64,000 nt of DNA from Candidatus Latescibacterota bacterium (GTDB lineage: Bacteria; Latescibacterota; UBA2968; UBA8231): NCBI GenBank assembly GCA_965203355.1, contig OZ241889.1:640001-704000 (forward strand). Reading direction: 5' to 3'. Below the pieces are notes generated by a model. It was not told the DNA's origin, made no database searches, and worked only from the letters and a program-made list of their open reading frames with translations. The position numbers were made by a program, and so were the translations under genes. This document shows positions 1 to 64,000 of this stretch, one piece after another; positions within the stretch are counted from its first letter, which is position 1, and every line of letters starts with the position of its first letter.

Positions 1-2785
1 CCCGCGCCAAGAGCAACTCGGCGATCGCTAGCTGATCGGCCATGACGGTTTTGTGCAGGGGCGTACTACCGCGGTCAAACCGACTAAACCCACTGGCATA
101 TCCGTTGGCATCTGCGCCGCGATCCAGCAAAAACTCCGCCGCTTCCAACGCGCCGCAATAGGCCGCAAAATTGAGCGCTTCCACCGCGATCTGCTCGGCG
201 GTGAGCACGGTATCCGGGTCGGGATGGTACAGATGGCTGACTCCCTCTTTTAGCTGGCCATCGGAGTCGAAGAACTCGGCCATCAGGTCGACGCGGTTGA
301 CCGCAGCGGCAAAGCGCAAATCTACGGCCGCCCCCTCGGCGACCAACATGCGCGCCAATGCTAGATTCCGCTCCCTAAGTGCGTTCCATAAGATCTGGCC
401 TCGATTGCGGTTCACATCCACGCCGTTGGTCACTAGGAGCCGGATCATTTCTGGCTTGCTCTCGGTCCATTCAAGCGGATCGCTTTCTATGAACATCTCC
501 AGTACGCTGATCGAATCGTACGTGGCGGCGTTGGGGTCGGCACCGGCTGAGATCAGGGCCGCGGCTAGTTCAACCGCGTTTTCGGGCAGCGGCACTCGTT
601 GCGGCTCGCCAGCGAGGTGGTGCAAGAGCGTGGCCCCGCGAAAGTCCGGGTATTCGTAGTATTTGTCGAAATAGCCGCGCGCCATCGATAGCTCGGGGTA
701 CTCGGCGAGCAGTTGCTGGAGCCTCTCGCTGTCTCCAGCATCAAGGGCTTCTACGGCCTCGTAAAAGGCTTTGTGGTCGGCGTCGCTGCGGTCGCGGCCT
801 TGGGGCGGTAGTTCTTCGCCCTCGTGCGGAATGGCCAACGCCACCAGCTCGGGCGGACGCCCGGAGCGCCCCACCGGCACGACCACGTATTGGCGACCGC
901 CAGCCGTATAGCTCATCGGCGCACCATAGGCATTGCGGGGCAATTCGACGCGCCCCATCTCCTCGCCCGACGCCAAATCGTACGCGCGCAGATACGCATC
1001 GCGATCGACGAAGTAATCCTCGCCCGCGTCCGCCAAGCCGTGCGGATCCTCAGAAGTAGCTAAAAGCAGATTGGGCGTGGCCAAGACGAAGGTGCGGTTG
1101 CTCCAGCCCATATCCGGCAGGTCGAGGCCCTTGAGCGCCGGGTGATCGACCGGCCCCTTGCCCACGGCCGTCCGCCACAGATGCTCGCCGCTGTTGAGGT
1201 CAATGGCGGTGATGCTGCCATACGGCGGCTTGACCAGCGGCAAACCACGCGGGCCGAGGATCTGCCGACCAGCACTGGCAGAAAACGCCGAATAAGCCTC
1301 CAGGTCGCGCACTGGCCGTAGCTCCACGTTGGTGATGATCATGTGCGACGGCACGTAGAGCACGCCCGTGCGCGGATCCGCCGCACCCCCGGCCCAGTCG
1401 GCACCGCCGACTTGGCCGGGAACCGACAAAACGCCTTTTTCCGTCGGCGGCGTGTACAGCGGGCCGTAGTCGTACCGGGCGAGCATGGCCTGGGCTTCCT
1501 CGCGCAACGCCGGCGTGAAATCAATCAGATCGTCTTCCGTCAGACCTTGGCGTTCAAAGGGAGCCGGCCGGGTCGGAAAAGGCTGCGTCGGCGAAGTCTT
1601 TTCGCCTATCACTTGCGACTGCGGCACCGGCTTTTCCTCAATCGGCCAGATCGGCGCGCCGGTCACCCGGTCAAAGACAAAGCAAAACGCCTGCTTCGTA
1701 AGCTGCGCGACAATCTGGCGCGGCTGGCCATCGACGACCACGTCCAACAGCAGGGGAGCGGCCGCCGGGTCGTAGTCCCACAGGCCGTGATGGACCAATT
1801 GATAGTGCCACACCCGCTCGCCGGTCTCGGCTTGCAGGCAGACGACCGACTCGCTGAACAGGTTGTCGCCGGGCCGCTCGCCGCCGTAGTAGTCGTGGCT
1901 GGCCGTGCTCACCGGCAGGTAGAAATAGCCCAATTCCTCGTCGGCCGTCATCGTCGCCCAGACGTTGGCCGCGCCGTAGGTTTTCCACGCCTCGTTTTCC
2001 CACGTCTCGTTGCCGTCTTCGCCCGCCTGCGGGATCGTGTGGAACTCCCACACCTTTTCGCCGGTGCGCACGTCAAAAGCCTGCACGTCGCCAGGGGGGA
2101 CGTACTCGGGCGGCGGCCTGAAGCGCACATCCATGATCGCCGAGCCAACGGCGACCACGTTGCGACAGACTACGGGCGGAGCCGTAACCCCGTAGCCCCT
2201 GCGCTCCTCTTCACTCAGCGGGCGACGCAGCAGGCTCCCCAAATCAACGCGCCCATCTTCGCCAAAATTCGGATCGGGCCGGCCGGTCTTCGCGTCGATG
2301 GAATACAGATAGGCGGTTGATGTCGCCAAAAACACCCGCTCGACCTCGCCATCGGTCCAATAGCTCACCCCGCGCGAATTGCCCAAGAAAGTAGAACCGG
2401 TCCGCCAAGCCTCCGGGTCGAACGCCCAAAGTTCCTCGCCGCTTTGGCCGTCGACAGCCGAGAGGACGTTGTATGGCGAGCCATAGTAGAGCACACCATT
2501 GACGGCGAGTGGCGTACCCCGGTTGTTGTCGAAGCGGAGCCCGCCGCGCCGACCGCGACCCCGTTCTCGGCTTCGGTTAGCTCTCGCGGTCTCGTAGATC
2601 TGCACGTCCCGGGGCCGGTAGCGCCAAACCACGCGCAACTGATCGAAATTGTCGCGGTTGATCTGGTCGGCGGGGGTGTAGCGGGTGCCGCCCCGATCGG
2701 ATCCGTAGTACGGCCAATCGACATCGTCGGCAAACGCCGAGAGTGCTATCAACAGCGACAAGAGTATGCAAGCGCGTTTATTCAT
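1..2785 (-). CDS. PQQ-dependent (glucose/quinate-type) dehydrogenase fused to a C-terminal ankyrin-repeat region; 3' end runs off the window
   Basis: Not in the ORF track because it is open at the window edge. Manual translation from ATG 2785 gives signal peptide MNKRACILLSLLIALSAFA, then DWPYYGSDRGGTRYTPADQINRDNF, GAANVWATMTADEELG, WHYQLVHHGLWDYD and GAPMSYTAGGRQYVVV (mGDH-type PQQ propeller). In the same frame follow GATLLHHLA..ALISAGADPNA, LVTNGVDVN, AAEFLLDRGADAN and GSTPLHKTV (ankyrin motifs). Confidence 0.9.
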   Translation of the reverse strand, partial: MNKRACILLSLLIALSAFADDVDWPYYGSDRGGTRYTPADQINRDNFDQLRVVWRYRPRDVQIYETARANRSRERGRGRRGGLRFDNNRGTPLAVNGVLYYGSPYNVLSAVDGQSGEELWAFDPEAWRTGSTFLGNSRGVSYWTDGEVERVFLATSTAYLYSIDAKTGRPDPNFGEDGRVDLGSLLRRPLSEEERRGYGVTAPPVVCRNVVAVGSAIMDVRFRPPPEYVPPGDVQAFDVRTGEKVWEFHTIPQAGEDGNETWENEAWKTYGAANVWATMTADEELGYFYLPVSTASHDYYGGERPGDNLFSESVVCLQAETGERVWHYQLVHHGLWDYDPAAAPLLLDVVVDGQPRQIVAQLTKQAFCFVFDRVTGAPIWPIEEKPVPQSQVIGEKTSPTQPFPTRPAPFERQGLTEDDLIDFTPALREEAQAMLARYDYGPLYTPPTEKGVLSVPGQVGGADWAGGAADPRTGVLYVPSHMIITNVELRPVRDLEAYSAFSASAGRQILGPRGLPLVKPPYGSITAIDLNSGEHLWRTAVGKGPVDHPALKGLDLPDMGWSNRTFVLATPNLLLATSEDPHGLADAGEDYFVDRDAYLRAYDLASGEEMGRVELPRNAYGAPMSYTAGGRQYVVVPVGRSGRPPELVALAIPHEGEELPPQGRDRSDADHKAFYEAVEALDAGDSERLQQLLAEYPELSMARGYFDKYYEYPDFRGATLLHHLAGEPQRVPLPENAVELAAALISAGADPNAATYDSISVLEMFIESDPLEWTESKPEMIRLLVTNGVDVNRNRGQILWNALRERNLALARMLVAEGAAVDLRFAAAVNRVDLMAEFFDSDGQLKEGVSHLYHPDPDTVLTAEQIAVEALNFAAYCGALEAAEFLLDRGADANGYASGFSRFDRGSTPLHKTVMADQLAIAELLLAR

Positions 2786-2866
2786 TGAAGTTCTCCCAAT
2801 TCCGTGGTTGATGCCGTTTCAAGGACTTCGTGCATGGCGTCGTTGGCGTCGTAGCAGCCCACGCTA

Positions 2867-2905
2867 CGGCTAATTAGACACGCTATCGCCGCGATTCATT
2901 CCCGC
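2867..2905 (-). promoter_or_regulatory. 39-bp element, copy 1; ECF-sigma-type promoter (GGAAT-N18-GTCTAA on - strand)
   Basis: CGGCTAATTAGACACGCTATCGCCGCGATTCATTCCCGC is identical at 8107-8145. It lies ~80 bp upstream of the PQQ-ankyrin gene. Confidence 0.65.
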
Positions 2906-3147
2906 GCATAGCGTTTCCGTCGGGGCCCTATTCGCTCGACTCCGCGGGCGACAGCGACCTCATAATGCTCTTTGAGCAGCTCGTCTAGGGCCTTAGAAGC
3001 GTTTTTAAAATTGTTCTTATTGTTTTTTGAGTTAAAAAAAGAACCTAGTAGCAATGGAGTCTCGCCCGCGGAAAACGCCCGATCTAGGAACCGCTCGACG
3101 GCCCGTTGAAGTAATCCGAAAAACGATCGCACTTCCTGTTTCTTCAT
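2896..3147 (-). CDS. small hypothetical protein (83 aa), lower GC, possibly a remnant
   Basis: ORF track. Its ATG overlaps the TGA of a 40-codon ORF (3144-3266). No recognisable motif. Confidence 0.3.
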   Translation of the reverse strand: MKKQEVRSFFGLLQRAVERFLDRAFSAGETPLLLGSFFNSKNNKNNFKNASKALDELLKEHYEVAVARGVERIGPRRKRYARE

Positions 3148-3295
3148 TCATCCGAAAGCTCGTTGGATGTTTTGTTGTGGGATGCGAAAACTGCGGGGAA
3201 TTCCTCCAGTCTGACCCGCAAAAGGTAGCTCCCTTCCACGCGGCAATAGACTTCAAACTGACGCACTACCTTTCGTCGCAATATCCTCGGCAAAC

Positions 3296-4039
3296 TCACC
3301 GGTACTGATCCAAGTTCCCCTTGTACTCCAAACCCAGCACTTCTCGGCCCCGCGCCGTATTGCAGGTAGCGTCGGCTTCAGGCATGCCGACCACGTGCAA
3401 TACGTCAAACTCGACCTCGTCCCTTTCTAAGGCCAGTCGGCAGGCTTCGGCCAAATCGTGGCGACAGACCAAGCCGTTGCGGATGTTCTGCAGTGGTTCC
3501 CGGCTTTTGCCAATCCCCAAACGCGAATCCACGATGTAGTCGGGCCGCAAGACTACGATCGGCAACCCAAAGGCTTCGTGGAACTGGCGGCATATTTCCT
3601 CCTGTAGTCGCTTGCACACCGCGTACAAGCTGCCGTCGGGCCGCCGCACTTCCGAGGAAAAGAAAATTCCCTCGGGATGCACGGTCTGGCACGAGCCGAT
3701 GTGAACTACTTTGCGGACGCCCAGATCTTGCGCCGCTTGCAGGACGTTCCACAGGCCCTTGAGATTGATGAGGAAGGGTTTGTCGTCGTTGGGATCGCCG
3801 ACAAAGTAAACCGCGGTGTGAATGACGCCATCCGCGCCGCTGATGGCTTGCTCCACCGCGAGGTAATCGGCTATATCGCCGTGGACCACTTCGCCACCAC
3901 TCCAATCGCCGTCTATGTCGCGATACGCCTCCCAAGCTCGGGGACCGTAGTCAAAAGCGCGGATGGCGCGTTTGCCAGCCAAGTTTTGCAAGATGGCGCG
4001 GCCCAGCCAACCGGCGGCACCGAAAACTACTGTTTTCAC
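3296..4039 (-). CDS. NAD(P)-dependent epimerase/dehydratase (extended SDR)
   Basis: GAAGWLG Rossmann motif, HTA, YAVCK (YxxxK), LRP. Confidence 0.9.
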   Translation of the reverse strand: MKTVVFGAAGWLGRAILQNLAGKRAIRAFDYGPRAWEAYRDIDGDWSGGEVVHGDIADYLAVEQAISGADGVIHTAVYFVGDPNDDKPFLINLKGLWNVLQAAQDLGVRKVVHIGSCQTVHPEGIFFSSEVRRPDGSLYAVCKRLQEEICRQFHEAFGLPIVVLRPDYIVDSRLGIGKSREPLQNIRNGLVCRHDLAEACRLALERDEVEFDVLHVVGMPEADATCNTARGREVLGLEYKGNLDQYR

Positions 4040-4105
4040 GAGGGAATCCTTTCTCGAAACGCTCCAGCGCGTCGGCTTGGAATCGTCGCGTCATATCCGC
4101 AAACT

Positions 4106-5704
4106 TCACTCTACGACGAAGGTCGCACAGGTCTCTTGGCTCTCTTCGTATCCAATGCGGATCGCCCTGGCCCGCAAGGTGGTCGTCCCAGCTTCCATGC
4201 ACAGTGGCTCGGTGTAGAGGTTCCAATGCGGATCGTCGTCCACGGCGTACGCCATGGAAGCACCCTGAGTGGCGCAGTGGAGTTGTACCAGCAACGGCCC
4301 CCGGAATGTACCGCCTTCCAGCGTCGGCTCAGTCCCAAAGCTGTCGCCGCAGATGGGCACGCACACCGGCGGGGCTGTCTGCGGCTGTTGGCCATTGGGA
4401 TACCACTGCCGCATCATTTCGCTTTCCGTCATGCGGCCCATGTCGCCCACTTCTCGCAGCCATTCGTCCAAGGCTCTGCACAGGCGCTCCCGCTCTGGCT
4501 GGTACTGGGGATTGGCCGCCAAGTTGTTGATCTCGTGCGGATCGGCTTCGGTGTCGTACAGCTCTTCAACCGGCCTCGGATAGCGGAACATGGCCGATTG
4601 CGCCTCATCCAACTCGTCGGCCAAGTGCAAGCGCCACATTTCCTGCACAATGGGATGCCGATTGCGATAGGGGATCCACGCCAAGTAGGGGAGCTCTGGC
4701 CGATAATTGCGGATGTACTTAAAGCGGCGGTCGCGCACGGCCCGCACCATGTCGTACGCCTCGTCGTGCCGGTCGCGACTCGCATAGATGTACTCCCGCG
4801 GCGATTGGGCTTGGGGGCCCAAAAACGCGCAGCCCTGCATGTGGGCGAGCACGTCAAGCCCCGCGAGCGAGAGCATCGTAGGGCCTAGATCAACGGTGCT
4901 TACCAAGTCCTCACAGACCTGCCCGGCTTCCATACCGGGGCCGCGGACGATCAGGGGCACGTGAATGCCCGCGTCGTACGGCCAGCGTTTGCCGCGCGGC
5001 AGCGGGCCGTGATCGCTCCAGTGAAAGACGTACGTATTCTCGGACAAGCCGTCTTCGTCGAGCTGTTGTAGCAACTGGGCCAACTCTTGGTCGCTGTGCT
5101 CAATGTGCGTGTACATCCGCGCCATGGCTTGGCGCACTACGGGGGTATCGGGGAAATAGGGCGGCAGCGGAATGGCATCCGGGTCGAACGCTGGATTGGG
5201 ACATTTCTCGGGCCACATGCCGCTTTCGTGAGTGCGAGTGGGGTTGAAGACCGCAAAAAACGGCTGGTCTGGATCGGGACGGTCGCGCCAGTGAGCGTGC
5301 GGACCGAGCGCGTCCCAAGCTGTCAGCGGGGGGGTAAACTGATAATCGGTCTTGGCGTTGTTGGAGCAATAATACCCAGCCGCCCGCAGGTACTCCGTGA
5401 AGCACTTTACGTAGTGCGGCACAACGGCCGAATACGGCGTGGGCATTTCCGGTGTAGCGCGATTGGCGTGCGTCGTGCGCATGTGATGAGTGCCGATCGA
5501 GATCGCGTACATACCGGTGATGATCGCAGACCGGGCCGGGGCGCAGACGCCAGCGGTGGAGAAGCAGCGCGTCCAGCGGCAGCCCTCGGCAGCGAGCCGA
5601 TCCAACGTGGGCGTGCGCGCCACTGGATCGCCGTAGCATCCGTACCGAGGGTTAGTATCTTCAAATGAAATCCACAGAAAGTTGGGTTTGCGATCCCTAG
5701 CCAT
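4106..5704 (-). CDS. sulfatase with a C-terminal Fn3-associated/chitobiase-like beta domain
   Basis: KPNFLWISFED, CAPARS formylglycine motif, SDHG, ELYDTEADPHEINNLA; C-terminal CATQGASMAY..YTEPL..TLRARAIRIGYEES. Confidence 0.92.
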   Translation of the reverse strand: MARDRKPNFLWISFEDTNPRYGCYGDPVARTPTLDRLAAEGCRWTRCFSTAGVCAPARSAIITGMYAISIGTHHMRTTHANRATPEMPTPYSAVVPHYVKCFTEYLRAAGYYCSNNAKTDYQFTPPLTAWDALGPHAHWRDRPDPDQPFFAVFNPTRTHESGMWPEKCPNPAFDPDAIPLPPYFPDTPVVRQAMARMYTHIEHSDQELAQLLQQLDEDGLSENTYVFHWSDHGPLPRGKRWPYDAGIHVPLIVRGPGMEAGQVCEDLVSTVDLGPTMLSLAGLDVLAHMQGCAFLGPQAQSPREYIYASRDRHDEAYDMVRAVRDRRFKYIRNYRPELPYLAWIPYRNRHPIVQEMWRLHLADELDEAQSAMFRYPRPVEELYDTEADPHEINNLAANPQYQPERERLCRALDEWLREVGDMGRMTESEMMRQWYPNGQQPQTAPPVCVPICGDSFGTEPTLEGGTFRGPLLVQLHCATQGASMAYAVDDDPHWNLYTEPLCMEAGTTTLRARAIRIGYEESQETCATFVVE

Positions 5705-5914
5705 GCGTTCCTTGCCTTACTTTTGCCAACAAAGCGATGATTCAAATCTCCTGCGTCGCGCTGAAAGTTGCAGCGAGATGCGGCGCACTGTCAAGCGCGG
5801 GATTCACTTACATCTCGCCCGCTTGCTCACTAGCGCGGGGTTGTTTTCGGCCTACTCGTTGCGCATAATATGCGCTACCAATTCTCACAAACAGACGACG
5901 CTAGAAAAATCGCC

Positions 5915-7024
5915 ATGAATGCCTATCGTCGCATAGAAGCACTGCTCAAAGAGGCCGACGTGCATATCGGTGGAGACCGGCCCTGGGACATAGCTGTCCA
6001 CGACGACCGCTTTTTCGCGCACGTATTGGGTCGCGGATCGCTGGGTGTCGGCGAGTCGTACGTGGAAGGGTGGTGGGACTGTCCGCAGCTAGACGAACTT
6101 TGCGCGCGGCTCTTGCGCACCCGACTGGACCTAAAGTCGCGCGGCCGGCATCTGCTTTTGCCCTATCTGAAGGCACGGCTACTCAACCTGCAAACGCCTG
6201 CCCGCTCCTTCCAGGTCGGCCAGCACCACTACGATATCGGCAACGACCTGTACCGGGCGATGCTCGACCAGCGCATGATCTATAGCTGCGGGTATTGGCG
6301 CAATGCCGCCAACTTAGATGAGGCCCAAGAGGCCAAGCTCGATTTGTGCTGCCGCAAGCTGGGGCTGGAGCCGGGGATGACCCTGCTCGACATCGGCTGC
6401 GGCTGGGGCGGCACCCTGCGGTTTGCAGTCCAGCGCTACGGCGTCAAAGGGGTGGGCGTCACGATCTCCAAAGAGCAGGCAAAACTGGCCGAGGAGATGT
6501 GTCGCGGGCTGTCGGTAGAGATTCGCTTGCAGGACTACCGCGCCTTAGACGAGCACTTTGACCGCATCTTGTCGATCGGCATGTTCGAGCACGTGGGCGT
6601 CAAGAACTATCCAACCTTTATGCAAACGGTCAAGCACTGCCTCGCACCAGATGGGCGCTTTTTACTGCACACCATAGGCCGCAGCACCTCGGCGACCAAT
6701 AGCGATCCGTGGATTGAACGCTATATTTTCCCCAACTCTATGCTGCCTTCGGCTAAGCAGATAACCACGGCCGCTGAGGGGCACTTCGTCTTGGAGGACT
6801 GGCACGCCTTTGGCCAGCATTACGACCGGACGCTGATGGCTTGGTATGCCAACTTCAACGCGGCTTGGAGCGAGCTCAAAGCCCACTACGGCGAGCCCTT
6901 CTACCGGATGTGGACGTTCTACTTGCTGTCTTCGGCCGGCTCCTTCCGCGCCCGGGCGAATCAACTCTGGCAAGTCCTCTTCTCCGCTAGGGGAATTGAA
7001 GGGTCCTACGAAGTGCCGCGGTGA
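5915..7024 (+). CDS. cfa: cyclopropane-fatty-acyl-phospholipid synthase
   Basis: HYDIGNDLY, MIYSCGYW, LDIGCGWGG, SIGMFEHVG, WIERYIFP, FYRMWTFYL; start taken at ATG 5915. Confidence 0.93.
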   Translation: MNAYRRIEALLKEADVHIGGDRPWDIAVHDDRFFAHVLGRGSLGVGESYVEGWWDCPQLDELCARLLRTRLDLKSRGRHLLLPYLKARLLNLQTPARSFQVGQHHYDIGNDLYRAMLDQRMIYSCGYWRNAANLDEAQEAKLDLCCRKLGLEPGMTLLDIGCGWGGTLRFAVQRYGVKGVGVTISKEQAKLAEEMCRGLSVEIRLQDYRALDEHFDRILSIGMFEHVGVKNYPTFMQTVKHCLAPDGRFLLHTIGRSTSATNSDPWIERYIFPNSMLPSAKQITTAAEGHFVLEDWHAFGQHYDRTLMAWYANFNAAWSELKAHYGEPFYRMWTFYLLSSAGSFRARANQLWQVLFSARGIEGSYEVPR

Positions 7025-7062
7025 AAAATGCCGACACTGACAACGCATTCAGGAGGTCAATT

Positions 7063-7620
7063 TTGTCCGAGATAAAACACCTTTCCCTAGCAACGCTAAC
7101 CGCCGGGCTGGACGACATCCGTCAGTCGCCCCAAGCCGTCGGCGTATTGGAGCTGATCGTGCGACGGCCACAGACGGAGGCGCGTGAAGTCTTAGACGTG
7201 GGGGAACTCGATCCGGTCGAAGGGCTGGTAGGCGACAATTGGAAGCAGCGCGGCAGTTCGCAAACCGCCGATGGGTCGGCGCACCCAGACATGCAACTCA
7301 CGGTGACTAATGCCCGCTTGATGGCCCTAGTGGCCCAAGATAAGCGGCATTGGCCCCTAGCCGGAGATCAGCTATACATCGACTTCGACCTAAGCGTGGA
7401 TAACGCGCCGCCCGGGACTCGTCTGTCCCTAGGGGCGACCGTGATCCAAATCACCGAGCCGCCCCACACTGGCTGTAAAAAATATGCCGCGCGCTTTGGG
7501 TTAGACGCCCTGAAATTCATCAGTTCTCCAGTGGGCAAACAGCTTCAACTGCGCGGCGTCAACGCCAAGGTCATTCGCCCGGGCGCGATACAGGTTGGAG
7601 ACGTCGTGAAGAAGCTGTGA
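7063..7620 (+). CDS. MOSC-domain protein
   Basis: GLVGDNW, LAGDQLYIDFDLS, PHTGCKKYAARFG, LRGVNAKVIRPGAIQVGD; AGGAGG RBS before TTG 7063. Confidence 0.85.
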   Translation: MSEIKHLSLATLTAGLDDIRQSPQAVGVLELIVRRPQTEAREVLDVGELDPVEGLVGDNWKQRGSSQTADGSAHPDMQLTVTNARLMALVAQDKRHWPLAGDQLYIDFDLSVDNAPPGTRLSLGATVIQITEPPHTGCKKYAARFGLDALKFISSPVGKQLQLRGVNAKVIRPGAIQVGDVVKKL

Positions 7621-7621
7621 G

Positions 7622-8071
7622 CTAAAACCCACCGCCGCCCGGACCGCCACCGGACTGCGGCCCACCGCGCTGGCTCGCCCTCTGCTGCTGTAGGTGCCCT
7701 TTTAAGGCTTCGACCTGCTCGGCACTTAACACCGTGGCGAGCGCGGCCATGACTTGCTCGCGCATTTTGCTCTGCTGATCGCGCATTTTCTCGCGCATCG
7801 CCCGAAAGTCGGTCTCGCCGCCGCGGCCGCTGAACATTGCCGCCATCATCTGCCGTTGCTCCACGTATAGAGGCCCGAGCACCGCCCGCAGTGCCAGTAG
7901 CTGCTTGTCGTTCACTTCGAACTTCTCTTCAAAGGCCAGTAGAACAAAAACCTGCTCCGGGGTCGCGCCACCGCCCATGCCACCACGCCTGTCTCCTCGC
8001 TGGGCTTCGAGTGCCACGGTGCTCGCCAAACAAATGGCGACGATCCATACGGCCTTCTTGCGAATGCACAT
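7622..8071 (-). CDS. exported helical protein, Spy/CpxP (LTxxQ)-like
   Basis: Signal peptide (KKAVWIVAICLASTVALEA), Gly/Arg-rich ends, VNDKQ and LSAEQ LTxxQ-like motifs, Met-rich helices; AAGGAGA RBS before ATG 8071. Confidence 0.65.
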   Translation of the reverse strand: MCIRKKAVWIVAICLASTVALEAQRGDRRGGMGGGATPEQVFVLLAFEEKFEVNDKQLLALRAVLGPLYVEQRQMMAAMFSGRGGETDFRAMREKMRDQQSKMREQVMAALATVLSAEQVEALKGHLQQQRASQRGGPQSGGGPGGGGF

Positions 8072-8106
8072 CTCGATTCTCCTTGTAAGGTTTTTGCGGG
8101 ACACTG

Positions 8107-8145
8107 CGGCTAATTAGACACGCTATCGCCGCGATTCATTCCCGC
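8107..8145 (-). promoter_or_regulatory. 39-bp element, copy 2; ECF-sigma-type promoter
   Basis: Identical to 2867-2905; lies ~35 bp upstream of the Spy-like gene. Confidence 0.65.
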
Positions 8146-8166
8146 ACTTTGGCAACAAGACCAAGC

Positions 8167-9576
8167 TCAGTACGTCCACTGTCGCGGCAGCGGACGCTCG
8201 CGCTCTAGCAGCCGCTCTAGCAGCCGCTTGCGCACCGCCTGCAACCGGTCGGCGTATTCGCTTTCGCCCGCCACATCCTCGTAGGCCAGCGGGTCGCGCT
8301 CCAAGTCGAAGAGGGCCTCCGCTCCGCTGGCATCCACCACGTAGCGCAACCCCTCCATGCGCAGCGTTTTCCAGTGTCGATCAGGTTGGGTCATTTCCGT
8401 GATGGCGCAGCCGCGGCCGTCGGCTTCCTCGCCGCGCAAGTCTGCCAGCAGGGAACAGCCTTGCAATGCCGCTGGCCGCTGAATTGCGGCGGCGTCCAGC
8501 AGGGTAGGCACCACGTCTAATGCCTCGACGACGCGGGAGCAGTGCCCACCTGCTGACGAGCCACCGGGCCAGCGCATCAACAGGGGTACTCGCGTGACCG
8601 CGTCGTGCCCGGGGTAGCCCTTGCCATAGCGCAGATGTTCGCCGAGCCACTCGCCGTGGTCGGACGTGAAAACGACGATGGTGTTGTCCGCAATGCCCAG
8701 GGCGTCGAGCCGATCGAGAATGCGGCCGACGTGGTGATCGACTTCGGACACCATGGCGTAATAGCCGTGGTGCGCGGAGCGCAACTCGTCGTCGGAAAAG
8801 TGCTGCGGGCCTCGACGAGCATCGAGAGCGGGCGGGAAGGGCGGCAACGTCAGAGCGGTTGGATCGTAGAGATCGAGAAACTCCTCGGGGGCCACCCACG
8901 GATTGTGCGGCGAATAGAAACCAGCGATGCAGAGAAAAGGGCCGTCTCTATGGCGCGTCAAAAACTCCATGGTCTGCTCGGCGACAAACGCCGTGTGGGT
9001 CAGGTCGCTGCGGCAGCGGTTGGCCAAGGCGCGCTTGACAAAGCGCTCGGCTGGATGCGCGATCCCGTCGCGGACGTTCATAATCCGCTTCCACTCGATT
9101 GCACTGGGTGCTTCGCCGAGGCTGACGAAGTCGAGTTGTTCAGGAGCCTGCGCCGCCACCCAAGCCCGGTAGGCATCGTGGTAGGAACCCGGTTCGTCCG
9201 AAATCTCCAAGTGGTCGAAGCCGTAGTCGGGATGGGGCTCGCGGTGGTCGCGGTTGGCGTGCGGCAGAAAGTGCAGCTTGCCAATCTGGCCGCTGCAATA
9301 GCCGTAGTTGTGCAGCAAGCGTGGCAAAGTCGGCGCATCCTCGGGCACGGGCACACCCATGTGCGAAAGCCCTAGCGTGGATGGATACTGCCCGGTGAGA
9401 AAGCTCACGCGGCTGGGCATGCAAACCGGGTTCTGCACAAAGCAGTGGTCGAAATTTACTCCGGTAGCCGCGAGCCGGTCCAAGTGCGGTGTGCGGATTT
9501 CGGAGTTGCCGTTGACGCCGAGGGCGTCCCACCGTTGCTGATCGGTGTAGAGGATGAGGATGTTGGGTCGTTGCAT
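8167..9576 (-). CDS. sulfatase (arylsulfatase/choline-sulfatase-like)
   Basis: RPNILILYTDQQR, CMPSR, GKLH, FTSDHGE, LFDLERDP. Confidence 0.93.
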   Translation of the reverse strand: MQRPNILILYTDQQRWDALGVNGNSEIRTPHLDRLAATGVNFDHCFVQNPVCMPSRVSFLTGQYPSTLGLSHMGVPVPEDAPTLPRLLHNYGYCSGQIGKLHFLPHANRDHREPHPDYGFDHLEISDEPGSYHDAYRAWVAAQAPEQLDFVSLGEAPSAIEWKRIMNVRDGIAHPAERFVKRALANRCRSDLTHTAFVAEQTMEFLTRHRDGPFLCIAGFYSPHNPWVAPEEFLDLYDPTALTLPPFPPALDARRGPQHFSDDELRSAHHGYYAMVSEVDHHVGRILDRLDALGIADNTIVVFTSDHGEWLGEHLRYGKGYPGHDAVTRVPLLMRWPGGSSAGGHCSRVVEALDVVPTLLDAAAIQRPAALQGCSLLADLRGEEADGRGCAITEMTQPDRHWKTLRMEGLRYVVDASGAEALFDLERDPLAYEDVAGESEYADRLQAVRKRLLERLLERERPLPRQWTY

Positions 9577-9610
9577 CGTTGCTTTGAACCTTTGAAGACG
9601 TTTTGTCTCT

Positions 9611-9876
9611 TCAATAAAGGGCTAGAATTTCAAAGAGACCCACTACCGGAGCCCCACTGACCGGCGGAATAAGCACTACTTCGTCCCCGGCTTGTAACGC
9701 GGTCTGGCTCCCCGCGTACTCGGAGTTGACCGCAATCGACAACACCTGCTGCACCGCGGCCAGTTGCGGATACGCGGCCACGAGTTCGCGCTGCAAGCTT
9801 CGGCGATCTCCCACTCACAGCTTCTGTGGCCGACGGCATCGCGGCAGGAAGAAAAAAATAAAACCTTGATTTTCAT
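9611..9876 (-). pseudogene. moaD: MoaD/ThiS sulfur-carrier pseudogene (internal deletion/frameshift, C-terminal GG lost)
   Basis: MKIKVLFFSSCRDAVG..EIAE is in one frame and LQRELVAAYPQL..IAVNSEYA..LQAGDEVVLIPPVSG in another. It ends PPVSGAPVVG.. instead of PPVSGG*. Confidence 0.75.
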
Positions 9877-9929
9877 AATCAAGCACCAATAACGCCGCCT
9901 GACGCGACGAGCCGCGGCCAAAAAAGGAC

Positions 9930-10340
9930 ATGGGACCTCAAACCGAAAACTGAGGTCCCATTTCCGCAACTTGCGGTGTAGTGGGGGCTACTTGAGCAGC
10001 AACATCTTCTGGACGGCGAGGAAATCACCGCCCGCTTGCAAGCGGGCCGTAGGCGGGCGAGTTGACGTTCATAAAGAAAATGGGACCTCAAACCGAAAAC
10101 TGAGGTCCCATTTCCGTAACTCGCGGTGCCGCGGGTGCTACTTGAGCAGCAGCATCTTCTTGATGTCGACAAACGCTTCGCCGACCTGCAAGCGGTCCGT
10201 AAGCTGGCGATCTGACGTTCATAAGAAAATGGGACCCCAGAACATCGGGGTCCCATTTCCGTAACGCGCGGTGTCGCGTATGCTACTTGAGCAGCAGCAT
10301 CTTCTTGATGTCGAGGAAATCACCGCCCGCCTGCAAGCGG
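9930..10340 (-). repeat. tandem array, 149-150 bp period: three units of [last 18 codons + stop of a KMLLLK tail - hairpin terminator], joined by two similar 25-bp linkers
   Basis: TGGGACC hairpins start at 9931, 10081 and 10230. CTACTTGAGCAGC (= LLK*) is at 9988, 10138 and 10283. The tails read RLQAGGDFLDIKKMLLLK (gene), RLQVGEAFVDIKKMLLLK and RLQAGGDFLAVQKMLLLK. Confidence 0.95.
10226..10260 (-). terminator. intrinsic terminator of the giant surface-protein gene (two further copies at ~10076-10115 and ~9930-9965)
   Basis: GGAAATGGGACCCC-loop-GGGGTCCCATTTTC followed by T-rich sequence on the - strand. Confidence 0.8.
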
Positions 10341-13300
10341 TAGAAGTACATCCCGGACGACACGCTCTGGCCGCTATCGTTGGTCGCGTCCCATTCCACC
10401 GCGTAACGACCCGCCGCCTGATGCTCGGCAACCAGCGTCCGCACCGGCTGACCCAACACGTTATATACGGTCAGCCCCACGTCCGCCGCTTGCGGCAACG
10501 CATACTGAATCGTCGTCTGCGGATTGAACGGGTTCGGATAGTTGGCTGCCAGCGAAAACACGGCCGGGCGCGTCTGCACCGAAACCGGCGCGGGCAATGC
10601 CAAGCGGTTGAAGCCCAACGCCCGGTCATACGTCTGGCTGTCGGTGATTTCGAGGGTCGTGTGCTCGATCTCGGTCGTCGGCCGGAAGACCAAGCGCAGC
10701 ATCAGCTCGCCATCCGAAACGACGTCGCCGTGGGCGGCTACCGTCAACACGCCCGCTTGGTCGGCCAGCACCTGCGGCGTAGCGAACGCGCTCCCGCCCA
10801 GCGGCTGATCGGTCCGCACTTCGACGAAGGTTAGCTGGTCGGCGTCATAGGCTACTTGCAAGCCGTAGCCCTTGACCGCCACGAAATCGGCCAGTCGCAC
10901 ATTAACGACGAACTCTTCTCCTACGCTCGGCAGGGCTGTCGGCGCGTCCAGATACAGTCGCGCCTCCGCATTCAGCCCGGCTAGCAGCGGCACCGGCTTG
11001 CCCGCCACGGCCATGCTGCGACCGAAATGGTCGGCCAACACGAAGAAGTCGTCGAAGTCAATCGTCCCATTCGGCGCCAGGTCAAACGCCGGATCAAACC
11101 CGGCGTCACCGGCCGTCAAGCCGAAGCGGTCCGCCAACACGAAGAAGTCGTCGAACCCAATGCGTGCGTCGGCTCCGAACAGCCCCAACAGAGCCTGCCC
11201 TTGGCTATCGGCCACCCGGTTGCGCACGGCCAATGCGGTATGCTCAACCGAATCGGTCTCGTTGTCCCAATCGAAAGGCCGCACCTGATAGGTGTAATGC
11301 ACCCCATGCTGCGCCGTCTCATCGACGAAGGACGCGACCCCGGACGCCACCTCGGCGACCACGGAAAACGCTTCTTCGCCGACGGCGCGGCGATAGATGC
11401 GGTAGCCGTGTACGCCGACGACCGGCTCGACCGGTGCCGGGCCCAAGGCGCCAGCCACGACCCCTTGCAGCACCTGATCCGACGGCGACAGCGTCCACGT
11501 CAGCGCGATGCGACCACCCTGATCGTCCGGCGCATCCAACACCTGTAGTGCCGACACGGCCAACGGCGCGATGTCGTCAGTCGCCCGCACAGCCTCGGCC
11601 GTCCAAGTGATCGACGAACTCAGCACACTACTGACGACATTCAACTTCGGAGCCACGCCGCGAGCGTAGGCCAATGCTTCCGGCAGCAACGACGCCAGCA
11701 CCGGACCCTCCTGCGCGGCAGCGCGGCTGGCTTGCAGCGTCGCCGCCATCTGCGCGTAAGGCGCGGTCAGGTCGTCGGCCTCGACGAACACGGCTTTGGC
11801 CGCATGATGCGTGGTGCGACCCCCGCGCTCGGCGGCAATGCCCCAGCGCGTCGAGACGTTGTCCAGCGTCGCCACGATGGCGCGGCCCATCGCCACCCCA
11901 GGCACGGCATCCACCCGCGCCCACGGCACCATCTCATTTTCCAGCACCGGCAACGCACGGAAAATGCGATAGCCGTCCAGCGACTTATGATCCGCCGACA
12001 ACTCCCAAGACAGCATCACGAAACCGCCTTGGTCGCCTTGGCCGTCTGCACCTTTGTAGTCTTCGGCGACCAGGTTGGTCGGTGCCGACAGCGGCGGCTC
12101 CACCACCGCCATGCTCAACGGCAGCGACTGACTCGCGCCGCTGGCATCCATGACCGTGTAGGTCGCGACCGTCTCGCCCATCGTCGTCGGCGTCCCGGAA
12201 ATCGTCCGGGTCGCCGCGTCAAACGACAGCCCCGCTGGCAGCCCCGACACGCTATACGTCAGCGGTGGAGTGCCCCCGGAGACCGCCGGCAGCGTCAGGT
12301 TTGCCGGCACACCGACGGTGAATTGAATCATGTTGTCGGTGTGCGAGTCGGCCGGATTGGCTTTGCCGGCACCGCTGTTGAGACCGAACAACGAACTCAG
12401 GTCGCCAAAGTCCAGCATCGCGTTGATGGTAATCGCGAACATCAGCGAGACGCTTTCGGCGCCAGCCATGGCCGTGTAGGTGACCTCAACGGCCCCATCG
12501 GTCGCCGCTTCCGGCGTCCCCGAAATCGTCCGGGTCGCCGCGTCAAACGACAGCCCCGCTGGCAAACCCGACACGCTATACGTGATGGAGCCTTCGCCGC
12601 CCAACGCCACCGGCAACACCAACGGCGTAATCGCCGTGCCCGCCGTATAGGCATGTGCGTCGATCGAAGTGCCCTCGACGAAAGACAAGGGGATCATCAT
12701 CTCCCTATCGCCGTCATTATCGTCCATCATCCCGCTGTCTGTGTCCGTCAGCACCAGCGTCGCTGAACCCGCCGTCAAGCCGGGAAGCATCGCGTTGAGC
12801 ACCACCGTCTCGTCGCCTTCGGCCATACCGTCGGAGACCGGATCGATCAGCAGGCGCGTCGAACCCATAATCGAACCGGCGGCAATGGTAATGGTCGGAT
12901 TGAACAGCGCCGAGTAGTCCAAATCGCGCGCGGCACTCGAAGCCTCGTCAATCGAGACGGAGACCGTCGCGTTCTCGGCCAACGGCTTGCCGTCCAGCGC
13001 GGCCATGATCATCACTTCCGTCAATTCCGCCGACTCGCTGAGCGCGCTCGGCGTCACCGACAGCACCAGAGACGTGCTTGGCGTCTCGTCGTCGGAAATG
13101 CGCAGGTCCACCTGCCCCCAGCCGCCTGAAGCCGCCGCCCGAATACCCAAGTGCTTATGACCATCCGCCGAAGCGTTGTCAATCGGCGACAGGAAAAGCG
13201 TCGTCCAACCCATCGTCTCCCCGGCCGCAATGGTGATCGTCCCCGCTAATGTCGCGGTATAATCCACGTCGCGGGTGGCCGCCGCGCCGCTGGTCGGCGG

Positions 13301-15976
13301 CACAATCGTGAAACGGACCGTCTCAGCCGCCGGAGCCGCGCCCGACAAGGTCGCCGTAACTCGGATTTCAGCCGTGTCGCCGTTTTCGCGCACCGCCGAT
13401 TGCGAAGCCATCACACTCGCGACACCGACCGTCGCCGACGCGGCTTCACCCACCGTGATGGTGAAGGTCTTTGCGCCGCTGTCGCCATCGCTATCGAGCA
13501 CCATATAGACGACCGTGGCCATGCCCGCCAACGTCGGCGTGCCCGAAATCGTCCGCGTGGCCGCGTCAAACGACAGCCCCATCGGCAAGGTCGCCGAAAC
13601 GCTGTACATCAGCGTTCCTTGGCCGCCCATCGCCGCGGGCAACACCGTGCTGAACGCTTGCCCCACCGTCGCTTCAAAGGCTAACGCGGCAGCACCAAAG
13701 CTCGGTCGGCCCGTGTCCGCGGTCGTATCCGAAGAACCAGAATCATCCATCATCGCCGCGTCTTTCAGCGTGATCGTCGCGGTGCCGACCGTGATCTTGT
13801 CGTCGTCTTGGTTCTTGAGATTGTCCGTGAGCTGCTTGATCGTGATCGTCTTGTCGTTGGCGGGTTTGCCATCGTTGATCGGCGTGATCGTGATCGTCGT
13901 CGAGCCGGTGATCTCGCCGCGCGGAATCGTCAGCGAGCCAAGCACCGCCGTGTATTCTATATCCCGCGTCGCCTTCTTGTCCGGCGTCCGATCTACGACC
14001 AGCGTGATCGTCGCCGCCGCGTCCAGCACCTTGCCGTCCAACGTGCCGGTCACCGTCACCGTCGTCGCCCCGGCGTCCTTTTTGATTTCGCTCGGATTGA
14101 CCGACAGCGTGATGTCATCGCTCAGCGTCTCATCGTCCGTGATCTTGAACTCCACCGTATCCATCTGAGACGCTTCGGTGCCGACCTTCGCTATCACCTC
14201 GAACGTCCGATCCCCATTCACACCGCTGTTGTCCACCGGCGTGACCCGCAACGTCGCCGCGCCTTTCGTATCACCCGCCGGGATCGTCAACCCCTCAGTC
14301 ACCTCCACCTCGTAATGCACATCGCGCGTCCCCGTGCTATTCGTAAGAATCTGAAAGTCCACCGCCTTCGCGCCGGTTAGGGCTTTCTTCAATTCAACCG
14401 TCATCGCAATGTCGGTCGCCCCGGCGGCCTCGCGGATCATCTTCGGACTCAGCGTAAAATCCTTGATCTCCGCCACCGCAACGTCCTCAACCGTGATGGT
14501 GCCCCGATTGACCTTAATATCAGGCAAGATAAAAGATTCCACATACTTAATGGTGTCCCCAACACCGAACGTATCATCAAAGTCGCCATCGCCGTTAAGG
14601 TCGATACGGCCCACCCAATCAAATAAGTTTACGCGTCGCAAACCCACTTCACTTATAGCATTTCCGGTCGGCATATAGGAGTCCAAATAATCACCATCCC
14701 AACTGAGACTTCCCGCGTCCCTGCTCGCGTTCGTAAAGTCGACCCCCAACTCGCTTTCTACCAAGGCGGGGCCGCTCACAGGTACGGAGTCGATTCGATC
14801 CAAAACTCCTGTAGATCCCAAAGTGTAGGATAGAGCAGCTCCCTTATTAAAGGAAAGATCACCATCGCCGTTGAGGTCAAAGCAGATATAGAGATCTCGC
14901 TTTCCCTCACCGGTGTTCGTTTCTTTGACACTTGATCTGGCACCGGCAGGTATGACAAAATCATCTTTGTCCCACGTACCATCGCAGTTGATGTCTACCC
15001 GGACCTGCTTACCATTATACATCCGTTTCTTGATGACCTCCCCCTTCAGCAACGTATCCCTGGCCCCAACCACGATCTTGCCCGCCTTATTATTCGGATC
15101 GAGGGTGAACGTCGTCGTCCCTTCGATCTTCCGCTTTGGAATGGTCAACTTCCCCAGCCCCCTAAGCGAGTAATCCACATCGCGCGTCAACGTATCGGCA
15201 GCACCGCTAACAACAACCAACTGGGGTTCAAGCTTTTTGCTCGTCAACGCGCCGCCATCCAACGTGCCTGTCACTTCAATCGAAGTCACATCCGCCTGCT
15301 TGCTGAGTTTGGACGGCTTAAAAGAAAGATTAATCGCCTGCGGATACTGATCGTCGTCGAGGATCTCCACATACAGGTACTTCAAATTATTGCCGCCCTC
15401 ACCACCGCCGCTCTCCGTTACATACCTTTGCTGAGGACGATATATTATGTTTGCATTACCCGGCGTAAAACGAATAGGGACAAGAATATTAGGGAGTCCA
15501 CGCAGCAAAGTTTGAGCAACCGCCTTTTCCGTTTCCGGCGTACTCCAGAAGTCGTTTCGATCAAGATCAAGGGACTCCTTCGTGCTCTCTGGGGTAGGTC
15601 CGATCCGATCGTTGGGAATCGGGGTTATGGTGATAGTCCCAGTCGCCTTTTTCGCCCCCGCCTTAATCACGAGACTGGAGGGGAAGGATACTCTGAATAA
15701 GTCATTGAGATACTGTGCGGAGGCACTTGCTGCGGGGATACCCATTGCAATCTGAATGTCTTCGTCCGCCGCCTTGTCGTCTTCCACGACGGCTTCGACC
15801 GTAATATCTTGCGCTCCACCGTCCTCGTGGACGAAAAGCGGGTCAAGGGTAACATGAACATTCTTCTTCTGCTGACCCTTGGCCTCGCCGGCCCAGCCCA
15901 ACACCAAAATGGCCGCCAGCAAACAAGGCACAAAAGCCAAACGCGGCATCGGCACGAACAACTTCGCATGTATCAT
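10283..15976 (-). CDS. giant secreted/surface protein (~1897 aa): Calx-beta/Ig-like repeats, 3 He_PIG-type Ig domains, Fn3-like, EF-hand/dockerin-like pair, cohesin-like domain, FlgD-Ig/T9SS-type C-terminal domain
   Basis: CAGGAG RBS and ATG 15976, signal peptide ending WAGEAKG. Repeated 'L.V.P..I.E....T.I.VT.TL..ATRDVDY..LTIP.G..GTTTITITP' units and GLSFDAATRTISGTP x3. IGFDDFFVLADRFG / IDFDDFFVLADHFG. NYPNPFNPQTTIQY..WDATNDSGQSVSSGMYFYRL..KKMLLLK. Confidence 0.88.
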   Translation of the reverse strand: MIHAKLFVPMPRLAFVPCLLAAILVLGWAGEAKGQQKKNVHVTLDPLFVHEDGGAQDITVEAVVEDDKAADEDIQIAMGIPAASASAQYLNDLFRVSFPSSLVIKAGAKKATGTITITPIPNDRIGPTPESTKESLDLDRNDFWSTPETEKAVAQTLLRGLPNILVPIRFTPGNANIIYRPQQRYVTESGGGEGGNNLKYLYVEILDDDQYPQAINLSFKPSKLSKQADVTSIEVTGTLDGGALTSKKLEPQLVVVSGAADTLTRDVDYSLRGLGKLTIPKRKIEGTTTFTLDPNNKAGKIVVGARDTLLKGEVIKKRMYNGKQVRVDINCDGTWDKDDFVIPAGARSSVKETNTGEGKRDLYICFDLNGDGDLSFNKGAALSYTLGSTGVLDRIDSVPVSGPALVESELGVDFTNASRDAGSLSWDGDYLDSYMPTGNAISEVGLRRVNLFDWVGRIDLNGDGDFDDTFGVGDTIKYVESFILPDIKVNRGTITVEDVAVAEIKDFTLSPKMIREAAGATDIAMTVELKKALTGAKAVDFQILTNSTGTRDVHYEVEVTEGLTIPAGDTKGAATLRVTPVDNSGVNGDRTFEVIAKVGTEASQMDTVEFKITDDETLSDDITLSVNPSEIKKDAGATTVTVTGTLDGKVLDAAATITLVVDRTPDKKATRDIEYTAVLGSLTIPRGEITGSTTITITPINDGKPANDKTITIKQLTDNLKNQDDDKITVGTATITLKDAAMMDDSGSSDTTADTGRPSFGAAALAFEATVGQAFSTVLPAAMGGQGTLMYSVSATLPMGLSFDAATRTISGTPTLAGMATVVYMVLDSDGDSGAKTFTITVGEAASATVGVASVMASQSAVRENGDTAEIRVTATLSGAAPAAETVRFTIVPPTSGAAATRDVDYTATLAGTITIAAGETMGWTTLFLSPIDNASADGHKHLGIRAAASGGWGQVDLRISDDETPSTSLVLSVTPSALSESAELTEVMIMAALDGKPLAENATVSVSIDEASSAARDLDYSALFNPTITIAAGSIMGSTRLLIDPVSDGMAEGDETVVLNAMLPGLTAGSATLVLTDTDSGMMDDNDGDREMMIPLSFVEGTSIDAHAYTAGTAITPLVLPVALGGEGSITYSVSGLPAGLSFDAATRTISGTPEAATDGAVEVTYTAMAGAESVSLMFAITINAMLDFGDLSSLFGLNSGAGKANPADSHTDNMIQFTVGVPANLTLPAVSGGTPPLTYSVSGLPAGLSFDAATRTISGTPTTMGETVATYTVMDASGASQSLPLSMAVVEPPLSAPTNLVAEDYKGADGQGDQGGFVMLSWELSADHKSLDGYRIFRALPVLENEMVPWARVDAVPGVAMGRAIVATLDNVSTRWGIAAERGGRTTHHAAKAVFVEADDLTAPYAQMAATLQASRAAAQEGPVLASLLPEALAYARGVAPKLNVVSSVLSSSITWTAEAVRATDDIAPLAVSALQVLDAPDDQGGRIALTWTLSPSDQVLQGVVAGALGPAPVEPVVGVHGYRIYRRAVGEEAFSVVAEVASGVASFVDETAQHGVHYTYQVRPFDWDNETDSVEHTALAVRNRVADSQGQALLGLFGADARIGFDDFFVLADRFGLTAGDAGFDPAFDLAPNGTIDFDDFFVLADHFGRSMAVAGKPVPLLAGLNAEARLYLDAPTALPSVGEEFVVNVRLADFVAVKGYGLQVAYDADQLTFVEVRTDQPLGGSAFATPQVLADQAGVLTVAAHGDVVSDGELMLRLVFRPTTEIEHTTLEITDSQTYDRALGFNRLALPAPVSVQTRPAVFSLAANYPNPFNPQTTIQYALPQAADVGLTVYNVLGQPVRTLVAEHQAAGRYAVEWDATNDSGQSVSSGMYFYRLQAGGDFLDIKKMLLLK

Positions 15977-15978
15977 TA

Positions 15979-16329
15979 CTAAATCTCCTGAAGGAAAGTA
16001 TCGCCCAAGGGCGAAAGGGAAAGGGTAGAAGGAAATGGACTTAGCCTTATCACTAAGCCGTTGCGTTCTTGTATTTTTGCTACCGTTGAGCAAGACGAAT
16101 CCCTCGCGGCGAGAGCTAGGCTACGACGTCGCCGGCCGATAACCGCGAGGCTACCGAGGATGGGTTTCAATGCCCAAGAAAATCGGGGGGGGGGGGGTAA
16201 ATCATTGTTTTTTAACGACTTATGGCGATTAAGCCTCGGCGTTATCGCAAGTGTAGAACAAGGCACCGCTATCGCATCAAGCACCGCTCCCGGCGATGGC
16301 GTTCTTTGTGCTATTGACGTTGTGCCCAT
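15979..16329 (-). CDS. putative leader ORF (116 aa) containing a C13 tract, stopping 2 nt before the surface-protein ATG
   Basis: ORF track; ..KSLKNNDLPPPPR.. spans the tract; junction GAGATT-TAG-TA-ATG; RBS weak. Confidence 0.35.
   Translation of the reverse strand: MGTTSIAQRTPSPGAVLDAIAVPCSTLAITPRLNRHKSLKNNDLPPPPRFSWALKPILGSLAVIGRRRRSLALAARDSSCSTVAKIQERNGLVIRLSPFPSTLSLSPLGDTFLQEI
16185..16197. repeat. G13/C13 homopolymer, next to the imperfect palindrome TAAATCATTG-N5-TAACGACTTA (IHF-like)
   Basis: Direct read: aatcGGGGGGGGGGGGGtaaatcattgttttttaacgactta. Confidence 0.9.
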
Positions 16330-16395
16330 GTCCTGTTAATCCGACTAAGAATGCCGCAAGCGGCGGCGGGTTCTATACCGAAACGCAACGCTGTA

Positions 16396-16424
16396 TAAAT
16401 ATGAATTTTGTGAAAATAAGTCAA
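16396..16424 (-). promoter_or_regulatory. candidate sigma70 promoter for the leader/surface-protein transcript
   Basis: TTGACT-N17-TATTTA on the - strand in an AT-rich intergenic stretch. Confidence 0.45.
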
Positions 16425-16707
16425 GTGCAGAAGTTCCCGTAACATTATGATGGAGATCGAATCAGAAGCCTACTATTGGAGACGTTAGCGAGAACATCGG
16501 TGGGTGACTAACAAAAAATGTCAAGGGAAAAGTAAGGGGTCTGACCAATAAAACGCTAAGCCAGCTAATCCAGCGTCCGCTTGGATCGCACGAGCCTGCG
16601 CCAGCCCCGACACAGAAAACACTGCGGAAAATCCGGGCCGATGACCGGACTTAGCGGAAACCAAAGCAGCGCGTGGACCACCTTGATTATTTTGCACAAA
16701 ACGTTTT

Positions 16708-17331
16708 TCATGGTTTTTCCTCCTCGGCGAAGAGTTGCTCGGTTACTGCGGCCATCAGCTCGGGGCCGTCGCTCTGACGGAAGAGGAACCGCACCTTGCC
16801 CTGCTGGTCAATCAGGTAGGTATAGGTCGAGTGATCGACTAAGTAAGCGTCCTGCTCCGCTCCGAGGGAATAGTGAGCACCATACTGGCGCACCACTTGG
16901 TCGATTTCCTCCTTGTCGCCGCGCAGGCCAATCGCATCAATGGCGAAATAGCCGAGATACTCCGCCAACTTCTCCTGCGTATCGCGCTTGGGATCAACGG
17001 TGACGAAGAGGGTCGTCAACTCCTGCTGGTGCTCGTCTAAGAGCTGATAGACGCGGCCCATCTTCGACAGGGTCACCGGACAGATGTCCGGGCAATAGGT
17101 GTACCCGAAGAAGAGCATGGCGGCTTGGCCGCGCAAACGTTGCAACTCAAAGCGCACCCCGTGCTGATCCACGAGCGCGAAGTCGCCGCCAATGCCGCCG
17201 AAGTCCTGTAAGGAGGGGACTTCCAAGGGGGTGGATTCGGCGACTGGGTCTTTTGGGGCCTCTGGCTGTGCGCCGCAAGCCGCAAGCCACGCAAACACCG
17301 CGCAACAGACCAGCGCGTCAATCGCTCTCAT
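16708..17331 (-). CDS. SCO1/SenC family copper chaperone (lipoprotein)
   Basis: LAAC lipobox, FFGYTYCPDICP, VTVDPKRD, VDHSTYTYLID. Confidence 0.93.
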   Translation of the reverse strand: MRAIDALVCCAVFAWLAACGAQPEAPKDPVAESTPLEVPSLQDFGGIGGDFALVDQHGVRFELQRLRGQAAMLFFGYTYCPDICPVTLSKMGRVYQLLDEHQQELTTLFVTVDPKRDTQEKLAEYLGYFAIDAIGLRGDKEEIDQVVRQYGAHYSLGAEQDAYLVDHSTYTYLIDQQGKVRFLFRQSDGPELMAAVTEQLFAEEEKP

Positions 17332-17758
17332 AAAGACCTTTCTTTTGCACCCGCATTTGTACGCGCCTTTCTGTTCCGTCGCCAAACCGCAACACCAACT
17401 CCACCTCATCGCCATCCCGCAGCGGCTGGCGCAGTTCCATCAGCATCAAATGGGTGCCACCCGGCTCCAGCGCAACCTCTTCACCTGCTGGGATCGGCAG
17501 CTCCGCGACTCGGCGCATCGTCATCCGGTCGTCCTTGTATTCCATTACGTGTATCTCTGTTTGCTCGGCGACCTCGGTTTCCACAGCGACCCATGCGATG
17601 GATTCGCCGCCGCGATTTTCAACGACCAAGTAACCAGCCGCTGGGCTGCGCGGGGGCGGCTCGCGGATCCAAGCGTCGCGCACGACGATGGGGTCGCCGG
17701 TATGCTCTTTTGCACATCCAAACACCGAAACCAACAAAAACGCAACGGCAATTTTCAC
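17318..17758 (-). CDS. PCu(A)C copper chaperone (lipoprotein)
   Basis: DAWIRE, AAGYLVVEN, EIH..M.M, LEPGGTHLMLM (H-x-M..HxM copper motif). Confidence 0.92.
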   Translation of the reverse strand: MKIAVAFLLVSVFGCAKEHTGDPIVVRDAWIREPPPRSPAAGYLVVENRGGESIAWVAVETEVAEQTEIHVMEYKDDRMTMRRVAELPIPAGEEVALEPGGTHLMLMELRQPLRDGDEVELVLRFGDGTERRVQMRVQKKGLYESD

Positions 17759-17774
17759 CGGATGTCTTCCTTAC

Positions 17775-18587
17775 TCAGACCTTGACGCCAATCACGCCAA
17801 CCATGGGCGGCGATGCAATGCGAGCTTGCGGATCGAGGGCGTTTGCCTGCCATTCTTCCCAGTGCGCCGCGCACTCTTCCTCGCGCAAGACGCCGCGTAC
17901 CACAAGCTCGGGCAGATATACGCGCAGGAACCGCTCTATCCAGCACCAGATGCGGTCCCCCGGGCGGACCATACCGGCGATGGGAACGACCTCCACGACC
18001 TCCAAACCACACCGCGCCATCAGCTCCGGCAGCTTCCCGCCGATTTCCAATCCCTCGCCAAAACTCGCATGGACCGCCTGCAACACGCGTCGCAAGTGGG
18101 GATACCCAATCCGGGCGACAAACGCGCCATAAGCGCAGTAATCCACAATCGCGAAGCGACCGCCCGTTCTCAGCACTCGCGCCACCCGCTCTATCACCTC
18201 TTGCGGCTCCTCTATGAAACAGAACAACCAGCGGGCAAACGCAGCGTCCATAGAAGCGGCCGGCAGATCCAGGGTGCGGACATCCGCTACGGCGATCTCG
18301 ACTTGCCGCAAGCCGGCTGACGCGGCGCGACGCCGGAGAAAGTCCGCGAACTTCGGCGATCCATCAACCGCCAAAATGCGCCCGGCCGCCCCCACGCGCT
18401 CGGCCAGCTCTAAGCTGGTAAAACCCGGTCCGCAACCGAGATCGAGAATCGCCTGCCCAACGCTGAAATCGGCACGCTCCCACAAGTCTGTGGTCTCGGG
18501 GTGCCACGTGTGGTGCTGCGCCCGTAGGCGTCGCAGTTCCTCGTCGTCGGTCCCCAACAAATAATCGCGTTCGGCAGCGGTGCTCAC
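17775..18587 (-). CDS. class I SAM-dependent methyltransferase
   Basis: ILDLGCGPG, AVDGS, VLRTGGRF. Confidence 0.88.
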   Translation of the reverse strand: MSTAAERDYLLGTDDEELRRLRAQHHTWHPETTDLWERADFSVGQAILDLGCGPGFTSLELAERVGAAGRILAVDGSPKFADFLRRRAASAGLRQVEIAVADVRTLDLPAASMDAAFARWLFCFIEEPQEVIERVARVLRTGGRFAIVDYCAYGAFVARIGYPHLRRVLQAVHASFGEGLEIGGKLPELMARCGLEVVEVVPIAGMVRPGDRIWCWIERFLRVYLPELVVRGVLREEECAAHWEEWQANALDPQARIASPPMVGVIGVKV

Positions 18588-18593
18588 GGGTGC

Positions 18594-19814
18594 TTACTCC
18601 GGTGGCAAGACCAAGTACTCGCCCGTGCGGATCCCATAGCTCTCGCCGAGTTCCGGGTACGCGACCCCCGCTCGGCCATTCCAGTCCCAGACCACTTCGC
18701 CATCCTTGACCGTCAGCTCGCAAAACAGCCGCTGCTGGCCGTCCAACCGGCCATCGAAAGAATCGGCGTAGCCAAACTCTCCCTCCATCCGCTTCAAAGC
18801 CGCCACATCGGCCACGGCACCTACCGAGAGATGGCCCAACTCGGGGTGGCCAATCTCCTGCGCGGGGTTGATGGTTGAGGCGCGAATGACCTCCCCGAGC
18901 GGCATGCCCATCACCAAGAATTTCGACATGGTCGTCGCCATATCGAGCATACCCATATTCATGCAGAGGACGTGCAAGTCGGTCGAGATCGAGTCTGGGT
19001 AAAAGCCTTGGGCGATGGCTGGGACCGCATTGCGGAAACAGAAACTGCCGCCGCCGTGCCCCACGTCCAAGATGACGCCCCTGGCCCGCGCCTCGTGTAG
19101 ATAGGGCAACACCTTTCCCTCGGCATCAAACCACGGCGTCGGTCCGCGGAAGATGTGGGTGCTTATGTCGCCTCGGCGCAGTTTTTCGCCCAAGAGCTGG
19201 TAGTAGGGGCGTTCCTTTCTGAAGTAGCCAAAGTCGATCATCACCCGCGTCGCAGCCTTTTCAGCGGCCGCGAGTGCGCGATCGACCGAAACCCATTCAG
19301 GACCCATGTAGTGCGCCGTCTTGATGCCAACGACTACATCCTCGTTTTCGCGCGCCACGGCCGCTGTCTTGTCGGGATCCATGTCGTACGGGTTCTGCTC
19401 GTGGTCGGTAGAGGTCATCCCAGTCCCGGCGATATTGACCAGCGCGAAGAGCCGCGTCTGGCAGCGGTCGATTACCCGATAGCGAAAATCCTCAAAGTTA
19501 CGCCAGCCCGCGCTCCCGGTATCCACCATCGTCGTCACTCCAGTGCGGAAACTAAAGCCGTCGGGCAGGATGCTGTTGTCGCCAGCCCACGTATCGCGGT
19601 GGCCAGCCGTGGCATAGGCGTGGATGTGGACATCTACCAGCCCTGGCGTCACGTAGAGTCCGCTCACGTCGATGACCTGCCCTGCACCCTCGGTCGGCAA
19701 GTCCACATCTACAGCCGCGATCACCTGCCCTGTGATGCCGATGTCCTTGGGCGCGTCAATGCCGTTTTGGGGATCAATCAGATGACCGCCCTTGAGTACG
19801 AGATCAAACTGCAT
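18594..19814 (-). CDS. amidohydrolase/deacetylase family metallohydrolase (dihydroorotase-like)
   Basis: PGLVDVHIH, GVTTMVDTGS, GIK, DVGHGGGSF, ISTDLH, TINPA. Confidence 0.88.
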   Translation of the reverse strand: MQFDLVLKGGHLIDPQNGIDAPKDIGITGQVIAAVDVDLPTEGAGQVIDVSGLYVTPGLVDVHIHAYATAGHRDTWAGDNSILPDGFSFRTGVTTMVDTGSAGWRNFEDFRYRVIDRCQTRLFALVNIAGTGMTSTDHEQNPYDMDPDKTAAVARENEDVVVGIKTAHYMGPEWVSVDRALAAAEKAATRVMIDFGYFRKERPYYQLLGEKLRRGDISTHIFRGPTPWFDAEGKVLPYLHEARARGVILDVGHGGGSFCFRNAVPAIAQGFYPDSISTDLHVLCMNMGMLDMATTMSKFLVMGMPLGEVIRASTINPAQEIGHPELGHLSVGAVADVAALKRMEGEFGYADSFDGRLDGQQRLFCELTVKDGEVVWDWNGRAGVAYPELGESYGIRTGEYLVLPPE

Positions 19815-19874
19815 GGTTAAACTTCTCCGAGAAGGGGATGAAGGTTGAAAAATAAAAAACAGCGTCGCTTTTTG

Positions 19875-20948
19875 CTACGCGCCCAGCCGTCCGGCTCCAG
19901 CGTTGGGGCCGCAAGCTGCCTCCCCATGCGAAGGCAGCTTGCGCGTAAACCGCGCAAACAATGCTTTGAGCGCAGCGTCGCTACGCGCCACAAGGCTGGT
20001 CACGATCACGGTTGCCCAGACGCTGCGCCGCGAAATTTTAACCTGCTGCCCACTGGTAAAATCCGCGTGGGCGTGGATGCGGCGCAACGTCAGCACGGCC
20101 ATGCCCAACGCCCAAAGGCAGAACCGACGAATGCCAAGTTCGCGCTCGGGGATGAGCAACGTGAACGCGAGCGCATTACCGAGGTGCATCCGGGCCAAGC
20201 CGACTAGTTTGCCCAGTGCCGTGCGGAACGCGGCATTCGTCTGGCCGGCCTCAAGCGAGCGCAAGTCAAACCCGGCTTGCTGAAACACGTCGCGCGGCAA
20301 CCAACACGCACCGCGTGCCCGGTCGTCCCAGATGTCCTTGAGGATGTTGGTCATCTGCAAGCCCTGGCCGAACGACACGGCGAGTTGCAACAACCTCTCG
20401 CGCTGGCGGTCGATTTCCGCCGAATAATCGCAGAACAGCTCAGTGAGCATTTCGCCGACGACCCCAGCGACGTGATAGCAGTAGCGGTCGAGATGAGAGA
20501 GATCGTCTAGACCTTTGAGGCCCGGGCTTTGCTGGAACTCGGCCATGCCGTGCGACATGATCCGCACACAGCGCACGAGTGCGGTGCGCTGCCGCTCGGA
20601 AAACCCTTGCGTGAGCCGCAGCACCCTGGGGGTATTGGCCACAAGCTGGTGCTCGGCGGGCAACATGCTGTTGGACAGGCGCGGCGCGAGCTGCCCGGCG
20701 AATGGAGCGGGCGGCTCCTCTCCGGCAACGACCCGGACAAATCGCTCGGAAAACTCGCGTTTTTCACTGGCCGAAAGGATTGGATCGTCCTCGATCGTGT
20801 CGGCGATGCGGCACAGCAGATACGCGTTGCCAACGACATCGCGCAGGCCCGCTGGAAGCTGCGGAATGGTCAGCGCGAACGTGCGCGAAACCCCTTGTAG
20901 GATCGCGCCCTGCCATGCGAGATCAGCAGTGTGTTCGTCAGTCGTCAT
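19875..20948 (-). CDS. squalene/phytoene synthase family (single-enzyme squalene-synthase-like)
   Basis: VSRTFAL, YLLCRIADTIEDD, YCYHVAGVVG, GLQMTNILKDIWDD. Confidence 0.88.
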   Translation of the reverse strand: MTTDEHTADLAWQGAILQGVSRTFALTIPQLPAGLRDVVGNAYLLCRIADTIEDDPILSASEKREFSERFVRVVAGEEPPAPFAGQLAPRLSNSMLPAEHQLVANTPRVLRLTQGFSERQRTALVRCVRIMSHGMAEFQQSPGLKGLDDLSHLDRYCYHVAGVVGEMLTELFCDYSAEIDRQRERLLQLAVSFGQGLQMTNILKDIWDDRARGACWLPRDVFQQAGFDLRSLEAGQTNAAFRTALGKLVGLARMHLGNALAFTLLIPERELGIRRFCLWALGMAVLTLRRIHAHADFTSGQQVKISRRSVWATVIVTSLVARSDAALKALFARFTRKLPSHGEAACGPNAGAGRLGA

Positions 20949-21037
20949 GAGTGTCTCGACGTGGTTTGGTATAAAATATATTTTAAAGTGGCTCTATTAA
21001 CGAAACAGGCCCTATCAATACACGTTACTGAGAACTT

Positions 21038-21667
21038 GTGAAAATAGACCTTAACCATCGTTTCAAGGGCGTCAACTACATCGAGTCGCCCAATCAAGGC
21101 GACCTCTTTGCCCGCGGGCTACCGGACACCATCATCATTCATTATACAGCCAGCGCCAACGCCGAGTCGGCCATCCACACGCTCTGCGACCGAGAGCGCC
21201 AAGTCTCGGCTCACGTGGTCGTCGGCCGCGACGGTGCCGTGACCCAGCTTTTGCCCTTTAACACCGTTGGCTGGCACGCGGGCCGCAGCCAGTGGCGAGA
21301 CCGCACGAGCTTCAACCAGTACTCCATCGGCATCGAGATCGACAACGCAGGCCAGCTCTGGAAGCAAGACGGGCACTACGAGTCGTGGTTTGGACAGACG
21401 TATCCGGCCGCAGAGGTCGTGCGCGGCGCACACCGCAACCAGAACCTGCCCGGTGCCCATCCGCAGATCCGTCGGCCTGTTTGCTATTGGCATCGCTATG
21501 CACAAGTGCAACTCGATGTCGTCGAGGCCATTTGCGCCGCGCTGATTGCGGCCTACGGGATACGCTACATCCTCGGGCACGAAGAGATCGCCCCCGATCG
21601 CAAGGTCGATCCCGGCCCGGCCTTTCCGCTCGACGAAATGCGCACCCGGCTTTTGGCCATCGCCTAA
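21038..21667 (+). CDS. N-acetylmuramoyl-L-alanine amidase (Amidase_2)
   Basis: IIIHYTA, SAHVVV, GWHAG.S, SIGIEIDN, GHEEIAPDRKVDPGPAFP. Confidence 0.92.
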   Translation: MKIDLNHRFKGVNYIESPNQGDLFARGLPDTIIIHYTASANAESAIHTLCDRERQVSAHVVVGRDGAVTQLLPFNTVGWHAGRSQWRDRTSFNQYSIGIEIDNAGQLWKQDGHYESWFGQTYPAAEVVRGAHRNQNLPGAHPQIRRPVCYWHRYAQVQLDVVEAICAALIAAYGIRYILGHEEIAPDRKVDPGPAFPLDEMRTRLLAIA

Positions 21668-21713
21668 CAGCGGTTCGTCGCCCAGGCGATGCATCGCAGG
21701 AGACGCGAAACCT

Positions 21714-22694
21714 TTGGCAGCACAAGCACCCGCCATTGATGTCCGCGAATTGAGCAAGACCTATGCGGTCCCCGTGCGCGAAGGCGGCTTGGCCGCGGCG
21801 CTCAAGAGCCTCGTGCAGCGCCAGATGCGTCACGTCGAAGCGGTCAAGCAGATCAGCTTTGCGGTCGCTCCCGGCGAGATGGTCGGCTTTTTGGGACCCA
21901 ATGGCGCGGGCAAGACCACCAGCCTCAAGATGCTTTCGGGCCTACTACACCCTTCCGGTGGACAAGGGCGAGTCCTCGGTTTTGAGCCATTCAAACGGCA
22001 GCGCGATTTCCTCCGCCAGATCACCTTGGTGATGGGCAATCGCAACCAGCTACTGTGGGACATCCCCGTAATCGACTCCTTTGAGCGCAACCGAGCCATC
22101 TATCGTCTAGAGCGGAGCGCGTACCGGCAAACGGTTGAAGAATTGACCGTGCTTCTCGACTTAGACGCGCTCCTCGACAAGCCCGTGCGCAACCTCTCCT
22201 TGGGCGAGCGTATGAAGTGCGAAATTGCCGCCGCGCTTTTACACAAGCCGCAAGTCCTCTTCCTCGACGAGCCGACCATCGGCCTCGACGTGACCATGCA
22301 GCGGCGGATCCGCGCCTTTTTAACCGAATACAATCAGCGCTACCGAGCCACTGTGCTTCTCACCAGTCACTACATGGCCGACGTCGAGGCTTTGTGCAAA
22401 CGGGTCGTGGTCATCCACCGCGGCCTGCTGCTGTTTGACGGCCAACTCACCGAGCTTGTGCAGCGTTTCTCACCGCACAAGACGATCATCGTCGAGCTGG
22501 AAAACGGGCACGGTGACCTCGGCGGCTATGGGGAGATCGTCGCCAGTAGCGCAGGGCGCGTATCGCTGCGAGTGCCCAAGGCCGAGACAGCGCAGGTGAC
22601 CGGACGGATCCTCAGCGAGCAACCTGTTCTCGACCTGACGGTGGAGGACCCGCCGATTGAGGACGTGATCGAGGAGGTCTTTGAACGCGCATGA
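21714..22694 (+). CDS. ABC exporter ATP-binding protein
   Basis: GPNGAGKT, LSLGERMK, FLDEPT, SHYM; AGGAGA RBS before TTG 21714. Confidence 0.92.
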   Translation: MAAQAPAIDVRELSKTYAVPVREGGLAAALKSLVQRQMRHVEAVKQISFAVAPGEMVGFLGPNGAGKTTSLKMLSGLLHPSGGQGRVLGFEPFKRQRDFLRQITLVMGNRNQLLWDIPVIDSFERNRAIYRLERSAYRQTVEELTVLLDLDALLDKPVRNLSLGERMKCEIAAALLHKPQVLFLDEPTIGLDVTMQRRIRAFLTEYNQRYRATVLLTSHYMADVEALCKRVVVIHRGLLLFDGQLTELVQRFSPHKTIIVELENGHGDLGGYGEIVASSAGRVSLRVPKAETAQVTGRILSEQPVLDLTVEDPPIEDVIEEVFERA

Positions 22695-23494
22695 GAGGGC
22701 TGGCCGACATCTACTCCACGCTCTTTCGCACCGATCTGGCCATGCAGTTCCAGTACCGGGCAGAGATGGTGATCTGGCTGATCGGGCGCATCGTCGATAC
22801 GCTGGTCTTCCTTTCCGTGTGGACCGCGGTAGCCCGCTCCAAAGGCGGGCAAGTGGGAGACTTCGCCAGCGGGGACTTCGCCGCCTACTACATCATCATG
22901 ATGATGATGGGACACCTGACCTTTACTTGGTTCATGTTCGAGTTTGAATATCGGGTGCGGTCGGGCACCTTCTCGCCACTCCTGATTCAGCCCTTGCACC
23001 CGATCCATCGCGACATCGCCCAGAATATCTCCTATAAATTCCTAACCCTAGCGGTCATGCTGCCGACGGTGGGGCTGATGGTCTGGATTTTCGATCCGGT
23101 CTTCAACCCGCCGACTTGGGCAATTTGGGCTGCGATACCCGTCGTCCTGCTGGCGTTCCTGATGCGCTTTTTCGTCGAGTGGGCACTGGCTTTAGTAGCT
23201 CTGTGGACCACGCGCACGGCCGCAGCCAACCAACTCTACTTCGCGGCCTTGCTTTTCTTTTCGGGCCAGATGGCACCGCTGTCGCTGTTGCCCGAGTGGC
23301 TCCAGACGTTGGCCGCGCTGTTGCCTTTCCGCTGGATGCTGGCCTTTCCCACCGAGCTTCTGCTCGGGCGGCTCACGCCCCCCGAAGTGCTCTGGGGCGC
23401 GGCAACGCAGGTGGCGTGGCTGGGGCTGAGTTGGGGAATTATGGCTGTGGTCTGGTCGCGCGGTGTGCGCCGATACTCGGCGGTCGGCTCGTGA
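22691..23494 (+). CDS. ABC-2 family permease (DUF990-type)
   Basis: Multiple TM helices, QYRA, FSGQMAPLSLLPEW; coupled to the ATPase. Confidence 0.87.
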   Translation: MRGLADIYSTLFRTDLAMQFQYRAEMVIWLIGRIVDTLVFLSVWTAVARSKGGQVGDFASGDFAAYYIIMMMMGHLTFTWFMFEFEYRVRSGTFSPLLIQPLHPIHRDIAQNISYKFLTLAVMLPTVGLMVWIFDPVFNPPTWAIWAAIPVVLLAFLMRFFVEWALALVALWTTRTAAANQLYFAALLFFSGQMAPLSLLPEWLQTLAALLPFRWMLAFPTELLLGRLTPPEVLWGAATQVAWLGLSWGIMAVVWSRGVRRYSAVGS

Positions 23495-24276
23495 ACTACT
23501 TGCGGCTCCTGTGGGTCTTCCTGCGCGTCGGCGCGATGAACGAGCTGGCGTACCGAGCCAATTTCTGGGTGCAGCTCTTGCAGAGCTTGCTCAACTTGGG
23601 CGTCGCGCTGGCGGGCTTAGCGGTGATTTTTTCGCACACCGAGGAACTAGGCGGTTGGCAACCGGCCGAGTTGGTAGCACTCTTGGGGGTGTTCTTCCTG
23701 ATGAGCGGCCTGATTGGCGCGCTGATTCAGCCATCCATGCAGCGCTTTATGGAGGACATTCGCCTAGGCACGCTGGACTTTACCCTCACTAAGCCGGAAG
23801 ATGCACAAGTGCTAGTGAGCATCGGCGAGGTGCGGGTCTGGAAGTTCTTGGACGTAGTGCAGGGAATGATCCTGATTGCCGTGGCAATCGTCGAAATCGG
23901 GATGCAGACGAGCCTGGCCCACTCCGCGGGATTTGCCCTGACGCTTGCGGCTGGCGTGGCAATCGTCTACAGTTTTTGGCTGGTACTAGCAACGACCGCG
24001 TTTTGGTTTATCCGCGCGGAGAACATCCTCGTCATCTTCCAAGCCGTTTACAGTGCTGGCAAGTATCCAGTGGCCATCTATCCGCGCTGGCTCAAGCTGG
24101 CGATGACTTTTCTGGTGCCGGTGGCCTTTGCGGTGACCGTGCCTTCGGAAGCCTTGGTGGGGAGGTTGTCGCCCGCGGTGTTGGGGGGCGCATTGGCGAT
24201 GGCCGGGGGCATGTTGGTGGGAGCGCGGGCGTTTTGGTTGTGGGGGGTGCGGCACTATTCAGGAGCGTCGGCCTAG
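23491..24276 (+). CDS. ABC-2 family permease (DUF990-type), second subunit
   Basis: YRANF, GTLDFTLTKP, GKYPVAIYP; GTG overlaps the previous stop. Confidence 0.87.
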   Translation: MNYLRLLWVFLRVGAMNELAYRANFWVQLLQSLLNLGVALAGLAVIFSHTEELGGWQPAELVALLGVFFLMSGLIGALIQPSMQRFMEDIRLGTLDFTLTKPEDAQVLVSIGEVRVWKFLDVVQGMILIAVAIVEIGMQTSLAHSAGFALTLAAGVAIVYSFWLVLATTAFWFIRAENILVIFQAVYSAGKYPVAIYPRWLKLAMTFLVPVAFAVTVPSEALVGRLSPAVLGGALAMAGGMLVGARAFWLWGVRHYSGASA

Positions 24277-24329
24277 CGATCAGTCCATTTTGCATTCTCG
24301 CAGGAAGGGGTAACAGAGGGGTAACAGAC

Positions 24330-25346
24330 ATGAGTGACGGACAAAGCAGTATGCACGTCGGAGTGCAGGGGATCGGGACCTCAAAGATGGAGTTGGAGTT
24401 TCTGGTGCGACACGGGGTGACCCACATGGACGCCCTTGTTGAGGACAACGAGGTCGAGACCTTAGTGCGGCACAAAGAAGAGGCGGCTGAGTACGGGGTG
24501 AGTATGGAGTCGCTCCACATCCGCGTACCCAAAAGCATCACGCTGGCGCAAGACCCACAGCGCGACCGGGACCTCGACGAGGTCTGCCGCTGGATCGAAA
24601 ACGCGGGCAAGGCCGGCCTGCGGGCCTTGCTCTACAACTTCTGCATCCTGCCACACCAGCGCACCGAATCCACGCCCGGGCGCGGGGGCGTGACGTACAG
24701 CTCGTTTGACCTCGCGAAATTCGACAACCAAACGCTGAGCGAGGCGGGCATAGTCAGCCGCGAAGAGGCGTTTGAGCGGGCGGCCTATTGGCTGGAGCGC
24801 GTGATTCCGGTCGCCGAGGAAAACAAGGTCCAGCTAGCCTGCCATCTCGACGACCCGCCCGCTCCGGTACTGCGCGGCGTCGAGCGCTGGAACTGGCCGG
24901 TGATGGAGGGGCTCAAGCGTTTTTCCGAGCTGGTCGACAGCCCGTATCACGGCTTTAACTTTTGCTGCGGCGTGGCATCGGAAGGGCTGGAGAATCCGGC
25001 CGAGGAACTCTGCGCCATCGTGCGCTACTTCGGCGAGCGCAAGAAACTCTTCAACATCCACTACCGCAACATCAAGGGCGGGTTGCACAACTTCCAAGAA
25101 GTCTGGCCCGACGAAGGCGACGTGGACATGCACGAGGTGGCGCGCACCCTGAGGGACGTAGGCTATGAATACATGCTGATGCCCGACCACGCGCCGTCCC
25201 ACCCCGACGACAAGGCTCCCGAGGGCGTATCGGGCCGCGTACGCCAAGCTTGGGCGTTTCAGTTCGGATATATCATCGCCATGATCCAAGCGGTGAACAA
25301 AGAGCGGTCCGGCCGCAGTATTGGGGCCGCAGTGCCAGCGGCCTAG
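24330..25346 (+). CDS. uxuA: mannonate dehydratase (UxuA) family protein
   Basis: YNF, VIPVAEENKVQLACHLDDPP, FCCG, HYRN, DEGDVDM, MPDHAP, AFQFGYI. Confidence 0.75.
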   Translation: MSDGQSSMHVGVQGIGTSKMELEFLVRHGVTHMDALVEDNEVETLVRHKEEAAEYGVSMESLHIRVPKSITLAQDPQRDRDLDEVCRWIENAGKAGLRALLYNFCILPHQRTESTPGRGGVTYSSFDLAKFDNQTLSEAGIVSREEAFERAAYWLERVIPVAEENKVQLACHLDDPPAPVLRGVERWNWPVMEGLKRFSELVDSPYHGFNFCCGVASEGLENPAEELCAIVRYFGERKKLFNIHYRNIKGGLHNFQEVWPDEGDVDMHEVARTLRDVGYEYMLMPDHAPSHPDDKAPEGVSGRVRQAWAFQFGYIIAMIQAVNKERSGRSIGAAVPAA

Positions 25347-25368
25347 GGCAGAACCGGAAATCCGCGGC

Positions 25369-26274
25369 ATGTCGATTCATTGGCTTAGATCAGTACTATT
25401 GCTGGCCCTGCTCAGCTCGTTTAGCGGAGCTCAGTCCCGAGCAGAACAGGCCTTGAGGCGGGACATGCAGGCGTTGGAGGAGTTCGTCTTTCTAGTGGGC
25501 TTAGCCAGTGGAGCGGCTCTACTGGTCTCGCTCGGGCTACTCGTTGCGCGGTGGCGGATGGGAACGGTGCGGGCGCGGTGCTTTGTCTTGCGCGGCGACG
25601 AGGGCCAACCAATCGCTCAATTGGTGCAAGGCCCTAATGGCGGCGGCGAGTTGGAGATGAGAGATGCCGACGGTGAAATCACCGCGGTGCTGGGCAGTGG
25701 ACTTAAGTTGTGCGGCCAATCAGGGCAGGTGCGAGCCGACTTGCGGATGGAGAGCGATAAGGCCCCACTGCTGGAACTCTACGATGACCAAGGCGAAGTG
25801 CGGGCCAGCCTTTCGCTGAGCGAGGACGGGGCCGGCAGTTTGGCCTTTTACGACGAAAAAGGGCAGCCTCGCACGGGCCTGGGCAGCGGCCACGCCGGCG
25901 CAATGCGGCTGAGTTTCTTCGACAAGCAAGGACGGTTGCGGCTGCAAAGCGGCATTGAGGACGAAGAGACTCCCTCGCTCAAACTCTACGATGACCAAGG
26001 CGAAGTGCGAGCCACCTTGAGTGTGCAGGCCACCGATGGCATGACCCTGCTCGAAATGCGCGACCAAAACGGCCACACGCGCACCATCGTCGGGGTACTA
26101 GAAGAGGGAATCGCTTGGCTTGGAGTTCTCGACGAGGAACAGCGTTTCCGCGCGGGCTTAGGCGCCCCGACCCTCGGCAATCCCAAGCTGGACTTCTACG
26201 ACGAAGCCGGGGAGACGCGGGCCTCCTTGCACATCGACAACCAAGGCCGCTTTAAGACCGAGCCGGATTCTTAG
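25369..26274 (+). CDS. membrane-anchored hypothetical protein with ~10 tandem 22-23 aa beta-hairpin-like repeats
   Basis: Signal/TM segments, then repeats of the form L.(L/F)YD..G.(V/P)R(A/T).L; exact 28-bp DNA repeat at 25775 and 25982. Confidence 0.7.
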   Translation: MSIHWLRSVLLLALLSSFSGAQSRAEQALRRDMQALEEFVFLVGLASGAALLVSLGLLVARWRMGTVRARCFVLRGDEGQPIAQLVQGPNGGGELEMRDADGEITAVLGSGLKLCGQSGQVRADLRMESDKAPLLELYDDQGEVRASLSLSEDGAGSLAFYDEKGQPRTGLGSGHAGAMRLSFFDKQGRLRLQSGIEDEETPSLKLYDDQGEVRATLSVQATDGMTLLEMRDQNGHTRTIVGVLEEGIAWLGVLDEEQRFRAGLGAPTLGNPKLDFYDEAGETRASLHIDNQGRFKTEPDS

Positions 26275-26289
26275 CGCTGGGAGAACGCC

Positions 26290-27501
26290 GTGGATATAGC
26301 GGGGAAAAGTCTGCTCGCTCTCAGAGACCACTATCGGCATTACCTCTTTGAAGAGTACCTGCCCTTTTGGGACCAGTACGGGATAGACCACGAGCTGGGC
26401 GGGTTTATCTGCGCTCTGGATCACGACGGCACGTGCGTAGAAGATAGAAAAAACATGTGGTATCAGGGGCGCGGTTTGTGGACCTATTCGTATCTGTACC
26501 AGCACTTTGGCGGGGAGGAATTCTTGCAGGTGGCGCGCAAGGCCCGCGATTTTCTTCTCGCGCATGGCCGAGACCGCGCCGGCGATTGGGTAACGGCGTT
26601 GGATCGGCGGGGGCGGGTCATCTCGCCGGCCACGCAGAGGGGCTACGAGGGTCTTTTCGTCGCCGAAGGGCTACAAGCCTACGCCCGGGCAACCGGCGAC
26701 GCAGAGGCCCTTGAAACGGCCATCGCCAGCCTCTGGCAGTCGGTTTCTCTTTTTGACGATCCCGAGCGCCTCGCAGAGGAAAGTTATATCCCGCACAACT
26801 ATCGAGGTATGCGGATACTGGGCAACCACATGGTGCTCGTGTTGGTTCTGACCCAGCTACTCGAACAGGTTGCCGACCCCAAGTTGGAAGCCCTCGCCGA
26901 CCGAGTCGTCGATGCGATTGTCCACCGCTTCTGGCATCCCGAGTACCGCTTGATGAACGAGGCCCTAGACCACGAGTACAGACGGCCCGACGACCCCAAC
27001 GAGGACTTCATCTACCTGGGCCACGCCATCGAGACGCTGTGGATGCTCCTGCCCGAGGCGATGCGCCGCAGCGATCGCGTGCTCTTTGATCTGGCCGCTG
27101 CGCGCTTCCGCCGCCATCTCGAAGTGGCTTGGGATGACGTCTATGGCGGGCTTTTCCGCGCGATGCACGTCCGCGGTGCCTACACCTTCGACAAGGTGCT
27201 CTGGTTGCAGGAAGAGGCCCTGATCGGCTGTCTGATTCTGCTGGAGCACACCGGGCAGGAGTGGGCCGGGGAGTGGTTCGGACGAGTTTTCGATTACGTA
27301 GAAGAGCGGTTTTCGCTCAAGCAGTACGGGTATCCATTGTACTTGTATAGTGGGGACCGCAAGGTGAATTATACTGCCCACGTCTCCCGCAAAGAACACT
27401 ACCACCATCCGCGTTGCGTGATGCAGAACTTACTAGCGTTGGAGAGGATGATCGCACGGGATGGAGCCGTATCGGACTTCTGGAGCGCGGCAACAAGCTA
27501 A
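26290..27501 (+). CDS. AGE-family epimerase (N-acylglucosamine 2-epimerase-like)
   Basis: LPFW..GIDHELGGF, WYQGRGLW, NHM, GHAIETLW, AWDDVYGG, KVLWLQEE, YHHPR. Confidence 0.88.
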   Translation: MDIAGKSLLALRDHYRHYLFEEYLPFWDQYGIDHELGGFICALDHDGTCVEDRKNMWYQGRGLWTYSYLYQHFGGEEFLQVARKARDFLLAHGRDRAGDWVTALDRRGRVISPATQRGYEGLFVAEGLQAYARATGDAEALETAIASLWQSVSLFDDPERLAEESYIPHNYRGMRILGNHMVLVLVLTQLLEQVADPKLEALADRVVDAIVHRFWHPEYRLMNEALDHEYRRPDDPNEDFIYLGHAIETLWMLLPEAMRRSDRVLFDLAAARFRRHLEVAWDDVYGGLFRAMHVRGAYTFDKVLWLQEEALIGCLILLEHTGQEWAGEWFGRVFDYVEERFSLKQYGYPLYLYSGDRKVNYTAHVSRKEHYHHPRCVMQNLLALERMIARDGAVSDFWSAATS

Positions 27502-27944
27502 AGAAGCGTTCGCAGCTCGTCGTATCGCGGCACTTGGTTGAGAAAGCCGCGATCAGCGACATAGCAATAGTGGACCAAGCCATTGGTGACCAAAAGACAG
27601 CGTGCCTGAACCACGCGGTTGTACGCGGCAACTTGGTCAAAGGTCTCCTGACTGATGGAGACCTCCGGCTCCTTGCACTCAGCCATTAGCACGGCCCGGC
27701 CCGTGCGGTCGTGGACGATCACATCGGCGCGAAATCGCTTGCCGTGGAGGTCAATGCTTTTCTCAATGGCGATCAACCCGCGCGGGTAGCCCAAGTTCGA
27801 GATTAGGTATTGCACCAAGTGTTGCCGCACCCACTCCTCGGGCGTCAATCGCACGTACTTGCGGCGCAACGGGTCGAGTATCGCGCGCTTGCCTTCGACT
27901 TGGCGGATGTCAAACGCGGCGGCCGGGAGGTTGAGGCGCTGCAT
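27498..27944 (-). CDS. stand-alone type I restriction HsdR N-terminal domain protein
   Basis: ILDPLRRKYVRLTPEEWVRQH, RADVIV, MAECK, TNG. Confidence 0.88.
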   Translation of the reverse strand: MQRLNLPAAAFDIRQVEGKRAILDPLRRKYVRLTPEEWVRQHLVQYLISNLGYPRGLIAIEKSIDLHGKRFRADVIVHDRTGRAVLMAECKEPEVSISQETFDQVAAYNRVVQARCLLVTNGLVHYCYVADRGFLNQVPRYDELRTLL

Positions 27945-27946
27945 GG

Positions 27947-30319
27947 CTATTTGAGCAACAGCATCTTGTGGACCAATGCGACGGTGCCCTTCTGGAGCCG
28001 CGCTAGATAAACGCCCGTCGCCACAGGTTTTCCGCTGGCGTCCGTCCCATCCCATTCAACCTGATAAAAGCCCGGTCCTACATCGCCGTTGGCGAGCCTC
28101 TTCACCTTCCGGCCCTGTACGTCGAAAACGTCCAAGCGCACCCGACCCGGCGCGGCGACGCGGTAGCGGATGGTGGTGGAGCTGTTAAACGGATTGGGAT
28201 AGCTCGGGTCTAGGGCAAATTCTCGCGGCGTGGCGATGCGGTCGTCCTCTTCCCGCACGGCCGTAACACTCCCAGAGTACTGAGCCGCGACCAAGCGGAT
28301 TTCGTCGAGATAGAAGGTGCCGCGCAGGCTGCCGATCAAGCGCAGCGACTCAATGGGGCGGTCGAGGGCCAGTTCGTCCAAGGCGATCTCGACGGTCTGC
28401 CACTGGTCTAGGTCCAGATCGATTTGGTCAATGAGGCTCAGCGGGCGGGCGGTCTCGCCGTTGACAACGAGGCCAAAGGAAGGCCGGAAGCCGCCGGTGG
28501 CCGTGCCGGGATGCAGGGCCATGCGCAGTCCGACGTACCCGACTTGGGCGACCGGCGCACGGGGTAGGAATTCAATGGTAAAACCTCGGGCATCCACCCG
28601 CAGCGCACGCTGGCCAGCGAACACGGTGTCGGCATGGGTCGGGTCGAGTTGTGCGCTGTAGAGCACACCTTGCGCCCATGCAAGATCGTCGGCAAAGAGA
28701 ACTTGATCCGCTCTGGGCAGCACGACGATAGAATGCACCAGTTTGGTCGCCTCATCGCCTTGCGCGAGATGCACCACCAGTTTTTTGCGGCCATTGTGCT
28801 CACTAGCCGAGAGATCAGCCTCAAGGCGATAGGTCTGGTCGTCTATCACTTGCAGGGGCAGGGCCTCGGGACCATCCAACGCGCTCAGATCAGCCGTGAG
28901 CTGCGCTGGTTCTGCGCCCTCTACCTGCCGCTGAAGGCGAATCGTCGAACGCAAAGGCAGCACGGCCCCAGCTAGCAACGTGTCCGGGGGCGGGTTTTCC
29001 CACATACCTTGGAGGGGGCTGGCTTCAATGCGGAAAACCGCTTGCGTGAAGCGGTCGCTCGTCAGATAGAGAACGCCCCGTTCGTCGGTGGTCAGCCCGA
29101 CTGGCGTCCCCCAGAAGGAATCGCTGTTGGGGTTGGGACGGAAGCCGGTGAGAAAGTCGGCTACGCGAGCGTTGGACCCATCCGGCTCGGCAAAGAGCGC
29201 CATGACCTTGTAGCCGAGATCGTTGCCTAAGACCCCCGCGCGGAAGGCGACAAACGCGGCGTGTTTGTACTGGGGCGGGAACTGATCGTACTTATAGAAG
29301 TGCAGACCCATCGGAGCCAAGTGGGCGGGGACGAGGGCCGCTGGACGCTCCATGCTGGCAACCAACAGCGAGTCAGCATCGGTTAGCGGGAAGATCGCCC
29401 GTTGGTATGCTCCAATAGAAAAATCCGTCCAGACCTGATAGGCGTACGCCAACGGCCAGCCATAGAAGCCGCCATCGCGGAGGGGCGTGATCCATTCCGG
29501 CGGCAGGTCTCGGCCCTCGCGGTCGTGCCCGTTGCCAGCACCCCACAGCTCGCCAGTGCCCGGGTGCAAGTCGAGGCCGATGGCATTGCGCAGTCCAGAG
29601 GCGTAGATCCGCCGACCACTGCCGTCGGTGTTCATTTGGATGACAGTAGCCCGTGCTGGATCATCCTCGCGGCAGAGGTCGCAGCTCGAACCGACGTGAA
29701 AGTAGAGCTTGTCGTTGGCTTCGTCGAAAACCAGCGTATGCGTCACGTGCTCAGAGGAGCGGCCCATAAAGCCGGGCACCTCGGCGAAAACAGCGCGCTC
29801 CTCGTAGAAGCCATCCGCGTCCCGGTCTTCAAGGCGGTAAATCGCATCGTCATCGGCGACGAAGAGCGCTCCTTGATAAAAGGCAACGCTATGCGGCCAA
29901 TGAAAATCGTCAGCAGCCTCGTACACGGTGTCGGCGCGGCCATCGCCGTTTCTGTCGGGCAAGGCCAACACGGTGCTCTGGCGACCAGAGGCCGGACTCC
30001 ACTGATTGCTGCCCCGAGTCTTCATGTTGGCCACATGCAGTACACCGTGGTCGTCCCATGCCATGAAGCGGGCCTTATCCACTTGGTCGGAGAAGAGTTT
30101 GACCTTAAAGCCGGGCGGGAGGTTGAGCGTATGGTCGGAGAGACCTTCGACCGGCACAGGTTCGAGGTGGAGGTCGATCTTGGGCGTTAAGCGGATCTGA
30201 CCGGGAGGATACTCGGCGTGGAGGGCCGAACTGGCGAGAAGCAGACAGAACAGGTAGGCGATCCTATAAACGATGCGTAAGGCATCCGGGCCTTCTACAC
30301 GGAGACGTACCCCATACAT
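27947..30319 (-). CDS. PQQ-dependent sugar/sorbosone dehydrogenase with C-terminal CBM-like and FlgD-Ig/T9SS-type domain
   Basis: LPPGFKVKLF, DRNGDGRAD, VGSSCDLC, GLRNAIG, GGFYGWP, AHLAPMGL; YPNPFNSSTTI..WDGTDASG..VHKMLLLK*. Confidence 0.87.
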   Translation of the reverse strand: MYGVRLRVEGPDALRIVYRIAYLFCLLLASSALHAEYPPGQIRLTPKIDLHLEPVPVEGLSDHTLNLPPGFKVKLFSDQVDKARFMAWDDHGVLHVANMKTRGSNQWSPASGRQSTVLALPDRNGDGRADTVYEAADDFHWPHSVAFYQGALFVADDDAIYRLEDRDADGFYEERAVFAEVPGFMGRSSEHVTHTLVFDEANDKLYFHVGSSCDLCREDDPARATVIQMNTDGSGRRIYASGLRNAIGLDLHPGTGELWGAGNGHDREGRDLPPEWITPLRDGGFYGWPLAYAYQVWTDFSIGAYQRAIFPLTDADSLLVASMERPAALVPAHLAPMGLHFYKYDQFPPQYKHAAFVAFRAGVLGNDLGYKVMALFAEPDGSNARVADFLTGFRPNPNSDSFWGTPVGLTTDERGVLYLTSDRFTQAVFRIEASPLQGMWENPPPDTLLAGAVLPLRSTIRLQRQVEGAEPAQLTADLSALDGPEALPLQVIDDQTYRLEADLSASEHNGRKKLVVHLAQGDEATKLVHSIVVLPRADQVLFADDLAWAQGVLYSAQLDPTHADTVFAGQRALRVDARGFTIEFLPRAPVAQVGYVGLRMALHPGTATGGFRPSFGLVVNGETARPLSLIDQIDLDLDQWQTVEIALDELALDRPIESLRLIGSLRGTFYLDEIRLVAAQYSGSVTAVREEDDRIATPREFALDPSYPNPFNSSTTIRYRVAAPGRVRLDVFDVQGRKVKRLANGDVGPGFYQVEWDGTDASGKPVATGVYLARLQKGTVALVHKMLLLK

Positions 30320-30370
30320 GATGTACTCCTTTGAAAAAGGGCTTAAGGTTGGTATAGCTTCACGCCAAGC

Positions 30371-30589
30371 CTATGTCTCGAGAGGATGGAAAAGGCTGAC
30401 CGCGTCAATGACCGTGCCTTTAAGCGACTTTGCCAGCTTAAGTTCATGCCAATGAAAATCAGCACCCCGCAGGTTCGCTCCTGACAAGTCCGTATAGCGT
30501 AGTTTAGCACCCTTTAGGTTCGTGCCGCTCAAGTTGGCTTCACGTAGGTCAGCACAATTGCCGAAATTTTCCTTTCGGGAGTTTGCTGT
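30371..30589 (-). pseudogene. start-less pentapeptide-repeat fragment, in frame behind the TAG of the upstream gene
   Basis: Manual translation: ADLRE ANLSG TNLKG AKLRY TDLSG ANLRG ADFHW.. stop at 30371; no ATG/RBS before the repeats. Confidence 0.7.
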
Positions 30590-31729
30590 CTAACGGCCTC
30601 GGTTGGCGTCTAAGAGAATTGCCGACGTGAGAAAGTGCTTCGGGGCCGGTGGCCCTGGGGCCGGGCGCGCACGGCTCTCGGCGATTATGCGCAGACGCAC
30701 AAAGCCTTGAGCATCGGGCGGTATCTCCAGCGTCCATTCGCAGCGCCCAGCGGCTCGGGACGCTAGGCACGCCAGCACGGCGGGCGCGACGTTGGGCTGC
30801 CAGTGGCCGATCAGTTCAACCTTTTCAAGCGCTTCGGTCGCCTCAAAGACAACGCGCAAAATTCCAGGGCCTCCCGTCCAAGTGTCGCCGATAAAATGGT
30901 TGTCAATCGAAAAATCGCCGAGGTCGAGCCAGTGCCCTTGAGAGGCACATGTGCGCCCTCGGCGCAGGCCAGCGAAGATCGCCTCTGGAGTGGGTGGACG
31001 CCCGGCCTCCACACCGACCCGAAAGTGATTGAAAACGCCCAGCGGATAATCGGGCTGGCACCATTGCTTGTGGACGTGGAAGTCAGAGTTCAACAGCAGA
31101 GAAAAGGGCCGCCGACAAGCGTACACTTGATCGACCAAGCCGCCGATAGCTCCTCCCGGATAAGCACACGGGTCCATTGCCGCGACTTTGGCGTGTGCTT
31201 GGTGTCCGTGCAAGGCTTCAATGCCGACGACAAGGGCCGCCGGGCTGCTCAACCCACCATCAGCGGCGAGATAGCGGTTGATGCTCTCCTTAGACCACTG
31301 GCCGGCAGCAGGGTGGTTGAAGAAGAGGACGGGGCGTTCCACCGCTGGCAGTGCGCTCAGATGCTCTAACGCCGCTTCTAGGCTGCCAAGAGCCGCAGCC
31401 CCCAGCCGGTCGTAGGCAGCGGCAAAGGCATAGGCGTTCTCGGCCTCGCGCTCGCCAATCGGAAAGACGAGTCCTGCGTGGCCTCCCATCGGCGCGTTCC
31501 ACTCTAGCCCGAAGAAGATGGGAACCCCCGGCAAAAGGCGGCGCGCTTGCTCGATCATGCGGTGTTGCTTAAAAAAAACGGGCTTTTGCGCGTGGTTGGT
31601 CAGCGCGACAAAGTCGAGTGTGTCGCCAGCCCCCGCCAAATGCTCGGCGACCAAGGCGTGATCTTCACAGTGGTTGTGCATATCGCCGCGGAGCCACCGC
31701 AACGGCCCGCGCGTTATTTTGTCGGCCAT
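30590..31729 (-). CDS. PHP-fold metal-dependent hydrolase-like protein
   Basis: WLRGDMHNHC, VALTNH, GLEW, GGH, FNHP, NSDFH. Confidence 0.75.
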   Translation of the reverse strand: MADKITRGPLRWLRGDMHNHCEDHALVAEHLAGAGDTLDFVALTNHAQKPVFFKQHRMIEQARRLLPGVPIFFGLEWNAPMGGHAGLVFPIGEREAENAYAFAAAYDRLGAAALGSLEAALEHLSALPAVERPVLFFNHPAAGQWSKESINRYLAADGGLSSPAALVVGIEALHGHQAHAKVAAMDPCAYPGGAIGGLVDQVYACRRPFSLLLNSDFHVHKQWCQPDYPLGVFNHFRVGVEAGRPPTPEAIFAGLRRGRTCASQGHWLDLGDFSIDNHFIGDTWTGGPGILRVVFEATEALEKVELIGHWQPNVAPAVLACLASRAAGRCEWTLEIPPDAQGFVRLRIIAESRARPAPGPPAPKHFLTSAILLDANRGR

Positions 31730-31854
31730 GGACAAAACGGACAATGTCGCCTGTCGGCTTGAGCTTGAGGTGCGAGCCTTATAAATTAAGCGAAAACCTA
31801 GACCGCGTAAAAGAGTCGCTGGCAGCCTTGGCGACTGGCTCAAGGAGGAAAACA

Positions 31855-33879
31855 GTGTACAAATGGTCGCTTCTCATGGCGCTCGCGCTTTCTACCGCAC
31901 CGGTAGCCGCCCAGATCTCGCTGTGGAAAATGGGCGGCCAAGGCTTGGCTTGGAGCCAGAGTGACAGCAGCGAAGTCTTTATCGACTTCCAGACCTTTCC
32001 CGGCTCTGTTGCGCCAACCTACTTCAACGGCCAGGAAAACATCCTTTCCAAGCTTCCGTTCTGGTCGCCCTTCAAGTTTCCCACCGACTTGGGCTACGAA
32101 GACGGCCTCATTCCGCGAGTTTGGCGCGCAGCCAACGGCTTCTATTGGTTCACGGCCGGAACCCTGACGACCGAGTGGGTCGATGGCGACAGCTCTTCTT
32201 ACAGCCCGCCGGTAGCGCGCGGCATCAATTCGGAGTGGTACACCTTCGACGTGGGGGTCCCAGTGCCCGCCAACGTAGTCGGATTCTACACGCCGCCGCA
32301 CGGTTTTCGCGCCGACGGCAGACTCCTCCGCGACGACATCTTCAAGGCGTTTGAAGTCTCAATCGCCGAAGAGTTCGACCCGGTCCTCAACCTCGAAAAC
32401 AACGACAACGACTATCACCGCTTGGAGACCTTAGTCGCCGATGTGCCGCTCAATTTCGACGCCAATGTCCAGCTTGAATTTCCCAAACAGTACGTGCGTT
32501 TCATCCGCCTACAGCGCAAATCCTCCATTGACGACAAAGCCTTTGCCTCGGGCCAAGCCAATGTCCAGCAGGGAACCATAGGCGAGTTCGAGCTCAAAGG
32601 CGAGGGGGTTCCCAAGCGAGTGTTTTATCTGTCTAAGATCATCTCCCTCGGCCGCACGGTGAATTTCGGGCGTCTATTCTGGGACGCCACGCCCATGCGA
32701 ATGGTCAAAGGGGTGCCCACTCCCGTTGACAACGCCCAAGCCCGACTCGCGATCTCCGTGCGTTCTGGCCGCGACGACGACCCCAACGTCTATCACGAAT
32801 TTACCGACACCGGTGCCGAGCGCCCGGTCGTGCGTGCGCGCTTTGAGAAAGAACTCAAGCAACCAGACCAAACTACCCAAGGCCAGATCCAAGAAGGCAA
32901 ACCCGGTCTTAGAGCCTCCATCATTTACGACCAAGACAACTGGACCTTCTGGTCTTTTCCCATCGCCGAGCCCGGGCAACCTGCCCCGCTGGAGCGCGGC
33001 AACCACATCCAGGTGAGACTTACCTTCGAGAGCAGTTCTTTCTTCGACTTTGTGCGGCTCGATTCGCTGTGGATTGAGACCGCACCGCCATTGGCCTCGC
33101 AAGTGGTCGGCGAGGTGGCCCGCTTTGACGAGCCAACGCCCGCCGGCAGCCTAACCGAAGTGTACTTAGGCGAGATGACGGACTTTACCTACGACGTGCG
33201 TACCCGGTTCGACGGAGCGAGCCAACCGGGCTTCGATGCCATCCGAATCCGCACAGGCAGCCGCCCCCAGTTCAAACGGCTAGAGATGGGCCAGCCACTC
33301 CAAGTCATAGAGCCGACCGAGGTGATAGAAGCGGCAAGTGAACTAGTAGTGCGCTTGCCCCAGTCGATCACGCGCAGCCGCAACGAACCCGTGCGGCTGG
33401 TTTTCGGCACCGAGGTCTTCATCTTTGCCAACACGTTCGCTGGCGAGGTGTTTGACACAAACGAGGAAAGCCTACCGCAGCAGATTGAGGCCGGTAACGC
33501 CTCCGACGAGGTCAACACCAACAGCCTGCGGGTGTTGGGCGGCGCACAAGATGCCGGGGCACCCATCGAAAACCTAGCTTTTTCAAGCGAGATATTGACC
33601 CCCAACGGCGACGGTGCCAACGATGTGCTGGCCATCAGTTATACCTTGTTTCGCCTGCCCGGCCCGGTGCCCGTGGCCCTCAACATCTACGACTTGCGCG
33701 GCGGCCAGGTCGGCGGCCTCGAACTCGGAATGCAGGGAGCCGGACCGCAAACCGTGCATTGGGATGGCCGCGACGCGGACGGAGAACTGTTGGTACCCGG
33801 TCTATATGTGATGGAAATCGCCCTCAAGGCAGAACTTAAAACCTTCCGCCAGCAGCAGCCGCTGGGCTTGGCTTATTAG
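31855..33879 (+). CDS. secreted hypothetical protein with C-terminal FlgD-Ig-like domain
   Basis: AAGGAGG RBS and GTG 31855, signal peptide ending APVAA, TPNGDGAND, IYDLRG, WDGRDADGELLVPGLY. Confidence 0.8.
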   Translation: MYKWSLLMALALSTAPVAAQISLWKMGGQGLAWSQSDSSEVFIDFQTFPGSVAPTYFNGQENILSKLPFWSPFKFPTDLGYEDGLIPRVWRAANGFYWFTAGTLTTEWVDGDSSSYSPPVARGINSEWYTFDVGVPVPANVVGFYTPPHGFRADGRLLRDDIFKAFEVSIAEEFDPVLNLENNDNDYHRLETLVADVPLNFDANVQLEFPKQYVRFIRLQRKSSIDDKAFASGQANVQQGTIGEFELKGEGVPKRVFYLSKIISLGRTVNFGRLFWDATPMRMVKGVPTPVDNAQARLAISVRSGRDDDPNVYHEFTDTGAERPVVRARFEKELKQPDQTTQGQIQEGKPGLRASIIYDQDNWTFWSFPIAEPGQPAPLERGNHIQVRLTFESSSFFDFVRLDSLWIETAPPLASQVVGEVARFDEPTPAGSLTEVYLGEMTDFTYDVRTRFDGASQPGFDAIRIRTGSRPQFKRLEMGQPLQVIEPTEVIEAASELVVRLPQSITRSRNEPVRLVFGTEVFIFANTFAGEVFDTNEESLPQQIEAGNASDEVNTNSLRVLGGAQDAGAPIENLAFSSEILTPNGDGANDVLAISYTLFRLPGPVPVALNIYDLRGGQVGGLELGMQGAGPQTVHWDGRDADGELLVPGLYVMEIALKAELKTFRQQQPLGLAY

Positions 33880-33913
33880 GCCCGGCCGCGCTTGGTCCAA
33901 ACGCGCCTATTCA

Positions 33914-34501
33914 ATGTCTGCCAGAGATGTAAGCCGCTTGGGCGAAGATATTGTATTTGAAGAGCATCTCCGGGGGCGCACTTTCACCTTCCACTCCACT
34001 TGGGGCCTTTTCAATCCCAAACGCATTGACCCGGGTACGCGGATGCTCATTGACCACATCAAAGCCGGACCGGCCGATTGCTGTCTCGACTTAGGGTGCG
34101 GATATGGTCCAATCGGCTTGGCGTTGGGCCACCTCTGCCCCGAGGGCGAGGTCCATCTGATCGACAAGGACTTCGTCGCGGTCGAGTACGCGGCGCAAAA
34201 CGCTGCACACAACGGGCTGACCAATTGTCTCGCCTATTTGAGTAATGCCTTCAGCCATGTGCCCGCCCACGTGCGCTTTGACACTATTGCCTCCAACTTA
34301 CCCGCAAAAACAGGCAACGAACTCCTGACGATCATCATGCACGACGCCCGCACTCGCCTCAAGCCGGGCGGGCACTTGTGGGTCGTCACCATTGCCGGGC
34401 TAAAGGAGTACGTCAAGCGCAATTTCAAGGAAGTCTTCGGCAACTACAAAAAGATCAAACAGCGGGGGACCTACCTATTGTCTTTGGCGATTAAAGAGTA
34501 G
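33914..34501 (+). CDS. RsmC-like small methyltransferase (MTS domain)
   Basis: GLF..IDPGTRML, LDLGCGYGPIG, SNLP. Confidence 0.82.
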   Translation: MSARDVSRLGEDIVFEEHLRGRTFTFHSTWGLFNPKRIDPGTRMLIDHIKAGPADCCLDLGCGYGPIGLALGHLCPEGEVHLIDKDFVAVEYAAQNAAHNGLTNCLAYLSNAFSHVPAHVRFDTIASNLPAKTGNELLTIIMHDARTRLKPGGHLWVVTIAGLKEYVKRNFKEVFGNYKKIKQRGTYLLSLAIKE

Positions 34502-34522
34502 AGGTTCGGCTGCTTGGAGCAA

Positions 34523-35575
34523 CTATAGCAACGCCTCGTTCACCTCGACGCCAAATCCCGGGCCTTCGGGCAGTACTAAGTGACCTTCCTGCGGTTGCGG
34601 CTCACCTAACCACAGCTTATCATGCACCGCGTCGCGCCGGCCCATGACCATCTCGGCCAAGTTGTCTCCATAGCCAGCCGCCAAAAAGTGCAGACCCCAA
34701 ATCTCGCCGCCGCGGTGAGGCACCACCGGGATGCCGTAGGCTTGGGCGAGCTTGGCAATGCGCAGCGTCGCCGTCAGGCCGCCGCACCAAGTGACGTCCG
34801 GTTGCCACAAGTCCAGTGCCTGCATCTTAGCAATATGACCGAAATCCCGCGCAGTGAATTCGTGTTCGCCGCCAGCCAACAGAATTGGATGGATCTGCGG
34901 ACGCAACGCCGCCAAGCCATCTAGGTCATCGGGCAACAGCACGTCTTCAAACCAGTATATGTTGAATGGCGCGAGTTGCTGCGCCACGGCCACGGCAAAG
35001 CCGGGCGACCACGACATGTACGCGTCGATCATCAAGAGCGCGTCTTCGCCCAAGGTCTGGCGCGCCCCTTCGGCCCACTCAAGTACGCGCACTGCATCAG
35101 CAGCCTCGCTTCCTTGCCGCGTCTGCGAAGACTTGTGGGCACCAAAGCCCAAGTCGCGATACCAAGCGCAATCCGGGCCTGTAGCGTAGGCCCGCACCTC
35201 GTCCCGTTGCCGACCGCCCAACAAGTCGCAGACAGACTTCTTCTCGGCCCGGCCCAAGACATCCCACAGTGCCAAGTCCACGCCGCTGATAGCCATGACG
35301 GCGATCCCGCTGCGGCCGTAGGGCAAGCTGGCCTTGTACTGGTCGTCCCAGAGCCGAGCGATAGCTTCAATGCCGTTGATGCTGCGCCCCACCAGCAACT
35401 CGCGCAGGTGACGGTTAATCACCTCCACGGCCGCAATTCCACCGCCCCCCGCTCCCCAGCCGCTGATGCCGACATCCGTATTGATGCGCACGGCCACCTG
35501 CCAGAAGTGCCGACGCCAAGCCGCGGGCGCGCCGCGATAGCGGGGATAAACTGCTTGCACTCCGGTTATTTTCAT
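34523..35575 (-). CDS. mandelate racemase/enolase-superfamily sugar-acid dehydratase (rhamnonate dehydratase-like)
   Basis: AISGVDLALWD, LLGG, MIDAYM, WFED, GGEHE, QPDVTWCGG, PH, PGFGVE. Confidence 0.87.
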   Translation of the reverse strand: MKITGVQAVYPRYRGAPAAWRRHFWQVAVRINTDVGISGWGAGGGGIAAVEVINRHLRELLVGRSINGIEAIARLWDDQYKASLPYGRSGIAVMAISGVDLALWDVLGRAEKKSVCDLLGGRQRDEVRAYATGPDCAWYRDLGFGAHKSSQTRQGSEAADAVRVLEWAEGARQTLGEDALLMIDAYMSWSPGFAVAVAQQLAPFNIYWFEDVLLPDDLDGLAALRPQIHPILLAGGEHEFTARDFGHIAKMQALDLWQPDVTWCGGLTATLRIAKLAQAYGIPVVPHRGGEIWGLHFLAAGYGDNLAEMVMGRRDAVHDKLWLGEPQPQEGHLVLPEGPGFGVEVNEALL

Positions 35576-35696
35576 GCGTAACCCCTTGTGTACATTTTGT
35601 TTTTATCGCCTCCCTTTTTGGTAATCGGTCGCTTCGTATAGTATTATTTATATATCAAACACCTTGTATTCTATATCCCCATTATAGGAACAGTCC

Positions 35697-36785
35697 ATGT
35701 CCTTAGGACGCAACCTGAAAGAGCTGCGACAGAAACAATCGCTCAACCAGAAAGACCTCTCAGATCGCTCCGGCGTCTCCCAGGCCACCATCTCCCGCAT
35801 TGAAACCGGCCGCGTACGCCAGCCAGGCTCGTCGGCCCTAAAAAGTTTAGCTGACGCCCTCGGCGTTTCGACCGACTCCCTAATAGACGACACGGCGCAC
35901 TTGGCCCGAGTCCACAAAGACCGTTTGCATCAAATCGCCGAGACCCTCAACGCCTTTGTCATCCACGAAAACAGACGTTTGCACTTCATCGGCCAGACCT
36001 TGGCCGGCCTATTGGGTTATCGCGAGGAAGAACTGCTTGCCAAAGACGGCGTTGAACTACTGTTCGCTCCCCAGTCCCGTCCTGAAGCTCGGTACATGGT
36101 CGCCAGCGGTTCGTCCAATACCTATGAAGTACTCATGGTGCGCCGGGACGGCAGCTTTCTTCCCGTCGAGATCACCAACGTCAATATCAGCGCAAAAGAG
36201 CACTTGGTCATTGTGCGCGACATCACCACTCACTGCTGCCAGCAAGGGGCCTTTCGCGTTTTGCAGGCTGGTTGCGACGCCAACAAGATGCGCGATCTAG
36301 GCAAGGTCGTGCGCATCCTCGGCGACGAATTAGAGGCGATGGGCGTCCAATTCGAGGCGGTTGACCTACAGATCATAGACGAACAAAGAAACCGCTTGGC
36401 TTGCTATCGCGCCTATTCCGCAGCACGCGGTTATCGCTCCTTGCAAACCGAGGTAAATCTCCAAGAATCGCTCGATCACTTTGCCTCTTTGCAGCGATTG
36501 GTTAGCTGTAGGAACCGGGACAAGGTCTGGGAGCGCGAGGCCGACGAGGATTTTCGCCAGATGACCCAAGAAATTTTCTCGGACTCGATGTATCGTCCCG
36601 GACTGCTGATCGACGTGTCTTTTGCCCAAGGGATGTTAGGGCTGGGGTTGCCCATGGGTAGCCCGAAGCCCCCCGAACAGCTACCGACCATCTTGCCCGA
36701 GTTCGCCCGCTCTATCTCTTTGGTCGTCAAGCGGCTGTTTGAACTCCAATCGCTGCGCGAAAAGCTGGACTCTACTGATGCTTAA
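35697..36785 (+). CDS. XRE/HTH_3 regulator with PAS and GAF-like sensory regions
   Basis: LKELRQKQSLNQKDLSDRSGVSQATISRIETG; LLGYREEELL..RRDGSFLPVEI (PAS). Confidence 0.8.
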   Translation: MSLGRNLKELRQKQSLNQKDLSDRSGVSQATISRIETGRVRQPGSSALKSLADALGVSTDSLIDDTAHLARVHKDRLHQIAETLNAFVIHENRRLHFIGQTLAGLLGYREEELLAKDGVELLFAPQSRPEARYMVASGSSNTYEVLMVRRDGSFLPVEITNVNISAKEHLVIVRDITTHCCQQGAFRVLQAGCDANKMRDLGKVVRILGDELEAMGVQFEAVDLQIIDEQRNRLACYRAYSAARGYRSLQTEVNLQESLDHFASLQRLVSCRNRDKVWEREADEDFRQMTQEIFSDSMYRPGLLIDVSFAQGMLGLGLPMGSPKPPEQLPTILPEFARSISLVVKRLFELQSLREKLDSTDA

Positions 36786-36837
36786 CCGAACGATTTTTTC
36801 ACGCCATCGAGACTTTCGCGCCCGGTAGGGGTCTGCG

Positions 36838-38196
36838 CTATGAACGCGCTTCTTCTGGGCGGACCTTCCGCTGGCCAGAGCCGAGCGGAGCAGCCTCTTT
36901 GATGTGGGGGCGAGTTTCTCCGGCTTCTTCCATGCGTCGCCAGAGCCGTTGCCGCATTACCTGAGCCACCTCTCGGTGTGACTCAAGGCCGACTAGATTG
37001 TTCAGTTCGTAGGGATCAACCTGTAGATCGTAGAGATACTGCTCCTCGTAGTGATCGGCTCCTGCCGCATCTCTTCCTTGCCCGTCTGGAGCATTCACCC
37101 CGTACTTCCACCGATGTGTGCGAACGGCCCGTCCCACTTGGGCCTCGCTGATCTGCACGAAAACCTCTGCGGGCCAATCGGTTTCTCCACCGCGCACAAG
37201 CGGCATGAGCGAGCGGCCCTGCATCTGCTCGGGGATTTCCAAGCCAGCCGCGTCCAAAAGTGTTGGCGGCAGATCGATTAGGCTGATCAGTTCTTGCAAT
37301 TGGCCGCCGTGAAAACCGGGTCCGGTCAAAACGGTCGGTACGCGGATCGAGCTTTCGTGGCAAGAGCGCTTGTACTCGTTGTTGCGCGTCTTGAAGTGAC
37401 AGCCGTGATCCGACGTAAAGAGCACGACAGTGTCGTCGGCTAGTGCCAAGCTCTTGAGCGCGTCGTGCAGGCGACCATAGGCTTCATCGAGCCGCTTGAC
37501 CATCCCGTAATAGCCGCCTAAGTGCTGGTGAGTCGAGCCGCCTAATGCCGCTAGATCGGGCGGGACCCAGCCTCCGGTATAGGCTTCCCGGTAGCCGTCA
37601 GGGGGTGGATAGTCGTCCAAGTGGTTCTGGTGATGGGGTTCAATGTAGGAGACAAACAGAAAAAAAGGACGATCTTGGCGTGCATCCACGTAGCGGATTG
37701 CGGCGTCCGTGACCGCGTCCACTCGATAACCGGGTAGGCGGACGGGTTGTTCGTCATGGTCGTAGAGGACTGTGCTGTAGGCGTCGGAAGTAAACTCGAG
37801 CACATTAGACGCCAACCAGTACTGATAGCCAAAGCGATCCGCGGCCGGCACTGGACCAGTGGTCCCTCGGTCGTGGAGATGCCACTTGCCGATATAGCCT
37901 GTGTCGTAGCCTGCCGCGGCAAAATAGTGGGCGAGGGTTTGGCTGTCTGTAGGCAGGGGAATGCCGTTGCGGTAACAACCTGTCGTCGTAGCGTAGAGAC
38001 CTGTTTGCAGACAAGAGCGCGCCGGGCCGCAGACGGGTTGGCACGTAAAGGAATGAGCCGCGTGGGTGTACTCGCGGGCGAGGCGATCGAGATTCGGCGT
38101 AAGGCCCATTGGATTGCCGTGTAGCCCGGTTGTGTCCCAGCGCTGTTGATCGGTAAAAAAGACGATGACGTTTGGTTTTTTGCGGCCTTCAGTCAT
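36838..38196 (-). CDS. sulfatase
   Basis: KPNVIVFFTDQQR, CGPARS, GKWH, FTSDHG, LYDLQVDPYELNNL. Confidence 0.93.
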   Translation of the reverse strand: MTEGRKKPNVIVFFTDQQRWDTTGLHGNPMGLTPNLDRLAREYTHAAHSFTCQPVCGPARSCLQTGLYATTTGCYRNGIPLPTDSQTLAHYFAAAGYDTGYIGKWHLHDRGTTGPVPAADRFGYQYWLASNVLEFTSDAYSTVLYDHDEQPVRLPGYRVDAVTDAAIRYVDARQDRPFFLFVSYIEPHHQNHLDDYPPPDGYREAYTGGWVPPDLAALGGSTHQHLGGYYGMVKRLDEAYGRLHDALKSLALADDTVVLFTSDHGCHFKTRNNEYKRSCHESSIRVPTVLTGPGFHGGQLQELISLIDLPPTLLDAAGLEIPEQMQGRSLMPLVRGGETDWPAEVFVQISEAQVGRAVRTHRWKYGVNAPDGQGRDAAGADHYEEQYLYDLQVDPYELNNLVGLESHREVAQVMRQRLWRRMEEAGETRPHIKEAAPLGSGQRKVRPEEARS

Positions 38197-38220
38197 TTTA
38201 CACGGCCCCTCCTTTTTCGC

Positions 38221-39543
38221 CTAGGGATCAAGCGTCTGATTCGCTACGCGCTGTAATTCCTCTGCCACCGATCCGACGTCCCCACCTTCAATGGCCTCTA
38301 TCATGGCCTCTTGAATCAACTTCCGCACTTGTTCATAGCCGACTATCGTCGGCTCCGACTTTCCGTAGTCCAACATGCCAAACGCCACTCCATAGTGCGG
38401 ATTTTCCGCAAAATAGCTTTCTAACTCCCGCGCCGTACTTTTGCGCACCGGAAAGTAGTTGCTTACCCGCACCCATCGCGCTTGCTGCTCGGGGGCCGTA
38501 AACCACTTGAGGAAAAGCCACGCCGCTAGCTGCTTTGCGGGCGGACCGGCGCAGATCGACACACTGGCCCCGTACACGTCGACAACCGGCCGCACCCCCG
38601 TCTGCGGCGGATGGGTTACTCCCCACTCAAAAGCCAACCCAGCGTCCTCAATGCCGCTCTTGTAAAAGGGCAATCCAGAGGAAGAATCCTGCGAGAAGAG
38701 GATATTACCAGTGACGAACTCGTTTAGCTCGGCATCTCGTTCACCGGCGATGTCTATTGCGCCGTCTCGTGCTAGTTCCTGCAACAGTTCTAGGACCGCT
38801 ATAACTTCGGGCGAATCCAGCGCATAGGCCGTGCCGGTTGCATCTACTAGGTCGCCGCCGCGGCTAAAGACCATCGCAGCGAATCGGCTGGCGTCAACAT
38901 CGAGCAAAAAACCCAAGCTGTGCACGGGGTTTTCGTTTTTGCTAAAGGGTTGCTCTTTGGCTTGGCGGCACATCGCGGCAAAATCGTCCCACGTCGCCGG
39001 TGGGGCGTCGTAGCCCAACTCGCGTAGCCAATCGACATTGTAGTAGAGCAGCTCCATTGAGCGATTCGGCGGGAAACCAACCTGCACTCCGCCGATATTG
39101 TCCTGCGCCAGAAACGCTTGGACATAGTCGCTCCTTTCTGCTGGAGACAAGCCCCACTTGGGCGAATCCATATAAGGCGCTATATCCACTATGCCGTCGG
39201 CTTGGTAGTAGGCGAGGGCTTGATTTTGGTAGGCGACGACCAAGCTAGCGGCCAGCGAGCCGCTCTGGATACCCACGTTCATCTTGTTGTAGATATCCCC
39301 ATAGCGCCCCATGTACTCGCCGCGAACCTCAATTCCAGAGCGATTGGTCTGGTTAAAGTCGGCAATCAACTTTTGCAGGGCATCTTCGCGCGGGCCGGTG
39401 TGTTGGTACCAAAAGACGATTTTCTGGCCTTGCGGGTCGAGGGCTTCGATATTGGTCTGCTGCTTGTATACGGCCTCCTGCTGGCCGCCACAGGCCCACA
39501 AAAAAGCACACCAAACCAACGTCATCGCACTTTTCGGTTTCAT
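38221..39543 (-). CDS. ABC sugar/glycerol-phosphate substrate-binding lipoprotein
   Basis: LWAC lipobox, LYYNVDWL, PPATWDDF, AAWLFLKW, YFPVRKS. Confidence 0.88.
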   Translation of the reverse strand: MKPKSAMTLVWCAFLWACGGQQEAVYKQQTNIEALDPQGQKIVFWYQHTGPREDALQKLIADFNQTNRSGIEVRGEYMGRYGDIYNKMNVGIQSGSLAASLVVAYQNQALAYYQADGIVDIAPYMDSPKWGLSPAERSDYVQAFLAQDNIGGVQVGFPPNRSMELLYYNVDWLRELGYDAPPATWDDFAAMCRQAKEQPFSKNENPVHSLGFLLDVDASRFAAMVFSRGGDLVDATGTAYALDSPEVIAVLELLQELARDGAIDIAGERDAELNEFVTGNILFSQDSSSGLPFYKSGIEDAGLAFEWGVTHPPQTGVRPVVDVYGASVSICAGPPAKQLAAWLFLKWFTAPEQQARWVRVSNYFPVRKSTARELESYFAENPHYGVAFGMLDYGKSEPTIVGYEQVRKLIQEAMIEAIEGGDVGSVAEELQRVANQTLDP

Positions 39544-39547
39544 CGCG

Positions 39548-40384
39548 TTATCCTTTGAGTCCAGATATGGAAATGCCTTCGGTGAATTCTCGCTGAATGA
39601 GAAAATACGCTAAAAGTACGGGAGCAGTCGCAATGACCGCTCCCGCCATTTGCAGGTGGACTTCGGTCCCAGCCTCACTAGCAAACTGCTGCAAACCCAC
39701 GGCAATCGGACGCCAATCCGGCGTATTGGTCACCAGTAGCGGCCAAGCCAAGGCGTTCCATGAACCAATAAACGTAAACATACCGACCGTCAAAAGGGGG
39801 GCTCGGCACAAGGGAACCGCAATCTGAAATAGAAAGCGCAGGTGGCCGGCTCCCTCAATCCGGGCCGCATCCCACAGCTCGTTAGGCAGGCCCCGCATAA
39901 ACTGGCGCAAAAGAAAAATGCTAAAAGCACTGGCCATAAAGGGAATAGTTAGGGCCGGCCAGCTATTGAGCCAAGCAAACGGCGTATTGCGGTGCAACCA
40001 AGTCACCACGAGAAAATTCGGCACGATGGTCACGGCCTCGGGGATCATCAACGTAGCCAAGACGCCGGTGAACACCACGTCGCGTCCGCGAAACTCCATC
40101 CGCGCCAACGGGTAAGCCGCCATCAGTGAGAAAAGCAGGGTCCCGCTAACTTGCAGAACGGCGATGATCAGCGAATTCTCAAAGTAGAGACCAAAATCGG
40201 CCTCTTGCCATGCTTCGATATAATTGTCCCACTGGATGCGTTCGGGCAGCAAGACCCGCCGCAGGGACTCGCCGCGGCTCATAAAAGAGGCCAACAGCAT
40301 CCACGCGAACGGAAAGCCCGCGGTCAGCCCCCCCAAGCTCAAGCCGCAGTAAACCAGCCTAGCATTTCCGCTCCTAGTCGCCAT
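39548..40384 (-). CDS. carbohydrate ABC permease
   Basis: ELWDAARIEGAG (EAA loop), SWNALAWPL, ISGLKG. Confidence 0.9.
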   Translation of the reverse strand: MATRSGNARLVYCGLSLGGLTAGFPFAWMLLASFMSRGESLRRVLLPERIQWDNYIEAWQEADFGLYFENSLIIAVLQVSGTLLFSLMAAYPLARMEFRGRDVVFTGVLATLMIPEAVTIVPNFLVVTWLHRNTPFAWLNSWPALTIPFMASAFSIFLLRQFMRGLPNELWDAARIEGAGHLRFLFQIAVPLCRAPLLTVGMFTFIGSWNALAWPLLVTNTPDWRPIAVGLQQFASEAGTEVHLQMAGAVIATAPVLLAYFLIQREFTEGISISGLKG

Positions 40385-41513
40385 AAAACACCCGCCTGCC
40401 GAGCACCCGGTTTTGCAGTAGCGTCAACGCCAAAATCGCAATGAAGAGCACAAAGGCCATCGCCGAGGCATAGCCCGCGTTGTGGTACTCGAAAACCTGG
40501 TCGAAAATGGCAATACTGAGCACATCGACCGAGTCTCGGGCACCCGGCGTTCGCAGAATATAAACATGATTAAAGGCTTTGAAGGTCCCAATGACGGCCA
40601 CCATCGATAAAAAGAACAGAGTCGGTGAGACTAAAGGCAGGGTAATGTGGCGAAAGACTTGCCACTCGCCCGCGCCGTCCATCTCCGCGGCCTCGTAATA
40701 TTGCCCGGGGATCGCACTGAGGCCGGCCAGTAAAATCACCGTATCGTAGCCGACATAGACCCAAATGTTGTAGAGGATGATCGAGGTCAGGGCTAGGCTC
40801 GGGAAGATGCTGTCCACCCACTCGGGGTAAGAAGCGAAACCGGCTCCCTGTAGTAACAGAGCTACAACGGACTTACTTTCGTAGAGCCAGCGCTGATTCT
40901 CCAGCCCCCAAAGGCTCCAGAAGCGATTGGCCAGCGAGGAAGGATGCGGGCTAAAGATGGTGCGAAAAACCACGGCGGAGGCGATGATCGGCGTGATATA
41001 AGGCAGGAAAAACAGCGTGCGAAACGCGCCCCTAGTCCGCGTGATCTTGAAGAGCAAATACGCTAGGCCGGTAGCCAAGCTCAGTTGGAACGGAATCGTC
41101 CCGGCTGCGTAGAAAAACGTGACCCTGAATCCGTTGTATAGCACTGGATCGCCCGTCGCAACTAAGCCTCTCAAACCCTGAGCCAATCCCACCCAAAGTC
41201 CCAACAGTACGACCGCGCCCCACGCAATGTGGACATAAAGGGGACGCAGACCGCGCTCGGACAATGGGGCGCACAGGCGATAGGCGACCCAGACGAGGCC
41301 GATCCCGGCGACGAAGGGCAACAAATACTGCGGATCACCCAAGGCGCGGACATAGTGGTCAAACCCTATCACCGCTTCTTTCTTGATCCGCCACTTGTGC
41401 AAGCTGACATACAAGGCATAGCCGATAGGGAAGAGTCCAAAAGCACCCAGCACGACAAGTGCCGGCGCGAGGAGACCCCAAGCAAGCTGTTGTTCTCGGA
41501 TGCGGGTACTCAT
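40374..41513 (-). CDS. carbohydrate ABC permease
   Basis: YYEAAEMDGAG, HITLPLVSPT, GYASAMA. Confidence 0.9.
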   Translation of the reverse strand: MSTRIREQQLAWGLLAPALVVLGAFGLFPIGYALYVSLHKWRIKKEAVIGFDHYVRALGDPQYLLPFVAGIGLVWVAYRLCAPLSERGLRPLYVHIAWGAVVLLGLWVGLAQGLRGLVATGDPVLYNGFRVTFFYAAGTIPFQLSLATGLAYLLFKITRTRGAFRTLFFLPYITPIIASAVVFRTIFSPHPSSLANRFWSLWGLENQRWLYESKSVVALLLQGAGFASYPEWVDSIFPSLALTSIILYNIWVYVGYDTVILLAGLSAIPGQYYEAAEMDGAGEWQVFRHITLPLVSPTLFFLSMVAVIGTFKAFNHVYILRTPGARDSVDVLSIAIFDQVFEYHNAGYASAMAFVLFIAILALTLLQNRVLGRRVFYGD

Positions 41514-41636
41514 TGGCGTGAGATATTGCTGCGGTGCGAGGCTATTTGCGAGGAGAATGTGGCCCCGTCCCGATTTTCGGCAGGATCTAGGCCTGAAGAA
41601 GAAGGCTCCCGAAGCGTTCCCTTCAGGAGCCGAGAT

Positions 41637-41712
41637 TGGCTGCCCCCCTAGGGCTCGAACCTAGAACCTCCTGATCCAGAGTCAGGCGCACTTCCAATTG
41701 TGCTAGAGGGCA
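41637..41712 (-). tRNA. tRNA-Gln(CTG)
   Basis: TGCCCTC acceptor, CCTGA-CT-CTG-GA-TCAGG anticodon arm, GGTTCGAGCCC T-arm, CCA end. Confidence 0.95.
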
Positions 41713-41724
41713 ACTAACCCAAAT

Positions 41725-41818
<94 letters not shown>

Positions 41819-41896
41819 GCGACCATTGCAAAATAAGTTTTTGACGTGTTCCCACCGCTAAAAGAGGTGGGATTGTAGCGGCATCAAATTGGTAAA

Positions 41897-41983
41897 TGGC
41901 GGAGGGTGAGGGATTCGAACCCTCAAGGGCGTGAGCCCGGCGATTTTCAAGACCGCTGCCTTACCAATTAGGTCTAACCCTCC
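41897..41983 (-). tRNA. tRNA-Ser(TGA)
   Basis: GGAGGGT acceptor, GCGGT-CT-TGA-AA-ATCGC, variable arm, TTCGAATCC, CCA. Confidence 0.95.
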
Positions 41984-42023
41984 TTTTTCCGGAGGAAAAA
42001 TATACATGAGGCCCTATCTTAGG

Positions 42024-44522
42024 TCAACCCAAAGCCTTCTCATCGGACTTGCCGTTTTCCACGCATGTCTCGTCCTCGTTGTTGGGCAGCGGGGCCATGT
42101 CGATAACCCGGTCTCCTTCGTCCAGATTGATCACCCGGACTCCTTGAGTATTGCGTCCGATGGTGGATAGCCCTTGTACAGAGATGCGGATCATAATGCC
42201 GTTCTGGGTTACCACCATGACCTCCTCTTCGCCTTCGATCTCCCTGCAAGCCACTACCGGGCCGTTGCGCGGGGTGGTCTTGATGTCGATGACGCCTTGG
42301 CCACCGCGGTGCTTACAGGGGTACTCGGCCTGAAAAGTGCGCTTGCCATAGCCGTTTTCGCAGATGGTCAGCAAGGAGCTACTTTCGCGCACCACGACCA
42401 TGTCCACCACTTCGTCGTCTTGGCGCAAGCTAATGCCTTTAACGCCCGTAGAAACCCGGCCCATCGCGCGCACTTCGCTTTCGCTAAAGCGCATGGCTTG
42501 GCCATTGCGCGTCAACAGGGCAATATCCTGCTGTCCGTCGGTGACCGCTGCCCCAATCAGGTCGTCGTCGTCTTGGATCTTCAGAGCGATGATCCCGTCG
42601 CGGCGGATATTCTGGTAGGCCGAGAGCCTAGTTTTCTTGACAATGCCGTTGCGCGTAGCCGTGAACAAGTACTGATCATCGGAGAACTCTTGGACGGGCA
42701 CGATGGCGCATATTTGGTCGTCTTGACCAAGCGGCAACAGGTTGGCTATCGATCGCCCTTGGGCCGTCCGGTCGCCTTCGGGTATGCGAAAGACCTTGAG
42801 CCAGTAACACTTGCCCTTGGCCGTCAAAAACATGATGTAGGAATGGGTTGACGCCACGAAGAGGTGTTCGACAAAATCCTCTTCCTTGGTTTTCATGCCT
42901 GTCACCCCGCGGCCACCGCGGTTCTGTACTCGGTAGGACCTAGGGGGTAGGCGCTTGATATAGCCGCTGCGCGAGATGGTGACGACCATGTCTTCTTCGG
43001 CAATCAGGTCCTCAATGTCGAATTCCTCGGCTGCATAGACGATCTCAGTGCGCCGCTCGTCACCGAAGCGCTCGGCCATTTCATCAATCTCGTCCTTGAT
43101 GATCTGCATCTGCCGCGCGCGGCTGGCGAGGATGGCTCTCTGGTCCTCAATCGTCGTTAGCAGATCCTTGTACTCGGCCTCGATCTTATCGCGCTCCAAG
43201 CCCGTCAGGCGCTGCAATGGCATGCTTAGGATCGCTTGGATCTGCCGTGCGCTCAACTCGAATTGCCCGGGCACCTCCGGGCGTAGGCTAGCCAGCCGCT
43301 CTTGAGCATCGGCCGGACTCGACGAATGGCGGATGGTCTCAATCACTAGGTCAATGTGATCTAGGGCGAAGCGCAGGCCCTCTAGAATGTGCGCTCGCGC
43401 TTCAGCTTTATCCAAATCGAATTGGGTACGGCGCACGATCACCTCGTGGCGGTGGTCGATATAGTGCTGTAGCATCTGCTTGAGATTGAGCGTTTCGGGA
43501 CGGCCATTGACAATGGCCAACATCATTACCCCATAGGTAGCCTGCAACATGCTATGGCTATAGAGCTGATTGAGCACCACCTCAGCTTGGGCTTCCCTCT
43601 TGCACTCAAACACAATGCGCAGCCCCCTGCGGCCCGATTCGTCGCGAATATTGGCGAGTCCGTCAATGGTCTTATCGCGCACCAAGTCGGCGATTTTCTC
43701 TAACAGGCTGGCCTTGTTTACTAAGAAGGGGATTTCGGTGACGACGATGTTTTCGCGCCCGTTCTTGAGGGTCTCAATATCCGCCCGCGCTCTGATATAG
43801 ATCAGTCCTCGGCCCGTTGCGTAGGCCTGCTGTACCCCGCTCATGCCGTAGATGATCCCGCCGGTGGGGAAATCAGGGGCTTTGACGTGATCAAGCAGTT
43901 CGGCAATAGAAATGTCAGGACGATCAATTATCACCTTGAGGCCACTGGCGACTTCCCGCAGGTTGTGCGGCGGAATCTTGGTGGCCATGCCGACGGCAAT
44001 GCCCATGGAGCCGTTGCATATCAGGTTTGGGAACCTAGACGGAAAAACTAGCGGCTCTTGTTGCGTCTCGTCGTAGTTGCTGGCGAATTCGACGGTATTC
44101 TTGTCGAGATCCGCTAGCAGTTCCATCGCTGGCCAGCTCAACCTCGCCTCTGTGTAGCGCATGGCCGCTGGAGGGTAGCCGTCAATGGATCCGAAGTTGC
44201 CTTGGCCTTGTACCAGCGGATACCGAAAACGAAAGTTTTGCGCCATATGCACTAGGGTCGGATAGACAATGTCTTCGCCGTGCGGGTGGTAGTTGCCAGA
44301 AGTATCTCCGGCTATCTTGGCGCATTTGCGGTACCCGCGGTTGGGAAAAAGGCTTAGGTCGTTCATCGCTACCAAGATGCGGCGTTGGGATGGCTTAAGC
44401 CCATCCCGAACATCGGGCAACGCACGCGACCGTATGAAGCTCATTGAATAGTCGAGGAAGGAGGTTTTGAGTTCCTCCTCAATCTTGACCCGAATGACCC
44501 GGCTTTCTTGCTGTTCGAGCAT
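42024..44522 (-). CDS. gyrA: DNA gyrase subunit A
   Basis: RALPDVRDGLKP, YHPHG, AAMRYTEARL, GyrA-box QNRGGRG, beta-pinwheel repeats. Confidence 0.97.
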   Translation of the reverse strand: MLEQQESRVIRVKIEEELKTSFLDYSMSFIRSRALPDVRDGLKPSQRRILVAMNDLSLFPNRGYRKCAKIAGDTSGNYHPHGEDIVYPTLVHMAQNFRFRYPLVQGQGNFGSIDGYPPAAMRYTEARLSWPAMELLADLDKNTVEFASNYDETQQEPLVFPSRFPNLICNGSMGIAVGMATKIPPHNLREVASGLKVIIDRPDISIAELLDHVKAPDFPTGGIIYGMSGVQQAYATGRGLIYIRARADIETLKNGRENIVVTEIPFLVNKASLLEKIADLVRDKTIDGLANIRDESGRRGLRIVFECKREAQAEVVLNQLYSHSMLQATYGVMMLAIVNGRPETLNLKQMLQHYIDHRHEVIVRRTQFDLDKAEARAHILEGLRFALDHIDLVIETIRHSSSPADAQERLASLRPEVPGQFELSARQIQAILSMPLQRLTGLERDKIEAEYKDLLTTIEDQRAILASRARQMQIIKDEIDEMAERFGDERRTEIVYAAEEFDIEDLIAEEDMVVTISRSGYIKRLPPRSYRVQNRGGRGVTGMKTKEEDFVEHLFVASTHSYIMFLTAKGKCYWLKVFRIPEGDRTAQGRSIANLLPLGQDDQICAIVPVQEFSDDQYLFTATRNGIVKKTRLSAYQNIRRDGIIALKIQDDDDLIGAAVTDGQQDIALLTRNGQAMRFSESEVRAMGRVSTGVKGISLRQDDEVVDMVVVRESSSLLTICENGYGKRTFQAEYPCKHRGGQGVIDIKTTPRNGPVVACREIEGEEEVMVVTQNGIMIRISVQGLSTIGRNTQGVRVINLDEGDRVIDMAPLPNNEDETCVENGKSDEKALG

Positions 44523-44548
44523 TAATTAAATCCTAGGCTTTTGTCGTT

Positions 44549-46843
<2,295 letters not shown>

Positions 46844-46869
<26 letters not shown>

Positions 46870-47932
46870 AACAGGCTTCCTGCCTTGTATTAGGTTCTTG
46901 GGGAGTCGTCGCTACGACCTGTTCAAACTCACCCACTATGTCCAATAGTTCTCCAATCCGGCCTGAATCCAACTCTGAAAAAGCATCGTCTAAGAGCAGT
47001 ACAGGTTGCCGACCCGTTTGCTCTTCCATGTAACGGGCTTCTGCCAGCTTCCACGATATGAGTACGGTTCTTAGCTGGCCTTCAGAGGCATAGACTTCGG
47101 CCGGTTCTCCGTTTAACGTGAATCTCAAATCATCGCGGTGCGGTCCACAGAGAGTATAGCCCATCTGGGTTTCCTGTTCCCTGCGGCGACTGAGTGCCTC
47201 GCGCAACTCGGCTCCAAGAGCCTCCAAGTCCTGTTCCTTGGCACCTTGATAGACAATAGCTGCCTCTTCACCAGCTAAGGCGAGGCGACCGTAATAGCGG
47301 AGAAAGGGCAATTTCAACCTATCCAGGGCCGCTAGGCGATACAGGCGAAGTTGGGCACCCAAATCCACTAGCTGGGCATCCCATGGTTCCATTATTTGAC
47401 CATTGATAAGCTCATGCCCCGCCTTCTTCGCAGTGCGCAATAAGTGGTTTCTCTGAGCTAAGACGCGGTAATAGCGCTGCATGTAGCGCAAGTACGCTGT
47501 GCTAGACTGCGCGATAAGTATGTCGAGGAGCCGCCTTCGCGGGGCGGGGAAACGCAACACCAGCGATACGTCTTCAGGAGAAAAGTGAACGGTACATAAG
47601 GTGCCCAGTAACTCCGAGACGCGAGGCAAGGGAGTGGCATCGATAAATGCCTTCTTGCCTCCCTTTTTACTGTAAAAGACGCGTACTTGCTGGTCGTGGC
47701 GGCCATCACTACACAAGGCTCGGATATCAAAGAAGTCTTCGCCATGTGGCACGACGTGTTGATCCTTGGCCCCGCGCACTGACTTACCGATAGATAAGTA
47801 GGAAATCGCTTCTAGAATATTGCTTTTACCGCGGCCGTTTGGGCCAAAAATCAGCACGCGATCTGCGGCAAAGCCCAAGTGAATCGCGGCAAAATTGCGG
47901 AAGGGTCTCAGAGTTAATTCGCGGATCCGCAC
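46844..47932 (-). CDS. recF: DNA replication/repair protein RecF
   Basis: FRN, GPNGRGKSNILEAI, GPHRDDL, SEGQ, LLLDDAFSELD. Confidence 0.96.
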
Positions 47933-47946
47933 TACTACTGCTTACC

Positions 47947-49092
47947 TCATCCTGTTGGCCGCAAGGGCATTAGCAAGCAGAAGTAATCCTCCCCTTCCTT
48001 TTGTTCCACCGGTCGCAATAAGGCTGCAGTGACGTGGTCGTTGAGTTGGAAACGGACCTCGGACGTTTCCATCTTGCGCAGGATTTCCATCAGATATTGG
48101 GCATTGTAGCCAACCTCTAGCTCTTCAGCAGCATATTGGGCTGGTACGCTTTCCCTCGCTTCGCCACCGATTTCGGGGCTGGTGGCCGACAGTTCAACCT
48201 GGCCACTATTCAACTTAAAACGCACTTGGCGCGTATAAGAGCTGGAGAGTATGGATACCCGGCGTACGGCCGGCAGCAGGTCTTCGCTAGCTATTCTTAG
48301 CTCTTTTGTGTTGTTTTGCGGAATGACTTGGGCATAGTTGACATACGGTCCCTCAATCAGGCGCGACAGCAAATGCGTATGTCCTATATCAAACAGGATC
48401 TGGGTCTCGCCTAGCGTGACGTTGACTGACCCCTTATGGCTACCTAGCAACTTGACGATCTGGTTCAACACTTGGGGAGGTACGATGACCGCGGTCTCTT
48501 GGTCGCCCTGTACCTGCTCCTGCAAATCTATGGCTAATCTGTAACAAGCTAAGCGCGACCCGTCGGTAGCCACCATCTCCATTCCCTGCCCATCAATGCG
48601 CCAGAGCACCCCATTGAACACAGGCCGCGTATCATCGCCGGAAACGGCAAAGGCCGTCTTGTTGATCATATCTACCAGAACATCTCCCAGACTCAGGCTT
48701 ACGCCGTCGAGGGTTGTCGGCATAGGAGGAAACTCGTCAGCCTCTATTCCCGACAAGCTATACGCTCCTTCGCTGCTTTCAGCGTCCCCGAGCCGTCCTG
48801 AGAGCTTGAGGCGCTCGTCCTGCACCTCAATACTCACTTCCGTATCGGGCCATTCTCGAATGATTTCTGCCAGTTTGCGCCCCGAAACAGTCGTCCTCCC
48901 ATTCTCCTCCACTACAGCAGGGACTTGAGTCCGGATGGACAAGTCTAAATCCGTCGCCGATAGAGAGAGGATTTTCTCATCGGCCTCAAGCAGGATATTA
49001 GCCAACACTGGTAGGGAGGGTTTTGATGACACAGCTTCTAACACAGTATCAATGCCCCGCCATAATTCACTGCGATCCACTCTTAACTTCAT
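47947..49092 (-). CDS. dnaN: DNA polymerase III beta clamp
   Basis: ATDLD, ATDGSRL, SRLIEGPY, GYNAQYL, LLMPLR. Confidence 0.96.
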   Translation of the reverse strand: MKLRVDRSELWRGIDTVLEAVSSKPSLPVLANILLEADEKILSLSATDLDLSIRTQVPAVVEENGRTTVSGRKLAEIIREWPDTEVSIEVQDERLKLSGRLGDAESSEGAYSLSGIEADEFPPMPTTLDGVSLSLGDVLVDMINKTAFAVSGDDTRPVFNGVLWRIDGQGMEMVATDGSRLACYRLAIDLQEQVQGDQETAVIVPPQVLNQIVKLLGSHKGSVNVTLGETQILFDIGHTHLLSRLIEGPYVNYAQVIPQNNTKELRIASEDLLPAVRRVSILSSSYTRQVRFKLNSGQVELSATSPEIGGEARESVPAQYAAEELEVGYNAQYLMEILRKMETSEVRFQLNDHVTAALLRPVEQKEGEDYFCLLMPLRPTG

Positions 49093-49685
49093 ATCGGAGA
49101 ATCCTTCTGAAATCCTTTTTTTAGGGGTTAGTTTGTTCCAGTCTTCCGACGGTGGTGGCGTGCTCGTTTTAGTCTGGCCGATAGCCCCTAAAATTCTCGT
49201 AAGTTAAAAAATTAAGAAATAAACTTAGCTTTTATCCCTACTGACGTCAAGTTAAATTCTATAATATAGGGTCCCATTTTTCAACAGAATAGAAAATTGA
49301 ATTGAACATATGAGTAGGTGTGTAAAAAAGTGTGTAGAATCAAAAGTCACAATCCACACCCATACTTCTAATAGGACTATACTTTTTGTGTTATTTTGTT
49401 TTCTGAGGTTATAGTTATGGTGTGGATATGTGGACAACTCTATTAAGAAGCTGTCCGTAAAGAATAAAAGGTATTGTTAATAAGATACTTATATAACCAT
49501 GTTAATAACTTGCCAACAGGAGTTTGTCTGTGGATTGTGAAGTGGAAAACTCTGGTTTTTCACACGCAAGGGGCCAAAAACGACGATTTTCTTCTTTTGA
49601 CAAACTTATCCACACCAATCAATACTTGGTTGGGGATAGATGTTGATAGTTTTCCACTGACAAATAGGCACTAATAAAGATGGGG
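49093..49685. other. replication origin oriC (dnaA-dnaN intergenic region)
   Basis: Perfect DnaA box TTATCCACA at 49606-49614; near-boxes at 49350, 49421, 49429, 49529 and 49541; AT-rich tracts; core genes point away from this region on both sides. Confidence 0.88.
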
Positions 49686-51083
49686 CTAGCGGCCTTGCCT
49701 ACGGATGGTATCCAACAAAGCCTCAACTAGTCTAGCAAAGGCGGGATCGTTTTCATACCGCTTCTTAACAGTGTTTACAGCGTGGATGACCGTGCTGTGG
49801 TCGCGACTCCCGAAGTGCAAGCCGATGGTAGTGAAGTGACTGCCGAGGAGAGTCCTGATCAAATACATGGCAATGTGCCGTGCCGTTGCCACGTCTTGCT
49901 TGCGTCCTTTACCAATGAGTTGATCACGAGTCAAATTAAAGTGGTCGGCGACCTGCTGTTGGATCGCCTCAATGCTCACTTCCGAAGGGCTGGGACCCAA
50001 TTCATCTAAAATGTGCTTGGCCGCCCCGAGGTCGAGTTCCTTCTTGTGGATTGAGCAGTAGGCCATCAAGCTAATCAACGTACCTTCGAGTTCGCGGACA
50101 TTCGACCGAATATGGTTGCCCAACAAAGCGGCCACATCGTGGGGAATCCGTATGCCGTTGCGCTCGGCCTTCTTGTGGAGGATGGCAATTCGAGTCTCAA
50201 GTTCAGGCGGGTTTATTGCGGTGGCTAAACCCCATATGAAGCGAGATTTTAACCGTTCTTCTAACCCATCAAGATGACCTGGGGGACTGTCGCAGGTCAT
50301 GACAATCTGCTTCTCGGACTGGTGCAAGGCATTAAAGGTGTGAAAAAATTCGTTTTGGGTCCGTTCGCCGTGAAGCAGAAACTGGATGTCGTCGACAAGG
50401 AGGATATCCGCGCTGCGGTAGAAATTCTTAAACTCACTCGTCTTATCGCGCCCTTGAGCAAGTGCTTGGACAAAATCGCCCATAAATTTTTCCGAGGTGA
50501 CGTAAACGACCTTCTCAGCGAGGTTGAGGCTATGAGCGCGATGCCCAATCGCTTGGAGCAGATGCGTTTTACCTAGCCCAGCATCACCATAAATAACGAG
50601 GGGATTAAATTCCGTCCTACCTGGGGCATTGGCTACGGCTAAGGCTGTCGCTAGGGCAATTTGATTGCTATCACCAATGATGAATTCTTCAAAGGTATAG
50701 CGCTTGTTGAGCGATTGGGCAGGAGCTGCTTCTATTTCTTTTTGTTCGTCTTCTGTGGGATCTCTTTTGTTTGCAGATACCTCCGGCTCAACAGGTCGCA
50801 CTCGATCGACAACAGATTGAGGGGCTTGTGTAACTACAAAGGAGATATCGGGAGTCAGTGCTGTCTCTTCCCACACTACGGACTGGATCATCTGCAAGTA
50901 GTGTTCTTCTATCCAAGCGGCTGAAAATGCGCTGGGGACTTGGATGACCAATGAGTCTTGGTCGAAATGACTCACTGAAGTCTGCTTAAACCAATTAGTA
51001 AAACTTTGAGGACGAACTTGACGCTCTATGTTGAGCAGACATTGGGCCCAGAGTTCTTGGGGATCTTGTATTTCCAGTGCCAT
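49686..51083 (-). CDS. dnaA: chromosomal replication initiator DnaA
   Basis: YTFEEF, NPLVIYGDAGLGKTHL, LLVDDIQF, NVRELEG, RDHSTVIHA. Confidence 0.98.
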   Translation of the reverse strand: MALEIQDPQELWAQCLLNIERQVRPQSFTNWFKQTSVSHFDQDSLVIQVPSAFSAAWIEEHYLQMIQSVVWEETALTPDISFVVTQAPQSVVDRVRPVEPEVSANKRDPTEDEQKEIEAAPAQSLNKRYTFEEFIIGDSNQIALATALAVANAPGRTEFNPLVIYGDAGLGKTHLLQAIGHRAHSLNLAEKVVYVTSEKFMGDFVQALAQGRDKTSEFKNFYRSADILLVDDIQFLLHGERTQNEFFHTFNALHQSEKQIVMTCDSPPGHLDGLEERLKSRFIWGLATAINPPELETRIAILHKKAERNGIRIPHDVAALLGNHIRSNVRELEGTLISLMAYCSIHKKELDLGAAKHILDELGPSPSEVSIEAIQQQVADHFNLTRDQLIGKGRKQDVATARHIAMYLIRTLLGSHFTTIGLHFGSRDHSTVIHAVNTVKKRYENDPAFARLVEALLDTIRRQGR

Positions 51084-51128
51084 TTATTAAACGAAGAACG
51101 AAGATCGCAGTCTTTAAGGGGGATTTTC

Positions 51129-51157
51129 AACCTATGAAGAAGGCATACATCAGTCAA
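51129..51157 (-). promoter_or_regulatory. candidate sigma70 promoter of dnaA
   Basis: TTGACT-N17-TAGGTT on the - strand, 45 bp upstream of the ATG. Confidence 0.5.
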
Positions 51158-51291
51158 GAGTTTCCCGCGAAGTTTCATTGAGTCCGTTAGCGTTCAACGA
51201 GTTGAAAGTATTGACACTTATGAAATAGCCACTAAATTAAAATGTTTATGCGTATTCTGCACGTAAACCAACGCGAGGTGAGAATTTTATT

Positions 51292-51426
51292 TTGAAACGT
51301 ACATTTCAGCCTAGCAACAGACGCCGCCGCAATAAGCACGGTTTTCGCAAGCGGATGAGTACGCCGGCCGGTCGCAACATCATCAATCGTCGCCGGAGAA
51401 AGGGCCGCAAGAAGCTAGCTATCTAG
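51292..51426 (+). CDS. rpmH: 50S ribosomal protein L34
   Basis: Manual translation: (TTG)[43 protein letters not shown]; below the ORF-track cutoff. Confidence 0.97.
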
Positions 51427-51429
51427 TGC

Positions 51430-51702
51430 TTGATGAATTGGATTAGAGGCCGCTTTTTTTGGATCCGCTGCGGTCGAGAAGATCGCGGTCAAATTTTTGT
51501 CGTCCGACGCAAGTTGGGCAATGCTGTAAAGCGCAATCGGCTCAAGCGGTGCCTGCGCAGTATTTGCCGCAGTCGCCCGTACTTTCCTTGTGATCTAGTC
51601 GTTTTCTGCCAACCGTTAGCCATTGAAGCTCCCTTTGCTGACCTAGAAAGGGAACTGGACTCCTTGGTGGCTAAAATACCTATTTTTCTTGCCCCACAAT
51701 GA
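51430..51702 (+). CDS. rnpA: RNase P protein (short)
   Basis: RNR motif [14 protein letters not shown]; position after rpmH. Confidence 0.85.
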
Positions 51703-51908
51703 AGCGAATCGCCATTTTAGTCGTCCGCGCCTACCGTCTTCTCTTGTCTCCATATCTTCCCCCGTCCTGTCGTTATCTACCAACTTGTTCCCAATATGCC
51801 GAAGAAGCACTGGATAAGTACGGACCATTCAAGGGCGGAATGCTTGCGCTCAAGCGGATTGGTCGATGCCATCCTTGGGGAGGGCATGGATACGATCCTT
51901 TGCGCTAG
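51699..51908 (+). CDS. yidD: membrane protein insertion efficiency factor
   Basis: [26 protein letters not shown]. Confidence 0.95.
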
Positions 51909-51952
51909 AATATGTTCATAACGCGTTGTTTATAAAATGGTAAGTAAAACCT

Positions 51953-53662
51953 ATGGAAGATAAGCGGACCCTGTTGGCCTTTCTCTTTATCGGCCTGATT
52001 TTCCTCTTGCTTCCCTATTATAATGAATGGCTAGGGCTAAATCCTCAGCCCCAGCCTCCGTCTCAGGAAGCCGTGCCGCAAAAGCCGGTGTCTGAACCTG
52101 TTGCTGACGAGCAATCTGAGGCCGAGCGCATACAAGATCCTAAGTATGCGGAACAACTCCATTCAGAAGAGCCATCCCCCGTTGTTCAGTCTCAGGCCAT
52201 TGAAAGAGTCGAATCGGCCGAGAATCCGTCTTTTACTCCGAAAGAAATCGCAGTACAAACTCCGCTCCAGAGTTTTGTTGTCTCCACAAAGGGCGGTACT
52301 ATTACGTCATGTAAACTCTTAAAATACAGGTACGTAGATGGAAGTATTGTCGAACTGCTACCTCCAACTGGCCGCGGCTTAGGAGTTCATCTACAACGAG
52401 CGAACTACAGGGAGGATATCTCCTCGGCGGAGTTTATTCCCAACCAATCGAGTCTGCAGGTTGGACCCGGGGAAGAGCAATCTCTAATCATGGTAGCCCA
52501 ACTCGGTGGCGGCAGAAGACTGGAAAAGGTCTTGACCTTTAATGGGGACCGCTATGGATTCGATCTCCAGCTACGCTACGAAGGCTTTGACGACGATACC
52601 GAAGCCATAATCACTTGGGAAAACGGCATAGCGTTTACCGAGCGTGAGCCGGAAATTGACCTACCTGAAATGCGGGCTTTTGCCTATATCAACGAAGAGC
52701 GGGTCGAACTCAAGGTGGATGGTGGAGAATCGGACGAATTAGAGGACAAAGGGTTGCTAAAATGGGCGGGTATTCGCAACAAGTACTTCTTGATTTCCTG
52801 CGTCCCTTCCGATAGAGAGCAGCGTTCTCTCGTCGTCTTACAGGGCAACCACCAAGAGGGGAATTTGCTGCCTAACTATTCTTTTCAGATAGGTCGTCGG
52901 CTTGAACGCTCTGGCTCTTGGCACAACACCATTTATCTGGGTCCACTCAACTACGACGAGCTTGTCGGCTATGAAGCTGAACTGGAGCAGGCTATTGATT
53001 TCGGATGGCCGATTGTAAGTCAGATAAGCCGCTTTCTACTCATTCTATTTATAGCCACCCATCAATACATCCCCAACTATGGTTGGATCATCGTCCTTTT
53101 CGCCGTTGTCATTAAAATTATCGTCTATCCACTTACCCACAAAACCTATGAGTCCGCGGCGAAAATGCAGGAGCTTCAGCCGAAAATTACGGCACTGCGC
53201 GAGAAGTACAAGAACGACAACCAACGCCTAAGTCGAGAGACTATGAAGCTCTATAAGGAAGAAGGGGTCAATCCTCTTGGAGGGTGTCTGCCTCTCTTGT
53301 TGCAGATGCCCATTTTTATTGCACTCTACAATCTTTTTGGCAAAACAATCGAGTTGCGTCAAGCCCCCTTTATTCTCTGGATCCAAGACCTTTCCCTTCC
53401 CGATGAATTGCTTGTTGGTGGTTTTGGCATTCATATTCTGCCATTGTTAATGGCGGTCTCCATGCTCATCCAACAGAAGATGACTATGAAGGACCCTAAG
53501 CAGGCCGTTCTGGTTTACATGATGCCGGTTCTGATGATCTTTATCTTTTGGAGCATGTCGTCGGGATTAGTGCTCTACTGGACTATCTTCAATGTCCTGA
53601 CCATCGGCCAACAGCTATTGGTCAATCATTTTAAGAAGGAAGCCACTCCTTCCAGCACTTGA
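51953..53662 (+). CDS. yidC: membrane protein insertase YidC
   Basis: DFGW, NYGW.I, MQELQP, GVNPLGGCLP, WIQDLS.PD, GLVLYW. Confidence 0.97.
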   Translation: MEDKRTLLAFLFIGLIFLLLPYYNEWLGLNPQPQPPSQEAVPQKPVSEPVADEQSEAERIQDPKYAEQLHSEEPSPVVQSQAIERVESAENPSFTPKEIAVQTPLQSFVVSTKGGTITSCKLLKYRYVDGSIVELLPPTGRGLGVHLQRANYREDISSAEFIPNQSSLQVGPGEEQSLIMVAQLGGGRRLEKVLTFNGDRYGFDLQLRYEGFDDDTEAIITWENGIAFTEREPEIDLPEMRAFAYINEERVELKVDGGESDELEDKGLLKWAGIRNKYFLISCVPSDREQRSLVVLQGNHQEGNLLPNYSFQIGRRLERSGSWHNTIYLGPLNYDELVGYEAELEQAIDFGWPIVSQISRFLLILFIATHQYIPNYGWIIVLFAVVIKIIVYPLTHKTYESAAKMQELQPKITALREKYKNDNQRLSRETMKLYKEEGVNPLGGCLPLLLQMPIFIALYNLFGKTIELRQAPFILWIQDLSLPDELLVGGFGIHILPLLMAVSMLIQQKMTMKDPKQAVLVYMMPVLMIFIFWSMSSGLVLYWTIFNVLTIGQQLLVNHFKKEATPSST

Positions 53663-53684
53663 AACTTCAGCCGGACCGCGGACC

Positions 53685-55046
53685 TTGATACAGCCGGATA
53701 CTGTTGTCGCTATCTCTACGCCACGAGGGGAGGGGGGTATCGGGATAGTGCGTTTGAGCGGGCCAGAGGCCCTAGCGATAGGCCAACAGATTTTTCGGTC
53801 TCGTCCTCCGCTCGGCAAGCGAGTCCGATATGTCGAATATGGGCGTATATGGGCTGGTAGTCGAGCAATTGACACAGGCGTGGCTTGGGTCTTTGCAGCA
53901 CCTCATTCTTATACTGGTGAAGATACCGTTGAGATTAGCTGCCACGGCAGTATGGTCGTATTAGAGTCAGTCGTCGAGGAAGCACTTCGATTGGGGGCTG
54001 TCGCCGCTGCCCCAGGAGAGTTTACCCGTCGAGCGTTTCTCAATGGCCGATTGGACTTAGTAGAAGCTGAGGCTGTAATTGACCTCATCCAAGCCAGTTC
54101 TAAGGCGCATCTCGACAATGCCTATGGATTGGCCAGTGGCCGTCTATCTAAGATGGTAAAAGAGCTTAAGAATCAGTTGGTTAAGATGATCTCACTGCTT
54201 GAGATCGGACTCGATTTTTCCGACGAAGACATCGATAGGATTGGACGTCAAGAAGTACAGACCGCCCTGCGCGAGGTGGTTGAGTCTTCTTTGCGGCTTG
54301 CCGAAACATTCGAGGGAACAAGGCGTCGCCAAGAGGGATATCTAGTCGTACTCATCGGGCGTCCCAATGTCGGTAAGTCTACATTGCTCAACGTGTTACT
54401 CGGCGAAGATCGGGCCATAGTTACCCCCTTACCAGGAACGACGCGGGACTTAGTAGAAGGTCGGACTACGTGGGCAGGAGAGACGATCCGGCTAGTCGAT
54501 ACGGCTGGGATCAGGCAAAGCCACAACCTGATCGAAAAAAGGGGAATTGAACGAGCGGCACAGGCGATTGGGGAAGCGGATGTGGTTTTAGCGGTATTTG
54601 ACAGTTCGACTGAATCGCGTGAGGACGATATGGCTGTATTGGACCTGATTCTGCCGGACAAGAAGTCAATTGCTGTCTTCAACAAAATCGACTTGCCGGG
54701 TGCTAGCACCAGATCTAAAATTGAAGCACGGGTCTCGGTATCTATTGAAATATCAGCACTTAGGGAGTTCGATATTGAAAAGTTAAAGAGAGAAGTGGCG
54801 ACCCAGTTGCCACATAGGGCGGGAGCAGATGGGATCGGAATCACTCGCCAGCACCACCAAGATTGCTTGCTGCGAGTAGCTAAATCTGGTGCTATCGCAG
54901 AAGAGCTTCTGAAGTCTAGCCAGCCCGATGAGTGCGTCGTTGCCGAACTTCAGGACGCCTTGAATGCCTTGGGTGAGATGCTGGGAGAGACAGTAGAAGA
55001 AGAGGTTCTCGATTCCATCTTTTCCCAGTTTTGCATTGGCAAGTAA
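53685..55046 (+). CDS. mnmE: tRNA modification GTPase MnmE
   Basis: GGIGIVRLSG, GEFTRRAFLNG, GRPNVGKS, GTTRD, DTAG, NKID, FSQFCIGK*. Confidence 0.97.
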   Translation: MIQPDTVVAISTPRGEGGIGIVRLSGPEALAIGQQIFRSRPPLGKRVRYVEYGRIWAGSRAIDTGVAWVFAAPHSYTGEDTVEISCHGSMVVLESVVEEALRLGAVAAAPGEFTRRAFLNGRLDLVEAEAVIDLIQASSKAHLDNAYGLASGRLSKMVKELKNQLVKMISLLEIGLDFSDEDIDRIGRQEVQTALREVVESSLRLAETFEGTRRRQEGYLVVLIGRPNVGKSTLLNVLLGEDRAIVTPLPGTTRDLVEGRTTWAGETIRLVDTAGIRQSHNLIEKRGIERAAQAIGEADVVLAVFDSSTESREDDMAVLDLILPDKKSIAVFNKIDLPGASTRSKIEARVSVSIEISALREFDIEKLKREVATQLPHRAGADGIGITRQHHQDCLLRVAKSGAIAEELLKSSQPDECVVAELQDALNALGEMLGETVEEEVLDSIFSQFCIGK

Positions 55047-55062
55047 TGTTCCACGTGGAACA
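55047..55062. promoter_or_regulatory. parS site 1
   Basis: TGTTCCACGTGGAACA, a perfect palindrome matching the parS consensus TGTTNCACGTGAAACA/GGAACA. Confidence 0.9.
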
Positions 55063-55108
55063 ACTGAGTTGGTTCGGTGCGGTTTAGAAGAGTCGGTAAG
55101 AGGTTCCA

Positions 55109-55124
55109 TGTTTCACGTGGAACA
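55109..55124. promoter_or_regulatory. parS site 2
   Basis: TGTTTCACGTGGAACA within the extended palindrome CCATG..CATGG. Confidence 0.9.
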
Positions 55125-55133
55125 TGGTTGGAT

Positions 55134-55739
55134 ATGATGATCGAACTGCCGTCTGAAATATGCGAGGATTTCAATAAATTAAAAAGAGAAGGAATTATCT
55201 CTTGTTCTCTTGAGGATTTCTGGCCCAAGCTAGAGATATATCTACGTCTCTTGGATCAGTGGTCAAGAAGAATCAATCTGGTCTCGCAGGGAGACTGGTC
55301 CGTCCTAGCAACCAAGCACTTGAGACAGGCATTGACTATGGTTCCGGTTGTGGCAAGTATTCCTCGCCGGCTGGTTATGGATCTGGGATCTGGAGCTGGC
55401 TTACCGGCCATTCCCTTGAAGATCGCTCTCTCCGACTCGCACTTTGTGCTCGTCGAGAGTAGGAGAAAGCGGGCGCACTTTCTCAGGGAGGTTGTGCGAT
55501 CTGTGGGGCTTGACCGCATAGAGGTTGTAAACGAGCGGATAGAGAGTTTGAGTCCAGTGGGTGCGGACCTGGTAACGGCGAGAGCTGTGGCTTCTCCTGA
55601 TAAACTGCTTGCTTTAGTACAAAGACATTTATCTCCTCACGGCTGGATTCTTTCAACGCTTAAAAAAGATGCTGCTCATTCGGAGTTGTTGGCATGGAGG
55701 TCCGATAAGGTGAGTAGTGCATTAGGGCTATTCTACTAA
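55134..55739 (+). CDS. rsmG: 16S rRNA m7G527 methyltransferase
   Basis: W..RINLVS, MDLGSGAGLPAIPL, LVESRRKR, VTARAV. Confidence 0.92.
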   Translation: MMIELPSEICEDFNKLKREGIISCSLEDFWPKLEIYLRLLDQWSRRINLVSQGDWSVLATKHLRQALTMVPVVASIPRRLVMDLGSGAGLPAIPLKIALSDSHFVLVESRRKRAHFLREVVRSVGLDRIEVVNERIESLSPVGADLVTARAVASPDKLLALVQRHLSPHGWILSTLKKDAAHSELLAWRSDKVSSALGLFY

Positions 55740-56044
55740 TTGCCGGATGTTCCGAGTGTGGTTTTACACATACTTATCCACACTCAAGACTAAAAGAATT
55801 GTGAGATTGAGGCCTTTTGTAAGGACGTATATGTCTAATTTAATCCAATAGATAGGCCATAATTTAGCTAACCATTGAGTGGAGACGATGAGGAGTGATG
55901 TGGAAAACTGGTTCTTAGGGAAGTGGAAAACTCAGCGGTAAATCCTTTGGAGAAAAAGAAAAAAACAAGTATATTTTTAACGTAGTTTCCGAGGACAAGG
56001 GTTCTCAATAGCGACTCTCAAGCGTCTGTGAAGTAGGTTCTTTT

Positions 56045-56662
56045 TTGCTAGATAAATATCTGAAAAAGTGGTGTTTGGTCATCCTTAGGCCGTTGGCGCG
56101 TTTATTTATTCGCTTGGGCTTCAGACCTGATTGGCTGACGCTGATGGGGCTAGTTATGAACGTGGGGGCGACTGTGGCGTTTGCCAAGGGTCATCTGCAA
56201 TGGGGGGCTCTCATTATGATAGTGGCGGGCCTCTGCGACATCTTGGATGGACAAGTTGCAAGAGAGGGCCACAAAGAGACCAAGTTCGGAGCCTTATTAG
56301 ATTCGACGACAGATCGATACTCTGAGATATTTATTTATTTTGGAATCGGTGCGTATTTGATTGGCTGCGATGAGTGGATTGCCTCGGGGATTCTCTTTTT
56401 TGCCATTACTGGTTCGCTGATGGTTAGTTATGTAAGGGCGCGTGCAGAGGGGCTGGGCGAGGATTGCAAGGTGGGCTTCATGCAGCGCCCAGAACGTCTA
56501 ACGGCTTTGGCTATGGGGAGCCTGATAGGCCACCAAGGTTTGGTTTTCGCGCTGGTTCTATTGGCCGTTACGACCAATTATACGGTTGTTGAGCGCCTTG
56601 CTCATATTCGCAACAGGCTGAAATCAGGTCCCAATTCGCCCGCCTCTGTCCAGCAGTCCTGA
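56045..56662 (+). CDS. CDP-alcohol phosphatidyltransferase (PgsA/PIP-synthase-like)
   Basis: DILDGQVAR...FGALLDSTTDR, SYVRARAEG, RPER. Confidence 0.9.
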   Translation: MLDKYLKKWCLVILRPLARLFIRLGFRPDWLTLMGLVMNVGATVAFAKGHLQWGALIMIVAGLCDILDGQVAREGHKETKFGALLDSTTDRYSEIFIYFGIGAYLIGCDEWIASGILFFAITGSLMVSYVRARAEGLGEDCKVGFMQRPERLTALAMGSLIGHQGLVFALVLLAVTTNYTVVERLAHIRNRLKSGPNSPASVQQS

Positions 56663-56680
56663 CAAACTTCTCCTGCCGTC

Positions 56681-57361
56681 GTGTCTCGGGGTCATTTCAT
56701 CGTTTTTGAAGGAATTGATGGGAGTGGAACTACGACCCAATCCCATTTGCTGGCGTCGTACTTAAAGGAAGCGGGTTTTCCAGTTATACTCACCAGAGAG
56801 CCCGGCGAGACGCCGATTGGAGAGCGGATTCGCCAGCTTGTTCTCGATCCAAGACAGGAGGCTATATCCCATGTGGCGGAGCTTTTCCTCTATGGAGCTG
56901 ATCGTGCCCAGCATGTAGAAGAGGTAATTCAACCATCGCTAGACCAAGGGAAAGTAGTTATTTGCGACCGCTACATCGCATCATCGCTAGCTTATCAGGG
57001 GTATGGGCGCGGCTTGGACCTAAAAATGGTCGAGCAAGTCAATAATCTGGCAGTAGGGAAATGTTTGCCGGAATCGACTATATACTTGGACGTACCCGTA
57101 GAAGTGACTTGGGCGCGGGTAAATCGCCAGTGGGATTTATTTAGACAAGAGGATTCATTTGCTCCCCGTGCTGAGGATCGCTTGGAGGAAGCCGGCGGAG
57201 AAAAGCTGCAAAAGAAAGTCGCCAGGGGTTACAAAAAGATCGCCGCGAGAGATGAGAATGCCTTGATTTTTGACGCGAAGCTCGAAATAGACCGATTGGC
57301 CGAAGATATTCGGAATGCGCTACGTCGGCAGTGGCCGTGGTTTCCCGAGGAGAAAAAGTAG
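56681..57361 (+). CDS. tmk: thymidylate kinase
   Basis: FIVFEGIDGSG, TREPG, ADRAQH, CDRY..SSLAYQG. Confidence 0.94.
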   Translation: MSRGHFIVFEGIDGSGTTTQSHLLASYLKEAGFPVILTREPGETPIGERIRQLVLDPRQEAISHVAELFLYGADRAQHVEEVIQPSLDQGKVVICDRYIASSLAYQGYGRGLDLKMVEQVNNLAVGKCLPESTIYLDVPVEVTWARVNRQWDLFRQEDSFAPRAEDRLEEAGGEKLQKKVARGYKKIAARDENALIFDAKLEIDRLAEDIRNALRRQWPWFPEEKK

Positions 57362-57363
57362 TT

Positions 57364-59220
57364 ATGCGATACCTCTTAGTCTGCTTGATTTTTTCATACG
57401 CCAGTGCAAACGCAATCCAGGCTGCGCCTACGGAAGATCCGTATGCGGAGGTAAATGCTAGTTGGGAGCGTTTCGGGGCCGTGTATTCGCGCATTCTGGA
57501 AAACTATTACGCACGTCTGGACCAAGGGGAGGTTATGAGCGCAGCCATCAAGGGCATGCTCGGCCGACTGGATCCATACAGCGAGTATTACGACGAGGAG
57601 GGTTTGCGGCAGTTGCGTCAAGACACGACGGGCAAGTTCGCGGGATTGGGGATCACAGTTGCCATAAAAGATCGCTTTCCCGTGGTAATTTCCCCTATTG
57701 AAGATACACCTGCCTTTCGAGCTGGGCTGAGACCGGGAGATTTGATTGTCGCTGTGGAGGGCAAAAGTACCTTGGATATGCAGCTTGAATCTGTGGTCAA
57801 CGCGCTACGCGGAGAACCTGGTACAAAGGTCGCAATCTCGGTCGCGCCCCACTTGGGAGCCACGCCGCACGAAGTTGAAATTCAACGGGAAATAATCACG
57901 ATCAAGAGTGTTGTGTTAGTAGAGGAACTTCGAGAAAAAATCGGTTATATAAGTATGCGCCAGACGCGTTTTTCCGAGCATACCTCCAGCGAAGTGGAAG
58001 AAGCTATAAAAAGCCTCCCTCGGGTTGAAGGGCTGATTTTAGATCTGCGAGGAAATCCCGGTGGCTTGCTTAGCCAAGCCACCCAAGTTGCCGATTTGTT
58101 TTTACCCCAAGGAGTGCCGATCGTTTCGGTTAAGGAACGCGATGGGCGGAGAGAAGAGGTCAAGTATTCTCACCGTCATTCTATTGTGCGCAATGTGCCC
58201 TTGGTGGTTCTGATTGACGAGGGAAGTGCCAGTGCGTCCGAAATCGTTGCTGGAGCCATCCAAGACAACGACCGAGGCGTGGTTGTCGGAGCGGCATCAT
58301 TCGGCAAAGGTTCGGTACAGACCATTTTCGACCTACGTGAACGCGAAGAAGAAGCCAGTGCCTTAAAGCTGACGACGGCACTCTACTACGCGCCCAGTGG
58401 ACGCAGTATTCACCGAGAACAGGACATTGCCATGCCCGTACATAGCGTTCTGTTCGGCGATAGGGAGCTACCGTATCAGTTGGTGATGGACCTTGTTTTG
58501 CGTTCAGAGAATAGAACTAAGGCCCTTTCTGCGCTCCAATCTCATTTTGATATGGATTCTGAGTCCGCAGAGCGCCTTCTCTTGGTCCGTTTGGGCGATT
58601 TAGTGGGTAAGTCCAAGCTCGGGACGACTGGATTGCCGGATAGTACGGCAAACCAAACCTATTATACCCAGCGAGGTCGCAAGGTCTTCGGGGGCGGTGG
58701 GATCAAGCCCGATATTAGCGTTGAGTCGGAACCATTTCCCCCTTATGTGCAAGAGTTAGAGCGTCGTCGGCTGTTCTTCGACTTTGTCATAGATTACGTC
58801 TCGGCCGACTCGTCTTGGGTCGAGGAATATCCAGCCCTGACCGTCAGCGATGAGATGGTTGCGGGCTTTATGGAGTTCGTCCGCACTGAGGACATAAGTC
58901 TAGACCAAGGCCAGAAAGGATTGAATCAAATAGCAGAACTTGAGGACTTGGCGGACAAAATGGATTGGGGGGAGGCTGCACAGGAGTCGATCCAGCAGCT
59001 ACGAGCCCAGGTGAAGCAGGATTGGGAGCGACGGTATAGCAGCGAGTTGGAACCGTATATCAAGAATGCTTTACGTCGAGAACTAATCTTGCGCTTCAGG
59101 GGGAGAAAAGCCCAACTACTTGAAGGATTGCAGGAGGATGTGCAGCTAGCCAAGGCGATAGAGGTGCTGGCAGACCAAGACCAGTATCTGGGGATATTGG
59201 CCGCGGAGGAAGCCAAGTGA
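57364..59220 (+). CDS. S41 carboxy-terminal processing protease (CtpA/Prc-like, PDZ)
   Basis: LDPYS, GLGI, LDLRGNPGG, SASASEIVAGAIQD, FGKGSVQ, GIKPD. Confidence 0.93.
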   Translation: MRYLLVCLIFSYASANAIQAAPTEDPYAEVNASWERFGAVYSRILENYYARLDQGEVMSAAIKGMLGRLDPYSEYYDEEGLRQLRQDTTGKFAGLGITVAIKDRFPVVISPIEDTPAFRAGLRPGDLIVAVEGKSTLDMQLESVVNALRGEPGTKVAISVAPHLGATPHEVEIQREIITIKSVVLVEELREKIGYISMRQTRFSEHTSSEVEEAIKSLPRVEGLILDLRGNPGGLLSQATQVADLFLPQGVPIVSVKERDGRREEVKYSHRHSIVRNVPLVVLIDEGSASASEIVAGAIQDNDRGVVVGAASFGKGSVQTIFDLREREEEASALKLTTALYYAPSGRSIHREQDIAMPVHSVLFGDRELPYQLVMDLVLRSENRTKALSALQSHFDMDSESAERLLLVRLGDLVGKSKLGTTGLPDSTANQTYYTQRGRKVFGGGGIKPDISVESEPFPPYVQELERRRLFFDFVIDYVSADSSWVEEYPALTVSDEMVAGFMEFVRTEDISLDQGQKGLNQIAELEDLADKMDWGEAAQESIQQLRAQVKQDWERRYSSELEPYIKNALRRELILRFRGRKAQLLEGLQEDVQLAKAIEVLADQDQYLGILAAEEAK

Positions 59221-59355
59221 ACGGCGATAAGCGGGGCGTTGAAATCGCCGATAACAAATAGTAATAGTGGTCATTTTGATCATATTATATTGCTATTTAT
59301 ATTCACTTAGCTTCACAACCTTGCATAGCTACTTATTCGATTGTAGTGTACCACT

Positions 59356-59973
59356 ATGGTTCTGATGGAAGTCAAAGGGGTCTTAAGCAGCAAATCTCTA
59401 TCTTTATATCCCGAAGTAGTACTCAAAGAAGTCGAAGGCAACTCTTATCTGCACATTGTCATCGGCCGCTTTGAGGCAGCAGCTATTTCCACAGCCCATA
59501 GCAAGCAGCAACCTGTACGCCCCATCAGCTACGATCTAGCCCATCAGATTCTCGCCCACGTTGACGCCCGGGTAATCCGGGTCGAAATTACGGACTTTAA
59601 CTCATGTGAGAGAACGTACTACGCCGAGATTCACCTCGTTGACGACGAGGGCAACACTCATACATTCGACGCACGTCCCAGCGATGCCATTGCCCTAGCC
59701 CTGCGCTTTGGCGCACCGATCTACGCTGCCGTCAAGGTACTCGAAGACGTGGGATGTGTTCATTCTGACGACGATGAATGGGTTACGGCTGAAGTTGATG
59801 CTATCACCAAATCCGTGGCCACACCGAGGAAAGAGCACCCTACTATCGCCACATCAGCCGTCAATCAGCTAGAACAACTCAAAAGACGCATGCACCAAGC
59901 GATTGCCGAAGAAATCTACGAGGAGGCGGCACGGCTTCGCGACGAGATTAGTCGCCTCAATGGAGATGACTAA
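59356..59973 (+). CDS. bifunctional nuclease (DUF151) with UVR domain, paralog 1
   Basis: IGRFEAAAI, RPISYDL, YYA, DARPSDAIALALR, EIYEEAARLRDEI. Confidence 0.9.
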   Translation: MVLMEVKGVLSSKSLSLYPEVVLKEVEGNSYLHIVIGRFEAAAISTAHSKQQPVRPISYDLAHQILAHVDARVIRVEITDFNSCERTYYAEIHLVDDEGNTHTFDARPSDAIALALRFGAPIYAAVKVLEDVGCVHSDDDEWVTAEVDAITKSVATPRKEHPTIATSAVNQLEQLKRRMHQAIAEEIYEEAARLRDEISRLNGDD

Positions 59974-60668
59974 TGGGTACTACCTCTTTAGTCGAGATGA
60001 CCGTGGTCAAGGTGAGCCCCTACCTGCGCGAGGACAGACCCTTGGTATGGTTGAGCGAGAAGAACGGTAACCTCCCGCGGCTCCTGCCCATTCCCATCGG
60101 CGAATTTGAAGCGGCCGCCATTAGGATGCGGCTGGAAAACGATAGACCCATACGCCCAATTTCTTACGACTTGCTCGCCTCTATGGTAAATTCCCTTGCG
60201 ATACGCGTACGCCAAGTTGTCATCCACAACGTGCGCCGCTCCATTTACTACGCAAGAGTCGTTATTGAGAAGAATCACACGATAAAAGACGTCGACGCAC
60301 GTCCCAGCGATGCCATCGCTCTGGCCTTGCGCACGGGTTCGCCAATCTACGTTGCTCCTGCGTTGCTCAACGAGGTGGGCTTGGAGCCTTTGGAAACCGA
60401 CTTGGATGTTGGACACACCCTGAACCGCTTGTACGAACTTGAAGCGCAGATTTCCATGCCGCTCAATGCAGAAGCTGACTCGGGCAAGGTCCGCTCGCCG
60501 AAGCGGAACGCCGAAGCGGCTAACGCTCAACACCCGCCGAATGAAGAGAAAGACGAGCTCGGCCTGCTTCAATATCGGCTACAGCAGGCCGTCATATGCG
60601 AAGAATACGAAGAAGCGGCTCGTCTGCGCGACGCTATTGAATCGCTAGCTAAAAAAACCAAGCGTTGA
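59973..60668 (+). CDS. bifunctional nuclease (DUF151) with UVR domain, paralog 2
   Basis: LPIPIGEFEAAAI, RPISYDL, DARPSDAIALALR, EEYEEAARLRDAI. Confidence 0.9.
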   Translation: MGTTSLVEMTVVKVSPYLREDRPLVWLSEKNGNLPRLLPIPIGEFEAAAIRMRLENDRPIRPISYDLLASMVNSLAIRVRQVVIHNVRRSIYYARVVIEKNHTIKDVDARPSDAIALALRTGSPIYVAPALLNEVGLEPLETDLDVGHTLNRLYELEAQISMPLNAEADSGKVRSPKRNAEAANAQHPPNEEKDELGLLQYRLQQAVICEEYEEAARLRDAIESLAKKTKR

Positions 60669-60748
60669 TCCCAATCCGGGTGGACGCAGACCTAACACCT
60701 ACCGAGTAACTGAAGTTGCCCAAGATACTGATTTGTGTGCTGCATACA

Positions 60749-61198
60749 ATGGCCCTACAACTATTTGTTTGTCTCGCCCTGCTCCTCGGCTGCAATAGCG
60801 AAGACATAGACCAACGTTTCTCGCATCCGGCCCAGACCTTCCAGACCTACAGGTCCGCGTTAGAAAACAGCGACTTTGACCTGCTTTGGGAATGTTTCAG
60901 TTCTTCGCAAGTGGCGGGCGAAGACCGTCAGAGCTTTGTCGAACGCTGGCGTCTTTTGCCGCCGGCCGAGATCAAGGCTCAACTGCGGCGAGAAATCGCC
61001 GAAGAGCGCATCATCAACGAGCGCATCGGTTACTTGCTCTTCGATTCCTCTACGCTAGGCGATGAGCGAACATCGCCATTTTTTTATTTTCTTCGCGATT
61101 CCAGTGGTTGGAAAATCACTTCCCACCTAGACAGCACCTTCCACCAAGAGTTAGAGCAAGCCATTGAGCGCGGCGAGTACAAACTGCCCGACTTCTAA
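60749..61198 (+). CDS. hypothetical lipoprotein (NTF2-like fold possible)
   Basis: LLLGC lipobox; ..P.QTF..Y..AL...DF..LW.CFS and ..RDSSGWKI. Confidence 0.65.
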   Translation: MALQLFVCLALLLGCNSEDIDQRFSHPAQTFQTYRSALENSDFDLLWECFSSSQVAGEDRQSFVERWRLLPPAEIKAQLRREIAEERIINERIGYLLFDSSTLGDERTSPFFYFLRDSSGWKITSHLDSTFHQELEQAIERGEYKLPDF

Positions 61199-61213
61199 CT
61201 CTTTTCTTTTTGC

Positions 61214-61747
61214 TCATCTAGGCGGCTCTAAGTTCCAAGTCCCGATAATGCCCATTATCATATCCCACTGCTTGTCGTCCATCGCGTCTACCAGAGCGAG
61301 CAGGCGTAACACATCGCGATCCTTCTGCTTATTGCGCGCCCGGGCAACGGCCTCCAACCACGGTTGGTCCCCGAGCAGAGCCAAAATTTCTGGCTTCGAT
61401 AATATCCCCAAGAGGGCTGGGTCCAACGGCTCTTCGCTAGACAGGAGCTTGTTGATGACTGGGTCCGACAGCGAGCGCATCATCTTGCCATAGAGCGCAC
61501 GTCCTTCCTCCGAACTCGCCTTGGCCTCGTAAGCAGCAATCAACGCTCTATTAGAGTCGAGTTCCAAAACCTCGGCCAACTTGAGACACACTTCGTCGGA
61601 AGGAACCTTCTCCCCTTTCTCAATTTGTCCTATATAGGTTGCCCATACGCCCTTGGGCCTTCGCGCCGTTACAAGTTGTTCGGCCAATCCCTGCTGGCTT
61701 AGGTGGGCTTGTAGCCGGGCCTCCTTGATCATTTCTGCAAACTGCAT
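61214..61747 (-). CDS. XRE-family HTH transcriptional regulator (start could be 61777)
   Basis: FAEMIKEARLQAHLSQQGLAE..TYIGQIEKGEKVPSDEVCLKLAEVLEL. Confidence 0.85.
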   Translation of the reverse strand: MQFAEMIKEARLQAHLSQQGLAEQLVTARRPKGVWATYIGQIEKGEKVPSDEVCLKLAEVLELDSNRALIAAYEAKASSEEGRALYGKMMRSLSDPVINKLLSSEEPLDPALLGILSKPEILALLGDQPWLEAVARARNKQKDRDVLRLLALVDAMDDKQWDMIMGIIGTWNLEPPR

Positions 61748-61798
61748 TTGCGGTCCCTTTGAATTGTTTTCAACCATCTTCTCTGTCAAAGATACGCA

Positions 61799-61883
61799 CA
61801 CACTTGTAAGTGTGCAAGACTCCATTGTCACTTTCTTTGGGTGTGTTTTTTCGCTTGACAACACAATCTAGCGTGTGTATTTT
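61799..61883 (+). promoter_or_regulatory. sigma70 promoter (TTGACA 61855, N17, TATTTT 61878) with CACA-N8-TGTG operator-like palindromes
   Basis: CACACTTGTAAGTGTG at 61799-61814; CACAATCTAGCGTGTG at 61862-61877 fills the promoter spacer; half-site GTGTG ends at 61845. Confidence 0.6.
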
Positions 61884-61890
61884 TGTTTTT

Positions 61891-62093
61891 GAGTAGAGTG
61901 TGGCGGTCCGCCAGCGTGGATAAAGTCTTGATACGCGAAGCTCGGATTTCCCTTTTCGGGCCGTTGAGATCTTCAAAACTACCTCCCCACACCGCCTCGT
62001 TTGAGGATCTCACTTGTGTTTCAAGATTACACCTGTTCGGCCGCCATACTCTTTATCTTATAAGCAGCCCATTTTTAGATGGGCTGCTTTTTT
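61891..62093 (+). ncRNA. candidate structured small RNA (~200 nt; 6S-like rod or novel)
   Basis: Bounded by a promoter and an intrinsic terminator. Pairings: 61895-61908 with 62039-62052, TCTTGA/TCAAGA, 13-bp stem 61965-61977 with 62000-62012, side hairpin 61940-61961. Confidence 0.6.
62062..62093 (+). terminator. intrinsic terminator
   Basis: AAGCAGCCCAT-loop-ATGGGCTGCTT followed by a T run. Confidence 0.85.
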
Positions 62094-62127
62094 ATTTTTA
62101 GCCTTTACGCCAAATCCTTAATACGCC

Positions 62128-63243
62128 ATGCACATTTGTATGGTCGCCTTCACCGACCTTAATTTCGACTACCGCATCTACCGAGAGGCTACCTCGCTGC
62201 GTCGCGCCGGTCACCAAGTCGTTATTGTCACCTCCTCTTTCAACTCAGCCCCTCTCAAGGGATGGGACGATTTTGAAATCTACCCAATTCCGCTAGACCG
62301 GAGCCACTCGCTGCGTCGCCTCTATCCTTTGTTTTGGCAACGGGCCTACTCTCTTCTCGTCGAGGCCCAGCCGGACGCCTATCACGCCCACGACTTAGAT
62401 TCGCTCTGGCCAGCAGTGCGAGCTGCCCAGCGACTAGCTCGGCCCCTCGTCTATGACGCACATGAATTTTGGACCGAGCAGTCTTCACTGGTCAGCCGAC
62501 CGCTGATGCGGTCCTGCTGGCGTTTGCTGGAGCAGCGGCTGATAAGACGGGTAGATCGCGTCATAACTGTCAGCGGGTCTATCGCCCAATCGCTCATGGA
62601 GCGTTACTGCCTTGACGAGGTCGTCGTTCTGCGCAACTTGCCGCTATTCCGCGATAAGGTCCAAAGCAACCTGATACGCGAAACGCTGGACTTGCCCGAC
62701 GATCTCCCCGTTGTTCTCTACCAAGGAGGATTTCTCACCGAAAACGGCTTGCGCGAGCAAATTGAGGTCGCCGAGGGGCTTGCCGCCGCCCTAGTTCTCA
62801 TTGGGGATGGGCCAAGTGAACAGGCTCTGCGGAACCAAGTTCACGCTACGGGCTTAGAGGACCGGGTCTATTTTATTCCTCGGGTGCCCTTCTACCAACT
62901 TCACAATTACACTTGCTCGGCCGACTTGGGGCTGTGTCTGATCAAAGGCACGGGCAAGAGCTTCTACTACTCTCTGCCCAACAAGCTTTTCGAATACATG
63001 ATGGCCGGGCTACCGGTCTTAGCCAGCAACTTTCCTGAAATGGAGCGCATCGTCCGCGAAACGCATACCGGAGCCACGGTCGATCCAACCAATATAGCAG
63101 CCATTCGAGAGCAAATAGCCGCTTTTTTGGACAGTGCAGCGAAGCGAGAGGAGTGCGCCAAAGCGAGCTTGCAGGCGGCACGACACTATAACTGGGAACG
63201 AGAAGCCGCTCAACTCATCCAGCTTTACGAAACCTTAGCATGA
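62128..63243 (+). CDS. glycosyltransferase family 4
   Basis: YHAHD, VYDAHE, YQGG, IGDGP, LPNKLFEYMMAGLPV. Confidence 0.92.
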   Translation: MHICMVAFTDLNFDYRIYREATSLRRAGHQVVIVTSSFNSAPLKGWDDFEIYPIPLDRSHSLRRLYPLFWQRAYSLLVEAQPDAYHAHDLDSLWPAVRAAQRLARPLVYDAHEFWTEQSSLVSRPLMRSCWRLLEQRLIRRVDRVITVSGSIAQSLMERYCLDEVVVLRNLPLFRDKVQSNLIRETLDLPDDLPVVLYQGGFLTENGLREQIEVAEGLAAALVLIGDGPSEQALRNQVHATGLEDRVYFIPRVPFYQLHNYTCSADLGLCLIKGTGKSFYYSLPNKLFEYMMAGLPVLASNFPEMERIVRETHTGATVDPTNIAAIREQIAAFLDSAAKREECAKASLQAARHYNWEREAAQLIQLYETLA

Positions 63244-64000
63244 ATGCCCCGCTGACGCTTAGCGTCGTAATACCTACTTATGACGAGCCTGAGCGCCTCG
63301 AAGCAGCACTCAAGAGCCTGTCGCAGCAGGATTACCCCCACGAAGCGACCCAAATTATCGTAGTGGACGATGCCTCCCCCCATTTGGACGCCGAGCGGCT
63401 ACATGCGGCGGGCGCGCCTCTACAGTTGCAGCTACTCCGCAACGAACAGAATCAGGGACGCGCTCGGGCGCGCAACACAGCCCTGCGGGTCGCCAGCGGC
63501 GATATCGTCGTCTTTCTCGACAGCGATATGACCGTCGGTGCCAATTTTCTCCGCGCCCATGCCCAACGGCATCAAAACCACGCGGAAGCCGTTTTTGTCG
63601 GCAACATCCGCTTCGCCCGTGAGATTCCCGCTACATCCCTGACTCGCTATCTCGAAGAGAGAGGGGTCCATCGGGTTGATGCGGATAAGACCATACCTTT
63701 CAAGTGCTTCGTCACTGGCAACTCCTCGGTGCGTCGGTCTTCCCTGATCCGCGTAGGGTTTTTCGACGAGGACCTCACGGCTTATGGCGGCGAAGATCTA
63801 GAATTAGGGTATCGCCTACACTTGGCCGGTATTCCGCTTTACTATGCCCCTGAAGCTCTGTCGCACCACAATCACTTGCGTTCGTTGGAGCCGCTCTGCC
63901 ACCTAATGCAGATCTACGGCAGCAAGTCAATCCCGGTCCTCTTAAAAAAGCATCCCGAGCTTGACGCCGTACTCCGGTTGGACTTTATCAGAGCCGCTGC
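63240..64000 (+). CDS. glycosyltransferase family 2 (partial, runs off the window)
   Basis: Manual translation: MNAPLTLSVVIPTYD..IIVVDDAS..ARARN..VFLDSD..GFFDED..YGGEDLELGYRL. Confidence 0.9.
   Translation, partial: MNAPLTLSVVIPTYDEPERLEAALKSLSQQDYPHEATQIIVVDDASPHLDAERLHAAGAPLQLQLLRNEQNQGRARARNTALRVASGDIVVFLDSDMTVGANFLRAHAQRHQNHAEAVFVGNIRFAREIPATSLTRYLEERGVHRVDADKTIPFKCFVTGNSSVRRSSLIRVGFFDEDLTAYGGEDLELGYRLHLAGIPLYYAPEALSHHNHLRSLEPLCHLMQIYGSKSIPVLLKKHPELDAVLRLDFIRAA

Follow-up and report, generated by a model that had tools for sequence, protein, structure and literature searches.

The window, by which we mean the whole 64-kb stretch of DNA analysed, comes from a sponge-associated Latescibacterota bacterium. 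It carries a giant surface-protein gene on the minus strand, followed by three tandem gene-end units, the first of which (U1) is the gene's own 3' end and the other two (U2 and U3) are orphan units (Table 1). The real start of the gene is probably further inside the ORF listed in Table 1, near the signal-peptide-like sequence MPRLAFVPCLLAAILVLGWAG. Pfam profiles assign He_PIG (Ig-like repeats, 110 bits) and FlgD_ig (47.3 bits, cut-off 27) to the protein. Its translated C-terminus reads YFYRLQAGGDFLDIKKMLLLK before the stop codon. At this extreme C-terminus, the NCBIfam profile TIGR04183 (T9SS type A sorting domain) covers residues 1852-1924 of 1936 with 32.2 bits, above the curated cut-off of 23, while the Pfam profile Por_Secre_tail stays under its cut-off of 27 with 24.7 bits. 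A match to SprA_N (86 bits, cut-off 27) is found in a 2130-aa frame of the closest relative found (G001, 4.5 Mb). In Porphyromonas, PorU removes the sorting domain once the protein has been exported, according to excerpts of three papers (PMC4560394, PMC4804311, PMC8545088).

Table 1. Features of the locus, in window coordinates.
Feature	Position	Strand	Content and basis
Inserted block (~6.9 kb)	~9648..16572	minus	207 nt without known match, conserved leader, giant gene, U2, U3, moaD fragment
Leader segment of giant gene	16169..16365	minus	78-85% identity with ~20 G001 paralogs
Giant surface-protein gene	10283..16093	minus	1936-aa ORF counted from first TTG; from ORF list and translation
Unit 1 (U1)	10196..10340	minus	Functional tail 10283-10340 (last 18 codons and TAG), 22-nt spacer, hairpin 10227-10258, T-tract, linker 1 at 10196-10220
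Unit 2 (U2), orphan	10046..10195	minus	Core CCGCTTGCA, tail RLQVGEAFVDIKKMLLLK and stop, spacer, hairpin 10078-10113, linker 2 at 10046-10070
Unit 3 (U3), orphan	~9930..10045	minus	Core CCGCTTGCA, tail RLQAGGDFLAVQKMLLLK and stop, spacer, hairpin 9930-9961, then GTCCTTTTTT
moaD-like pseudogene	9652..9879	minus	Deletion of ~16 nt shifts the frame; from translation compared with the intact G001 copy

Tandem Repeats Finder reports a repeat at 9923-10340 with period 150, 2.8 copies, 82% matches, 1% indels and a score of 535, and a repeat search returns three copies at spacings of 150 and 145 on the minus strand, all in direct orientation. Each of the two 25-nt linkers, which differ from one another at 5 of 25 positions, joins the next unit at the identical core CCGCTTGCA (codon R of RLQ); U3 has no linker. 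The 34-nt linker-core pattern has two exact matches in the window and none in 100 shuffles. The 21-mer covering KMLLLK and the stop codon is present at three places in the array and at 27947 (two mismatches), and was never found in shuffles. The preliminary description of this DNA had reported two extra tail-plus-terminator units that begin at the same core behind a 25-bp linker; the repeat and the exact linker-core matches confirm this, and the three tails read as given there.

The stop codons of U1 and U2 are 145 nt apart, so that U2 is out of frame with the giant gene. Both orphan frames are closed by an in-frame TGA eight codons upstream (TTA TGA ACG...), U2 lacks a start codon preceded by a ribosome-binding site, and the ORF list of the window contains no ORF between the units. 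The orphan tails U2 and U3 are most likely untranslated, and the array itself is probably inert.

The hairpin of U1 (32 nt, ATGGGACC...GGTCCCAT) follows the stop codon after the 22-nt spacer. All three hairpins are stable (-29 to -33 kcal/mol, z -3.7 to -5.2; U1 -33.4, z -5.2; U2 -32.6, z -5.1), with perfect stems of 12-16 bp and T-tracts, and such hairpins are common to the genes of the family as predicted terminators. A scan with a terminator consensus flags only the hairpin of U3 (9961..9930); the sequence behind those of U1 and U2 reads TTTTCTT(T)A. Among 36 family sequences, 15 pairs of the hairpin are kept, 9 of them with compensatory changes. The array hairpins thus combine a GC-rich stem-loop, a U-tract and covariation, as expected for Rho-independent terminators, and termination is predicted from sequence. 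It had been noted that the stems stay paired although their sequence varies. The pairing is real; compensation did not occur in situ, because both hairpin variants exist among paralogs in related genomes, and the preserved pairing reflects the diversity of the family. An Rfam scan of 9300-16800 (E up to 1) returned no match, and the predicted folds of the linker-core junctions (z -0.4 and -1.2) are indistinguishable from those of shuffles.

The array resembles tandem intrinsic terminators in that three stable GC-rich hairpins with T-rich 3' sequence stand in series on the strand of the gene. It differs in that the units which space the hairpins contain copies of coding sequence. None of 167 related genomes has the tandem arrangement, which is therefore not conserved as a design. 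The orphan units would at most provide two back-up intrinsic terminators, as predicted from their hairpins.

The 21-mer was also used for a scan covering one genome per prokaryote species. This yielded 74 stretches, mostly from Latescibacterota MAGs, in which the DNA sequence of tail, spacer and hairpin is conserved behind many paralogs. With up to two mismatches, 74 hits were found in 13 of 16 relatives, and 21 of these hits are in G001, which encodes over 20 paralogs, full or partial, of the giant protein. About 20 paralogs per genome share a module consisting of tail, spacer and hairpin. From tail through hairpin, U1 is 91% identical to the modules of G001 paralogs, and U2 and U3 are 84-85% identical to them. 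Over the same segment, the units show 81.6% (U1-U2), 78.4% (U1-U3) and 82.4% (U2-U3) identity with each other.

Further conserved sequence was observed around the family genes. At the G001 loci L012, L013, L027, L029, L036, L047, L058, L065, L072 and L074, conserved non-coding sequence extends 100-330 nt after the hairpin. About 17 shorter G001 paralogs (~1450 aa) share 200-330 nt of conserved non-coding sequence behind the terminator, which is of two types with a common end, followed by unique flanks. Small AAGTA(G/A) duplications are found directly after the stop codon in several species (L032, L050, L052 and the L225 orphan), which suggests a spot prone to slippage or recombination. The leader of the giant gene in the window contains a run of 13 C (16185-16197, minus strand), which lies within the segment conserved upstream of about 20 G001 paralogs.

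The giant gene and its array are part of an inserted block. Window positions 20000..16573 and 9582..3296 match G001 positions 3015546-3018972 and 3018995-3025255 at 93%, and these two G001 stretches are only 22 bp apart. The empty site is contiguous in G001 and in 7 of 15 others (16 genomes searched). As the flanks are adjacent in G001 and the empty site is contiguous, about 6.9 kb were inserted in the lineage of the window, with a SCO1/SenC gene on one side and a sulfatase gene on the other. The block ends showed neither a repeated element nor an inverted repeat, and the left 207 nt of the block have no match in the window, in related family loci or in five relatives.

The last ~290 nt of the block (9652-9939) are 85% identical to G001 3502500-3502816, a region directly behind a gene for a 716-aa sorting-domain protein (gene B), which is itself located behind a giant paralog. 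The ancestral locus was searched for in 30 relatives, of which 16 gave any match and 14 a match to the moaD region. The order giant gene, gene B (716 aa), moaD is conserved: all 14 genomes with a moaD-region match have a giant-type tail 2.1-2.3 kb upstream. In the window, the distance from tail to moaD is 0.4 kb and is taken up by U2 and U3; gene B is absent. The block is a copy of the giant gene/gene B/moaD locus minus gene B. U3 is a fusion, having a tail and spacer of the giant-gene type and, from the 3' arm of its hairpin onward, the sequence found downstream of gene B. The same fusion within the hairpin to a gene-B-type downstream sequence, with a single tail, is present at the G001 paralog L033. 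These two fusions point to crossing-over between two homologous terminators as the route by which gene B was lost.

The block shares with MITE-bounded or composite mobile cassettes that a giant surface-protein gene and its leader sit between housekeeping genes while the empty site is kept in a close relative. It differs from them in that its 3' part copies chromosomal neighbours (the gene-B terminator and moaD), and in appearance it is closer to a copied chromosome segment than to a transposon with defined ends. At the right edge, a 48-nt motif (9600-9647) was considered as a block-end element and rejected, as it looks like native intergenic sequence before the sulfatase gene. The motif recurs at two other G001 sites with 85-90% identity and may be a promoter or regulatory box. 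In one sponge metagenome run from a related strain (X1), 16 extra letters are found at window position 9649, the moaD edge, which match native post-moaD sequence; the insertion is therefore common to strains, with a differing edge.

A recurrence of the linker-core junction in related genomes, considered in the preliminary description, was not observed in any of 167 genomes of the phylum. In the same set, searched with positive controls, no tandem tails at the array spacing were found. The linker is absent from 16 relatives at up to three mismatches and from the 21 family ends of G001. No robust similarity was obtained between the linker and the reverse complement of the tail, upstream coding sequence, the sequence downstream of the 21 paralogs, or that downstream of U3; in the comparisons of linker and tail, 1 of 12 gave p=0.007 and the others p >=0.09. 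Metagenome matches to a 16-base linker pattern (at least 119 stretches) were discarded as chance, since their best BLAST alignments to the array cover at most 26 nt.

Orphan tails as such are found in 2 of 16 relatives. Genome G007 has a single orphan tail 282 bp behind the tail of the gene, and G002 a single one 372 bp behind it, after a small coiled-coil/transmembrane ORF. Both begin at about codons 5-7 of the tail and not at the core seen in the window, and their spacers differ from those of the window. Such differing boundaries and spacers fit non-specific events. Orphan tails arise repeatedly, at different points. A search of a limited literature collection yielded no report of T9SS sorting tails that are orphaned or arranged in tandem. 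At the G002 locus (L226, G002:C1:243000-243800, minus strand), a 372-bp insert with an ORF of ~80 aa (coiled-coil/transmembrane) lies between the stop codon of the family gene and its terminator; on both sides of it stand direct copies of 39 nt of the tail end, which differ at two positions.

Logan contigs from public sequencing runs contain exact pieces over 9822-9959 and 9937-10041 (runs X9, X10 and X11, from two studies). They also contain a joint that goes back by 150 (X10), skips of 146-168, and linker-to-core joins with 7-8 other letters (X9, X10 and X11). These joints weakly hint at other unit arrangements or copies; their short sides were matched at 90% likeness and could stem from paralogs or other organisms.

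The relationship between the three units changes from segment to segment. Tails are closest between U1 and U3 (5 of 58 positions differ) and spacers between U1 and U2 (4 of 22), while the hairpins of U2 and U3 are identical (0 of 36), as are U1 and U2 over the last 35 nt around the stop codon. Divergence within a pair is strongly uneven, with 0/36 versus 13/58 for U2-U3 (Fisher p=0.0014) and 0/35 versus 8/23 for U1-U2 (p=0.0003). The units are mosaics, and neither uniform divergence nor a single tree for all segments was found, as a simple duplication would give.

The nature of the tail differences was compared with a family profile of 25 distinct tails. The tail of U2 has eight clustered nucleotide differences from that of U1 and no residue outside the profile, and only 3 of 20,000 simulations with eight random substitutions were as much in-family. 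The five differences of the U3 tail introduce one out-of-family residue (K to Q), which is borderline (p=0.056). The proposal that the units look like ends of functional paralogs rather than random decay is thus upheld for U2, with U3 being a borderline case. Tails and hairpins are family-like, while the linkers, which have no counterpart, differ at 5 of 25 positions. We read this as gene conversion from functional paralogs, which refreshes those parts for which donors exist.

These patterns bear on the possibility that a single 150-bp segment was duplicated in tandem in situ, with only neutral decay of the two non-functional copies thereafter. The head-to-tail units with their constant period and the identical position of both junctions are what such a duplication would produce, and the junction is unique to this locus among the 167 genomes, none of which has tandem tails at this spacing. 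Several points speak against it. The nearest neighbour of a unit changes by segment, the clustered differences of U2 are all in-family, and the identity between units does not exceed that with paralogs in another genome. Moreover, the linker differs from the sequence after the last unit, so that plain duplication of resident sequence cannot generate it. We therefore regard duplication followed by decay as doubtful.

Our preferred reading, to which we assign a probability of roughly 0.55, is that U2 and U3 are untranslated scars left when paralog ends recombined, both homologously and illegitimately, that gene conversion patched later and that serve at most as spare terminators. Gene B would have been lost from the copied locus by crossing-over between two homologous terminator hairpins, and U3 would thereby have become the working tail of the giant gene. 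Later, repair or gene conversion on another paralog as template may have copied the tail of that paralog, its hairpin and about 25 nt beyond. The copied segment would have been joined to the resident copy at the start of the tail, in the quasi-palindromic CCGCTTGCAGGCGG, such that the old tail was pushed downstream. Unequal crossing-over in this two-unit array could then have produced the third unit, which would explain why both junctions are alike. Short-patch gene conversion from the many functional paralogs may keep tails and hairpins family-like, while the linkers, having no donor, drift. No dedicated enzyme would be involved in any of these steps.

Some observations count against this reading. 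A site-specific process could likewise yield two identical junctions. A single unequal crossover predicts the hairpin of U1 in the middle unit, which instead carries that of U3, so that extra conversion events have to be assumed; the combination in U2 of U3's hairpin with U1's tail end forces extra conversion steps in any model. As the linker has no matching source sequence, the proposed donor paralog is hypothetical. Finally, the hints in Logan contigs at more linker-core variants, together with the joint that goes back by 150, count against a one-off scar, and the units may be more numerous or more dynamic than that term implies.

The array has also to be compared with displaced toxin tips. 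Orphan cdiA-CT/cdiI and Rhs C-terminal modules downstream of a main toxin gene were reportedly described by Poole et al. in 2011 (PMC3150448). A corresponding process at our locus would be serial gene replacement, in which an incoming gene body with its tail, terminator and linker recombines at the core and pushes the old tail downstream, where it is kept as a reservoir or record. Several findings agree with it: the block that carries the gene was inserted, U1 resembles the family more than the other two units do, U3 runs without a break into the oldest downstream sequence, the tails of the units resemble former functional tails, and the contig joints hint at further junction variants. The orphan units have no start codon, and their sequence sets in abruptly at a conserved motif of the main gene. 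The same is described for orphan cdiA-CT and Rhs ends, which are interpreted as earlier ends that newer ones have displaced (as stated in excerpts of PMC9086364).

This orphan array is the closest described architecture, with tandem 3'-end fragments behind a large polymorphic gene for a surface or secreted protein. The window has its outline but fails its defining content. The fragments come with neither a variable functional domain nor a partner gene, and no benefit of keeping them is apparent; each "tip" consists of just 18 codons from a sorting signal, without cargo or an immunity-like gene. On the 5' side of the variable patch, the homology extends over only 11 nt, too little for homologous recombination to bring about re-fusion. 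The junction was seen in none of the 167 phylum genomes, no family end of G001 carries the linker, and the orphans in relatives begin at other codons. Serial replacement of this kind is therefore unlikely. Of the suggestion that repeated integration displaces older tails downstream, the mobile multi-copy family, the 6.9-kb insertion and the continuity of U3 with older downstream sequence hold. Nothing points to a fixed-site system of the integron or shufflon type, given the direct units, the lack of a recombinase among the 47 window ORFs, the absence of the junction from the 167 genomes, and the different codons at which the orphan tails of relatives begin.

A different role for the module can be envisaged. 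It might be a portable recombination handle which lets 15-20 giant surface-protein genes replace and relocate whole bodies, a displacement similar to that of CdiA or Rhs tips but affecting adhesin-like gene bodies; orphan units would be footprints of such replacements, and the linker would mark the end of a transferred segment. We consider this improbable. In Neisseria pilE/pilS, silent cassettes share a conserved 3' handle, the Sma/Cla repeat. The window is similar in having a multigene surface-protein family with a conserved non-coding 3' element, which offers possible homology for exchange. It differs in that its orphan units have no variable exposed region and no flanking homology on both sides, and that in studied type IX systems the tail is removed from the mature protein. 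The alternative proposal of the preliminary description, silent donors for tail swapping, is disfavoured by the limit of 11 nt of homology 5' of the variable patch and by the cleavage of the sorting domain after export in those type IX systems which the excerpted papers cover.

A dedicated site-specific system acting at the CCGCTTGCA core, either integron- or shufflon-like or a programmed switching of tails, is poorly supported, as is tail swapping. That both junctions are identical and lie at a short core with partial palindromy, and that frames, stop codons and hairpins are preserved in all units, would be in line with it. However, no integrase, transposase, invertase, recombinase or reverse transcriptase was detected among the 47 ORFs of the window (recombinase profiles with E up to 1e-5 for 43 ORFs and up to 0.01 for 4 ORFs), in agreement with what had been stated before. 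An integron would have attI and an IntI-type tyrosine recombinase beside the array, the latter not seen among the 47 window ORFs, and cassettes consisting of an ORF and an imperfect attC palindrome; the units contain no complete ORF and their stems are perfect, as judged from their folds. A shufflon would have inverted sites and an Rci-type recombinase, whereas the units are direct repeats. The hairpins are the perfect-stem predicted terminators of all family genes, with no Rfam match, and the junction is absent from the 167 genomes. As the sorting domain is removed after export in the type IX systems described in the excerpts, a varying tail changes nothing on the cell surface. Taken together, such a system is very improbable.

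Equally hard to maintain is an assembly artefact, in which different paralog ends were threaded together: there are many near-identical family ends, and none of the public contig pieces listed spans the whole array, but ordinary paralog ends cannot yield linker-core joins, the piece 10140-10237 (tail 2, linker 1, start of hairpin 1) occurs with 0 differences in X9, and 9937-10041 does so in all three runs from the two studies, of which one run may be the source sample.

The array is a real and locally unique pile-up of gene-end modules and of modest interest in itself; it is more useful as evidence for the evolution of the family. Under the reading as recombination scars, the locus is a readable trace of reshuffling in a large family of giant secreted proteins of sponge-associated Latescibacterota. 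The genes of this family, which have a common leader and a 3' module conserved at the nucleotide level, would be copied to new sites, lose neighbours by crossing-over between terminators, and be patched by gene conversion. If the module did act as a handle for the exchange of gene bodies, the junction variants in public contigs and the joint that goes back by 150 would represent ongoing turnover between strains, and the principle of displaced orphan ends would extend from toxin tips to whole surface-protein genes.

Two other regions of the window may be mentioned. A second sorting-domain gene (27498-30319), with a GSDH/DUF7133 assignment and a tail ending in KMLLLK before the stop codon, is not followed by a family-type hairpin; an ORF with an HSDR_N domain starts just past its stop codon. 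Positions 42024-51083 represent a replication-origin neighbourhood with dnaA, dnaN, recF, gyrB and gyrA, and with yidC, mnmE and gidB opposite.

Follow-up and report, generated by a model that had tools for sequence, protein, structure and literature searches.

What does the intergenic region between a divergently transcribed xre gene and a glycosyltransferase gene of a Latescibacterota bacterium encode, and how might its product act? A preliminary description of this region (61799-62093 of the 64-kb window, the whole stretch of DNA analysed here) had proposed a repressor-switched regulatory RNA, possibly of a new family, that displays an anti-Shine-Dalgarno loop. We found in this region a structured RNA gene that had not been described before and is confined to one Latescibacterota clade; a full-text literature search turned up no regulatory RNA reported for Latescibacterota. 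This uncultured phylum gains an RNA family that is well defined and has a working covariance model, along with a testable repressor-operator system of unusual ~63-bp phasing. The DNA runs that contain most of the stretch are labelled sponge metagenome, and the link of the RNA to envelope-glycan genes may matter in symbiosis.

A structured RNA gene limited to one clade

Stretch 61799-62093 is flanked by the divergent xre gene on one side and by a GT4-family glycosyltransferase gene on the other. On the plus strand it carries a sigma-70-type promoter, TTGACA-17-TATTTT (61855-61883; -35 box at 61855-61860, -10 box at 61878-61883), with a 17-nt spacer and 10 of 12 consensus matches, and an intrinsic terminator (62062-62095, +) made of a 12-bp stem (62062-62089, six G-C pairs) followed by a T run. 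Both had been claimed in the preliminary description, as a near-consensus promoter and a strong terminator, and both were found in place. From the -10 box and the terminator T run, we predict a primary transcript of ~205 nt (61891-62095, +). The terminator stem covaries among relatives, and most of the distant RNA loci also have a terminator-like hairpin 3' of the RNA.

The predicted folding energy of 61885-62093 is -89.1 kcal/mol, against -51.3 +/- 4.1 for 200 shuffled sequences (z = -9.3), none of which folded as well (0/200). Both the minimum free energy (MFE) and the consensus folds give a three-way junction, in which a P1-P2 rod on the plus strand bears two hairpins. P1 pairs 61895-61918 with 62030-62052, as indicated by the fold and by conservation, and P2 pairs 61925-61938 with 62014-62027, as indicated by the fold and by covariation. 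Hairpin 1 (61940-61961, +) exposes a conserved 8-nt pyrimidine loop (61947-61954), and hairpin 2 (61965-62012, +) a 22-nt C-rich loop (61978-61999) that includes ACCUCC. The fold confirms the long rod with two pyrimidine-loop hairpins that had been described before. An Rfam scan of the whole window gave no match to the RNA element at the gathering score, so that the suggestion of a possibly new family stands; searching 61700-62200 at E <= 10 returned weak, terminator-driven matches, and none to the folded core. The only Rfam matches of the window are tRNAs elsewhere, in a three-tRNA cluster at 41640-41983 (-). Another feature of the window is a very long open frame of 1936 aa at 10283-16093 (-).

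Homologues were collected starting from the XRE protein, which has 127 homologues; 19 of these formed alignment A1, and a search with A1 identified 59 loci in species genomes, titled Latescibacterota nearly throughout, with some Gemmatimonadota. Using nhmmer with the RNA, we detected a homologue in 39 of these 59 xre-family loci, each time upstream of xre and divergent from it. A covariance model of 157 positions and 53 pairs (R1) scored 101-181 bits on the plus strand in 39 of 40 full-length matches and 61 bits in the most distant one (L048), compared with at most 27 bits on the reverse strand; adding distant members yielded a broader model (R2). Across 38 distinct sequences 94.2% of the cells were paired and 29 of the 53 pairs showed compensatory changes, a level of covariation that no shuffle equalled (0/500), and sliding the partners by 1-3 columns left 39-47% paired. 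In a broader alignment of 36 sequences, which includes the distant members, compensatory changes occurred in 38 of the 53 pairs, among them all seven pairs of helix 3 (P2) and eight of the ten pairs of the hairpin 2 stem. The outer 10 bp of P1 behave differently, in that these 36 diverse homologues have G-U wobble changes only, apart from two sequences in which the two outermost of the ten pairs are mismatched, whereas the other helices all covary.

Conservation of the large loop is also strict. Among 35 aligned homologues from xre-bearing lineages, 20 of the 22 loop positions never vary and two are conserved to at least 90%, even though the neighbouring XRE protein falls to 45% identity. The most distant homologues keep a CUCC...AC...CGCCUCG core, of which CGCCUCG is the better conserved part; the CCUCC part varies in distant homologues. 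Sequence invariance of this extent points to a conserved partner. Two loci (L015 and L016, ~2686-2700, -) carry an 11-nt tandem duplication of the P1 3' strand, which offers the invariant P1 5' strand two alternative partners.

The region could also be read as a small protein gene or a miniature inverted-repeat mobile element, with no RNA gene at all, and we regard this as highly improbable. A 72-codon plus-strand frame is open at 61883-62101, and related frames are open in L097 and L098; against a coding role, close relatives of the element are separated by single-base indels, the 22-nt loop shows no variation at any codon position, third position included, and the fold covaries strongly. Given the 1-nt indels and the lack of third-position variation in the loop we judge this frame to be non-coding, in agreement with the earlier view that the transcript has no credible plus-strand ORF. 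The mobile-element variant draws on the long inverted repeat, which looks like mobile-element ends, but we found no second copy within the window and one copy per genome, at a fixed syntenic place, where a repeat element would be expected to have many dispersed copies; identity with a repeat element was therefore rejected. Taken together, covariation, strand specificity and single-copy synteny establish a genuine structured RNA gene, and we treat its conserved fold, which has no Rfam match, as a new RNA family.

Matches to the RNA were present in 45 (R1) or 46 (R2) of the 150 Latescibacterota species genomes sampled, at one copy per matching genome, second matches being on the reverse strand at the same place. 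Three complete chromosomes have one RNA copy each, and two that have only an xre paralogue have none. A single copy in each of 46/150 genomes marks the RNA as clade-specific rather than as a housekeeping RNA of the phylum. Paralogues of xre with 33-52% identity and the same GVW-TYIGQIEKG core (L038-L047, L051-L053, L055-L059) lie in other contexts, without RNA or GT4, and genomes G004 and G005 have such a paralogue and lack the RNA.

The glycan operon and the putative XRE operators

The gene following the terminator encodes a GT4-family glycosyltransferase (62128-63243, +; identified by Pfam and NCBIfam) and is the first of an operon. It is followed by a GT2-family, EpsD/MftF-like glycosyltransferase gene (63240-64000, +) that runs off the window and, in a relative, by a gene for a CPBP/Rce1-like protease, which completes a GT4-GT2-CPBP operon with convergent sucCD beyond it. 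In 45 of the 46 RNA-bearing genomes the RNA core shares its strand with a GT4 orthologue (cut-off E <= 1e-110) at a distance of 59-276 nt; conversely, GT4 orthologues occur in 50/150 genomes, 45 of which also have the RNA. Four of the remaining GT4-orthologue genomes lack an RNA match even with filters off, hyp160 being followed directly by GT4, and in the fifth the region is cut by a contig end. One genome (G059) retains RNA and xre upstream of an uncharacterized 567-aa gene, itself followed by another GT4-family gene, and at L054 IS3-like transposase remnants with broken frames (930-2570) separate the RNA terminator from GT4. The RNA and GT4 are thus not obligatorily linked. G007 and G009, two genomes without the RNA, have GT4-like matches (38-40% identity) in unrelated surroundings; these were not accepted as orthologues.

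In most xre-adjacent loci the gap between terminator and GT4 measures 20-60 nt (longer in L035, L036 and L033), and in the loci compared it is pyrimidine-rich, with no conserved promoter or Shine-Dalgarno (SD) sequence. Read-through of the terminator probably feeds the GT4-GT2-CPBP operon. As the whole block is syntenic in the clade, adjacency alone does not distinguish a cis from a trans role of the RNA. We considered and dropped an inverted repeat formed by the P1 3' strand with GT4 codons 4-7, as it is not conserved in relatives. Four loci (L101, L104-L106) share a conserved pair of TTGACC boxes ~16 nt apart, 60-110 nt past the RNA and before GT4, which could be a promoter or the site of another regulator. 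Elsewhere in the neighbourhood, two tandem paralogues at 59356-60668 (+), each with a bifunctional-nuclease domain and a UVR motif, are followed by a 160-aa gene with no family match, and this trio is syntenic with the RNA across the clade.

On the other side of the RNA, xre (61214-61747, -) encodes a 177-aa protein with a phage-repressor-type N-terminal helix-turn-helix (HTH; Pfam HTH_3/HTH_31) and an all-helical C-terminal domain. When its AlphaFold model (pLDDT 84.6) was compared by Foldseek, the HTH part alone found matches, to P22 c2, the C-protein C.BclI and SinR; the C-terminal domain had no match at E <= 0.001.

Two putative operators lie in the shared intergenic region. O1 (61799-61814), in front of xre, is a perfect 7-2-7 palindrome kept in relatives, and would be the site of xre autoregulation; O2 (61862-61877), a CACA-N8-TGTG palindrome, fills the spacer of the RNA promoter, and the arrangement of -35 box, spacer palindrome and -10 box is conserved across all xre-bearing lineages. 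The two centres are 63 bp apart. The preliminary description had correctly placed a palindrome within the promoter spacer next to a divergent XRE gene, and had further reported palindromes or half-sites recurring every 31-32 bp. Of this, the two full sites stood and the short period did not: the GGTGTG half-site between them (61840-61845) varies in relatives, and the conserved spacing is 62-64 bp.

We tallied palindromes with an ACAC-N4-10-GTGT regular expression in the 300 nt upstream of P1 at 54 RNA loci, 12 of which have no adjacent xre. Palindromes were present at 42/42 loci with an adjacent xre, compared with 2/12 without (these loci being interrelated and not independent), and 41 of the 42 had two or more sites, where shuffled sequences give a chance expectation of 0.02 per locus. 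Both palindrome-bearing loci without xre (L098, L100) belong to genomes that encode an XRE-family homologue elsewhere, and three palindrome-free genomes have no XRE-family homologue. This remote type of XRE homologue, seen in G094 and G108, differs in its C-terminus and lacks a palindrome of its own. At 24 of the 32 loci with at least two sites the operator centres are 62-64 bp apart, equivalent to six helical turns, and any third site follows after another 62-71 bp (63-64 bp at 6 of 11 three-site loci). Such third sites occur where a ~100-nt leader separates the promoter from P1; the lineage of the window lacks both leader and third site, and its promoter abuts P1.

At the loci without xre, a HEAT-repeat lipoprotein gene occupies the xre position, and most of these loci have a promoter of the TTGACT/TTGACA-17-TACATT type with no palindrome. 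In four loci (L097, L098, L101 and L108, ~1300-1880) the HEAT-repeat lipoprotein gene encodes 162-194 aa and lies on the same strand as the RNA. The tracking of palindromes with xre and the ~63-bp phasing lend comparative support to the earlier proposal of a repressor-switched RNA, and the putative control of the RNA promoter by XRE is strongly backed by this comparison among relatives.

Abundance and possible modes of action

We compared four metatranscriptome runs (X15, X16, X17 and X19) from four studies as contigs, from which neither transcript ends nor strand can be read; the six RNA runs with ~0.10 of the words carry no weight beyond these four. In X15, five short contigs confined to 61925-62033 had word depths between 1,200 and 6,900, four of these at 5,200-6,900, compared with 33.6 for the xre contig and 13.9 for the GT4 contig, and in X17 the core contig had a depth of 183 versus 11.9 (xre) and 3.2 (GT4), although expression is poorly reflected in contig depth and reads of several related species may pool on the conserved core. 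Depth was flat in X16 and X19 (9 and 21); DNA carry-over is likely in X19, because its contig crosses the entire intergenic region, and in X16 one contig joins the core, the terminator and 220 nt of GT4 (61905-62348), which fits either read-through or DNA. These depths are consistent with an abundant stable RNA and are not proof of one. Neither X15 nor X17 had high-depth cover on the P1 5' strand (61874-61907) or beyond ~62043, and library adapters abut 61921-61925 and 61934/62034 in these runs; P1 might be trimmed off a mature RNA of ~115 nt, though missing contig cover is in itself no evidence of trimming.

How would such an RNA work? Our preferred reading, which we hold tentatively and give a little less than an even chance, is an XRE-repressed, trans-acting RNA with C-rich loops and with read-through into the operon. 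XRE dimers would bind the phased ACAC-N6-10-GTGT operators and shut both divergent promoters, with O2 in the spacer of the RNA promoter and O1 before xre, six helical turns away. Some signal, which the XRE C-terminal domain presumably senses, would free both the RNA and xre from repression, and the strong sigma-70-type promoter would then give a stable RNA ending at its own terminator. This RNA would act in trans, its invariant unpaired C-rich loops pairing with G-rich stretches such as ribosome-binding sites, and polymerases that pass the terminator would also transcribe the GT4-GT2-CPBP envelope-glycan operon.

The trans-action step rests on analogy, as no target was found. Searching three genomes for the 19-nt loop complement with up to three mismatches gave self matches and chance-level matches only, and when the two loops were scanned for duplexes with 46 start regions in the window, the best energy was -24.7, compared with -25.8 for the 1% tail of random sites, so that target prediction with the loops yielded nothing above background. 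SD-like motifs precede 16 of the 46 crude gene starts versus a background of 10%, which by this rough measure makes SD use plausible. The anti-Shine-Dalgarno role proposed earlier for the large loop was not established and stays an analogy: it has no target, and the CCUCC part varies in distant homologues. Nor does base pairing account for the invariance of 22 loop nucleotides and of the outer 10 bp in P1, and the near-universal adjacency to GT4 (45/46) also fits a role in cis.

We weighed such a cis role in the form of a leader or attenuator, whose terminator stops most transcripts while a ligand, a protein or the action of the RNA on polymerase sets the read-through to the operon. It would account for the co-orientation of RNA core and GT4 at 59-276 nt in 45/46 genomes, for the 20-60 nt gap past the terminator, free of conserved promoter or SD, in most xre-adjacent loci, for the near confinement of GT4 orthologues to RNA genomes (45 of 50 in the 150 sampled) and for G059, where the RNA again lies upstream of glycan genes; the X16 contig from core through terminator into GT4 (61905-62348) points the same way, but may be DNA carry-over. 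However, the MFE fold shows no alternative pairing between fold and terminator, the linker is not conserved, and switching of P1 is unlikely because this helix is long, G-C rich and invariant; processive antitermination would have little to act on, since the operon has three genes only. The RNA is moreover absent from four GT4-orthologue genomes, and thus does not accompany the operon everywhere, and adjacency within a block that is syntenic throughout the clade is weak evidence. On balance we consider a cis-acting leader rather unlikely, with perhaps a quarter of our confidence behind it.

A further reading takes the RNA to bind protein, its P1 duplex and loops docking a conserved partner, either to sequester it in the manner of 6S or CsrB RNA or as the RNA subunit of a clade-specific particle. 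The near-invariance of P1 in its outer 10 bp against covariation in all other helices, the conservation of the 22-nt loop at every position in 35 homologues and the very high core depth in two RNA runs all suit it, and RF00013 matched none of five Latescibacterota genomes even at E <= 1, although this absence of 6S is weak evidence because the RF00013 control matched only 5 of 14 known genomes. Speaking against it, the fold is a three-way junction without a two-sided central bubble, the RNA occurs in 46/150 genomes, unlike a housekeeping RNA, and no candidate partner gene travels with it except xre, which is itself absent from 12/54 loci. We regard a protein-binding role as unlikely, at about one-fifth of our confidence. 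The fold is large enough for a ligand- or protein-binding role to stay conceivable, and an equally doubtful extension, held at that same low level, is that the P1 duplex and the 22-nt loop form a docking surface and not pairing seeds, making this an 'ornate' RNA of a new class. One version would have the RNA sense a protein or a precursor of envelope glycan, as a riboswitch or attenuator, and thereby gate GT4-GT2-CPBP; in the other it would serve a protein complex peculiar to the clade, as decoy or RNA subunit. With both versions, XRE would supply an additional, transcriptional gate in some of the clade's members.

Comparison with known systems

In organisation, the locus resembles the OxyR-OxyS, GcvA-GcvB and SgrR-SgrS-SetA systems, in which a regulator gene stands back to back with an RNA gene and the regulatory sites lie between them; in the case of SgrS, a related downstream gene is expressed by read-through. 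Here, too, xre is back to back with the RNA gene, palindromes lie in the shared intergenic region, and a promoter and intrinsic terminator of its own enclose the non-coding transcript. Those systems, however, have LysR- or SgrR-type activators and Hfq-dependent RNAs and belong to enterobacteria, whereas the putative regulator here is an XRE-type repressor with two to three operators at ~63 bp, the RNA has much more structure, and some members of the family lack xre. The seeding of unpaired C-rich loops on G-rich ribosome-binding sites is known from RsaE/RoxS and RNAIII of Firmicutes, to which the present RNA has no sequence or structure match in Rfam.

Its similar size, its long closing rod and its apparent abundance in RNA libraries recall 6S RNA. 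The preliminary description had noted that the two-sided central bubble of 6S was not evident, and we indeed find in its place a three-way junction with two hairpins, both supported by covariation. With no RF00013 match, no bubble and a presence in 46/150 genomes only, identity with 6S RNA was rejected.

EAR of the Bacillus eps operon is a leader RNA of a polysaccharide operon, and both EAR and put of HK022 act on polymerase. The RNA described here is likewise structured, directly upstream of glycosyltransferase genes, co-oriented with them and followed by a terminator that polymerase has to pass; it differs, in a comparison made by Rfam scan only, in having a strong promoter and a terminator of its own, in a three-gene operon and in that the GT4 orthologues of four genomes do without it.

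Functionally, the closest analogue is Yfr1, an abundant RNA, phylum-wide in cyanobacteria, of 54-69 nt, with two stem-loops around an unpaired stretch of 16-20 nt and an ultraconserved, unpaired C-rich 11-mer, ACUCCUCACAC (PMC2190773). It regulates cell-wall genes (PMC6974561), and the RNA described here adjoins envelope-glycan genes; a related, non-identical CUCC...CACAC string stands in the hairpin 2 loop, where L097 matches 10 of the 11 letters. The present RNA belongs to another phylum, its core of ~157 nt contains a three-way junction, and it has both an invariant closing helix and another conserved loop; the resemblance to Yfr1 is at most a functional analogy and not homology. We take it for a transcription-factor-gated regulatory RNA, as the palindromes suggest, whose structure is unusually large and invariant.
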